Shown in pieces: positions 1-64,000 of a stretch of 64,000 nt of DNA. The notes beneath the pieces were generated by a model. The model was not told where the DNA came from. It saw nothing but the letters and a program-made list of their open reading frames with translations, and searched no databases. The stretch is from Raja brachyura (lineage: Eukaryota). Where the stretch lies: positions 37,014,001-37,078,000 of the forward strand of contig OY740792.1 in assembly GCA_963514005.1 (NCBI GenBank). The letters run 5' to 3'. Position 1 is the first letter of the stretch; every line of letters starts with the position of its first letter. The position numbers and the translations under genes are program-made.

Positions 1-320
1 AGCCTTTCATCATTCTTTACCCTGTTCCATCCCTATCGTCTTACTTTTAAAGTGGGCATTGTCTATTAATTTCATACATTCACCCAGATTTCTCCCCGGA
101 AAAGCCCCTCATTCTCTCCGATATCCGTTTTCGTTTTGTCTCATCTCTTCTGAATTCACTCCAATCTTGTGAATCAACCTACCATGAGGGACCTTATCAA
201 AAGCCTTACTCAAATTCATGTACACAAAATCCACCGCCCTACCTTCATCAATCTCTTTTGTCACTTCCACAAAAAACACAATCAAGTTAGTGAGACACGA
301 CCTTCCATGTATAGGGTGGA

Positions 321-623
321 ACGGTGGTGCACTGGTAGAGTTGCTGCATTACAGCACCAGAGAGCCAGGTTCAATCCTGACTAAGGGTGCTGCTAGATGG
401 AGTTTGTACCTTCTTCCCGTGACTGCGTGGGCTTTCCCTGGGTGCTCCGGTTTCTTCCCACTCTCCAAAAAACTTACTGGTTTGTAGGTTAATTGTCTTT
501 GGTAAAAATTGTAAAGTGTCCATAGTGTGTGGGATAGTGTTAGTGCATGTGGTTTGTTGGTCGTCATGGACTCGATGGGGCGAAGGGCCTGTTTCTGCAT
601 TGTATCTCTAAACTAAACTAAAC
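321..623 (+). repeat. tRNA-derived V-SINE (HE1-like)
   Basis: A/B-box head, V-domain gggtgctccggtttc, CR1-like tail, (taaac)n. Confidence 0.85.
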
Positions 624-1102
624 AAAGCAGTGCTGGCTATCCCTAATTAGTCCATTCTGTTCCTACTTCTTTATTGCATTCATTTTTCTGATTGTTCATT
701 GTCTGAACCTATCTAAGCATTGTTTGAGCTTGCCTTTGGCTCATTCAGCATGTAGGACACACCTTATGGTGCAGGTTTCTTCAGATGCTGAATAGGAGTT
801 GCCACAGTTGGTGGAATAACTCCCTGTCTCATGATAGCCTGCTTGGAGCTAAGAACAGTACAGCACAGGAACAGGCCCTTCTGCCCACAATGACTGTGCT
901 AAACATGATGCCAAGACCACATTTATCTCACCCATATCTAAAGCCAACTCTACCAGACCACCATTGCAACTGTCAATATACATTTAAGGCAGGCACACTT
1001 TATTTAAACAAAATTTAAAAGCATCATATTGCACTTTACAGAGAAGAAAACAGGCCAAGATACACACAGCAAACTAACTGGCAAATCAATAAATTAAATT
1101 TG

Positions 1103-1412
1103 GGGTCGCACGGTGGTGCAGAGGTAGAGTTGTTGCTTTACAGCGCCAGAGACCTGGGTTCAATCCTGATTATAGGTGCTATCTAAACGGAGTTTACCTT
1201 CTCCCTGTGACTGCGTGGGTTTTCTCTGGGTGCTCTGGTTTTCTCCCACACTCCAAAGACAAACAGGTTTGTAGGTTAATTGGCTTCGGTAAAAATGATC
1301 CCTATAGTGAGTGTGTAGGATAGTGCCTGTGTATGGGAATGGCTGGTCGGCGAGGACTTGGTGGACCAAAGGGCTTGATTCCACGCTGTATCTCTGAACT
1401 AAACTAAACTAA
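1103..1412 (+). repeat. V-SINE (HE1-like)
   Basis: Same family as 321-623. Confidence 0.85.
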
Positions 1413-2709
1413 CGGACTGCACGATTTATTTAACTAATACTGGTGAAGGAATCTACTGTGTCTTAACTCTATAGATTTATGGTAGGTCAGCTGCAGGACA
1501 TACAACATTCAGAAAAAGGTCTTACAACAGACTCAATACCCTTATTTACATCCTTTCATAAATAACAAGCTGCCAGAAGAGGTAGTTGAGGCTGAGACTA
1601 TCCCATCGTTTAGGTGGTACTAATGTAACTGGAACATTGTACTAGTGTGGGCAAATTGGGCCGAGGGGCCTGTTTCCACACTGTATCACTCCATGACTAT
1701 GATAAATATGATGTTGGCGGCCAAGTGGCGCAGTGAGTAGAGCTGCTGCCTCACAGCGGGTTTGAACCTGACCTCGGGTGCTATATATGTGCAGTTTGCA
1801 CATTGTCCCTCTGACCTCGCGGGAACAAGTACTCGATGGTCGGCATGGACTGGGTGGGCCGAACGGCCAGTTTCTATGCTGTATCCTTAGATCAATCAAT
1901 CAGTGAATCAATCAATGATCACGAAAGCTGCTCTGGACAAGTGTGGGGAAACAAAATCAAATGTGGTAATCAGCATCTTCCAGGGATGATGGTTTTAAGA
2001 GCATTTTAAAGCTCCAACCACCACAGGAAGGATGGCTGTGGACACAAAATTTAAAAAGGAAATGGTTTGTTAGCTTTCTTAGTTTCTCTTTGAAAAGCAA
2101 TTTAGATACAAACATCTCCAGATTCAGAGCCAGTGGCTCTCTCAGCTGTTATAAAGGCAACTGAACCAGCTAGAGAGCGGTCCTGATCTACCACCGACCA
2201 CATTGGAGACCTTCTGGCTATCTTTAATCGGACTTTACTAGATCTTGCATTTAATGTTACATGTTATTCCGCCTATCCTGTACCTGTACACTGAGGACGG
2301 CGTGATTGTAATCATATATAGTCTTTCTGCTGACTGGATTGCACGCAACAGAAAAGCGTTTCTATAACTTGGTACACACGACAATAATAAACAAAACTAA
2401 CTGTGGCGACTGCCTGTGGCCACTGTTACAATGGCAGTGACATGTAAGTTGGGTGAAATCACCGCTGTAGACAAAATGTGTAGGAAGGAACTGCAGATGC
2501 TGGTTTAGACTGAAGATAGACACAAAATGCTGGAGTAGCTCGGTGGGTCAGGCAGGAATACGTGTTTTTTTGGCTTAAGACCCTTCAACCGACCCTGATG
2601 ATGGTGATGAAGTCTGATGAAGGGTCTCGACCCGAAATGTCACCTATTTCTTTTCTCTGGAGATGCTGCCTGACCTACTGAGTTACTCCAGTATTTTGTT
2701 TCTATCACG

Positions 2710-3025
2710 GACAGCAGGGTGGCACAGCAGTAGAGTTGCTGCCTTACAACGCTTGAAGCGCCGGAGACCCAGGTTTGATCTCGACTACGCATGCTGTCTG
2801 TATGGAGTTTGTACGTTCTCCCTGTAAACGCATGGGTTTTCTCCGAGATCTTCGGTTTCCAGCCACACTCCAAAGACATACAGGTTTGTGGGTAAATTGG
2901 CTTGGTATAAATGTAAGTTGTCCCTAGTGCGTGCAGGGTAGTGTTAATGTGCGAGGATCGCTGGTCGGTGCAGACTCGGTGGGCCGAAGGGCCTGTTTCT
3001 GCGCTGTATCTCTGAACTAAACTGA
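2710..3025 (+). repeat. V-SINE (HE1-like)
   Basis: Same family. Confidence 0.85.
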
Positions 3026-3674
3026 ACCTCTGGAGACGTTAATGTAAAATGCCAATTCACCCGACGTTTTGTTCCTCACCCAGTTTCTTTGCCACCTTGG
3101 CTTCTTTCTTCTCATCGACAAGTCCGAATCCAATGTTTTTGTCCTGCAGGACCTGAGCTGCCATCTGTCTCCAGATATAAAATCAAGAAAAGTAAGAGGA
3201 ATATGTTGGTGGGAATATTTGAATGTTATATTCTGCACATCTCTGCTATACCAGACTGAGAAAGGCACGCAGCCTTTGAAGTTCCAGTGCTTCACTTTGC
3301 CTTCTACACGTTTAACTATTTACACCACTCAAGCAGAGAACCTTTTTAACCAAATCAAAGCACAAAGTGCTGGAGGAACTCAGCAGGTCAGGCAGCATTT
3401 GTGGAGGGATGGACTGGTGACATTTCGACTTGGGATCCTTCTCCAGTCTGTCTATCGTTCCCTCCACAGATGCTGCCTGACCCGCTGAGTTCCTCCAGCA
3501 TTTGGTATTTTGTTCAAGGTTTTAGCATCTCCAGCCTCTTGCTTTTGAACACTTTGCATCATCTTTGCTGTGAGTCTCCGGGTAATGTACATTTTTTGCA
3601 ACCATCCACCCTCCTTCCTCTTCCCTTCCACCACTTCCCCCCATCACCTATTTGGAAAGCACACATGTCCTCAC

Positions 3675-3914
3675 CTCCAGCACCAGCTCGGCACGGTCAA
3701 AGCGCTTCTGGGCAACTTTATCTCCTGCAGATACCGCCTGATGGTACATGAGGCACAGGATGTCGTACTTTTGCAAAAGCTTCTGGTAGTTTTTCATGTC
3801 GACGATGCCAACTCTGTCTTTTCCATCATACCTGGGGAAGTGGAGACCATCTTCCGCCCTACCACAGAAGCAGGCCAGGGAGAAGACGGCCAGGCATAGC
3901 CAAGTGCCCTTCAT
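3675..3914 (-). CDS. CASQ2: Calsequestrin (CASQ2-like), first coding exon; gene continues beyond the left edge
   Basis: Signal peptide followed by RAEDGLHFPRYDGKDRV...KYDILCLMYHQAVSAGDKVAQKRF..ELVLE. Closer to CASQ2 (RAEEGLNFPTYDGKDRV...DKVTQKQF) than to CASQ1. 80 codons, phase-0 GTGAG donor at 3674. Confidence 0.88.
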
Positions 3915-4119
3915 TGGGAAAGTTAAACTTATATACTATTCACAGAGCAAAACAAACAACAAAAGAGGTAGGGATAACCAAAAAAATATCCTCGCCTTTC
4001 CCTTCCAGTTCTGCTTACAGTCCCTGATCAGAGAAACAGGGAGAGAGAAAGAGGGGCATGTTACGATAACGTATGAAGGAAGAACAGATAAGAGGCAGGG
4101 TGTGAATGCACACATACCA

Positions 4120-4180
4120 CCTCCTCCTATTTAAATCTCCATTTTAAGTAACAGTTGTTTCCAGCTATAAATACATGGCA
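4120..4180 (-). promoter_or_regulatory. Putative muscle-type proximal promoter of CASQ2
   Basis: About 210-260 bp upstream of the ATG: TATA/MEF2-like ctatttaaat (~4127), E-box cagttg (4152), MEF2-like ctataaatac (4165-4174). Confidence 0.4.
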
Positions 4181-5174
4181 CTAAAAGAGCAAAGGCAGGA
4201 GCCCAGAGGAGATTTGCTATCTTCTCTCTGATGGTCTCTTTTTTTTGGCAGAGGGGAGGACTGACCTTTCGGATGTCGAGACCATGCATCAGGCTGACAT
4301 TATCATTACCTCCCCCCTTCTCCCATAACAACTGTCGCCGGCCGCTGATTATGTTTCCATTTTGTCACGTTGAGAGGTCAAGGAATGAGGAGGGAATTCT
4401 TTGCGTGCGAGGGGGAGGGGTTTTATGATTGCACTGTTCTACTTTATATAGACTATCCTCTGGAGATCAAGCTGGAGGGTTCATTGTCGGATCAGCCACA
4501 CACTATCTGCCTGTCCTTTTTATTCACTGCTGCAAAACACACATGAAACTATGGAGTAAAAAATCTAATTGCACTCTTTTCCTGAGAATGCAGAAAATTA
4601 ATTTAATTCAATGCAATGATTTACAAAAGAAATATTACATATTTCAACTGTGTTTTTTTTAATCTTGTTCTTTAGTTTTTAGCTTTAGTTTTAGAGATAC
4701 ATCCATGGAAACAGGCCCTCTGGCCAACTGAGTCAATGGCCAATGTCCTATCCCCAGGATGACGGAAGTCAAATTCTCTTGCAGTGATCTGAAACAAGCA
4801 TTTCACTAGGATAGTTGTCGTCAGACAGCAGTCTGAAGAAGGGTCTCGACCCGAAACGTCGCCTATCTCCTTCGCTCCTTAGATGCTGCTGCACCAGCTG
4901 AGTTTCTCCAGCCGTTTGTGTAACCCTCGATTCTCCAGCATCTGCAGTTCCTGCTTCAAAACTAGTTGTCATCCCAGCTGCCTCTGAAGTGGTAGTTGCA
5001 AGAATGAAGGGATTGGAATTTAAAGTTTAATTTTAGAGATACACCATGGAAACAGACCCTTCTGCCACGCTAACCATTGATCACCCGTTCACACTCGTTC
5101 TATATTATCCCACTTTCTCATCCACACTCCACACACTAGGGGCAATTTACAGAGGCCAATTGACCTACAAACCC

Positions 5175-5606
5175 GGGAGAGGAGGGCAGTGGGGGAGGTG
5201 AGGAGGGAGGGTGGGGGGGGGGGATAGGGGGAGGTGGGGGATAGGAAGGGGGTAGGGAGGAGAGAGGGGTTATGGAGGGAGGGAGTGACTGAGGGTAGGG
5301 GAAAGGAGTGGGAGGAAGAGGTAAGGGAGGGAGTGGAGAGGAGGAGAGGAGGAGAGGGGAAAGAAAAGGGAGGGTCAAGAGGGGGGGAGGGAGTGCTGGG
5401 GATGAGGGGGAATGGAGGAGGAGGGATGGCGAGGCGCAGTTGGGGAGGGTTGGCGCCACTCGCGTCACAACGGGGATTTCTGTCGTCACAACGGGAACCT
5501 TCAGCCATGCCTACGCAGTCGGGGGCTATGGATGAGTGGTGGAATATTGTGTTCGGGGACCAGCCCCCCCGTGTGACAGGGACCCAACGGGTCCCACTTG
5601 GGCTAG
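5175..5606 (+). mobile_element. Helitron 3' portion
   Basis: Hairpin gggaccc-aac-gggtccc (5579-5595) then CTAG|T, the same terminus as the element ending at 22649. Confidence 0.65.
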
Positions 5607-6239
5607 TATATATATATATACTTTTGGGACATATGACAATAAAACACACTAATGTGTTGCAGTGTTTAATAACCTGAAGGTTCTATGGAAAAGCCTGGGC
5701 CCCTAGCGCCGTAAAGCATCAACTCTACCACTACTCCACTGTGCTGCCCTCTCTTGAATTTGTGTTGCAAGGAAACAAGTACGAAAGTTGTTAACAATGT
5801 ATGCTTTAATTTGTTTTGTTTGACGCACATAGTTAACTTATTGATCATTAGAGGAAGCCTATTCGCAATGCACATGGAGAAAGGCACCTCACTACATTGT
5901 CAGGAGGTCTATAAATAACTAGCAGGCTGACCGGTATAAACCATCGCCTGTCCCAATGTGAGGGTCTACAGCAGGTGGTTTGACCAACACACAGAACAGC
6001 AGGGCAGGGTTGTTGAAAGCTGAGGAACAGCGCCATCCTGTGAGCTGGACCTTCGACACTCGGGACGACTATGCCAGGAGTACAACAGACTTTTGTTCAG
6101 ATTCAGAGCAGCACCATATTTTCACAGGATGTGCAAGTAATATTATTCTTTGCACCAGGAACAGCAGAGGCTGGTTTCCAAATAAAAAGGACACAAAGTG
6201 CTGGAGTAACTCAGCAGGGCAGGCAGCATTTCTGGAGAA

Positions 6240-7320
6240 GTGTTTAAGAAGGAACTGCAGATGCTTGAAAATCGAAGGTAGACAAAAGTGCTGGAGAATC
6301 TCAGCGGGTGCAGCAGCAGCTATGGAGCGAAGGAAATAGGCAACGTTTCGGGCTGAAACCCTTCTTCTGACTAATGGAGGCTGGGGGGGGGGGGGGGGTG
6401 GGGGCGGGTGAGGAGAAGAAAGGAAAAAGGAGGAGGAGAGGAGGAGGAGCCCGAGGGCTGAGGGAGTGCTAGGAAGGGGAGGAGACAGCAAGGGCTAAAG
6501 AAATTGGGAGAATTCAATGTTCAGGCCACCGGGATGCAGACTGCCCAAGCGGAATATGAGGTGCTGTTCCTCCAATTTCCGGTGCTGCTCACTCTGCCCA
6601 TGGAGGAGGCCCAGGACAGAGGGGTCGGATACGGAATGGGAGGGGGAGTTGAAGTGCTGAGCCACCGGGAGGTCTAGTTTGTTGATGCGGACCGAGAGGA
6701 GGTGTTTGGCGAAACAATCGCCAAGCCTTCGCTTGGTCTCACTGATGTAGATCAGCTGACATCTAGAGCAGCGGCTGCAATAGATGAGGTTGGAAGAGAT
6801 GCAGGTGAACCTCTGTCGCATCTGGAATGACTGCTTGGGTCCTTGAATGGAGTCGAGGGGGTAGGTAAAGTGTAGCATCTCTTGCGGTTGCAAGGGAAAG
6901 TGCCAGGGGAGGGGGTGGTGCGGGAGGGAAGGGAAGAATTGACAAGGGAGTTACGGAGGGAGCGGTCTTTGCGGAAAGCAGACGGGGGGGGGGGGGGGGA
7001 GATGGGAAGATGTGGCAAGTGGTGGGGTCACATTGGAGGTGGCGAAACTGACGGAGGACTATTTGTTGTATGTGATGGCTAGTGGGGTGAAAGGTGAGGA
7101 CTAGGGGGACTCTGCCCTTGTTGCGAGTGGGGGGATGGGGAGAGAGAGCAGTGCTGCAGGGTATGGAGGAGACCCTGGTGCAAGCCTCATCTATAGTGGG
7201 GGAGGGGAACCCCCGTTCCCTGAAGAATGAGGACATTTCCGATGCCCTGGTGTGGAACACCTCATCCTGGGAACCTGATGTGACGTAGACGGAGGAATTG
7301 GGAGTAGGGGATGGAGCATC
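6240..7320 (-). mobile_element. Penelope-like element (Neptune-type) 3' fragment with terminal repeat
   Basis: Frameshifted RT C-terminus, Cys linker PCNRKRC and GIY-YIG (NLIYCSRCSRCQLIYISETKRRL), followed by the terminal unit. Confidence 0.9.
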
Positions 7321-8756
7321 TCATTGCAGGTCGGAACCATTCTTCAAACTGAAGTCAGTGCCGGAAGAAGGGTCACATCCCGAAACCTTACCTACTCATG
7401 TTCTCCAGCGATCTGCCTGCAGAGTTACTCCTGTAGGGTTACACAAAAAGCTGGAGAAACTCAGCGAGTTTCTCCAGCTTTTTGTGTAACCCTCGATTCT
7501 CCAGCATCTGCAGTTCCTTCTTTAACACGAGTTACTCCTGTACTTTCCTTTTTTTGAAAAGCCAGCACTGGCAGTTCCTTAATCTACATCTGGCAAGTAC
7601 TTTAGTTAATACTAAGTTTTCGTTGGATACTTGCCATTTTAGTTTATTGTCATGTGTACTGAGGTACAGTGAAAAGCTTTTGTTGTATGCTACCAGTCAG
7701 TGGCAAGGCTATACATGATTACAATCGAGCTGTCCACAGTGTACAGATTTGTTAGAATAGAGGTTTAAAACAGTGGAACAATTGTAATGCTTGATTGCAG
7801 ATCCAATTCTGTGACCAACACTCTGAGAGTCTCCTTGAGTGGGCGCCATCTTGGAGGGGGTTGATTAGCAAATGGGTCGACAAAAGCCAGTGATGAAAAG
7901 ACAAATGGTAGTTAAAAGGAGAAAAGAGGCATGAAATGTGAAGCCAGATTGGTCCCCTTCTACCAATATCCCTTCCTCGGGCATCTTTTCGCGTTACCTT
8001 ACTACCTTTTCTTTTTTTAATCTCTGACCTTTGTCCAACCATCTGCCAATCTATATCCAAACATGGACTTCAGATGTTGGAATCTTAAGGAAAACACAAA
8101 GTGATGGAGCAACTCAACATGTCAGGGAGCATCTGTCGAGGGAAGGGACCCTCCTTCAGACTGATTGTACCGGAGGTGGAGAGGGAAGCTGAAACAGAGT
8201 GTGTAGGATAAAACTAATGTATGGGTGATCGTTGGTCGGCGAACGCAGTAGGCCCAAAGGCCTATTTCCACGCTGTTTCTCCAAATTAAACTAAACTAAA
8301 CTAAACTAAAATAAAGACAGACACAAAGCCAGCACCTACAGTTCTTTCTCATTGCATTATAAACTAAAACTGAGTTTAGTCCCCATTAAAAAAATAATTC
8401 AAAATAAACAAATACTTGCATTAGAAGTTCTATTTGCACATTAAAAAAAACCACTCATGAGTATGTTTTGTAGCAACTGGACATCTGCAGTAACATACAA
8501 AGTGTTGGAGACAAGCATCGTGCAGTTTCTTGAGTTTCTCCAGCATTTTATACTTTACTCAAGATTCCAGCATCGGCAGTTATTGTGCGTTAGTCCTGCA
8601 CTTTGAGGTATACTCAGGATTCTACTATCTGCAGTTTCTTGAATTACTCCAGCACGTTGTATTTTACTCAAGATACCAGCATCTGCAGTTCCCCGAGTTA
8701 CTCCAGCACTTTGTACTTTACTTCAAGATTCCAGCACTTGCAGTTCCTTGTGTGTA

Positions 8757-9030
8757 GAGTTCAGAGATACATCGCAGAAATAGACCCTTCAGCCAACCGA
8801 GTCCACACCAACCAGTGATAACCCTGTACACTAACATTATCCTGCATACTAGCGACAATTTTCAAACACCAATTAAGCTGCAAACCTGCACGCCTTTAGA
8901 GTGTGGGAGGAAACCGGAGCACCGGGAGAAACCCACGCGGTCACAGGGAGAACGTACAAACTCCGCGCAGACTGCACCCGTAGACAATATTAAACTTTGG
9001 CACTGTATGGCAGCAACTCTACTGCCACCC
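8757..9030 (-). repeat. V-SINE (HE1-like)
   Basis: Reverse-complement copy. Confidence 0.8.
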
Positions 9031-10364
9031 TAGTTATTCGAACACTTTGTATTTTACTCAAGATTCCAGCATCTGCAGTTCCTCGAGTTACTCCAGTACT
9101 TGGCATTTTCCTCATCAGTACTTGGCATTTTACTCATCATTCCAGCACTTGCAGTTTCTTGTGTGGACGGACCCAGTATTGGTCCTGCTATTCACCACCA
9201 TTGATAATGGACAACATTTCATTGCAGCTATTTACATATTTAAATGCCATTGAAAATGCAGACAATGCCCTTCATTGACAAATTTACATTGCATGATATT
9301 AGCATAATAAAAATGTGCTAATGATATGGGCTTTGAGTAGTACCATCACTGGCAGTTTTCCAATCTATCAACTTTTTCCCATGATGATTTGTGTAATAGG
9401 CCTGGGAAAGAAAAGCAAAGCCGCCTGTCTCTCTGCACTTTGAATATGAACAGCATTCTTTCACACTTTACAAATATAAGAACTGAACAAACAAACCATA
9501 TGAGGAATTGAAAGCTTAAAATGTTTCAAGCCTATGTCACTTCCAGTTTCACCACTCGGTTGATTTCTTAAGCCTTAGACCTGAGACTGAACGCACAAAT
9601 GACTTTTTCTCTGGTTTTATTGTTGACTGGAATATTTCTGCACAACTTACAGCTTACAGGTTGCCTGCATTTTGTAACGCCAGAGTAATTTTAACGATCT
9701 AATTCCCTGCGTGCTTAAGATGTGAAATGCCTCTTGGAGGTATTATTTTGCCACTAATGGTTCTGGCCATCTTTAATTCCATTTAACAACCCATTAGTAT
9801 GACCATCAAACTCCATTTTTGGTAACTACCCAAATACAATGCTGTCTAAAGGATCTTGATCCGAAACATCACCTATTCCTTTTCTCCAGGGATACTGCCT
9901 GAATCACTGAATTACTCCAAAATTTTGTGTCTATCTTTGGTGTAATCAGCATCTGCAGTTCCCTCCGACACAACAACCTTTTCCCCTCTCCCTATTCCCT
10001 ATCACCTACATCCCTTCCTCTGACTTCACATTTTGTGTCCATTCTGTCCTTAACTCCTTATCTTACAGCCATTTGATTTCTTCCCATCTCTGTCCTCCCA
10101 TCTGCCAATCAAAACCCGCTCGTCTCTATCCACCTTTCACTTGCCCAGATGTAGATTTAGATGTAGATGTAGAATTACTCCAGCACTTTGTGTCTATCGT
10201 TACCTATCACTCATCAGATTAATACACAAAAGAACACAAAGTGCCGGAGTAACTCAGCGGGTCAGGCAGCATCTCTGGAGAACATATCTAAGAAGGACAA
10301 ACCTGGTTTATCCTTACAATATGTTGTTCTTTCTTTAATTTAACTTTTTTTTGTTTGTTTATGG

Positions 10365-10945
10365 GAGTCTAGTTCCAGAGGCCATTGCCTCAGAATAAAA
10401 GGACGTACCTTTAAAAAGGAGATGAGGAGGAATGGTGAATCTGTGGAATTCATCGCCACAGAAGGCTGTGGTGGCCAAGTCATTGGGTATTTTTAAGTTG
10501 GAGTTTGACAGATACTTGATTAGTAAGGGTGTCAGGGGTTATGGGGAGAAGTCAGGAAAATTGGGTTGAATGGGAAAATTAGATCAGCCATGATTGAATG
10601 GGGAGCAGATGATGGGCTGAATGGCCTAATTCTGCTCCTATGACCTATGATCATATGAATTTATTCTTGCAATATATTGTTTTTTCTTTAATTTAACTTT
10701 TTTTTCATCTATTTACTACCTCTTGAGTGCTGAGTTTACAAATCTGTTTTATTTTGCAATATATTATCTTTTCTTTAATTTGAATTATTTTTTGTCCGTT
10801 TATTATCGACTGAGCAGTGACTTGTGGGATGCTGCAAGGCTCGGTGCTGGGACCCCAGTTGTTTACAATATATATTAACGATTTAGACGGGGAAATTAAA
10901 TGTAACATCTCAAAGTTTGCAGATGACACAAAACTGGGTGGCAGC
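10365..10945 (+). mobile_element. CR1 fragments (3' end at 10365-10660; RT core at 10813-10945)
   Basis: [18 protein letters not shown]...[11 protein letters not shown], plus CR1 3' UTR sequence. Confidence 0.8.
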
Positions 10946-11194
10946 TTGAGCGAGACCCTTCTTCAGACTGGAGAAGGGTCTACGACCGGAAACTTCATCC
11001 ATTCCCTCTATCCAGAGATGCTGCCTGTCCCGCTGAGTTACTCCAGCGTTTTGTATCTATCTTGGGTGTAAACCAGCATATGCAGTTCCTCCTACACATA
11101 AGGATTTAATAAGGGTCTCGACCCGAAACGTCAACTATTCCTTCGCTCCATAGATGCTGCCTCACCTGCTGAGTTTCTCCAGCATTTTTGTCTG

Positions 11195-11473
11195 CCTAAT
11201 GCCCCTGTCCCACTTAGGAAATCTGAACGGAAACCTCTGGAGACTTTGCACCCCACCCAAGGTTTTCGTGCGGTTCCCGGAGGTTTTTGTCAGGTTTTGT
11301 CAGTTTTGTCCAATTTTTCGAAATAATCGCCGGAACATGGAAGAAACGGAAACCACTTTCGACCATTAGGGAGACTGATAAAAACCTCCGGGAACCGCAA
11401 GGAAACCTTGGGTGGGGCGCAAAGTCTCCAGAGGTTTCCGTTCAGGTTTCCTACGTGGGACAGGGGCATTAGG
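11195..11473. mobile_element. MITE with ~100-bp TIRs (Harbinger-like)
   Basis: taatgcccctgtcccac...gtgggacaggggcatta with near-perfect inverted arms. Confidence 0.8.
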
Positions 11474-11519
11474 ATTGAATTGTTCCGCTCTGGGGCATGT
11501 GACAATGAAAGACTGGTTG

Positions 11520-11711
11520 AGTGTGCAGAAGGGCGCCGTCATTGTTGCAGCACAACAAATGCACGCCGTCACGTGACCGCGATAGTTGTTGCCGTTGCCC
11601 GTGGCGACCGTCGCCGGGGCAGCCGTCGCCAGGGGTGGCCGCGGGAGGCGGCGGCGGCCGTTGCGAGGAGAAGGCGGCATTCGGAGAGCAGCGGCTGGGC
11701 GCCATGTTCAG
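11520..11711 (+). promoter_or_regulatory. CCDC181: CpG-island promoter and 5' UTR exon 1 of CCDC181
   Basis: GC/CpG-rich island. Palindromic E-box gtcacgtgac at 11568-11577, X-box-like gttgcccgtggcgac at 11594-11608, CAG|GTAGGT donor at 11712. Confidence 0.7.
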
Positions 11712-12896
11712 GTAGGTGGGCGAGGAGCCTCGACCGCCCGGCACACCCCGACACCACAGGTCAAAGGGGGCGGCTGCTGGAGATCACGACACCGGGGCTG
11801 AACATCCTGGGCCTGGGCCACGGCGGCGATGCAGGAGATGGCGGCCATCGTTCAGGGTTCATCTCCCGGCAACCAGGTGCACCTCTGGGCAACTGCACCA
11901 CAGAATATAATGTTCGTGATTGCAACCTTTATTAACGCTAAATGTCACATAAAACATCCAATTTCCAACGCAATTCTTTGCAAATGTTTTAAATTGGAGC
12001 AAGAGAGCTTTTTGATTTTTTTAAAGGGCTATTTAATTATTGATAAACTCTCCCTACTTCGCTTTGACATTACTGCTTTAACTTAAGAACAGAACGACAC
12101 AGTAATACCGATTCAATTAAAAATAATTCATATGACAGCTGGTGGAAATAAGGAACCGCAGATCCTGGTTAATACACAAAAGGGCACAAGATGCTGATGT
12201 CCTTTTGTGCCATTTGGCAACTCTGTCTTTTGGATTTGATGTCTAGGCTCAATGATATCGAGAGAATGGAGGGATATGGATTACGTGAGGGTAGAAGTAA
12301 TTAGTTTATCTTGGCATCATGTTTGGCACAGACGTGCAAAAAAAAACCAAATGTAAATGCTACCAAGAAGAGGCTACCGATACTTATAAAGAACGATTTT
12401 AAATGGATGATTCTCATCTTGTGATGCTTGTGCTTTACTAATGGATGTTCATTAAGTAGTTAGAATGTGAAACCTCAGCCTGATGCTCACTGAGCAAAGA
12501 AAGTTCATTACCTGTATCTGAAATTGCTGGCAATTCACTGTTTGAAGGGCTGATGTGGAATCTTGGAGAAATACTTCTGTGAACACCAAGATCTGATGTC
12601 AATTCCTAGATTTCCTACATGTGCTTTAGTAGTCTCTTGTTGAGAGTTGATGTTGGACTTGGTGAGCCGTTGACATGACTCTCAGAGCAGGTCATTCTCT
12701 TATAGCTGTGCTCCTGAAGATGTATTGCCATTCTGCATCTAGGATAACTGCTGCTAGCAATGGCTAGTCATCCTATGTTAATGTATACTCGTGTCGTGAA
12801 ATCATGCGTATCTCTTAGCAAAAAATAACTATTAATAATGGCACTCTTAATCTCATTGTCTTTCCCCCACAATCTTAAAGGAACTGCTGAACAAAC

Positions 12897-13010
12897 ATGA
12901 GTGAAGAGAATAGTGTTTCTTCACAAGTTGAAGAATATGAAGATGACTTTGAGAAAGACCTTGACTGGCTAATCAATGAAGAAACAAAAAATAGTGATGA
13001 AGACCCAGAG
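12897..13010 (+). CDS. CCDC181: CCDC181 coding exon 1
   Basis: MSEENSVSSQVEEYEDDFEKDLDWLINEE resembles human EYEDDFEKDLEWLINE. Acceptor at 12880, GT donor at 13011, phase 0. Confidence 0.92.
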
Positions 13011-14520
13011 GTAATGTGAAAATAATTATGTATTCTGCCTTGATACTAATGAGGTATGATTACTTTCATAGAGCCACATATGTAACCTTGGTGTCATCGA
13101 TCCCCAATGAGAATGTTTCTTTAATCCAAGCAGACTAAAAAGTGTCAGCTAAAATAAAATGAAAAGTTGCATGAATTTTGGCCTAATCTGTTGCCAATGT
13201 TTTTTAAAAAAAAATGTAGTTTACAAAAGCAGTTGTAAAATTTACTTTAATCTTTCTTTAATCTTTTATCAATATCGAAAATCATCATCGTTGAAAACAT
13301 CAACGGGCACGGTGCCATGCAGTGCTATGTACGACAGTGAATACAACTTCTACTGAAGTGTGGATGGCTAGCTAGGAGCTCATCCGCCCTTTGACAGGTC
13401 TTGTTTTTGGTCCTGCTGGGGGTCCACAGCCCCCTCCTCACCTGGCAAACCATATGGGGGATTCAGTTTAGTCGCCGACTATCCGACCATGGAGCAGGTA
13501 GCAAGAGATTACATGGTACCCATGGCAGTGGGACCTCCTCCCCGACCTGACTGACCAAATTCGAAAAACTGGATGCAAACAGCACGGAAATGGGTTATTT
13601 GGCCCACAATGTCCACACCAGCACCCACTTACACTGATCCCATTCTTCCTCTCTCATCTCAATCAACTTCTCACCCTCACTCCTGCCACCACCTAAACTA
13701 CTGCAGCACAACAGATACGCAAATAAAGTATTCTGTAAAAACCATAATTAAACAAAAAAAAGTTCAGTAAATAATATGAAAAACAAGCCAACAAACAATA
13801 ATAGTGCAAAGTCAAAAATAATGTCCTCAAGTCTATGCAGTTCGGACCTCTTTGGAGGTTGTAGTGATTAAATACTATAACGTCCAAGGGCTTACCAAGA
13901 TAGCACCACATGACAGGGTCGAACACTGGACTCTGGAGCTGTGAGGCAGTAAAAGAAACTACTGGACGTTCTCCCAACCTAAAGTGTAAAATACTGAGTA
14001 ATTACAACATTGGCTGATTTTGTTTTGCAGTTTTCTAACATTGTCATTGATTTGCTGTTGTAGAATCTTTCCCTATTTTGATCATTGTCTTTTATTCCTC
14101 TCTCTCTTCTTATCTGCTCCTTCTTTTCTCCTTCCCACCATTCATTTATTCTCCATTCCTTTATTCCTCACTCAGTTATAAGTTTGCTTCCGATGGTAAT
14201 GAACTGAAAATTAAATAATTATCCTTTAATCTTCCTTCATTGCATTCCAGTTGTTTCTGATATTTTCCTAAATCACTTATTTCGGTTTTCTTACAACTTT
14301 ATGATTATTTATAATTCAATATGTACTGAATTTTCTGCTTTTGGTAAAGAGCTAATTCTTAAGATGGATGTAATTTGACGAGATATACTTTATGTCAGGT
14401 GTAAAAGAGTTCAAGTAGCCACTAAATTTTAATGGATTTTCTTTAATGACCTATCATGTCAAGGTCATTGTATGAATAAAAATCAAGGTTTACTTGGGTG
14501 AATGATGTGGTTCTCCACAG

Positions 14521-15531
14521 GATTATGAAGAAGATGAAAACATTGAAGCCAAAATTGACAAGGAGTTAGGTGATGACGAAGAGGAAGCGAAGGAAAGTAA
14601 AGATGATGAGAAAAATTCTGGGAGTGAAATTGAAAAATCACACGATAATGGTTTTCATAATAATATGAAAAATGCTAATGCAGAGGAAATCCGTACTACC
14701 ATTAGCTCTGCTCCCAGATCAGAGACATGCAGTGAGAGCTTATTCCAGGAGTTAAAGCAGGAGGACCAGCAGGATGAAGAACAGAGTGAGGAGGTAAAAC
14801 GTTACATAATGGAAAAGATCGAACAGGCCAACAAAGAACTGAAGGACGAAGATCCCGTGAATCAAAATCGAGAGCGCAGATTGAAGTTCAAAGACAATTT
14901 AGTTGATTTGGAGGTCCCACCCGTGGAATTCGCTGAAATAGATAGGGACAACGGAGAGATCACAGGTCCGATGTGTATCAAGTATATTTCAAATAATGTT
15001 CAAAAAGACAATGACAAAGAAGTCACAGATCAGAAGTCTGGAAAGTGTATTTCCAATGATGTTCAAAAAGATAATGATGGAGGGGTCACAGATCAAATGT
15101 CTCAAATGCACATTTCAAATGATCCTCAGAAAGTTGATGATCCGGAAAGACAGTGGGATGACGATAAGAACAAGGACAAGGAAGTGTTGATGGAGAAGGA
15201 TGGAAAGTTTGAACTATTCAGCTTACAAGATTTTGAAAGTCAGGGTTTACTACCTCAGATTAGTGTAGCTTTCAGTGAAAATGAATGGGAACAACCAAAT
15301 AATTTGAAGGGAAAAAACCTTTCAAGCACCCAGAACAATTTATCTCCCTCTCCAACGGAAGTACTTAATACACTAAAACTACCATTGGAACAAAAGGATC
15401 CACCTAAGACATTACCTCGAAGAACGCAATCTGCAGTAGTTTCCCCAAAACAATCTGCCCATCTGATTATTGCAGAACACAAAGAAATTAACTGGAAAAC
15501 TCAACAAAAGAAAGAGCAGCCAAAGGCAGAG
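14521..15531 (+). CDS. CCDC181: CCDC181 coding exon 2
   Basis: EEVKRYIMEKIEQANK...RERRLKFKDNLVDLEVPP and EKDGKFEL motifs. ccacag acceptor, 1011 nt open, GAG|GTAAAC donor. Confidence 0.93.
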
Positions 15532-18354
15532 GTAAACTTGGGTTTTTAAAGCTATATCAAATTAATATGCTGTAAAATTGCTTGTAATTTCTTATAGGAT
15601 TGGCACCATTTTCAATGCGAGCAATGTTGAGAATATAGAATTTTCTTTCGTTTCATGGACCATAGAACAATACAGCATAGGAATAGGCCCTTCGGCCATG
15701 TGTCCATGCCAAAAAGATGATGCTCACTCAAACTAATCCCTGTTATCTCCAGGTACTCCATATTCCTCCATTCCCTGCATATTCACATGTCTATCTAAAA
15801 GCTTCTGAACGTCACTGGCAGCAGGTTCTGGGCACATACCATTCAGCATTTAAAAAAACAAAAACATGTTCCACATATCTCTTTTAAACAATCTCCCAAA
15901 CAATATTGGAGTTGTGGCCTTTACTATTTGAAGTTTTCACGCTGGGTACTTCTATAAGGTCACCCCTCAGTTTCTACCCTCCAGAGAAAACAATTCAAGT
16001 TTGTCAAAGCTTAGAGCTAAAACAACCTAATCCAGGCATCATCCTGATCCTGAAGAAGGGTTTCGGCCCGATACATTGCCTCCATAGATGCTGTTGCACC
16101 CGCTGAGTTTTTGCAGTACTTTTGTCTACCATCATCCTGATAAACCTATTTTGCATCCTCTCCAAAGCCTGTACATCCTTGTGACTTCCTGAAGTCGTAT
16201 GACTTTTACTCATTATTAATCTTATTTCCTTTCTTAAATAAAGAAACAACATTGCCACACCGAGTCCTCCAGGGTCTCACCTATGGCTAGAGAGGATGCG
16301 AAGATCTTCATTGTGGCCCCTACAATCTCCTTTCTTGCGTCAATAACCTGGCATAGATTCCATCAGGCCCTGTGAACTATCAATTTTAATGCTTTTTAAG
16401 AGACCCAACACCACCTCTGCCTTGATCTCAAAATGCTCTTGCATTATTGGTATACCCTGCACTATCTTCTATGTCTACTGCTTAGTAAATACCGATGCAA
16501 AGTACACGTTTAGTACCTTACTTATATCCTCTGACTCCAAGCATATATTTTCTCTTGTATCCTTGAGTGGCCCTATCCTCTCCCAAGCTACCCTCTTGTT
16601 GGGGGGAGTGGCAAAATCTCTGGCAAGGTGTTTTGTGCTCCAACGCAAAAGTGTAGAAAGATGTAACGGAATATATAAAATACATAGTGGGGCCCGGTAT
16701 ACTTTGATTATTATTAAACCACAGAGATAAGCCTGGTATTGGGTTAACATTGGCACCTTGTTTATAAAAGTTGGACCTGCTGTGTATTTTGAAAATAGGA
16801 GAGCTAATCTAATGGGTATGCAATAACTACATTAAAACTTGCCATAATTAAGTTATTTTGCAGTTAAGCACACTGTACTGAATTTACTGAATATCGTTGA
16901 AGAATGTTACAGGATTACTTGAAAATCAAATCTATTGTTAGTTTAAACATTCTTGCTTTCAAAAAAAACGTTATAAATAAACCTGAGAGAAAGGTATTGA
17001 AACATCTATCCTAGACAAAGTTGCCTAATTCACCATTACCTAATTTAGTTCAGAATTTTTAGTCTACCTTTTTGGAATGTGGTTGCATTTGTGACCAGGT
17101 TACAACAGCAATGAGCTGGAGTATAAATTTATCTTCAGTCAGACACCGTCAATGCACAATACAGTAGTTTGCAAATCGTACTCATTTTCTATCAACATTA
17201 ACAAATGCTTCAACTTTCTGTCCCATTCTTGCCTGATGGTTTTTTCATATGGACTTGTTTCTGGCCCCATTTTCACCCCCCCCCCCCCGCCCCCATTTTG
17301 TCTTATTTCCTTTCTTCTTTTCTCGTTTACTTGATTGTGCTCAGGTTGTTGCTTCTTTGAATTCGCACCACTTGTTTCACCTAGGTGTACCCAAAATACA
17401 ATTCTTTGAGAACTTATCACAGTGATAAAATATTTTATTACATTCGATTTAAATACATTTCCAGTCATCTTTTAATCTGTTTTTCACTGATAACATTCTA
17501 AACAAAACTTAACTTGAATAGAACATTGCACAGAAATGTTTATATATTTCCAAATCTACATCCATCTGAGATGAAAAAAAATGCAGTATCATGACATCCA
17601 AAGCCTGTTTATTCAAAAAATCTTTGTCTGGATTTCCTAGTCGGATCTAATTTTTCTTGTGTCCCTTGGACTTCCTTTGTTCTTGAGGTGCAAAATTGAT
17701 TGTTCTCATCATAAAACCAAAAGGTATAAACAACATTTTTACTACACTATTTTATTACATTGTAGAGCCAAAGGTTTTGCATCAGATACTGGAAATCTGA
17801 AGTAAGCACAGCATTTTGGAAATAGGCAGCTGCTCAAGATGATCACTGGAGGGAGAAACATCACTAACTTTAGGTTGTGTCATCCTGATGAAAAGCCATT
17901 GCCTGAAATGTTAATTCTACTGCTCTCTCTACAGATGTTGCCTGACCCTCTTAATATTTCTAACATTTTGTAATTTTTGTTGTAGGTGTCCACATACTAT
18001 CTTTTGATTTATCTCTCCTCTCGATTTTGATGTTGGCATTCACTATGGGCTTTGGTCTTCAATGTAAAATTTCTTAGTTGAAGGAAAGATTGAGCTTGTC
18101 ACTAAAATAATTTAAGAAAATATTTTAATTTATGATTTTAAAAAAAAAACACGTTTTGAGGTAACTATCTAGCATTTTCTAGGCAATTGTGTATTGCTGT
18201 TGAAATTCCCGTGCTTGAGGAGTGCAAGGCTGATTTTTCAAACTGCTTAGATTTGAGGTTCTTGGTAAACTGGGTTGGTGAGGTGTGACAAGATTACTGA
18301 ATCCACTGTATACCTTGTTGCAGCTTACATTAACATGATAATTTGTTGTGTAAG

Positions 18355-18498
18355 ATATGGGGAAGAAAAACTGATGAAGATGAGCGGAAGAAAGAGAATA
18401 AGGTAGCTTTTGGGATGTGGCTTCAAAAGAAGAAACAGCAGCATCAGGAAGAAAAGAGAATTCAATGTGCAAAAGAAATAGAAAAAAAGAATAGTAAG
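18355..18498 (+). CDS. CCDC181: CCDC181 coding exon 3
   Basis: Encodes ERKKENKVAFGMWLQKKKQQ coiled-coil. AG/GT flanks, 144 nt, phase 0. Confidence 0.85.
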
Positions 18499-20642
18499 GT
18501 AATTGGAAATATTATTTTTTGAAATTTGAAATCTAACTTCTGTCTAACTTATCAAATTACTCTTCAGCAAAATTAGTTTAGATTACAATCTTAACAATTA
18601 TTAATTTAGCATTTTGTTCACAAGTAAAGAATGTCCATTTTGTTTTCCTAATTGATTTTTGTTGACTTAATTGCACATGTTTTCTCTAGAACACCAGAAG
18701 TTGAGGGGAATCCTGATAGAAGTATGTAAAATTCTGAGAGGCATAGTTAGGGTAGTATACACATAGTCTTTATCAGGTGGAAATGTCAAAGACTAGAGGG
18801 TGTGGCTTTAAGGTGAGAGAGGGAACATTTAAAGGAGATGTCTGGGGCAAGGTTTTTGTTTACACTGAGGGTGGTGGATACCTGGAATGTGCTGCTAGGG
18901 GCGGAGATAGAGGCAGTTATGATAGTAGCATTTAAAAGGCTTTTAGATGGGCACTTAGATATGCTAGGGTATGAGGCATATGGGTTGTGTGCAGGCAGTT
19001 TAATTTGGCATCATGTTCCACACAGACGTTGTGGGCCGAAGAGCCTATTCTGGTGCTGTACTTTTCTATATTCTTCAATCAACAGATCTTTTTTCAAAAT
19101 CTTGCCTTTTTAAATATATCAATAAAATATGTATCTTTTCTTTTCTCCGTGCTTGCTCATCCACAATGAGTTGCTCTGATAATCTCAGAATTGGGGTTCT
19201 TAGAGTTTCAACCTACCATTTTCAAAGGAAATTAGAGATGAGCTAGAAAAACTGACTAATGCCCACCCAATAATAATGAGTAGGAAGGAACTATAGATGC
19301 TGTTTTATACCAAGATGGACACAAAAGACTAGAGCAACTCATCTGGTCAGGCAGCATCTCTGAACAGATGGAATGGGTGACGATTTGGGTTAGAATCCAT
19401 TTTCAGACTGAGAATGAGTTTCAACCTGAAATGTGGCCTATTCCTTTTCTCCAGAGATGCTGCGTGACCCACTGAGTTACTCCAGCATTTAGCATCTATC
19501 TACAGCAACAATAATGAATTTGGAAGAAATCGTTCCTGTTTGTGCCATGGTTACTCTTTTGCCAGTCTCTGCCACTTAAATCCACTTAAATCATAGCTGT
19601 TCAAAATACCATGTGTTTTACACATGAAACAAAGAGCAATGCCACACAATTGTTGATTAATAGCCCGTGTGACACTTTAATACCCTTATTTCATGTGCCC
19701 TTGCTTGAACTACACAGTGCTCTCATTGTGGCTGTAGCACTGCTGTAGTTGGTTGCTCGCTGGATTGAATGAGGTTGGAAGTGGCCATGTATGGTAATTG
19801 TGATTAGATTTGGATGTAAATGACACTTTGGATTGCATTATAACCAGTAGTCTGGAATAGCTAGATGGCAGGCAACTGCAAGGTTATGATGTCAATTTGG
19901 CAATGATGGAAGCAAGAATGTAGAAACAAATAACTGTAAATGCTGGTTTAGAAAAGAAAGTGCTGGAGTACCACAGCGGGTCAGGCATCATCACTGGAGA
20001 ACATGGATAGGTGACATTTTGGGTCAAGGCCCTTCTTCAAATGAGTCTGAAGAAGGGTTCTGATGCGAGAGTTGTCACTACCAATATTTACAGCAAAAAT
20101 TGCCTTTGTTACTTGAACTAGTAGCTGTAGTTGTGAATGAGAGATTCACTAAAGAGCAAAAGCTGAAAATGAGGAAAGTTTGTGTCAAAAATAGTGAACC
20201 CGCAAGAATAACATTTCTTTCCTTCAATATTGGTTTCAGTTTGGATGTTCACAACTTATGTATTGGGTATATAACCTTTGTGCAAGGCACCCTTTTGTTA
20301 ACTTTGGATTTACAAGGAACTGCAGTTGCTGGAATCTTGAACAAAACAAAGTGCTGTAGGAACTCATTGGGCCAGGCAGCATTTGTGGAGGAATTGGACA
20401 GGCAACGATTAAATAATCGTCCCGATCCGATAGAAGTATGAAGAAGGGTCCCAACCTGAAACGTTATCTGTCCATTCCCTCCCCAATGCTGTCTGACCTG
20501 TTGAGTTCCTCTAGCACTTTGTTTTCCTTTGGTGGCTTTGTTCCACGAAGGTAATTTTACATTAAAAAATAACTTGAATGATAAAACATTTGGATAGCTT
20601 CAAGGTCAGATGATACTATCTTTTGTGGAAACATTTTGAAAG

Positions 20643-20797
20643 GATTTCCGAGACCCAAATGATGCCTTCAATCTCTGGCTAAAGAAGAAACGGGAACAAC
20701 AATTCAAAGAACAGCAAATAGAAACTATGAGGAAAAGGGAACAAGATTATAACTCAAGACTCCACACAAGAGAAGATTCTGAAAAAGCTTTTAAACA
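20643..20797 (+). CDS. CCDC181: CCDC181 coding exon 4
   Basis: DFRDPNDAFNLWLKKKREQQ...SEKAFK. Phase 0 to phase 2, GTAAG donor. Confidence 0.88.
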
Positions 20798-21780
20798 GTA
20801 AGGATATTTTAATCATTTCTATTTGTTTAGTTTTGCTCGACATGAAAATGAAGTTAACTATATTTACAAAAAAAAATGGGATGAGCTAACGCATATCTCT
20901 GTAGGCTATGACCTGCATTGTAATCAATTGGTTCAATTTTAGAAATTGTTGAAGTACACAATTATTTCCATCATGAAGCCTGAGATATTGGAACCAAAAA
21001 AATACTGTACTTTATGGTTCCAAATGTGTATTTCCCATGCCATTGATTACATAGAAACATAGAAATTAGGTGCAGGAGTAGGCCATTCGGCCCTTCGAGC
21101 CTGCACCGCCATTCAACATGATCATGGCTGATCATCCAACTCAGTATCCCGTACCTGCCTTCTCTCCATACCCTCTGATCCCCTTAGCCACAAGGGCCAC
21201 ATCTAACTTCCTCTTAAATATAGCGGTAGGACCAGGCAATATTGCAAGGTTGTCAAAGGATATGGGGAGAAGGGGTTGAAAGGGAAAAATATATCAGCCA
21301 CGATGAAACAGCAGAGTCGACTTGAATGGCCTAATTCTGCTCCTATGACTTAAGAATTTATAATTTATATGAATTCCCTACATAATATATCCTATGTTAA
21401 TGCAAGACTGATACAAGTAGAAAATCAGTAGGTTATTCAATGTGGTATACTATCAGATTATAAACTCCCATTTTGTGTGTTAATGTAATAAAGCAAGTTT
21501 TAAAACGACGTTAAAGGAAAACTTCACTTTCTTACCTACTTGTTCAGTGGATGCTGAATACCAAGAAACTGGAAATTCTCCAGTTGGTCAAGGAAAATGT
21601 TATCCTACAACCAACAAAGTAAGCTTGCAGACATCAATCTCATACTTTTGTGGAATCAAAAATGCTAACTATGTTTGGTGCTCTTCTAAACTAAGTTGTG
21701 TGGATTGCTCTGGGCAGCTTCTTGGATGTGATAAAATGGCAAGTGCATGGATGTGTTTAAATATTAAAAGATAGAAAACA

Positions 21781-22649
21781 TCTCTATAATTATAAAACTC
21801 TGATCTTGGATGTGTGGGTGTGTGTGCGCGTGTATTCACATCTTCTCCAAAAAAAGACGCGCTAACGGTAAAATCTTTACATATTCCGAATTATCCCGTG
21901 GAGTCCGAAATCACCTTATCTGAAAAATGCAGGCTTTATTAAACAAAATGTTCACAAAGCTGAAAAACTTTGAAAATAAACCAACGTCTTTCGCAGAAGA
22001 CGTCACAATGGATCTGCGCGCTGTGTTCCACGCGCAGCGAGTGAAGAACGAGCTCTCGGGTCCTTCTCAGGTCGGGTCCGTGTCCCCACTCCTCCTCTCC
22101 CTCCCCATTTCCTCTCCCTCTTCCTCCTCTCCCCCCTTCCTCCTCTGCCCCCTCCTCCTCTGCCCCCTCCTCCTCTGCCCCCTCCTCCTCTGCCCCCTCC
22201 TCCTCTGCCCCCTCCTCCTCTGNNNNNNNNNNNNNNNNNNNNNNNNNNNNNNNNNNNNNNNNNNNNNNNNNNNNNNNNNNNNNNNNNNNNNNNNNNNNNN
22301 NNNNNNNNNNNNNNNNNNNNNNNNNNNNNNNNNNNNNNNNNNNNNNNNNNNNNNNNNNNNNTCCCCCCTACCCTCATCTTCCCTCCCCCCCGGCCTCTCT
22401 CCTCTCTCTACCCCCTCTCTCCCCCCCCATCCTCTCCCTGTCTAGACGCGCCTGTGAGTTGGAGACTATGCGTGATTGGATAAAGCGGGGATGGGGTAAA
22501 GGGAGTGAACTAATATTAATACATTATCAAGGGAGGTGGTTAGCGTGTATGTGGGGGGCAGGGGGTGATTTGTGTGTGTGTGTGACGCCGCGGGCCACGC
22601 CCCCCCCCTCCCTGAGGGGATGGGATCCAACGGGTCCCACATCGTCTAG
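21781..22649 (+). mobile_element. Non-autonomous Helitron in the last intron of CCDC181
   Basis: A|TC 5' end; 3' hairpin tgggatcc-aac-gggtccca (22621-22639) followed by CTAG|T; no TSD. Confidence 0.8.
22139..22361. repeat. 15-bp C/T-rich minisatellite running into an assembly gap (N 22223-22361)
   Basis: (cctcctctgccccct)n followed by 139 N. Confidence 0.95.
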
Positions 22650-22741
22650 TTTATTATATAGGTTGGGACACACTGTCCTGTATTCTGCTTAATTCAGCAA
22701 GCATTTGAACAATAGTTTTTGTTCTCCATGTATTTTTACAG

Positions 22742-22910
22742 ATGGTTGAAGAGGAAAAAAGCAGAGAAACGGGCCGAGCAGTTGGCTGCCAAGGAGCGAT
22801 GCAAGAAGTTCCTACTGGAAGCTCGAAAAGTAAAAAGAATGCAGACTCTGCTGTGCACCCTTAATGAATCCAAATCATTTCAGTTTGACAATTATGGATA
22901 CAGGTTCTAG
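22742..22910 (+). CDS. CCDC181: CCDC181 last coding exon
   Basis: (Q)WLKRKKAEKRAEQLAAKER...stop; phase matches the previous exon. Spliced CDS is 1593 nt (530 aa). AATAAA at ~22967 and 23111. Confidence 0.88.
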
Positions 22911-25900
22911 AAAGTCCTGATCATCCTATTCATGTTCACATTTAAAATACCTCAATGCAGGGATGAAATAAAGCAGAGTCTTACTCTGGGTTTGCATATC
23001 GCACTTTTACTGGCATAAACACCTCTCAACAATGCTCTCTGTGATTGTCAGCGTGTTTCTGCATTAGTACCAACACTGGCTGATCATTGCGTACAGCATG
23101 ATTAGGTTGTAATAAATTATCTACACAGTCTGTATGTTGTTAATTTTCTTTTGTATTCCAATGAAAAAAACCCTTTCAATTATGTAGTTAAAAATTTTAT
23201 TTAATAGGACGAAGTAGACGGGTGCACCCAAGTTTCCCACAGCTATGTAAAATAAACTAATTAATGGCATTTCAGCAGATTCTATATACAACCAATAGTT
23301 AAATTCCATCTACTCAATCTGAACCAAAAATTTTAAATTCTATAGTGTCTGAACAGCAGTAAGGTTAAGTGTCAGTAAACTCTTGTACCTGCAGTTCTCT
23401 CACAAATAAATGTAGAGGTCCAATCCAGTATGCAGATGCCCCACTCATGTACAACATTTGGGAGACTGATGGAATGGATTTGCTGGCTGCCGATGCGCTG
23501 CAAGCATCTTCTGCAGTGTGGGAACTTGGATTGTGGCTGCATTTCCAACTTGGAACAGGTGGATGACCTTTATGTGTTCCTTTGCCTTCTCACTCCCACC
23601 ACACATACTCTGCATCCCTATCAAGCTGATATATGACATGATTTATGACTTTTTTTTCCCCTCCAGGAATGTCAGTAACTGTTGGGTGAGCAAGAAAGGT
23701 TTGTGGGTGTCTTGCTGTTTCTCATGTAAAAATGACTCCATACCTATATTATTGCCCTCAAATTAAACTGACTGAAATTGAGAATTTGGCTTGTTTAATC
23801 CCCTCTATAAACATGCATATCAATTTATTAGTTCTCTTCTCCTGCCACAAGCAACCTCTTTGGGATTTGTGGATTAAATACCTTTTTGCCACAGTTATAC
23901 CTGTGAAATCGAGAAGTCTTGTGGAACTACCTGGCACCTTTCTTTAAAAATACATACCAGTAACAATGCTGACATGAAGGTTGTAAGATTTCACAAATTT
24001 ATATGCACTTTACATCACTATTGACTATACTAGACTAATATAATATAAACACAGAATTCGAACTAATTATTTTAAGAACTTTACTTATTATATTTTTTGT
24101 CATACAAGTTTACAGTCAGTAATGCTACACTAAAGGGGTATTTACAGGAAGCACAATTTGTCTGTTCCTTTAGAAAGTTTATTTGAGGTGGAACTACTAA
24201 TTGGAAAAACTGCAGATGCTGTAAATCCAAAAGAGAAATGCTGTTGGCCTAGCACTCAGAAGTAGGTCAGGGGAGAGACACAAAGTCAAGATTATGGGTC
24301 AAGGATCCTTCATCAGAACTGGAAAATTAAGATAAGATTATTTCGAGCTATAGTGCAGGATAGGGGTGGAGGGAACTGAAGGAATATCTGTAATAGAATA
24401 CAGATTGAAGTTGTCAAGGTAACTTTTTTTAGCAAGTAGGTAACGCTGCTTCCGTGCTTTGACATGCTACCTAATGAAGCTAGTAATGTTTGATCAAGTG
24501 TAATGACATTTCATATTACAGTGTTATTGATTCTCTGTATCTATAAATGTACAGGCATTATTAATGAGTTTCATGACAATAAAAGCAAACATTACCAAAT
24601 GTTTGGACTTGCACTTTCTGGAGATCAAACAAATGAATGATACCATTCAGCAGTAATGCACACAATTTATTCAAAAATGCCATTATTTCTCTATACAAGT
24701 TGGTAATAAATTGGCAGATTTAAAAAGTTGTGTTCTCAGAATTCCAAACTATGAATGTTTTTGACAACTTTAAAGTGCCCAGAAGTTTATTTTTATGCGA
24801 CACGCATTATATAAATACATTTTATCCAAGACACACCAATTCTATAGCATTAGGGATCTTGCAAACAGCTGGTGGACCTGATGAACTAGAATGCAGGGAA
24901 AATATCTGGAAGCGGCCTCCAATGTTCTAGAAAACAGGTTAGCTGAGGAGACTTTTAGATAAGATTGAGGAGACTCAGCTGGAGTCACAGCCGGACATTT
25001 GACAGCTATGGCAAGGATTGCATGCTATCACCTACAAGGCACCAGTCTGAGTAGGGGTCCCAACCCAAGGTGTCACCTATCCTTTTTCTCCAGAGATGCT
25101 GCCTGGCCCACTGAGTTACTCCTGCAGTTTGTGTCTACACTGGGTAGCATAAGTCACAAAGACTCATCACGTCCAGAGTTTGCATCTGCTTGATCTGCAT
25201 CGGCAGACTTCTATCAGTATGGATTGGTAACATCTCTTCACTGACCATCAACATAGAGCTGCAAGCTTAGGCCTCTGTTCCACTTTTTTTTAATAGCCGT
25301 GACTTGTTATGCACAGCTTTAAATTCGGCATGATACAGCTGTTGGCCGAATCATGGACAGCATGGACAAGTTGAGCTGAAGGGCCTGTTTCCATGCTGCT
25401 TGTGTCTATGACTGCAGGCCAAGTTCCTGTCTGCTAAAAAAAATACTATGATTCTTGCCTCTATTACATAACTTAGGAACGTATTTTAAAACTTGATAAA
25501 ACACTATTTTGGTATCAGCTGGAATACAATGAGAATTTCTGAGCACCATACTTAAGGAAGAGATCAGCACCTTAAAGAGAGTTTGGAAAATGTTAATTAA
25601 ATAGCGACAAGGACGAGGGACTTATTGCAAAGTTTCTACTTGCATTTAAGAACATTGGGATTCAACCTCATGAAAAAATGGGGAAACTTACTTTTGTTCT
25701 CCTCAGGGAACTATTCATCAAATGGCAATCGTGTATATTATTTCAGTCACCTGTTGCAGCAGCTGTGTGCAGTTTTTCAAACATTGTTCAACAATTTTGA
25801 AAGCAAATTAAAGATTACCTCTCTGCCTTTTCAACTATTTTTCCAGAGTTGAGCAACCAAGAGGAAACTGTGACCAAAATCATTAGTTTGCCAGAAAATT

Positions 25901-28496
25901 ATTTGTAAAAGGATTTATTTCTAAACCTAGGCTTAGACCAAATATTTTAAATACCAAAGGATTCCATTAAATGTAACACACCTGGCAGTTGTTTTCTCAA
26001 CTACAAATGATGTGTGGGCAAGTAGAAACAATTTTGGAAAAATTTTGTTTCTTACTAAATTGTGTCAAAACAACCCCAAACTTTAATGTATGAACATGAA
26101 TTATCCTTCAGGCAATTGATTAGTCATGAATGATCTGATTGACTGTAAAATCTAGGTTTCCTCTGGCGAGCACCTGGATCTAAATTTGAATAATGCACAA
26201 ATTTAATTGCAGATTTGATGGCAAGAATTTAAATATGAAATCACTTAATTACCAAATTACTTAATTAGACCGACCATTCATAATCTGAACGCCAAAATCA
26301 ATACATCAGTGGTACAGAATTTTAAAAAAATTGAAAACTGCCAAAGTGCTTGAAGAACACCAATCTATTCAGAATAGATTCTAACCATCTAGCTCTAGTA
26401 TCAATTAATACATTCTTTGGCAAAAGGTCAGATTATTTTAGCGTCAATGTGGTGACAAAGCAAGCTATGTCCAAATAAGCATATAAACGCTTGTTTCCTC
26501 AGGTGGCTAAGGAAATTCAGCATGTCTCCATTGACTCTTATTGAAGCTCCCAGCGAGCTGCGCAGGCGGCAGAAGCTCTAGGCAAGCTCCGGTCACACCT
26601 CGACAGCAGCCCTGGCTCGCCCGATGCTGAACCGGGAACCTATCTCCAGTTGTCTGAGGCTCGACTCCTGCTTAACCTCAAAGATAGGGAGAAGGGTGGA
26701 GAGAATCGGCAACAGCAGTGGACGCTGAACAAAGGTCTGTTTTTCAAGATGGAGAAGGATGGAGGAGGGGATTGGTGCCGCCAGGACAACAGGCCCTTAA
26801 GGCCAAGATAAGATTGCATTCCTAAGAACTTTGAAACTTTGTGAGAGTCAGAAACATGGCAACTCTTTCTGTACTATCTCGGTAAAGTGTACTAATACAT
26901 TATAATCATTGCACTTTTGTACTTATCTTTGATTATGCTCATCTATAGTAATTTTTTTACTGGATTGTATGCAAAACAAAGAATTTCACTATACCTAGGT
27001 ACATGTGACAATAAAGTATCATCATGATTAATTTCTACTGATGCGCCGTAGAATGCATCCGATTGGGATGGACTTAAGCTTGATATGGCAAAAGTGCTGT
27101 CCAAGACTGTAAGAAATTGCAGAATTGTAAATGCAGTCCAGTCCATTGCAAAAATGGGGAAGCAGCTAGCATAATCAAGGACCACTCATACCCCTGTCAT
27201 TCTCTCTAATCCTTTCTCCCAATGGGCAGAAAATAAAATAGCTTTAAAGCACATACTATCAGATTCAAGAACAGTTTCTCTCCTGCCATTATGTTACTCC
27301 AGAATGGATCTCTGGCATGCTAGGGATGAATTCCTGATCTTCCAATCTACCTTGTCGTGATTATTGCGTTTTTTATTCTGCACTTCCTCTGCAGCTTTAA
27401 CGCTATATTCTCTTATTTATATTATCCTTGGTACTGCCCAACATAGGGCATTATTAGCACTGTATCTTGGTACACATAACAATAAACCTTGCTGAACTTG
27501 TGTTGAATAAAGTGATGACGCACATTAAGATTGCACATTTAGCTGTTCAAAATATAGATCGCCATTCACATTTACAGATGTGAATGGTGATCTATATTTG
27601 TTCACCTGTTTCGACGAAGGCAATCAACCAAGATCAACTAAGATCAAATAGAACAAGTTGTCCAACTTTAGGCTGTGCACGCCATACGCAAGAAGAAGAA
27701 GAAGAAGTGATCAATATTCAACTTATCATTTCCTTTAAGCAAAATAAAGCAAATTAAATCGACATGATTTTTTAGAATCTGCTTGGAGCCAAACTGATTT
27801 AAGAATTCAATAGAAACACTGTCACGATCTGTACCAGCTAGGAAAATAGTGACAACTGAATTTCTCTCAAAATCATCTTGATAAAAACACTATTCCAAAC
27901 AATAATTATATCATTATTGATCAATGAAACATAGTCCCTTATATTTGACATTGGGGTTTGGTTGGTCAAATAACTACATTTTAAAAATCGATGGACACAA
28001 ATAATATAGCAGCTTGCAAGAATTTATCAGAAACATACACATATTTCACTACAAAATTGAAGATTCACTTGATTCATAAGGAACCTCTTAGGAAATGCAT
28101 GGACATTGTTGGACCTCAGTTTACTAGGTTTGAATTAAGAACATTATCATCTCTGCGACAACTGTGCCAAGAAATACTGCTTGTATCCACGTTCTTCTGA
28201 CTATACAAAAATAGACATCAAAAATATATAGATAGCTTTACATTTTAATTCCATGAACCTGAAGTCCAAGGTTCAGGTAATGCAGAGAATTTAAGAATGA
28301 GAATAAGGTGGAATATTTTTCTGTGCTTCTTAGAATCCAGACATACCCATCTTCAATATAGGTAATACTTGCAAATGAGCTCTTTTTAAACAAATAACTA
28401 AGTTTGATGGCTTCAAAGTACTTAAGTAGGTAACAAGAAAATGTAACAATAGTGATCATTGTTTCCTAAATCCATTCTCTTCATTAAAAAGCTACT

Positions 28497-28682
28497 TCAC
28501 AGGACTGTCAATTCTCCCGTACAATGGTTGCAACAATTAAATGTAATATTTTCATATCTGGTATATGGATGAAATCGCCCAATGCTCTTTTTGTTGGCAA
28601 GAAATGAAGCCGGGGATGTATCACAGAATGGAAGATCAGCTGTTCCTTTACTACATGCCGTAAGATCCAAAATCTTTAAAAC
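28497..28682 (-). CDS. BLZF1: BLZF1 (golgin-45) last coding exon
   Basis: VLKILD...IGRFHPYTRYENITFNCCNHCTGELTVL*, the conserved GRASP55-binding C-terminus. 186 nt. Confidence 0.95.
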   Translation of the reverse strand, partial: VLKILDLTACSKGTADLPFCDTSPASFLANKKSIGRFHPYTRYENITFNCCNHCTGELTVL

Positions 28683-28759
28683 CTGCAAATGGAAATGGGA
28701 TGAGAACATTTGTAAATGTAAAGTTGATTAATAAGATTGCAAAATATACGATAATTATT

Positions 28760-29070
28760 GTTTAGTTTAGTTTAAGATGCAGTGCGGAAACAGGCTCTTT
28801 GGTCCACACACTCTGCACCGACCAGCGATCATCCTGTACACTAGCACTATCCTACACACTGGGGACAAATTAGAATTTTATCAAAGCCAATTAACGTACA
28901 AATCTGTACGTCTTTGGAGCGTGGGTAGAAACCAAAGCACTCCGAGGACATCCGCGTGGTCATGGGGAGAACGTACACACTCTGTACAGACAACACTCGT
29001 AGTCAGGATCAAACCCGGGTTTCTGGCGCTGTAAGGCAGCAGCTCTACCGCATTGTCACCCGTGCCGCCC
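28760..29070 (-). repeat. V-SINE (HE1-like)
   Basis: Reverse-complement copy with (gttta)n tail. Confidence 0.85.
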
Positions 29071-31149
29071 TCTCTAGGCGTTCCTTGCCTTAGGAACTTT
29101 ACTTTACCTTAACCATAAGGTCACAGAGGGAAAATATACATTGATTTGTTTGATTTATTTACAAATTTCTATAGTGGATTGTGTAAACTTTTTCATCAAC
29201 TTAGATAACTAGGGCAATACCGTGACACAGCTTGTAGATCTGCAGCCTTCCAGCACCAGAGACCCATGTTCAATCCTGACCTTGGGTGCTGTCTGTGCAG
29301 AGTTTGCATGTTCTCCCCATGACCGCATTAGTTTCCTACCTCATCACAAGACATGCAGGTTTGTAGGCTAATTGGCCTCTGTACATTACCCCTTTGATAT
29401 GTGAAAACAGTGCATGATTTACACAGTTAATGGTACAACCCTGTAGATGTTATAGAACAGAAAGATCTAGGAGTACGTGCATAGCTCTCTAGAAGTGGCG
29501 AGTCAGGTGGACAGTAAGGTGAAGAAGGCGTTTGGAACGTTTGCAGTAATTGAGAAGCGTACTGAGTACAAATGCTGGGTCATTTAGATATGCAAGGAAT
29601 AGAGGGATATGTATTATGTGAAGTCAGATAAGAATTAGTCTTGACATATTATTTGGGATAGGCAAAGGGCCTGTTCCTGTACTATATTGTTCCATTCTAT
29701 AATGACACAACTGCACAAGTCATTGGTGAGACCACATTTGATATACTGTGTGCAGTTCTGGTTGCCCAGCTATATAAAAAATGTCATTAAGTTGGAAAGG
29801 GTGCAGAAAAGATTCACCACTACTGGTCGAGAGGTTGGATAGGCTGGGACTTTTTTAAATTTGAAACATGGGAGGTTGAGTGATGACTTTATTGAAAATC
29901 GTGAGAGGCATGGATAAAGTGAATGTTCAGTCATTTTCCTCAGGGTAAAGGATTGTAAAACATAAAAGGCATCTCAGAGGCAACGTTTTCACTCAGCGAA
30001 TGGACCAAGCTACCAGAAAAAGTTGTAGAAGCAGATCCAATTATGGCATGGATAGGAATGGATTAGACGGATATGGATGAAATGCAGGCTAAGTGGACTA
30101 GCCCAACTAGGTCGACATGGACAAATTGGGTTCCATGCTTGTTTCCATGCTTATAGCTCTATGAATGTATGACTATTAAACTACACCTCATTCAGAACTG
30201 CACGGTGAACACGCAAGCCAAGAAATTGGATTTTCCTTACTTTTTGGTGAGCTAGAGACAAGGCTGGTGACAGAAACCTAATGAAGTAAGTCTAATTATG
30301 TGCACAATCAATGAGCATGGTGTGATTGTCAATGTTATAGACTGCAATAAGGAAGAATTTATGCACCACAAGAAACACATAATTGTTATGACCTTTATCA
30401 CTTCCTTCACAGTCCTATCAACAGGACATGGACAAAAACCTAGACAAAAAACTGAAGTATTATTAAATAGACAAGAATTTTTGAGGCGAATGAGATCTGA
30501 GAGTGATTGGGGTTTGGATGAGCCTGCAGGGATGAATGAGATGGGTTTTCTTAAATGGCCACCACTGTGGCACAGCGGTAGAGCTGTGACCTTACTGAGA
30601 CCCGGGTTCAATCCTGACCGAATGTGTGGAGATTATACGTTCTCCCTGTGACTCGTGGGTTTCCTCTGGGCGCTCCGGTTTCCTCCCACATTCCAAAGAC
30701 ATGCAGCTTTGTACGGTAATAGCTTCTGTAAATTTCCTTAGTGTGTAGGATAGAGCTAGTGTATGGGGTGATCGCTGGTTGGCATGGGCTGAAGGACCAG
30801 CTTCCACGCTGGATAAACTGAAAAAGATAGGAATATTTGAGGCAATGGAGATGTGAGAAAGATTAAGGAAGAATGGACTTGGGCTGAGCCTGCAAGGACG
30901 CATGGGATGGTTGTTTTTTAATGAAGATGTTAATGATGGATTTAAAAGTTGGTGGTGTTTTGGCGATAGCAAACTGTAGATACTGGAATCTCGAGCAAAT
31001 AAGGTTTGATCTTTGTTGGTGACTGGGACTGGACGGGGTATTCAGTTATTCACAGTACTTGAAAAATGAGCTGCTAATGATGTATTGGCACAGGATTCGG
31101 GAGATGGTTCCCATAAATGTTGAATTCTTTAAGATGCTGGAAAAATCAA

Positions 31150-31315
31150 AGATAGACAAAAATGCTGGAGAAACTCAGCGGGTGAGGCAGCATCTATGGA
31201 GCGAAGGAATAGGTGACGTTTCGGGTCAAGACCCTTCATCAGTCTGAAGAAGGGTCTCGACCCGAAACGTCACCTATTCCTTCACCCGCTGAGTTTCTCC
31301 AGCATGTTTGTCTAC
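31150..31315. repeat. Head-to-head Penelope terminal-repeat unit (representative copy)
   Basis: Palindrome centred at 31243. Similar units at ~2475-2705, 3357-3545, 19278-19500, 42100-42280 and 62670-62820. Confidence 0.8.
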
Positions 31316-31859
31316 CTCCCATAATTGTTAAGCTCAGAGAGGTAAAAGAAATACCAATGAGAAACTAGAGGAGATGTGGTTCTAGGGCGAGGGCAAATTG
31401 CAGTGGGATTTGGATGCGTTAGCATTGACTCAAGTTGACTGCTAAGTATTGCGTTAAAGTCAATGTTTGGATATGTGCATTCATCTTTAAGGACAAACCA
31501 AGTCCTGAATTTCCCATGAAATATAATCGCTGACAAGAACAAAGAGGTACCCGGCGGGAGCATCAAGAACAAAGATGACCTGACGTGAGTCCGCTGTGAA
31601 CCAAGAGGTACCCGGTGGGCTGCCTGTGGCCATGTGCAGCGGCAGGCCTGGTTCGCTGCTGGAAGAAGATAACACTGTACTAAGAGGTTTTGAAACTTGA
31701 TCGGTGGCAGAAACGTGGGGACTCTTTGTGTACTGCGTAGGTGATGTCTGCTCCATAATTTAACCGAGTGCAGGCAAAAACAAAGAACGTCACTGTACTT
31801 AAATACATGTGACAATAAAGTATAATTGAATCATTGAACCTTGCAAAATCATATTATAC

Positions 31860-32079
31860 CTTTTCAGCCATTTTTTCCGCAGGTGTGTTGCAGAATTCAA
31901 TCTGTTGGTTTGTCGTTTGTGCGTTACTTATACTTAGTTTTCCTAGAAGGTGACAGTTTACAGCCTCGGCTAATTTATGATTGGCGGATGCTAGCTCTGC
32001 TGTGGTGAATGGTTGGGCACTAGGGTAGTAGGTTTGTTCGCGGCCCCACTGCAGTGATACCAAGAGCTCCTCCAGGAAT
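31860..32079 (-). CDS. BLZF1: BLZF1 coding exon 5
   Basis: FLEELLVSLQWGREQTYYPS...FCNTPAEKMAEK. 220 nt, AG/GT flanks. Confidence 0.95.
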
Positions 32080-32387
32080 CTGTGAAATATAAAACAATGG
32101 ATTACTTGATAGCTTATTTAATGCAGAACTAATCTAGACAATTTGAACACTTTACTGCAGGTAGCTGCAATGCTAATCTAAGTGATCTATATTTATAGTA
32201 TCACAATTTAAACTATAGATACAGCGCTTGAACAGGCCCTTTGGCTCACCGAGTCCGCGCCAACAAGCTTCTTGGCAGGTTTTTCAAACATGTATTGCCA
32301 TTATCTTAAGAAATAAAGAGAGAAGAATGGAGTTCATGTGCAAATGATGTGGTAAGTAAATTCCTTGGTGCTCTATGTTTTTAAATA

Positions 32388-33533
32388 CCGTATTTCCTGG
32401 CAATGAAGACGCTATTTTTTACTCAAAATAAGGCACGAAAATGTACATGTGTCTTGGAAGCCGAAGTTGGAAGGTTGTAAGCCAAGAAAGATAGACTTGG
32501 CTATCCCTCAGTACAGCAACATCAAGAACGATGTTGTTGTACTGAGGGATAGCCAAGTCTATCCCTCATTGCTGGCAGCTAATGGGAAGCAGCTTTAAAA
32601 GGACAGCGCTGCTGATGAGGGCAGAGTTCCTTTCCCAGCGTATGGGGAGTCTGGCCCGGGGTAAAGTTGCGGAGAGGGCAGGAGCGTTGAGAAGGAGGTG
32701 GTCGGGGATCATGCCAGCAACTCACTTGCCGGGCGCGGAGCCACAGCATTGTGGCTGGGGGGGAGAAGTAGCTTGGGTGGCTGCGAGTGGCCGCTGGAAC
32801 CGGCCGCCACCTCAGCTCCTTCTGCTGGCCCCCGCTCACCTCTGGCAGTGTTCTCCGTCTGAAAACTTCTCTCCTGCCGCTCGCCGACCTCACTCATGTC
32901 AGCCGCTTCCCACAAATCCTTAAATTCCGACAGCGCGATCAAGGAACCAATTGCGGTTACTCGGCTGTCGGAATTTAAGGATTTGCGGGAAGCGGCTGAC
33001 AAGAGCGAAGCCGGCGAGCAGCAGGTGTTCAAAGATGTTCAGACGGAGAGCACTGCCAGCGGTGAGTGGGCTGGCAGAAGGCGCTGAGATGGCGCCCAGT
33101 TCCGCTGTCCGGTCCCAAGGCCGCTCGCAGCCACCCGAGCTGCTTTCCTCCCCAGCCACAATGCGGGGGCTCCATGCCCGGAGCGCCGCGGCAGCGGTGA
33201 GTGAGTTACTGGCATGATCCCCAACCCCCTCCTTCTCAACTCTGCTGCCCTCCCCGCAACTTTACCCCTGGCCACCAATTGGTGCCTTGAACTAGTATTG
33301 TCATTCAATAAGATCACAACTGATTCAACGTTTTTCCCACCATCCCTCCACCTGCCGTCACCCTCCACCTCCCACCCATTCAGTAATTCAGAATGAAGGA
33401 GATTTGGAAGTCTTGGCAAATTGCTTTCTTTATTTTTATTTTTTTGAGCGTGAGAAATTCTATGTCCCGCCAGCCTTCTTTCAAAATTTAGCAACTCAAA
33501 ATGGGGGTGCATTTTCATTGCCGGGAAATATGG
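32388..33533. mobile_element. Tc2/pogo-like foldback MITE
   Basis: TA|CCGTATTTCCTGGCAATGAAGACGC TIR and its reverse complement ending at 33533; long internal inverted repeats. Confidence 0.75.
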
Positions 33534-33589
33534 TTCTTTATTAAGAGATTTGGCTTTTGAAGACTTTATAAAAGTTGACTGATAGCTTA

Positions 33590-33950
33590 TGGAGAGAACA
33601 ATCTGCACATGTGCAGTTTAAGATTTTTAAAAAGTCGACTGACTGCCTGCACGCTGCTCTCCCGCACGTTGCTTACTCCGCACTCGCTCAACACACACTG
33701 CTCACTCCGCTCCTTCAGCTTTATTTTCCTGCCACCAGTGATTGACAGCGGGTGGCGGAAGGGGCAGTTTTTACGATTTTTAAACCATGGCTTTTGTACT
33801 ATTCCACCGATCGAAACAAAACTTGTTGCACTTGTAGCACAGGAGAATGGCGAGTAAGGTGGCGAGAAATCGTGTTGCGATCGGGTACCGTTTTTGCAAA
33901 ATGTAAAAACAACGCAAACCGGAAGAGGACAAGATGAGAGTTTTATATAC
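33590..33950 (-). mobile_element. Probable Helitron 5' fragment
   Basis: Minus-strand TATAAAACTCTCATCTTG resembles the 5' subterminal tataaaactctgatcttg at ~21791. Confidence 0.45.
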
Positions 33951-34590
33951 ATTATCAGCTCTGATTGGATACCTAGAACCACATCTCCTCTAGTTTCTCT
34001 GATTGGATACCATGCAAAACAAAGCTTTTCACTGTACCAACAAGTGACAGTAATAAATCTAAACCGAGATAGGGTAGATGTTCAGAACCCTTTTCTCAAG
34101 GTGGAAATGTCAAGCTAATGTAACCTAATTGAGTTACAGTTGTTAAAATGCAAGATCAAAAGAGATGGGAGTAACTTAATTTAATCTAGATAAATGTTCA
34201 CCAGCTACTATAATAGAGGTATTTCTGAGATTTATATACCAATCAATAATAGGGTACCACTCAATGATAATTTGCTTGATTTAAGCTAATTGGTTCCCAA
34301 TGAGCATTGGGATTTCTTTGTAACAGCTGGTAATTTAAAGGTTGAGAGTTTATTCAATCGGTTTAGATTTATTATCGTCATGTGTACCGAGGTGCTTTGA
34401 AAGGAAAAAAAAGAGGTAGTGTTAAGCAAAAATTGTCAATGGGGAGGGTCTCTGGTCTGTGTGGCAGACTGAGCTACATCTGCAACCCTGCAATTTCTTG
34501 CAATCTTGGGCAGAGCTGATGCCAAACCAAACTGTGATGCATCCCGTTTAATTGACAATGCGTGATAGACCCTCCAGGATAAAAGTGTAC

Positions 34591-34719
34591 CTGTGGGAGT
34601 CAACCATATCCTGACGAAATTGCTCACGCTCGTTGAGAAGGTCCTGAATGGCACTTTGGGTTTCTCTGACGTTACGCTGCAGTGACATCCTGGAATGGGA
34701 CAACTCATCGGCCATTACT
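34591..34719 (-). CDS. BLZF1: BLZF1 coding exon 4
   Basis: VMADELSHSRMSLQRNVRETQSAIQDLLNEREQFRQDM. 129 nt, phase 2/2. Confidence 0.93.
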
Positions 34720-34778
34720 CTGGTGAGTCAAAATAACATTTCACGATCAAAATAACACTTAATTCAGAAAATTACAGC

Positions 34779-36355
34779 ATAGAAACATAGAAAATAGGTG
34801 CAGGAGTAGGCCATTCGGCCCTTCGAGCCTGCACCGCCATTCAATGTGATCATGGCTGATCATCTAACTCAGTATCCCGTACCTGCCTTCTCTCCATACC
34901 CCCTGATCCCTTTAGCCACAAGTGCCACATCTAACGCCCTCTTAAATATAGCCAATGAACCGGCCTCAACTACCTTCTGTGGCAGAGAATTCCAGAGACT
35001 CACCACTCTCTGTGTAAAGAATGTTTTCCTCATTTTGGTCCTAAAGGAATTCCCCCTTATCCTTAGACTGTGACCCCTTGTTCTGGACTCCCCCAACATC
35101 GGGAACAATCTTCCAGCATCTAGCTTGTCCAACCCCTTAAGAATTTTGTAAGTTTCTATAAGATCCCCCCTCAATCTTCTAAATTCCAGCGAGTACAAGC
35201 CGAGTCTATCCAATCTTTCCTCATATGAAAGTCCTGACATCCCAGGAATCAGTCTGGTGAATCTTCTCTGTACCCCCTCTATGGCAAGGATGTCTTTCCT
35301 CAGATTTGGAGACCAAAACTGTGCGCAATACTCCAGGTGTGGCCTCACCAAAACCCTGTACAACTGCAGTAGAACCTCCCTGCTCCTATACTCAAATCCT
35401 TTCGCTATGAATGCTAACATACCATTTGCTTTCTTCACTGCCTGCTGCACCTGCATGCCTACTTTCAATGACTGGTGTACCATGACACCCAGGTCTCGTT
35501 GCATCTCCCCCTTTCCTAATCTGCCACCATTCAGATAATAGTCTACCCTCATGTTTTTGCCACCAATTTGCCTGCCATTCTGAAAAGGACCTGTTTACTC
35601 CTACCCTTTGCCTCCTGTCTGCTAGCCAGTTCTCTATCCACATCAATACCGTGTGCTTTAAGTTTGTATGCTAATCGCTTATGCGGGACCTTGTCGAAAG
35701 CCTTCTGAAAGTCTAGATATAACACATCCACTGGTTCTCCCTTATCCACTCTACTAGTTACATCCTCGAAAAATTCTATCAGATTTGTCAGACATGATTT
35801 ACCTTTCGTAAATCCATGCTGACTTTGTCCAATGATTTCACCACTTTCCAAATGCGCTGCTATCCCATCTTTAATAACTGACTCTAGCAGTTTCCCCACT
35901 ACCGATGTTAGACTAACTGGTCTGTAATTCCCCGCTTTCTCTCTCCCTCCTTTTTTAAAAAGTGGGGTTACATTAGCTACCCTCCAATCCTCAGGAACTA
36001 CTCCAGAATCCAAGGAATTTTGAAAAATTATCACTAATGCATCCACTATTTCTGTGGCTACCTCCTTGAGTACTCTGGGATGCAGACTATCTGGCCCTGG
36101 GGATTTATCGGCGTTCAATCCGTTCAATTTACCCAACACCACCTCCCGGCTAACCTGGATTTCACTCAGTTCCTCCATCTTATTTGACCCCCGTTCCACT
36201 GCTATTTCCGGCAGATTATTTATGTCTTCCTTAGTGAAGACAGAACCAAAGTAGTTATTCAATTGGTCTGCCATGTCCTTGTTCCCCATGATAAATTCAC
36301 CTGTTTCTGACTGCAAGGGACCAACATTTGTTTTAACTAGTCTCTTTCTCTTCAC
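34779..36355 (-). mobile_element. CR1 (HER1-like) LINE, 5'-truncated, with internal deletion of the RT core
   Basis: ORF2 motifs KSPGPD, NYRPVSLTS, YLDFQKAFDKVPH and RPHLEYC; (TATGTTTC)n tail. Confidence 0.93.
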
Positions 36356-36619
36356 ATACGTTTTTTTTAGTTAAAAGGTATTTAAGAAACAAGAACCAAT
36401 GGATACACTGTGGATCAACAGAGCCCGTGCTAAAAGTAAATTCCGATGCTTCAGTAGTGTCCGACAATAAAAATGAATGCCATTTTTTGAAAACTATTAA
36501 CAGAGATGTTAAAAAGATATACACTTCAAGCAGCATTACAACAAAAAAAAGCTATTTTATGAATTTACTTCAAGTTTATTACTGTGCAAAAATTATTTTG
36601 ACCATTAGAGAATGCCAGC

Positions 36620-36932
36620 TTTAGTTTTAGAGATAAGCATGGAAACAGGCCGTTTGGCCGATTGAATCCACGTTGACCATCGATCACCTTTTCGCACTAG
36701 TTCTATGATCCCACTTTCCCATCCAGTCCTACAGTCAGGGCAATTTATCGAGGACCAATTAACATACAAACCCGCATGTCTTTGGGATGTGGGAGGAAAG
36801 CAGAGCATCCTGAGGAAACTCATGCGGTCACAGGGAGAACGTGCAAACTCTCGCAGACAACAGCCGAGGTCAGGATCGAACCTGGGTCTCTGGCGCTGCG
36901 AGGCAGCGGCTCTAATAGTTGCGTCACCGCGC
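36620..36932 (-). repeat. V-SINE (HE1-like)
   Basis: Reverse-complement copy. Confidence 0.8.
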
Positions 36933-37234
36933 CATCATGTTTTTGGTGCATTTAGTTGAATTATCACAATGCTCTCATATACAGAATATACTGTACAGAT
37001 ATATGCCATTTGCTCCAACTGGTCCAAGCTGATACTTACACTCTCCATTATTTCCACTGAAATGCATCTGCGCTATTTACCCCAATACTTCATGTGCTCT
37101 CAGTGAAGAAGGTAATTTCATTTCATTTTAAATTTCATTTTAATTGAATTCCAATATCATTTTTGGATATCTGTGTTAATGATAATGGTTTTACTTTGGC
37201 TCTTCCCTAACTGTGAAAATACATTCTCTGCATC

Positions 37235-37568
37235 TGTTCCCGATGTTCGGGAGGTCCAGGACAAGGGGTCACAGCTTAAGGATAAGGGGGATATCCTTTA
37301 GGACCGAGATGAGAAGGACCTTTTTCACACAGAGTGTGGTGGGTCTCTGGAACTCTCTGCCACAGAGGGTAGTGGAGGCCAGTTCATTGGCTATATTTAA
37401 GAGGGAGTTAGATGTGGCCCTTGTGGCTAAGGGGATCAGAGGGTATGGAGAGAAGGTAGGTACGGGATGCTGAGTTGAATGATCAGCCATGATCATATTG
37501 AATGGCGTTGTAGGCTCGAAGGGCCGAATGGCTTACTCCTGCACCTAATTTCTATGTTTCTATGTTCT
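37235..37568 (+). mobile_element. CR1 LINE 3' end
   Basis: SRTRGHSLRIRG...WNSLPQ and a tatgtttc tail. Confidence 0.9.
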
Positions 37569-37809
37569 ATTATGAAACCTCTCAGCCCTCTTTGTTTAAG
37601 GAAATCAGGTTTCAACCCTTAGAATTCCAAGAAATATTTAAAAAAATCCTGGCATACAAGAAACATTCCTGGCCTGTTTGTTCTTACAAGTATGATACCA
37701 CCGTCCTGATGTCAAACTTTAATTATTTATTTGCAGTCTTTCTAATAATTTTATATCCTTACTTATAAAGTGGTAACTGTAGTGTTCCAATTATGGTCTA
37801 ATAATCCAC

Positions 37810-38890
37810 TTGTCCACTATAGTCCCACTGACTCTCACGGCTATCTGGACTACTCTTCCTCCCACCCTGCTTCCTGTAAAGACTCCATCCCCTATTCCCA
37901 ATTCCTCCGTCTACGCCGCAACTGCTCCCAGGATGAGGTGTTCCACACCAGGTCATCACAAATGTCCTCATTCTTCAGGGAACGGGGATTCCCCTCCCCC
38001 ACTATAGACGAGGCCTCCACCAGGGTCTCCTCCATACCCCGTAACACTGCCCTCTCTCCCCATCCCCCCCACTCGCAACAAGGGCAGAGTCCCCCTGGTC
38101 TTCACCTTTCACCCCACCAGCCGGCACATTCAACACATAGTCCTCCGCCAGTTTCGCCACCTCCAACGTAACCCTACATCTTTCCATCTCCCCCCCGTCT
38201 GCCTTCCGCAAAGACCGGTCGCTCCACAACTCCCTTGTCAATTCTTCCCATCCCTCCCGCTCCACCCCTTCCCCGGGCACTTTCCCTTGCAACCGCAAGA
38301 GATGCTACATTTGTCGCTTTACCTCCCCCCCTCCACTCCATTCAAGGACCCAAGCAGTCATTCCAGGTCCGACAGAGGTTCACCTGCACCTCCTCCAACC
38401 TCATCTATTACATCCGCTGCTCTAGATGCCAGCTGATCTATATCGGTGAGACCAAGCGGAGGCTTGGCGATCGTTTCGTCAAACACCTCTGCTTGATCTG
38501 TAATAACCAACCCGACCTCCCGGTGGTTCGGCACTTCAACTCCCCCTCCCATTCCTTATCCGACCTCTCTGTCCTGGGCCTCCTCCACGGCCAGAGTGAG
38601 CAACACCGCAAATTGGAGGAACAGCACCTCATATTCCGCTTGGGGAGTCTGTATCCTCTTGGCATGAACATCGAATTCTCTCAATTCTGTTAACCCTTGC
38701 TGTCTCCTCTCCTTGCTACCTCTCCCTCAGCCCTCTGGCTCCTCCTCCTCCTTTTTCCTTTCTTCCCCCTGCCTCCCCCCACTCCCCCCCCTCATCAGTC
38801 TGAAGAAGGGTTTTGGCCCGAAACGTTGCCTATCTCCTTCGCTCTATAGATGCTGCTGCACCTGCTGAGTTTTTCCAGCATTTTGTGTAA
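37810..38890 (+). mobile_element. Penelope-like element (Neptune-type) 3' fragment with terminal repeat
   Basis: IPYSQFLRLRRNCS and CTSSNLIYYIRCSRCQLIYIGETKRRLGDRF GIY-YIG; hammerhead-like motif at 38800. Confidence 0.92.
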
Positions 38891-40132
38891 ACCCATGGTC
38901 TAATAATAGTTTAGAATAACATAAAAACATAGAAAATAGGTGCAGGAGGGGGCCATTCGGCCCTTCGAGCCAGCACCACCATTCATTGTGATCATGGTTC
39001 ATCGTCCCCTATCAATAACCCGTGCCTGCCTTCTCCCCATATCCCTTGACTCCACTAGCCATAGAAACATAGAAACTAGCCATAGAAACATAGAACATGT
39101 TTTTTTCAATTTCATTCTTCAAGAAATAAACTGCAGTATTGGATTTGTCTTTAATCGCATAACACATTTGTGAGCCAGCGACACAGCTGGTATAGATGCT
39201 GTCTCCCAGCACCAGTTTCCATCTCGGGTGCTGTCTGTGTGAAGTTTGCATGTTCTCCCTGTGACCCCATGGTTTTCCACCGGGTGCTCCAGCTACCTCC
39301 CACATCCTAAAGACTTGTGGGTTTGTAGCTTAAATTGCCCTTTGTACATTGTCCCGAGTGTATCAGGGGTGGATGAGAAAGTTGGATAATATAGAATTAG
39401 TGTGAACGGGTGATCGATGATTGGTGTGAACTCGATGGGGCGAAGGGCCTGTTTCCACGTTATATTTCTAAACATTTATTTCAACTCTGAGATCCATTTG
39501 CTCCTCTATCTAAGTTAGTTTTTCATTTCCAAGTAATGTGGCTTGTAAAAACAAGAAACTGCAGATGCTGGTTTACAATAAAACTGAAGAAGGGTCCCGA
39601 ACTGAAACGCACCTATGTTCTGAAGAGATGCTGCCTGACCCACTGAGTTGCACAAACATTTTGTGTGTTTTTTTAAATGTGTGACCTCCTTATTTTTCTC
39701 CCTAATATCCAAGTTTAACTTTAATTTTTCTTTTTTAAGCCTGTTTATCTGCAAGTTTATTCATGTCCATTTGTATTCGCAGAATACTTCAGTGCTTTCT
39801 ATCCTACCCAATTATGTACTGACTACAAAATGCAAAAAAAATAATTATGATTCGTAAGAAAATTGTTAATATAAATTGTGAACAGAGTCACAGCAATTAG
39901 TTTTATGAAGGTGTATTTCCCACCTTCTGGAACCCAGCTCTGCCATTCTGGAAATTATTGTCCTTTAAATGATTGGGAATTATTTACTCGAAGACAAGCA
40001 GATATTTGTTGTGGAGACACAAGGAACAGCAGAAGCTGGAATATTGAGCAAAACACAAACTGCCGGGGGAACTCAGTGGAACAGGCAGCATCTGTGGAGG
40101 GAATAGATAGACAACGTTTTGGGTTAAACAAT

Positions 40133-40870
40133 AGACAATAGGTGCAGGAGTAGGCCATACAACCTTTCAAGCCAGCACCGCCATTTAATGTGATCATGGC
40201 TGATCATCCACAATCAGTACCCTGTTCCCGCCTTCTCCCCATATCCCCTGACTCTGCTATCTTCAAGAGCCCTATCTAGCTCTCTCTTGAAAGTTTCCAG
40301 AGAACCGGCCTCCACCGCCCGCTGGGGCAGAGAATTCCACACTCACAACTCTCTGTGTGAAAAAGTGTTTTTGCATCTCCGTTCTAAATGACCTACCCCT
40401 TATTCTTAAACTGTGGCCCCTGGTTCACTGCCTGCCATTCTGAAAGGGATCCGTTAATCCCTACTCTTTGTTTCCTGTCTACCAACCAATTTTCTATCCA
40501 TGTCAGCACCCTACCCCGAATACCATGTACCCTAATTTTGCCCACTAATCTCCTATGTGGGACCTTATCAAATGCTTTCTGCAAGTCCAGATACACTACA
40601 TCCACTGGCTCTCCCTTGTCCATTTTCCTAGTTACAACCTCAAAAAATTCCAGAAGATTAGCCAAGCATGATTTCCCCTTCTTTATCCATGCTGACTTGG
40701 ACCGATCCTGTTACTGCTATCCAAATGTGCTGCTATGTCATCTATTATGATTGACTCCAGCATCTTCCCCATCGCTGATGTCAGGCTAACTGGTCTATAA
40801 TTCCATTTTCTCTCTCCCGCCTTTCTTAAAAAGTGGGATAACAATAGCTACCCTCCAATTCACAGGAATT
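40133..40870 (-). mobile_element. CR1 LINE fragment with internal deletion
   Basis: NLLEFFE..YLDLQKAFDKVPH joined directly to the 3' end. Confidence 0.88.
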
Positions 40871-41229
40871 GATCCTGTTGGGACTCTTCTTCAGACAGAT
40901 GGAGTAGGGGAGAAATCTGGAAAAGAGAGGAGTGGGACAAAGCCTGGCTCCATTCCTCTCTTCCATATGCCCATCTCCCATCCCCGAGCCCTACATTTCC
41001 CTCACCCTGCTGTCCCGTACCACCCATATCCCTCCTTCCAGCTACATATTACGCTCCTCTTCTTTCCCAACCCAAAACACCAACGGTCCATTCCAACATA
41101 CAAAATGTTCAATATAAATTTACAGATAATGAAAACGTGGTTCAACAAACATCTAACAGTTTCGAAAGTGAGAATTTTCAATGAATAACAACTTCTCAAG
41201 TTGAGCAATTCTCACCAACAATAACCACA

Positions 41230-42035
41230 TAGGGGGCGCCGTCCTGTACGGGTATTGCTGCCCAGCCTGCAGCTGTCCTTTTTTCACATCTTTTTTTAAT
41301 TTTTAATTAGTTGAGTTTTTGTTTTTCGGAGCTCTAATCTTTTTTTATATGGGGGGTGTGAGGGGGGAAAGGGGGAATCTACTTTTCCGGGTCCCTACCT
41401 GGTCGGAGAGGCAGCTTTTCTCCGGGCTGCACCTTCGACCCGTCCTCGCGGCCTACCAGCGGGCCTGGAGCGCCGTTTCCTGAGGGGACCGCCCAGAACC
41501 TCGGCTTCGGCGCAGCGCTATCACGGAGCGGGCGATGCCTTGCCTGGGTCGCCGCGTTGGAGCTCCGGAATGCTGAGACCGCAGGTGAACATCACGGAGC
41601 TGCGGGACGGCCAGCTGCGGGCGGCAGCGCTGAACTTTGGCATTGGGACCTGGGATCTCTCAGCGAGATCGCCAGTGGTGGAGCTCCATCCGGCGCGACC
41701 GGTCGGCTTCGGAAACCACGGTCTCGAGTAAGGAAGCAGCTGCTCCAGGTGTCCCAAGCCGCCGTGAGGATTCTCCCGATGCCGGAGCACCATCATCCGG
41801 CGAGAATGGCCTGGAACATCGGGCCCCTAGTGGTGACTGCGGAAGCCTCAATAGGCCCGACTATGGGGGGGACATGGGGATGGGGACTGGACTTTGTCTT
41901 CCCTCACAGTGGGGGGATGTTTTTATGTTTATTGTTAAATTCTTAGTGTTGTGTCTTATCTTTATCTGTGTGCTACATGGCAAGTCAAATTTCACTACAC
42001 CAATTGGTGTATGTGACAATAAATGTCCTTTGTCC
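41230..42035 (+). mobile_element. Unclassified GC-rich interspersed repeat with a Rex1-like 3' tail
   Basis: CpG-rich body with no coherent ORF, ending aatttcac...atgtgacaataaa. Confidence 0.45.
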
Positions 42036-42942
42036 AAATTTTGGAAGCAGATGGTGCAGTTAGAACTGCAGTATACTCTCATTATAATGGTTAGGTCGGA
42101 AAGAACTGCAGAAGCTGGTTTAAATCGAAGGTAGCCACAAAATGCTAGAGTAACTTAGCGGGACAGGCAGCATCTCTAGAGAGAAGGTCTGAAGAAGGGT
42201 CTCGACCCCAAACGTCACCCATTCCTTCTCTCCAGAGATGCTGCCTGTCCTTCTGAGTTACTCCAGCATTTTGTGCCTAGCTTCTCATTATATATGGACC
42301 ATGTTGTCCAATATTGCTGATAGTCTGCTATAACTGAGTAAGGTAGTAAGATTGTATAGGTAGTGGCAACAAGCAACTGCAGTTGCTGGCTCATACACAA
42401 AAGGACACAAGTGCTCGAGTAACTCAGCAGGTCAGGCTTCACCTGTGCAGAACATGGATAGGCAACGTTTCGGGGTCGACCCTTCTTCAGTCTCTGGGTC
42501 CCAAACTGGGCCTGGAATCCAGGTGAGTTGACAGCCCCGGCTTGTTGGTGACCGGGGGAGAGGCGAGGATCGGCGGAGTTAATAGTCGCGGCTCAATGGT
42601 GGCTAGAGTGCAGGTGAGGGTCGACGGTGACTGTTGCGGCCTCGAGGCAGCCGAGGAAGCTGTGTGGGCTGGCGTTGGCAGCAGGCGGTCCGGCCTGGAA
42701 GCAGCAGGAGCAGGAGGTGGCGTGGGAAGCAGTCAGTAGGTCCGTTCACTATAACTGGAGTCCATTATAAATAGGTCCGTAAAAAGAGGGGTTATTGGAT
42801 AGAGTATTTTCAATGCCACTAATCAGGGATGAATTTCGAGGCATAGAAATAGAAGTTAGACGAGGAATTGGAAAGTGTGCAAGCAAAAGTACATTATCCG
42901 TTTTAGACAATTTTTGAAAAATCAATGCCATAGGTTACAAAC

Positions 42943-43142
42943 CTGCTTGCGAGGAATTTGCTGCGCCACACATCGCATTGTATGGTCATCCTCTCCAGCT
43001 GCTCAGAAAGTTGAGACAGGTTTTGACTCAAAGTCTCATTTTCTAGGATTAGGTGATTCTTTTCTCGAGCCATGCGCTCAAAGTGATACTGAAGATCATC
43101 ACCAACAGACGCCACGAGCAACTTCTTCAATTCGCGATTCAC
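42943..43142 (-). CDS. BLZF1: BLZF1 coding exon 3
   Basis: VNRELKKLLVASVGDDLQYHFERMAREKN...QCDVWRSKFLASR. 200 nt. Confidence 0.96.
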
Positions 43143-44056
43143 CTGGAAGACAAAAACTAAAATCCTTGCAGCTGCCCTATTTTCTTTATGCACCCGATAG
43201 ACCCGTATACTGTTCACCCCGCAATTTCATGGTTTCCAACCAATCTATTTCTTTCTTCTTATTTTCTAACCGAAATTCAGTTTTATAGAATCATAGTCAC
43301 GCAGCATAGAAACAGCCCCTTCGGCCCAACTTGCCCATGCTGGCAGAGATGTCCCCCTACACTAGTCCCGTCTGCCTGCATTTGTCCCATATCCCTCTAA
43401 ACCGTTCTTATCCATGTACCTGTCCAAATATATTTTAAATGATGTTATAGTACTTGCTTCAACTACCACCTCCAACACCTCATTCCATACACCCACCACC
43501 CTCTGTGTGAAAAGGTTGCCCCTCAGGATCCTATGAAAACTTTCCAACTCACCTGTGCCCTCTGGTTCTTGATTCCCCTGCTCTGGGTAAAACACTGTGC
43601 ATCTACCTATCTATTCCCCTCATCATTTTATACACATAGAGATCACCCCTCATCCCCCTGCTCCAAGGAATAAGTCACAGCCTGTCCAATCTCTCCCTGT
43701 AGCTCAGGCCCTCAAGCCCTGGCAACATCCTTGTTTTAGTTTAGTTTAGAGGTAGAGCATGGAAACAGGCCCTATAGCCCACCGAGTCCACGCCAACTGT
43801 TGATCACCCGACCACACTAGTTAAGAACATAGTCCTGTGATTACTTAGTTATGGATAGTTTAGTTTATAGATGCATCATGGGTGGCCCACTAGAACATTG
43901 TCTTTATCCTCCCTCCAAACCCCATTTCCATAATTACGACTGGACCTTCTGTACAGTTCTAGCTATTTTTAATTGGTAGGGGGAGATAAACAGGTTTGAG
44001 CGATAACAGATTTGTGCAAATCTAGGACCAGAACACAAGCTAAAATGTCATCTCAC

Positions 44057-44493
44057 CTCCGTTTGTACCCGGATTTGATTGGCAAGCCCTCCTTTATCCT
44101 GAAGGAGTTTTCTTTCTGAACACTGAGATTTTTCAAAGGCAGCTTTAAGTTCGGTCAACTCTCTCTTGAGTTCAATAGTATTTTCTAACTGATTTGACAA
44201 TTCACCTTTATTGGAATATGCAGGGTCAGTTAGCTTTATACTCTTTGCAGGAAGATCATGAATCACAGCAGCTTTGGGAACCATAATCCTAATGGCTTCT
44301 ACTTCAATTGCTTGGTTTGGCTGCATTTTTCCAAGTTGAAGAATGCCAGGCTTCGTGATAACTTGAGAAGAACTGGATGTTACATTAGTTCGTGCAGCAT
44401 GATGACCTTTTTTATTTTTTCCTGATGTATTTTCCACTGGTTTGGCTGGCACTTCAGTTTCCATTCCATCTCCAGGTCCTCGGATGAATCGTA
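44057..44493 (-). CDS. BLZF1: BLZF1 coding exon 2
   Basis: IRGPGDGMETE (tankyrase-binding motif)...PGILQLGK...VPKAAV..LLQDKGGLANQIRVQTE. 437 nt, phase 1/0. Confidence 0.95.
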
Positions 44494-45987
44494 CTATTGG
44501 AAATAAAATATTAAACAATGAAACTTTATACGTGGATGCAAGGCCCTGCGATCCTTGAATTTTGAGCAAATTTCAAAAGGTCTGAATTCTGAGCAAACTT
44601 CAGCGGGTCAAGCAGCATCTATGGAGGGAATTGGATACATGACATTTCGGATGGGAACTCTTCAGAGGCAAGAACTGAGGAAAGACATTTGGTTGTAGTT
44701 GTGAGTCTGGGTCAGAACATGGTGGAATAGCAGGAGAGCAGCAGGAATTAGAGTGGAAGATGTATGAGAGGGTCTCATAGAACCCATCAGAGAGAGGAAT
44801 AGAAGTTCTTCAGTGCAGTGTAGGGATTGAAGAAGGGTCCCAACCTAAAAAGTCATCTGTCCATTTCCCTCCATAGATACTGTCTGACCTGCTCAACTCC
44901 TCAAGCACTTTGATTTTTTATTCAAAACGTGAATCTGGTTGAATGCAATGCTTGGTAAGTTAAACTGTAATAACAAAATGTCGTCATATACCTTAACCAA
45001 TGTTAATCATCAGTGTACTGTGGTAACATTCAACCCAAGAACTAAATTACATGCATCAGGTTGGAACTTCTGTTTTAAAACTGCTGACTCACTAACATCT
45101 TTGTCTGGTACAAAGTTAAATTTACAAAGCTCATGGTTACATCAATATTTTTGCTCCTTTCCTGTGTTATTATGAACGTCGTTTAAATGAGTCGATTCAT
45201 ACAAATTGTTATCCAGACTGTACATTTTGATAAGTTCAACTACACAATAAACAGATGGCCTCCATCTCACACATCTTCAGGGGAATCAACCAATCCATCC
45301 ACCCACCCACCGAGAAAGAGAGGGAGAGAGAGGCAGGGAGAGAGGAAGGGAGAGAGGCACAGAGAGAAAGGCAGAGAGAGAGAGAGGCAGAGAGAATGTT
45401 AAATAAAACACATTTTATCACCTTTTGCAGTCCTGAAGCAGTAGAAATAAGTTTTTGAGTCATTGTTTTTAATATTAGAATCAAAAGTAAAGTAAAAATA
45501 GTTCTGAGGTATCAGCTCGGGCAACAAATCCTGTAACCACGATGATTTGTTAAGTAACATTGGTTGAACTTTAAACATAGTCTGACATAAATCTTCAGTC
45601 CACAACCTTCTGACTCAAAAGCCAATACTACCAGCAATGAGCCAAAGATGATGGATGCAAAGGATTGTCAGGAAGAGATATATCGGCTTTCTGAATATTC
45701 CTAACTAATTTTGAACAAAATAGTTCTGTCTGAATTTGTGGCTACATTTAAAGAAGCACTGTTCCAGAAGTTTACATGTCATATTACAATGTCAACAAGG
45801 TCAAAATATAAATTGTGTCTCTTATACAAAATGATCAGAAAATGAGTGGCAAATATAGACATCATGGACCAAGGATACACTTATATCGATACACTTATAA
45901 GCCTAATTTTTTGCTACAACCTTTGATACAATTAAATAAACAAAACTGTTTGGAAACAATTACGAAATCTTGCAACTATTAAAATAC

Positions 45988-46018
45988 CTTTAGTCTCCAT
46001 TTTGATGTCTGTTGTCAT
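45988..46018 (-). CDS. BLZF1: BLZF1 first coding exon (whole exon 45988-46065)
   Basis: MTTDIKMETK(V) resembles human MTTKNLETKV. Phase-1 donor fits the next exon. Spliced CDS is 1203 nt (400 aa). Confidence 0.88.
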
Positions 46019-46252
46019 ATTCACAAAATTATGCTGGATTATGGTGTACTGTCATGAATTTTCATCTGGAAAAAAATGAGACTTATTTGTCAGTTACTGA
46101 AAGATCAGTACAAACTAAACCATTGTAAATAATCCAAACCTACTGCAGCTATTTAGCAAATAATAAACAGAAACAAATGCTCAATGGAAAAGACAAAAGA
46201 AAAACAAAATAAATCCCAGTCATCTCCTTAAATGTTCACTTATTTGTGAACA

Positions 46253-47090
46253 GAGTATAGAAGAGAGATCAAGCGACTGTCCATCTGGTGCCAACACAAT
46301 AACCTGGCCCTCAACACTAGCAAAACCAGGGAACTGATTGTGGACTTTGGAAGGAGTAGGATGGGGACCCACAGCCCTGTTTATATCAACGGGTCGATGG
46401 TTGAAAGGGTCAACAGCTTCAAATTCTTGGGCGTGCACATCTCTGAAGTGCACTTTCCTGGTCCGAGAACACAGATGCAATTATTAAAGCTCATCAGCTC
46501 CTCTACTTCCCGAGGAGATTACGGAGAGTCAGTCTGTCAAGGAGGACTCTCTCTAACTTCTACAGGTGCACAGTAGGGAGTATCCTGACTACTTGCATCG
46601 TGGCTTGGTTCGGCAACTTGATCGCCCTGGAGAGGAAAAGACTACAAAAAGTATTAAACACTGCCCAGTCCATCATCGGCTCTGACCTCCCTTCCATCGA
46701 GGGGATCTATCGCAGTCACTGCCTCAAAAAGGCTGGCAGCATCATCAAGGACCCACATCATCCTGGCCATACACTCATCTCCCTGCTACCTTGAGGTAGA
46801 AGGTACAAGAGCCTAAGGACTGCAACGACCAGGTTCAGGAATAGCTACTTCCCCACAGCCATCAGGCTATTAAACTTGGCTCGGTCAAAACTCTGAACAT
46901 AAATACCCCGTTATCTGTTATTTGCACTTTATCAATTTATTTATTCATGTGTGTATTTACATATATAATAGTATATGGACATACTGATCTGTTTTGTAGT
47001 CAATGCCTACTATGTTCTGTTGTGCTATGCAAAGAAAGAATTTCATTGTCCTGTCAGGGACACATGACTATAAACTGTTTTGACTTTAAC
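46253..47090 (+). mobile_element. Rex1/Babar-like LINE 3' fragment
   Basis: KTRELIVDFGR, ERVNSFKFLGVHI and IIKDPHHPGH motifs; cacatgac(a)ataaa-type tail. Confidence 0.8.
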
Positions 47091-49429
47091 TTATTCAAGA
47101 ATCAGGAAGCACCAAACTAGTGTGAAATTAGTGATATTGATAGCAATTCACTGGCTAATCACTGACAGTAGTGCACAACATTCACAATATTCCTAAGCAT
47201 CGGATTTGATAGAAAGCTCAGGCTAAATGTATCAGCGCAACCCTCTATTCCTGTCTTTCTCTAGTATCCTTTTTCTAGTAAATGTGGTAATACTATTTTC
47301 TTCAACACACCCTCTACGTATGGTTTTAGCAAGGCATCTAATCATGGAAGCATAATCCACTAGAGACACAAGAGCAGACGCTGGAATCTTGAGCAAAATA
47401 CAAAGTGCTGGGGGACAGCATCTGCGGGGGGAATGGAATGAAGAGGTGTTCTGATCCAAAAGGTCATCAGTCTATTCCCTGATGCTGCCTGACCCGTTCA
47501 GTTCCTCCAGTCCTTTATATTTAGCATAATGCTCTTCTTTTGTATACATTTCTACAAAATGATAATATTTTTCAGCCAAATCTTGCAAGGCGTCCATAGT
47601 CTTGCAACTCTTCAGGGGAAAAGATTTGTTATGAATTCATTATTTATGACTGTCTTTAAAATGGAGACCACAAATTATGCTCCTCCCCACAAGTGAAAAT
47701 GTTCTCTCTCTACATCCACTTTGTTAACACCCTTCATTATTTTAGACTTCTATTAAATCGTTCCTCAGTCTTCTTTTCTCAGGAGAAAGGAGACCTGGTC
47801 TGCTTGTCCTTTCTTAACTGCATGGCCTGACAATTCTGCACTTTCTTCAGTGCCTTATATCTTCCACATTCTTTGAGAACAGAAGGGTATGCAGTGCTCC
47901 AAGGAAGTTTCTTACGATGGAGGAAAATTTACCTCCAGACGTGTGTGTCAATCCTTTGAATGTACGTTTGTGTTGAATGCAGATAGAAATATTAGAGTCA
48001 AAGGAGATATTAATAGATTAAGTAAAAGGGCAAATGCAAAGCTCAGTGTGGTTATCCTAGGTTTAGGTTTATTATTGCCAGGTGTTGCGAGGTTCAATGA
48101 TACATTTGGCACCTTTTTTTGCATGCTATCCAATCAGATCAGGTAATACTATATATAAATAGAATTATGCCAAACGCAAGTTCAAAAGATAGAACAAAGT
48201 GAAAGATACAGAATGCAGAATATAGTTCTCCGATGCAGAATATAGTTATCCTGCAAAGGATAGTCCTAAATATTGAGAAACTGGAAGTGTAGACCCAAAG
48301 GCACTTGAAGACCCATCAAGATTGATTGATAAATGTCGTAGGCAAATTACAGAAGTGAATCAAGAAAAGCAGTGAACTTCTGGCCTTTCCCAACAGGAAG
48401 GCTGCAATACAAAGAAGGGACAGTGATGCTATGGCTACACAACACATAGGCAGGCTGTAACATAATGCATAGGCTTTATACAACAGAGTAGAAAACGCTC
48501 TGTACATCTAAAGAAATGACTAGCCCGATTCTTACACGTCATTCTTGATGTAGACTGACTTGCATAGGTTTGGGGTTATTTTTCACGATGGACACTTGGA
48601 CTAATGCGTTCACAATATAGGTGGGCTGTCTTTCAATTTTTTACCAAGGGTAGGGGAATCAAGAGGACATTGGTTTAAGGCGAGAGTGGCAAAATTTAAT
48701 AAGATCCTGAAGGGCAAGTTTTTCTCACATAGGATGGTAGGTATATGGAATGAGTTGCCAGAGCAGAGAAAACAAGGATCTGCATATGCTGGTTTAGGAA
48801 GGATACAAAGGCTGGAGTAACTCATTGGGCCAGGCAGTATCTCTGGAGAAACTAGATAGGTGACCTGTCAGGTCATTACCCACTCTGAAGAAGGATCCCA
48901 ATCCTTCACCCGTCCATGTCCTCAAGAGATGCTGCCTGACCCGTTGAGCTACTCCAGCACTTTGTATCTTGCCAAAGGAGGTATTTATCTTGCACTAAAC
49001 GTTATTCCCTTTACCCCGTATCCATACACTTTGCTTGTGCAGCTTGATTGTAATCACTTTTAGTCTTTATACTACATATATATATTATAGTTTTTTTACG
49101 TATAGTTATTTTTTGTCTGACTGGATAGCACGCAACAAAAGCTTTTCACACTACAGTACCTCGGTACACGTGACAATAATAAACTAAAGTAAACCATATG
49201 GACATGTATATGAATGGGAAAGGTTTAGAGGGATATCATTGGGCCAAAGGCAGGCAAATGGCGCTTTTTGCGTGCCTTGAGAAGATGGGCGGAAGGGCCT
49301 GTTATTGAGCTGTGTGACTTTTATAATTCCGGTCGAATTTACAATATTAAAAAGTCGACAGAAACACTTACTTTACATATTATCAGGGGGTCTAATATCT
49401 ATTGTTATATAGAAGATGTCGAGGTTGAT

Positions 49430-49800
49430 CTGGCCGGCCGGCCCGCACTCACCTCAGTGACAGACAGCTCCCTCCCGCCTGCCTGCGTGGACCCGCCGCC
49501 GACGGGGAGCACTTCCGGTGCGGTGCCACCCGCCCGACCTCTGACCTGGCCACCTGGCCACCTCCCCCCTCGCCAAAACACCTCTTTATATTTTTGAAAT
49601 ATCATCACCTTGACAAAATAGCAAAAACCGAGTGAAATTAATGCGTTGTCACCCGTTTGGAGAAAACAGTCTGGGGGGGGGGAAGCGGTCGGTGCGCGCG
49701 TGCGTGCTTTGCGCGCCGTTGCCATGGGAGGAGAGGGGGACGCGCGGGGACGATGGTAAGGATGGAGCGGGAGCGGGAGCGGGCCCGTGTGGGGGGAAAT
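49430..49800. promoter_or_regulatory. Bidirectional CpG-island promoter BLZF1(-)/NME7(+), including BLZF1 non-coding exon 1 (~49453-49520)
   Basis: CpG-rich. Minus-strand GAG|GTGAGT donor at 49452, ETS motif acttccggt (49511), NRF1-like tgcgcgcgtgcg (~49693), X-box half site gttgccatgg (49718). Confidence 0.75.
49753..49755 (+). CDS. NME7: Probable NME7 exon 1 (start codon only, then intron)
   Basis: ATG|GTAAG in the island, head-to-head with BLZF1 as in the human NME7/BLZF1 pair. No NME7 exon 2 was seen in the window, so the identity rests on synteny only. Confidence 0.5.
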
Positions 49801-49984
49801 GGTGCTCAGGGCAGTGCAGGGGACAGCAACAGGCCCTTCGGCCCACACGGTCCGTGCCGACATAGTGGAGATAATCCCCTTCAACCCAGCTCTTGAAGCT
49901 GGGGAGAGTGCAGGATGTTGCCAGGACTCGAGGGCCTCAACTGCAGGGAGAGGTTGGGCAGGCAGGGACCTTCACTACTTGAAG

Positions 49985-50315
49985 CGTAGGAGGAGGAGGA
50001 GGAGGGAGGGGGCAGAGGGGAAAAAGGGGAAAGAGGAGTAGGAGGGGGTAAGAATAGAGAGTGAGGAAGGAAGGGTAGGAGAAGAGGGGGGAAGGGGAGA
50101 GAAGGAAGTGAAGGGGGGAGAGATTAAAGTGTAAGGAGTAAGGGGAGGAAGGAAGGAGATGGCAGAGGAAGGACTGAGTGTGGAGGAAGGAATGAGAGGG
50201 CGGAGGAAGGAAGGAGGGAGCAGGGAGGGGGAGGAGAGAGAGGGAGGGGAGGAAGGAGGTGAGGAAGGAGGTGGGGGGTGTGGTGAAGGGAGGGGGAGGA
50301 AGGTTTGAGGAGGGA
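49985..50315 (+). repeat. Polypurine low-complexity tract
   Basis: About 330 nt of almost pure G/A. Confidence 0.9.
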
Positions 50316-50399
50316 ATCATAAGATCATGAGGAGAATAGATAGGGTGAATGCACAGAGTCTTTTACCCAGGGTAGGTGAATCAAGAACCAAAAATGGAG

Positions 50400-50677
50400 G
50401 GCGGCACGGTGGCGCAATGGTAGAGCTGCTGCCTTACAGTCCAGGTTCGATCCTGACTACGGATGCTGTCTGTACGGAGTTTGTACGTTCTCCCTGTGAC
50501 CACGTGGGTTTTCTCCTCGATCTTCGGTTTCCTCCCACACTGCAAAGACGTACAGGCTTGGTACAAGTGTAAATTGTCCCTAGAGTGTGTAGGATAGTGT
50601 TAATGTGTGATGGGTCGACGCAGAACACGGTGGGCCGAAGGGCAAGCTTCCGTGCTGTATCTCTAAACTAAACTAAA
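50400..50677 (+). repeat. V-SINE (HE1-like)
   Basis: Same family. Further copies near 1715, 5030, 29215, 30560, 39220 and 62280. Confidence 0.85.
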
Positions 50678-53600
50678 CCAGACCAGACCAAAAGATGCTG
50701 GTTTACCAAGACTACAGATGCTAGTTTATCTATTATGATAGGACTTTATTCCTTGTAGTGCATGAGGATGAGTGGTGAACTTATAATGGTGTGTAGGGTC
50801 ATGATGGGCTTGGATTGGTGAATGCACATTGTTTTACCCCAGGGAGGGGAATCAAGAACCAGGGACATAGGTTTGAGAGGAAAGATTTAATAGGAACTTG
50901 AATGGCAACTTTTTCCACACAGAGGTTGGAGGGTATACATGGAATAAGCATCCAGGGCAGGTAGTTGAGGTAGGTACTATAACAACATTAAAAATGCACT
51001 GGGACAGATACATGGATAGGAAAGATTAGAGGGGTTTTGCCCAAACTTCAGATGAGACATCTTTGTCAGCAATGACGAGTTGGGCTGAAGGGCCTGTCTT
51101 TGCGCTGTATGATTCCTCTGCCTGCATGTGATCTATATCGTTCTATTCCCTGCATATCATGTGCCTCTTAAATGCCACTATTGTAACTAAGCCAAGACAC
51201 TTTGTGTTTTATTGACCAAGTTAAACTAATCTCCTCTCTTCATGTCCCTGTGGTGGGCTGACTGGCCTGCTTCCATGATGTTAATCTTAATCAAAGCAAA
51301 ATCCTAACATAAATTTAAAGTGCCTTAAATCAGGCAAAAAATATATATAATTACCCACTGTCCCCTTGAGTTAGAGGAAGGAACAATAGCTCAATTTCCC
51401 AAGCGCCTGCTGCCTATCTGAAACAGTCTCAAAAAGGGTCCTGACCCAAAACATGGTCTTTCCATTCCCTTCGCAGGTGTTGCCCGAACTGCTGAGTTCC
51501 TCTAGCACTTTATGTTTTGCTGAAAGTAACATGTGCTTGTATTTAAATATTGGAGGATTGGCTTCAGCTGTAATATATTTGCTCATGGTTAGCTGTTGAA
51601 ATGGACAAATTATGGACACACATTAAGGAACTTGTCAGAAGAACTTGGTGACTGTGAGGACTCATGAACTTGGAACAGTACAGCACTGCAACAGGCATTT
51701 CAGCCCTTCATGTCCATGCCAAAGATTATGCCAAGTTAAACTAACCTCCTCTGTCTGCACATGATCCATATTCTTCCATTACATATCCATGTGCCTCTCT
51801 AAAAGCCTTTTAAATGCTGCTGTTGTATCTGTCTCTTCCCCATCCCTGGCATTGCGTTACAGGCTCTCACCACCATCTTTGTAAAATAACTTGCCCCGCA
51901 CATTTCCTTTAAATTTTGTCTTTTCAACCTAAAGCAATACCTGCTTGCTTCCTTGGATTGTAATGGCCTCAGTGGCTCATAGAACTCAGCACATGCTATG
52001 GTAATGAAGGATCAACCTGTCTTTCAGGTGGATCCTGCTTCACTTTGATGTGCAACACCAGAGAGGATTATCATGTTTTTGTTTAGTGTTAGTACTTTGT
52101 TTGGAAAATATGAATGTGGTATTTTCTGGCAGTTGTGTGAGAACTTGCAATGGATAATCTAGCCCCATCTAACAACAAATGCCTCTGTCTGGAAATAGTG
52201 AACAGAGGTTTTATTGTAGGGCTTGTTTGTTCTCTGTTTACTTTGTTTCATTATTTTGGAAAACTAATACTTGTTAATATATAAAAACAGCACTGTAGAA
52301 GCAGCAGCCTTTTAGCAGTCAGTCGGCACATATGCACAGGCCGACTTTAGAGAGTCATTGTCCACTTATTTATTTATTTTGTGCTTTATTCGCCATTGGT
52401 TTCCAACTCTAAATATGGTGTTTACAGATTTAAGTACATTTTTCTGGCATGCAATTGTAAAACTCAGCTTCTCTGATATTTCCCTTTGAATAGTGTTTTC
52501 ATTTTCTATATATGTTTATAGTTTGCTTGCAACTATTATTGAATCATTTTCCATTCCTTCCGGGTATTTTAAATCTCTACAACTTTGAGTTTTAACAAAA
52601 AATCTTGTTGTCTTTTTGTTTGTCAATTGCTGCCAACAAATTGAAATGTTCCCTCATTACTCTATGGAAAATATGCATAATATGAATGAATGAAAGTTTA
52701 TTGGCCAAGTATTCACATACAAGGAATTTGCCTTGGTGCTCCCCCCACAAGTGACAACATGACATACAGTGACAGTTAGGAATGACACATAAAACATTAA
52801 ACATAAGTAATAAAACATTATTGGTTAAACATGTGACATGTTTAACACCACTTTAAACTTCAAAGCAAAAATAGAAAATATTGGAAATAATAGGCGAGCC
52901 AGCATCTGTGGGGAAAGATTGTCTATGTTACTTGGAACAGTTTACTCCTGTTGCTAGCAAGAATCTTTTCACACAAAATCCAGGCAACTTTATCATTTCC
53001 TTTATACTTGTAAGTGGGACATACTGACTTGGGTATAATTGGATGTGCAAATTGGAATTCTTCCTCGTACTTTGGATATTTACCAGTGCTAGACTGAGAG
53101 TGAACTCGGCAATCAATCTGATCAATTTCTGGACTGGCATTTAGTTTAATCTCGCAGTTGCCTCGCTTTGTTAAGAATATTAAATTAATTTTTGTTCATT
53201 TGGGTTGTTGACCTTTCTGCTTGTGGCGATTGTTTTATTTTGATATTGGAAGACTTGTATAACTGCTTTGGAAATAAGGTGCAAGAGCAACGTGGAGTTC
53301 ATCATAATTGTACTATCATGCAGTAAGATGAGTAAATAGATGCGAGAAAGAAAGTAAAATTCAGAAGGGCATTTTGTTGATTTTTTGTTTACAAAACGAC
53401 AAAATTGATAGGTTGATGTGATCTGAGCAATTTTGACCATAACACATAAGAGCAGATTCAGGCTATTTAGCCCATCAAGTCTACTCTGCCATTCACTCAT
53501 GGCCGATCTATCTTTCCCCCTCAACCCATTCTCCTGCCTTCTCCTCATAACCCTCGACGGCCTGACTAATCAAGAACCTATCAATCTTCACTTTAATGTC

Positions 53601-54179
53601 TAGGCCTCCACAGCTGTCTGTCTGGCAATTAATTTGTGGCCATATAACTTAGGACACAATGATTTTTTGTTATGGCTTGACCACTATGGCAGATGATCCT
53701 GTTTGACAGGATCATATCACTTTTTGGCTGGAGCAGAATTTCGTATGATGCATGGATTCTATTTATATTTATGTTGTAAACATAAGATATGCACTCGATC
53801 CTTTTTCATTTCCAGTGGGCTAAGCATTGCCATTCATGTCAAAGAATTTCAAGGAGCTTTGTATTCATAATGTTTGAGTGAAATGGGAAGAATCCATTTG
53901 GCCCGCCGAGTCTGTGCCAGCTGACAGATCAATCCCAATAATTTTCTGTAGATCCGCCTGAATGTCCGGAGGTATGTAAGAGGAAACTGGAGCACTAGAG
54001 AAAACCCCTCAGTGAAAGAAGCTGCCAATTCGACACATGACCATACCTGCAAAATAACTAGTTTTTTTTTGTGAATCATCCAGACATTCAGATTGATTAG
54101 TAGGACTGGATGTTACAATCCCTAAAATTGACATACTTGGGGATGACCACTAGGTGATTTTGCTACCAATCAGACACAT

Positions 54180-54830
54180 CTGAAGTTGTGTACCTCAACG
54201 TCTTTTATCACAAGACACCCTCAGTCGAGGCTGGCCCACCGTAGGGTGATCAGACCTGGGTGTGTGTCTTATGGTTAGCCTCTATGGTCACGTGGCAGCC
54301 CAGACAGCATATTTTCTCTTCAGCCACAGCCAGTGACTGCTCCTGCCCTCTGACTCCTACTTCCCTCAGGAGCCTTGTGGTGGAACTGGCTACAAAGCCC
54401 CTGCACCCCACCTCCACTGGACACACCCTTACACTCCAACCTCTCTCCTCTGCCTCTGCTGCAAGGTTTGAATATCAAAGCTTTTTTTCTTTCATAAGCC
54501 TTGTCCACAGCCTCCTCCCAGGTCAGCTCAATGATGAAAACATGCCAACAGAAGTTGGACCAGAGAACGAGGTCTGGTGGCAGGTTGGTAGCTGCGATTT
54601 CAACTGGGAACGAAAGCCTCTGGCCCAGGTCAACACGCATTTCCCAGTCCCTGGCTGCATTCAGTGGGCATGAGTTGAGAGGCGAGGGGTTAGTCCTCCG
54701 TTTCTCTCCTTCCCGGATGAAGGATGGTATTTACGGGAATGTTATCTGGGCATTGATAGGCATGGTGTTGGTGGTAACTTTCTTGCACTCGTGTTCAGCT
54801 GCCAAACATCTCAGCACCAGATCCTTGTGC
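54180..54830 (-). mobile_element. HERO-clade non-LTR retrotransposon 3' fragment (restriction-like endonuclease)
   Basis: FPVEIAATNLPPDLVLWS..IIELT-WEE...YERKK, and in another frame GWSVRVCPVEVGCRGF. Confidence 0.75.
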
Positions 54831-55448
54831 ATCTTGCAACTCTGCAATCTCTCATTATTTAGAAAATATACTTTTTATTTTTCCTCCAGAATTGACAATT
54901 TCACAACTCTCCCCACATTATACATCATCATGTACTATATCTTTGTCCACTCACTTCACCTATCTACAGCCCTCTAACCTATTCACAATGATTTCATCAA
55001 CAAATTTCAAATAATGACCACCTTACTTTAAGGGATCTAAAAATGTTTGCAATTAAAATAAACAGCGTTTTTATCCAAATATTTAATCTCGGATAATTAA
55101 CTAATTTTTAATAGAGAGTATTTGGTTGCTATCTTTTTAGATGCCTTTACTATACTAAAAGGTAGGATCCTTTATTAAAATCTCACAATTTCCCCGCTCT
55201 TTTAAATTTAATCTTTAGGTATGGAGTTGTTTCTACACTTTATGCACCTTCTCCTCTTTGAGCCATCAGCTTCATGTTCATAAGTGATAGGAGTAGAATT
55301 GGGCCATTTAGCCCATCAAGTCTACCCTACCATTTAATCATGGCCGATCTAATTCTCCCCTCAACCCCATTCTACTGCCTTCTCTCCATAACCCCTGATA
55401 CTCGTAATAATCCAGAATCTATCTATCTCTGCCTTAAAAATATCAATT

Positions 55449-58400
55449 TTTGGGGAGTCGAGACGGCGAGTAAGCAAAATTGTTTTATTTTGAAAACGAA
55501 AACAACGAAATTAATCAAATCGCTAGAGACAGCCAAATACACGATGTTGATTCCACACGTGTGGCGCTAGAAGTAATCAATGCAGTAGAAATTCCGCGAA
55601 AACAAACACCCACGCTCATGTGGCTTCTCCAGCCAATCCCCAAGGTTCGATTACCCAGGGCCACCGCCAGGTGTCGCTATAGGACCCCCCCCCCCCCCCC
55701 CCCCCCCCCGGATCCCGAGGTACGGAACCGAGCAGGGGGCTGGATACGGCGACCGGAACATGTAATAACTGGAGATGGGTCGGGCGTAACTGAGGGGACT
55801 GGCTGAACAAAGCCAGGGGACCGCAACAGGGCGGGAGGAACAGGATGAACCAGATGGGGGGGGAAACAGGCACAACAGGTGCCGCTGGATCGGCTGGCGG
55901 ACAACCTCTACACCAAGACTGCGCTACCACTACCAGGCTGTCGACGTCCACATGAGCAGGCTTGAGCCAGGCGGTGGAGACAATCTCCTCCTGGCCCCCC
56001 ACGTCTAAGGTGAAAGTTGCGACGCCAGAGCGCAACACCCAGAACAGCCCCTCGTAGACGGGTTGCAGCGGGGACCGGTGCGCATCCCTGCGGACAAAAA
56101 CAAACAAACAGTTCTGCAGGACCGACGGCATGTGTACAGTGATCATCCCATGTCATGAGGTGGACACCGGAGCCAGGCCGCTCACCTGCTCCCGGAGAGT
56201 CTCCAACACCGACGGGGCAGAGTCCGACTGCCCCCCCGAGCTGCAGGGAGAAAATCTGCGGGCACCCGCAAAGCTGAACCGTACACCAACTCGGCAGACG
56301 ATGTGTCTAAGTCCGCTTTGGGGGCCGTGCGGATGCCCAGTAACGCCCAAGGCAACTGGTTGACCCAGTCTGGACCCGTGAATCGAACCTTCAGCACTGA
56401 TTTAAGATGGCGGTGGAAGCGCTCGACGAGCCCGTTGGCTTGGGGGTGATAGGTGGTGGTGTGGCAACGGGCCCACCAAGTCGGTAACAGGCCCAACAAG
56501 TCGACGTGGATGTGCAGAAACCGGGCCGAAGGGACAGCAAAGTTCTGTACCGGAGGCCGTACGTGCCGCTGTAATTTGGAAGATTGGCATGGGAGGCAGG
56601 AACGAGCCCAGGCCGCAACCTGCTTGCGGAGGCCATGCAAGACAGATTTGTCCGCCACCAGCGCGGGAACGATGGGACGAGGTCGACCAGTGGAGATGTC
56701 GCAGAGTGCTACCATGCCCAAGGGCCCGCACATGACGTCGGCCAACTGCAAACTGCAGCCAGCTCCACACCGTGGTCCACGGCCGCCACAGCTGGGAGGG
56801 CAGGACGGGACAGGGCGTCAGCAACCGTGTTGCACTTGCCCGCCACATGCTGCAAGTCCGTGGTAATCAGAGGCTTATGGTCGGTGAAAGCGGTGAAAGG
56901 GCGGCCCTCCAGGAAGTATCGGAAATGCCGAATGGCCAGGCATAGGGCTAGGAGCTCCCTGTCAAAAGCGCTAAAGTTGCGTTCAGGGGCCCGCAGCTGA
57001 CGGCTGAAAAAGGTCAGCGGGTGGACCAACATGGTGGCACTCGCCTGGGCCGCTTTGGCGCCCTCAAACGGAGCATCCGCCTCAGTGGACCATTCGAGCT
57101 CCTGCCGGCTTGCCTGCGAGGCACTGGCAGAGGGGGCGCATGATTTGGCACGCTGCCGGCACGAAGCGGTGGTAAACGTTTACCATGCCGACAAATTCCT
57201 GCAACCCTTTCACCGTGCGCGGCCGGGGAAACTGCCGAAAGGCCTCCACCTTCGAGGGTAAAGGGGCTGCACCCTGCGATGTTACGCTGTGCCCCAGGAT
57301 GAAATGGAGTGGAGGCCGAATTGGCATTTGGATGGGTTGATGATGAGGCCGTGGTCCTGGTACTGCTGGAACAGAGTCCGCAGGTGCTCGAGGTGCTCAT
57401 GCTGGGAGCGGCTCGCGACCAGGATGTTGTCGAGGTAAATGTAGACAAAATGCAAACCCCTACCAACCATGTCCATGAGCCTTTGGAACGCCTGTGCAGT
57501 GTTTTTTAACCCGAAAGGCATACAAAGCCATTCAAACAATCTGAACGGGATGATAGTTGCGGCCTTGGGTACGTCGTCTGGGTGTACGGGGATTTAGTTA
57601 TAACCAGGTCGACTTTGCGGGAAAAAAGTTAGCGCCCTCTAGATAGGCGGAAAAGTCCTGTATGTGAGGCACGCAGTTGTAATGGCGTTCAGACGCCTAT
57701 AGGCCCACATGGTCTTCACCCCCCAGATACCTTGGGGACCATGTGTAGCGGGGATACCCATGGGCTGTCCGAATGCCGCACATTGCCCATGTCTTCCATG
57801 AGCTGGAACAATCCTGGGCGATGCGCAACTTGTCTGGTGGAAGTCGGCGCGCTCGTGCATGCACAGGAGGTCCCGTGGTGGGGATATGATGCACGACCCC
57901 GTGCTTGGGGGCCGCCGTGTGGAAATGGGGGGTGAGAAGCTCCGGGAACTCGGCGAGGAGGGAGGCATAGGGGCCTTTAACCTTGGCAATCATGCTGAGG
58001 TGCGGGCTGGGTCGAGGTCCGCTTACGGAATCATGCGCTCGCCCTGCACATCGACCAGGAGGGAGAAAGCCCGGAGGAGCGGTTGTGCAATGTCAGCGAT
58101 GATGAACGTCCCTGCATACGGGCGGAAGTCAAAGGACAGGGAGAGGGTCCACGTGCCGTAGGTTTGGATTGTACTACGGTTGACGGCCATGAGCACAGGG
58201 CCTCGCTTACCAGCACGAGTGTCCCGCCTAGTCAGGGGAAGGATGCTCACGATGGCCCTCGAGTCGACGTGAAAATGTAGCCCAGAGCAGCGGTCACGCA
58301 CGTAGAGGCGGTTGTTCGTGCCGATCGCCTCTACTGACGATCGGCCGAGGCAGTTCCTGAAAACGAGCAGTGTTGTCGGCATCGGCAGGCCTCAGCGCCG

Positions 58401-59303
58401 CAGCGGAGATGGTAAAAGCACCATTGGCGCTTAATATGGTCTCCAGCGCGTGGTTGCAGAGGTAGTGGTGGGCGGGGCGTCTCCGCGGTCCCGTTGAGGC
58501 GATTGCCGAGCGGGCGCGGAGACCCGGTTGATGGCTCCGCCATCCTGTTGTATCCCGAGCCAAAGCTCGTCGGCTCGTTCAGCGAGCTGCATGGGTTCGG
58601 TGAAATCGGACCCGGCGAGCATCAGGCGGATGTCATCCAGCATCTGCTCCAGGAACGCTTGTTCGACCAGGAGGCACAGGTGGTGGCCATTCATTAAAGT
58701 GAGCATCTCGCTCATGAGGGTGGACGGCTTGCGGTCGCCCAGATCGTCCATGTGCAGGATGGAGGCGCGGTCTCGGCGGCTGAGCCTGAATGTATGTAGG
58801 ATGAGGGCTTTGAGGCCATCGTACTTCGCGAGTGCCGGTGGGTCTTGCAAGAACGGCAGGAAATGCGAGGCCGTCTCCTGAGTGAGAGCCCCGATGACGT
58901 GGAAATATTTGGTGTCGTCGACGACAATGTTCCGCAGATGGAACTGTGCTGCGACGTGGGCTCGGCCCAGAACCCAGGCAGCTTGAGGCCGATGGTATTT
59001 TGCTGGGCATCGGGGATGGCAGCGGCTTGCATGTTGTACGTCCAATATTCGGTTGGACGCGTCGGGGTCACCAGTTTGGCGAGTTGAGATGGTGAGTAAG
59101 CAAAATTGTTTTATTTTGAAAACGAAAACAACGAAATTACTTAAATCACTAGAGACAGCCAAATACAGGATGTTGATTCCACACATGTGCCGCAAGAATC
59201 ATTGCAGTAGAAAACCTGCAAAAACAAACACCCTCGCTCATGTGGCTTCTCCAGCCAATCCCGAGGGTTCGATTACCCAGGGCCACCACCAGGTGTTGCT
59301 ACA
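55449..59303 (-). mobile_element. Decayed full-length Ty3/Gypsy LTR retrotransposon, CsRn1/Kabuki-like
   Basis: LTRs at 59075-59303 and 55449-55681; AATT TSD at 55445-48 and 59304-07; PBS at 59060-59073; poly-G PPT at ~55685-55708. Frameshifted gag, PR, RT (MPFGLKN..YLDN), RH (FSAFDRELLA..FTDHKPL) and IN (YHPQANGLVERFHR). Confidence 0.93.
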
Positions 59304-60105
59304 AATTGACTTCCTCACAGTACACATCTCTTGCTGTAGCACTCTTCTCCAGGTGGTGCTGTTTTCTTTTCTTTTTATTTGCACAACGAATGCGAGTGTC
59401 AGTAAGATTTGCCGTTTTGTTTTTAAGCTTTGTTTTTAAGTCCTTGGGAAGGTTTTGATGAGCTGCCACCTCGAAGCACAGCAGTCCATAAAGTGCAGTT
59501 ACCTCTTTGGTCTTGTTAGATACAGTGCTCAGCGTTTTGATCTAGCAGCGAAGAATGATTGGTGTTGCATTTCCAAGTTGGTAAGTGTGTGATTTGGAGG
59601 TGATGATGTTTCGATGTGCCAACTGCCTCTGCTCTTTCAGTTCCTATGTTTGGGAAGAACTAACTATCAGAGACACCTTGGCGTGTTGCCAGACTGCATT
59701 TTGCAAGTGATACGCTGATGAAGGGAGGGAATGTTAAATGTGATGTATGATGTGCCCTGGATAATGTTGAGCTTCTCGAGTGTCATTGGAGCTGCACTCA
59801 TCCAGGCAAGTATTCCATCGTACTTCTCATCTGCCTTTTAAATAGCAGAAAAGTTTTAGAGAGATGAGTCATTCCCCGCAGAATACTCAGCTACTGCCCT
59901 GCCTTTGTAACCAGAGTATTTATGTGACTAGTTCATTTAAGCATTCTTGTAAATGTTAAACCCAGGATGTTGATGGGTATGAATCCGAGACCTGAATGCT
60001 CTTAAATGTCCTTGGGAGATACTCTCCAGCATCTGTTGAGATTTGTCTTTAGATTAGTTAACTTTTTTATTGTCACGTATACCAAGGTACAGTGTAAAAA
60101 GCTTT

Positions 60106-61378
60106 TGATTATGGCGCATATCAACTCCTACCTCGACAAGAACCTCGACCCACTGCAGTTCGCTTACCGCCACACCAGGTCAACGGTGGATGCGATCTCA
60201 CTGGCTCTCCATTCCGCTCTGGACCTCTTGGACAACAAAAACTCATATGTCAGGCTGTTATTCATAGACTACAGCTCTGTGTTTAATACCATCATCCCCT
60301 CCAAGCTGGTTACCAAGCTCTCAGATCTCTGCGCATCCATCTGCAATTGTATTCTCGACTTCTTCATCCACAGACCACAGTCTGTCCGTAATGGTGGAAA
60401 TATGTCATCCTCGTTAACAATCCGCACGGGAGCACCTCAAGGCTGCATGCTCAGTCTATACTCATGACCGTAGACGAACATAGTCTGAACTCCATCATCA
60501 AGTTCGCTGACGACATCACGGGAAGAATCACGGATGGCGATGAGTCAGGGTATAGAAGTGAGATCGACTGATTGACCAAATGGTGCCAGCAAAACAACCT
60601 TGCTCTCAACATCAGCCAAACCAAGGAACTGATTGTGGGTTTTGGAAGGGGTAGGATAGGGACCCACAATCCCGTTTATATCAATGGGACGATGGTGGAA
60701 AGGGTCAAGAACTTCAAATTTCTGGGCGTGCATATTTCCGAAGATCTTCCCTGGTCCCAGCACACTGATGCAACCATAATGAAGGCACATTAGCGCCTCG
60801 ACTTCCTGAGAAGATTACGGAAAGTCGGTATGTCAAGGAGGACTCTCTCGAACTTCTACAGGTGCACAGTAGAGAGCATATTGACTGGTTGCATCGTGGC
60901 TTGGTTTGGTAACTTGAACGTCCAGGAGCGGAAAAGATTGCAGAAAGTTGTGACCACTGCCCAGTCATCGGCTCTGACTTCCCCACCATCGAAGGGGTCT
61001 ATCGCAGTTGCTGCCTCAAAAAGGCTGCCAACATCATCAAAGACCCACACCATCCTGGCCACACACTCCTCTCTTTGTTGCCATCGGGACAAAGGTACAG
61101 GAACTTGAAATCTAGAACATCCAGGTTCAGGAACAGATTCTTCCCCACAGCCATTAGGCTATTAAATTCGCCATCAAACAAAATCTGAATAATTACAGCC
61201 TATTGCACTTTATCTGTTTATTTATTGTGTATATATATGGTCTATGGTACATAGACACACTGAACTTTTATCTCCTGTTCTGTATTATGTTTACATATTC
61301 TGATGTGCTGCAGCAAGCAAGAATGTCACTGTCCTATCTGGGACACATGACAATAACACTCTCGTGACTCTTGACTCT
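60106..61378 (+). mobile_element. Rex1/Babar-like LINE, 5'-truncated
   Basis: LDPLQFAYR, VRLLFIDYSS, GAPQGCML, KFADD and TKELIV motifs; degenerate. Confidence 0.85.
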
Positions 61379-64000
61379 TTTATGTGGAGTTCTATCAAGT
61401 AGCAAAAACACCCAACATGATTAAAATCAAGCCTTCCACAGTGTACACGGACCAGGTTAAGGGAATAACGTTTAGTGCAAGGTCAAGTATGATAAAAGAC
61501 ATTCCAAGGGCCTCCAATGAGGTAGATAGTAGGTCAGAACCGTTCTCTAGTTGTTGATAGCTTAGAGTTTGAAAATTGGAGTTTCTGAACTGACTGAAGA
61601 TTTCAGTAGATCGTTAACAAGAATAAGTTGCAAAACTCCTTTCACTCTTTCTCCTCTCCTTTTGCTGTAAAAACCTAATTTCTCTGCTGAACTCAACAGA
61701 GGGCAGGGTATGTCCTAACTGCATGAAGCTGTTCCTGTTTAGAGCATTTTCTACGAACAAAACACTTCAAGATTGTATACAAAATTATGAGAGGCATAGA
61801 TAGGGTAGACAATCACAATCTTTTTCCCAGGATGGAAAATTCAAATACTGAAGGTGAGAGGGGCAAAGTTTAAAGGAGATGTGAGGAGCAATTTTTAAAA
61901 AATGTACACAGAGGGTGGTGAGTGCTTGGAAGGCGCTGGTGCCAGGTGTGATGGTTGAAGCAGATTCATTAATGGCATTTGGAAGACTTTTGGTTAACCG
62001 TATAGATATGCAGGGAATGGAGAGATTAAGGGTATGTGCAGGTGGATAGGTGATGGTCTTGATATCATTTTGGCATGTTGTACTTGAATAGTATACTAGA
62101 GAATCGAACAAATGTATTAGCTTTAATGGCAGCCAGATTTTTTCTCTGTGGAGAAAAAATGCTTGCTGGATAGAAATAACTTAGAAAGGATTTCTTAAAA
62201 TTGAAGAACTATTTGATGAGTTAATCTACAAATTAGAAAAAAATCTCTTGTCAGTGAGCAAATAAGCATCAACATAATTGGCGGCGCAGTGGCACAGCGG
62301 TGGAGTTGCTGCCTTACTATGCCAGAGACCCAGGTTTGACCCTGACTATGTGTGCTGCCTGTATGGAGTTTGTACGTTCTCCCTGTGGTCGGGTGGGTTT
62401 CCCTCAGGTGCTGCACTTTCCTCCCACATCGCAAAGACGTGCATGTTTGTAGGTTAATTGGTGTTGTAAATTCTCCCTAGTGTGTAGGATAGAACCAGTG
62501 TAAGGGTGATTGTTGGTTGGAATAGTCTTGATGGGCCAAAGGGCCTGTTTCCCCAAAGTATCTCTATACCACGAATCACTCAGAGTGGTGGGTATATGGA
62601 ACAAGCTGCCAGAGGAGGTAGTTGAGGCAGGTACTATAATAACATTTAAAAGACACTTGGAAACCAGGGACGTTTCGGGTCATTTCTTCAGTTTGAAGAA
62701 GGGTCTCGACCCAAAATGTTGCCCATTCCTTCTCTCCAGAGATGCTGCCTGTCCCACTGAGTTGCTCCAGCATTTTGTGTCTACCTTCGATTTAAACCAG
62801 CATCTGCTGTTCTTTCCTGCACATAGGGTTTAGAGGGATATGGCCCAAATGCTGGCAAATGGGACTAGCTTATATGGGGCATCTTGGTTAACATGGACCA
62901 GTTGGGCCGAAGGGGTTGTTTCTGTGATATGATTCTGACTCTCTGACTCAATAATTATCTAGTTTCCAAAATAACTTGACAGTATTTTGGTATATTTCAC
63001 AGTGAAGGCCATAATTTATGTCACTGGATGGCAGCATTTACTCATTTTATTGGTAACGCAATTCCTCTCTCACTTTGCTAGACATCTTCTGTTTCCCTGA
63101 AGGTCATTTGAAAATGGTTGATTGCTAAAAAGTGCAGTATTTTTGATCGCTTGATGTTATGAGACTGGAATGAAAATATATAAAATTGAAAGTAGAGGCT
63201 GGTTTTGTAGAAAGCACTTTAACACAATTTATAGGTATTAAACTTTCTCCTTTGAGTAGTAAAAGGCAGTATGTGTTTTTATATTGAGATTTTATGACAT
63301 ATTGCAACATTGGAAGGGCTCTGCAATATAATTTAAGCCAAGATTTACTATCAAGTTTGTACAAAAGTGGAAAATTATTTGTGAACTACAATCTGGGTGT
63401 GAATTTCTTATTATTATTTCCTTTCTTGGATCTCCACGTTGCTTATACTTGGAGGCACTGGAGCCAGAACAGTGATATCCAAATGTGCATAACACATGCC
63501 TTTTATTATCACTTACAGTGTTCCATGTGTTGTCTGAAGACAGAGATGGCCACTTGTGCATAAACTGGCCTGCAGCACATGTTAGACTTGCTCTTCCCAA
63601 TTAAGGTATACTTGCTTGAGTCAATCTCAGATCAGAGAATATGACATTTGCTTTTGGTAGTTCTGCTTTAAATCAGAGACATACCTTTACGATGTTTCTT
63701 GCATTTGCTTTCCCGCAACACCTTCCCCGTAAATCTGGTGATTGGTTAGCTGCAATGGTGGATTTCCACACTAAAGGACTTTTGGTCATATTAATTGTGA
63801 ATGGTGCAAGAAATTGCAGTGGCTGATTGCCAAAAGATCATAGAGTTGTAGATTGCGAAAATGGTTGTCAAAAATAGCAGCAAAATCTTGATCGGTTGGA
63901 CAGGTGGTCTGAGGCATGGTTAGTGGAGTTTAACATTGAGAAGAGCGAGGTGTTGCATTTGAGAACTCAAACCAGGGTAGGACATGTACAGTGAATTGCA

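Follow-up and report, generated by a model that had tools for sequence, protein, structure and literature searches.

Minimal type-I hammerhead ribozymes (min-HHRs) are known from the terminal repeats (pLTRs) of Penelope-like elements (PLEs); fish elements of the Xena, Poseidon and Neptune groups are among those reported to carry them (Cervera and De la Pena 2014, PMC4209133). As described there, they combine the core boxes with an extra nucleotide, a G10.1-C11.1 pair and a palindromic 15.2-16.2 step, occur mostly as single dispersed copies and, as a set, display compensatory changes in helix II. Neptune-clade PLEs with an endonuclease (EN+) carry a single ORF with DKG and YIDD motifs, a CX2-5CxxC linker and, at the C terminus, the GIY-YIG domain; their copies show partial tandems, an inverted 5' copy, a 30-40-bp tail at only one end and target duplications (PMC8557442, PMC3846280). 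The CX2-5CxxC linker is named for Neptune, whereas a linker of Zn-finger-like type is given for both Neptune and Nematis (PMC8557442). For PAc, the Poseidon element of Anolis carolinensis, two adjacent internal reverse transcriptase (RT) starts define the tail in vitro, the two strands are each cut and extended, RNA serves as substrate mainly in unprocessed form and the hammerhead needs protein (Frangieh et al. 2024, PMC11167929).

The family described here was found in a window of 64,000 nucleotides of Raja brachyura DNA. With the published min-HHRs it shares the core boxes, the extra nucleotide before stem II, the G10.1-C11.1 pair, the palindromic 15.2-16.2 step, the pLTR position and the mostly single, dispersed copies. 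Its stems I and II measure 2 and 4 bp, whereas those of the S. mansoni motif have 4-5 and 7-8 bp; the D. virilis variant has a 2-bp helix I, as here. Unlike the published set, the skate family is one sequence family without helix II covariation, and its unit copies number about 1 million, whereas 2,000-9,000 motifs were counted per genome, by another method, in the published work (PMC4209133). The autonomous element agrees with Neptune-clade EN+ PLEs in all the ORF motifs and copy forms given above, but 95/130-nt stubs dominate and the ORF, of about 1,190 aa, has a long proline-rich N-terminal region, unlike the Neptune PLEs described (PMC8557442, PMC3846280). With PAc it shares two adjacent 3' ends one tail-length apart, a hammerhead near the ORF start and insertions apparently made from uncut RNA. 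On the other hand, the PAc ORF begins inside the hammerhead whereas the skate ATG lies about 165 nt past the core, and the PAc mechanism was shown in vitro whereas that of the skate element is deduced from genomic copies (PMC11167929).

The minimal hammerhead found here is of a known kind and, as far as our literature searches reach, new for its host. These searches, which covered papers outside Repbase, Dfam and preprint supplements, returned none on this family in sharks or skates, and the one of two supplementary files of PMC4209133 that was consulted has no shark or skate entry.

The Penelope-like element and its hammerhead motif

The window contains two 5'-truncated PLEs; the features of the first are given in order, followed by the second:

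37793..37805, + strand: left copy of the 13-bp target-site duplication, identical to 38895-38907
37806..38894, + strand: 5'-truncated, frameshifted PLE with the C-terminal part of the RT, Zn-finger linker, GIY-YIG domain, 3' UTR and pLTR, bounded by the target duplication
38172..38693, + strand: frame with a GIY-YIG endonuclease domain and LIYIG motif (Pfam GIY-YIG E=0.0014, below the curated cut-off)
38694..38796, + strand: pyrimidine-rich 3' UTR (two main types in autonomous subfamilies, about 105 and 240 nt)
38797..38799, + strand: AGT (+1..+3), 5' limit common to the short units by column conservation in 98 pure solo copies, putative transcript start in an Inr-like context, and 5' strand of the 2-bp stem I
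38800..38827, + strand: minimal type-I hammerhead core (CUGAAGA, bulged A, 4-bp stem II, GAAA, CG palindrome, UU), predicted to be cut after 38827
38828..38894, + strand: remainder of the short (about +95) pLTR form, without the 36-nt tail, as judged by the 3' ends of young copies
38895..38907, + strand: right copy of the target-site duplication, identical to the left copy
6244..7316, - strand: the other 5'-truncated PLE, with a tailed pLTR at its end and a core damaged by CAGA in place of CTGA; 7316-6279 shows 85% identity along 1047 nt

The original prediction had placed a hammerhead core behind the GIY-YIG stop, and it is indeed present, 106 nt past the TAA, with the letters CTGAAGA-A-GGGT-TTTG-GCCC-GAAA-CG-TT. 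Stem II is there as well, although it is better drawn as 4 bp with a 4-nt loop, and the extra nucleotide before it is present as an A bulge. We number the unit from the A of the AGT preceding the core (+1, window 38797), so that the core begins at +4 and the predicted cut falls at +31/+32. The motif is much too frequent to be due to chance. A loose core pattern matches 15 times in the window against 3.1 +/- 1.8 in 100 shuffles. A strict minimal-hammerhead descriptor matches 24 times in a 924-kb sample, every time within the PLE unit family and none in any other hammerhead family, while five shuffles gave 0, 1, 0, 1 and 1. The Rfam scan returned no hammerhead family match at E<=10, a null that is uninformative because the motif lacks helix III. 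Stem I has 0-3 bp in all 24 descriptor matches, with a mode of 2 bp (12 of them) and none above 3 bp. The G10.1-C11.1 pair is G-C in 148 of 209 copies, and the CG palindrome (15.2-16.2) is kept in the majority sequence of five of six clusters (K=6), having decayed in the oldest one.

Intact relatives of the window PLE exist in the genome, with frames of 1203-1204 aa; a search with the GIY-YIG frame gave 136,780 first-look candidates, 150 of which were scored. The window PLE is 88.8% identical over 979 nt (from 37813) to an intact-ORF copy at locus L185 and retains the DNA of the CX2-5CxxC linker at 38272-38320. The L185 protein is a single ORF with RT followed by GIY-YIG (RVT_1 E=2e-4, GIY-YIG E=0.0017, neither reaching its curated cut-off), a DKG motif at 598 and the CX2-5CxxC linker at 1059; it has 1,317 homologues, and those listed carry RT and in part GIY-YIG domains. 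Descriptor and protein motifs thus agree with the predicted minimal type-I hammerhead in the pLTR of a PLE with Neptune-type motifs. We regard the element as Neptune-type by its motifs rather than by placement in a tree, and Nematis shares the Zn-finger-like linker. Full-length copies run from the UTR through AGT, core and tail to the ATG. A hammerhead-bearing pLTR lies on both sides of the ORF at L062 and in a tandem array at L187 (C18:46.36 Mb), where at least four near-identical 3,965-bp units, frameshifted, follow each other. Partial tandems, the inverted 5' copy, a 30-40-bp tail at one end and target duplication are all seen in this family. Another PLE array, of about 4.27 kb period, lies on contig C890.

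As for the host setting, a minus-strand exon at 44051-44572 has golgin-45 (BLZF1) proteins of rays and sharks as nearest named relatives, and the gene can be followed in the window:

28500-44500, - strand: golgin-45 / BLZF1, five coding exons, by protein similarity

The PLE at 37806-38894 is antisense to BLZF1, in the intron between 34733 and 42909. The units were said to be embedded in host introns, and this holds for the eight of the 40 window copies that lie inside the BLZF1 coding span. The surroundings include a 347-aa open frame at 14506-15549 (+) that resembles a large host exon; neither Pfam nor Atlas gave it a name, and we presume it to be CCDC181, the usual neighbour of BLZF1. A broken Gypsy-like LTR retrotransposon occupies 55600-59200 (-), with matches to DUF7041, RNase H and, weakly, integrase. 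LINE reverse-transcriptase fragments (Pfam RVT_1) lie at 34869-36370 (-) and 60006-60467 (+), presumably CR1-like and L2/RTE-like. Long inverted repeats at 11246-11422 and 32902-32996, with only sub-threshold miRNA hairpin scores in Rfam, are probably MITE-like, and SINE-like repeats at 39180-39470 and 36640-36940 appear to resemble elasmobranch HE1 / V-SINE.

Short units: numbers, ends and pairs

A profile search finds 40 unit copies in the window, so that the great abundance claimed at the outset was if anything undercounted, and 354 more in 86 fixed-position 10-kb samples (reversed sequence, 0). This extrapolates to 1.1 million copies in the genome (bootstrap 0.95-1.28 million), the unit making up 33,481 of 860,000 bp of sampled DNA (3.9%). 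Extrapolated numbers are rough, since the exact 28-mer of the core, with 10 sample matches, extrapolates to 31,400 but is counted 50,946 times in the 2.7-Gb genome (reversed control, 0).

All ten places cited in the original prediction carry the unit, several of them damaged. The one at 6369 is not ORF-less and ends the second truncated PLE; the 2614 core reads GAAATGTC and has lost the CG palindrome; at 42490 stem II is one base short; and 31244 and minus-strand 31242 are both arms of one head-to-head insertion. The copies and pairs in the window that are referred to here are:

4830..4956, + strand: solo long unit of young age (+1..~+126), core intact, target duplication of 11 nt including one mismatch
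16050..16134, + strand: solo short unit, damaged core, 12-bp target duplication
42367..42493, - strand: solo long unit, damaged stem II (one base missing)
62690..62818, + strand: long unit, damaged core
31126..31322, both strands: head-to-head pair, long arm -, short arm +, palindrome centre 31243, target duplication 31109-31121 / 31317-31329 (13 bp, 1 mismatch)
2482..2723, both strands: head-to-head pair (2593-2482 minus, 2611-2723 plus), by unit profile
42100..42289, both strands: head-to-head pair, truncated long arm -, short arm +, by unit profile

An old unit at 7362-7434 is followed by a young fold-back piece at 7435-7523 (+63..97 inverted, +70..127), apparently inserted into it, with a flanking direct repeat.

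The core start is kept in 232 of the 394 copies of sample and window, of which 128 are solo, 73 in inverted pairs, 16 endonuclease-linked and 15 with partial UTR. Setting aside 30 solos that have either an upstream piece in common or a short arm in inverted orientation leaves 98 pure solos. Among these, upstream similarity ends abruptly, with nothing common beyond about -2 and background reached by -3, the edge itself being spread across -2..+4 (values of 0.59 for A, 0.66 for G, 0.71 for T and 0.87 for C). Of 51 young copies, 33 have no more than 5 nt of the element ahead of the CTGA. The 3' ends of these 51 are equally sharp: 29 fall at +93..98, 19 at +130..136 and three elsewhere, and the 36-nt gap between the two matches the known PLE tail. 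The short units are colinear with the autonomous 5' UTR, as +1..+95 or +1..+130. Target duplications of at least 10 nt flank 19 of 97 scorable pure solos against 1.3% of mismatched-pair controls; at least these are separate insertions and not recombination leftovers, in line with the discrete insertion events originally supposed. Starts inside the unit are found in 143 of 352 copies with a normal 3' end, and partly reflect alignment erosion and truncated inverted arms.

The young subfamily counts 29,497 exact copies, 8,618 with 11 exact upstream nucleotides and 596 that go on towards the ORF, these patterns differing in length and the upstream 11-mer being only the commonest UTR variant. When 209 copies were coarsely grouped into six sequence clusters, members linked to a UTR or endonuclease turned up in each; five have endonuclease-linked ones, and the oldest has none among 17 sampled.

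Perfect head-to-head junctions give 1,797 strand matches in the genome. Eighteen perfect-palindrome loci, mostly within a 10-18-nt target duplication, yielded 15 scorable and 14 distinct ones, and all 14 join a long and a short arm. Among 50 scorable pairs out of 77 in sample and window, 43 are long+short, five short+short and two long+long, an excess of the mixed class with p=1e-7 against independent arm choice. Variants common to both arms occur in 8 of 31 comparisons within pairs against 15 of 492 between loci, which shows that the arms of one pair come from the same source element. A common source would fit fold-back copying too, as proposed in PMC3846280.

Origin of the short units

We consider it probable that the short units are dead-end stubs, produced when RT primes at +95 or +130 and runs off the 5' end of the autonomous PLE RNA. 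The transcript would start at AGT (+1), three bases ahead of the core. Two internal priming sites, about +95 and +130, would be used, one per nicked strand, and each cDNA would extend to the RNA 5' end, giving one long and one short arm. The assignment of one site to each strand is drawn from the long+short arms together with the two RT starts and the both-strand extension described in PMC11167929. The template RNA would nearly always be uncut, any ribozyme activity being slow, dimeric or protein-assisted, and the genomic stubs would then decay neutrally. The roughly one million mostly decayed short insertions are likely, on this account, to be stubs from uncut PLE RNA, with no separate ribozyme-driven parasite.

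In favour of run-off, loci bearing the ORF start can have the same 5' limit as the stubs, 5 of 30 beginning at -3..+4. Several observations count against it. Only these 5 of 30 begin at +1, the limit is spread over several positions, many copies start inside the unit, the oldest cluster has no endonuclease-linked member in the sample, the long 5'-truncated copies that prime in the 3' pLTR without downstream ORF sequence are not accounted for, and the in vitro basis is a Poseidon-clade element, not a Neptune one. The fixed 5' end could alternatively mark an RT stall or a processing site. In four contig sets whose RNA status is mostly guessed, unit depth tracks genomic copy number, and we give these sets no weight for expression, start, cut or splicing.

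One form of this alternative, which we judge unlikely, makes the fixed end a hot spot at which RT terminates on a longer RNA, the stubs being extreme 5' truncations of 3' pLTR copies; RT would stop just past a folded or protein-bound hammerhead, or the -2..+7 palindrome would anneal and join the cDNA end. Truncation at the 5' end is general among PLE copies (PMC8557442), perfect palindromes are frequent at junctions, with the strand matches counted above, and identical 3' ends and target duplications are predicted by a hot spot too. The hammerhead, however, folds weakly (stem II pair probabilities <0.005 in the 176-nt leader, z=-0.5), the same limit is kept across subfamilies with different upstream UTRs, and the upstream half of the palindrome is absent from most solos.

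Somewhat more doubtful is a SINE-like non-autonomous family with its own internal promoter (an Inr at AGT and a DPE-like word near +25..+32) and priming signal. It would suit the majority of copies being solo or paired stubs, the internal Inr/DPE promoter of D. virilis Penelope (PMC2377424) and the finding that pLTRs sufficed for mobilisation in trans in rotifer (PMC3846280). A family living on its own is nevertheless hard to reconcile with UTR- or endonuclease-linked members in all six clusters, or with 98 pure solos that have captured no common flank. Moreover, the +95 stubs lack the tail, yet pairs hold one arm of each length; the anole enzyme requires RNA beyond the priming sites (PMC11167929); and the only multi-locus derivatives found retain -62..+244 or -61..+269.

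The original prediction went further and saw in the units an abundant, retrozyme-like family whose members cleave themselves, form circles and are put into the genome by the PLE enzyme. Metazoan non-LTR retrozymes have, like the units, a pLTR origin, a type-I hammerhead and no ORF (PMC7229834, bioRxiv 10.64898/2026.07.22.740005). The motif agrees with the minimal descriptor in print (PMC4209133), tandem mini-derivatives with one hammerhead in each unit do exist, though they are rare, and the preprint traces retrozymes back to pLTRs and records them from one chondrichthyan (bioRxiv 10.64898/2026.07.22.740005). The separate family itself did not hold up and now appears very improbable: the units are non-tandem 5' UTR pieces of 95-130 nt, solo or head-to-head, that include the whole core and do not run from cut to cut. 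Same-strand neighbours within 600 nt number 24, with about 21 expected for 280 copies, so there is no tandem excess. The ribozyme is minimal, its stem I of 2 bp standing against the 6-bp helix I and loop contacts of the canonical type; stem II does not covary and few copies are intact (see below). All six clusters are linked to the autonomous element, and no lineage separate from it is seen.

That the CAG preceding the core is the 3' splice site of a leader intron, splicing setting the boundary and rebuilding stem I as in D. virilis Penelope, whose intron ends at helix I (PMC4209133), is the least credible idea of all: a pyrimidine tract and CAG do stand ahead of the core in nearly all listed autonomous UTRs, but the 98 pure solos share no common upstream exon and a GT..AG joint ending there is absent among the joints listed (15 of 120; contig data).

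Besides these origins, unit positions +25..+32 (window 38821-38828), reading GAAA-CG-UH, would fall at the DPE position of Drosophila LINE/Penelope promoters if +1 is the start (RGACGTGY, PMC2377424). By this position, the hammerhead core may double as a promoter.

Hammerhead cleavage and tandem mini-derivatives

Whether or not the short units are run-off stubs, the activity of the minimal hammerhead is uncertain, as the original prediction had already cautioned on account of a stem I of about 2 bp. Core, stem II and palindrome are all intact in 21 of 209 copies. The two checks proposed with that prediction gave different answers. Stem II covariation is absent, the double changes (2, 3, 3, 2, 7) showing no excess over those expected (1.8, 2.1, 1.2, 1.0, 8.1), and a single family leaves little stem II variation to test. 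Core conservation does exceed that of hand-picked downstream columns (0.937 vs 0.919, p=0.019), but the excess is marginal and confounded; we rejected it as a sign of selection on the copies, because the core is A-rich and the copies were picked for an intact core start. In silico, six folds lend the hammerhead no support (z -0.66 to +0.59), and a dimer with stem II and a four-base stem III duplex reaches -12.7 against -19.7 kcal/mol for the best co-fold.

On the other hand, the catalytic boxes, CpGs included, stay the same in the majority sequences of five clusters out of six, the oldest showing CpG decay, and positions +32..+50 vary between clusters. This suggests constraint on the source elements, and a promoter role would do likewise. 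Within copies, the catalytic G at +24 is hit by CpG decay and kept at 0.62.

Traces of cutting were sought at the unit starts, of which 148 lie at +32 (the cut), 165 at +36 and 49 at +29; by these counts, cut templates make up about 1% of the young family. Clean starts at +32, +36 and +29 number 12 of 30, 3 of 15 and 6 of 15, respectively. Insertions at the scissile bond number 19, against 13 and 5 at two control bonds, where all are duplications of neighbouring bases; at the cut, only one class is clearly untemplated, an AAA found with different flanks at four loci:

L308, C3:975311
L311, C18:3252211
L312, C18:5744654
L326, C1334:456

These four possibly descend from one source copy. Starts preceded by an A-run number five at +32, one at +33 and one at +34 (p=0.045, post hoc, three of the five having suggested the test). 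The AAA is a weak hint, in the genomic sequence, of cutting in vivo. At L269:1132-1569 and L276:1464-2741, a sense piece of the PLE ORF is followed by an A/T-rich run and a unit from exactly +32, an arrangement that could arise by a template jump from a cut RNA end.

Two tandem mini-derivatives, each with one hammerhead per unit, were found in one match list. The first, of 311 bp (-62..+244), has four junctions at two loci; the second, of 328-330 bp (-61..+269), has seven junctions at three loci:

L219 / L241 (C1:162.94 Mb) and L239: 311-bp arrays, same deletion junction
L221 / L244 (C2:59.59 Mb), L243 and L246 (C22:20.18 Mb): 328-330-bp arrays, same deletion junction

Target duplications of 12 and 9 nt accompany two of the arrays. 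Both derivatives are internally deleted and retain promoter-side and post-tail sequence absent from the stubs. They fit the definition of at least two consecutive hammerhead units given in the preprint (bioRxiv 10.64898/2026.07.22.740005), and we propose them as candidate newborn retrozymes.

The literature already has PLE end repeats with minimal hammerheads, as well as the tail and inverted pLTRs, and the useful part of the present family is its scale and precision. The sharp ends of its units give in vivo numbers on PLE integration and on the role of the hammerhead, namely two 3' ends, one per arm, one common 5' end and a share of starts at the cut of about 1%. A second clade is thereby available for testing the internal-priming model of the anole element, and if retrozymes are born from pLTRs, as has been proposed, the rare tandem derivatives are direct candidates for that step. 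A bolder picture, possible but rather doubtful, is that the hammerhead forms the first 31 nt of the PLE RNA and cuts rarely in the animal, its scars being kept, and that the family has shed the 311- and 328/330-bp newborn retrozymes, which moved to several loci. If so, the near-identical insertions, present in tens of thousands, would make the genome a quantitative record of how Penelope elements prime, how they are cleaved and how retrozymes originate.
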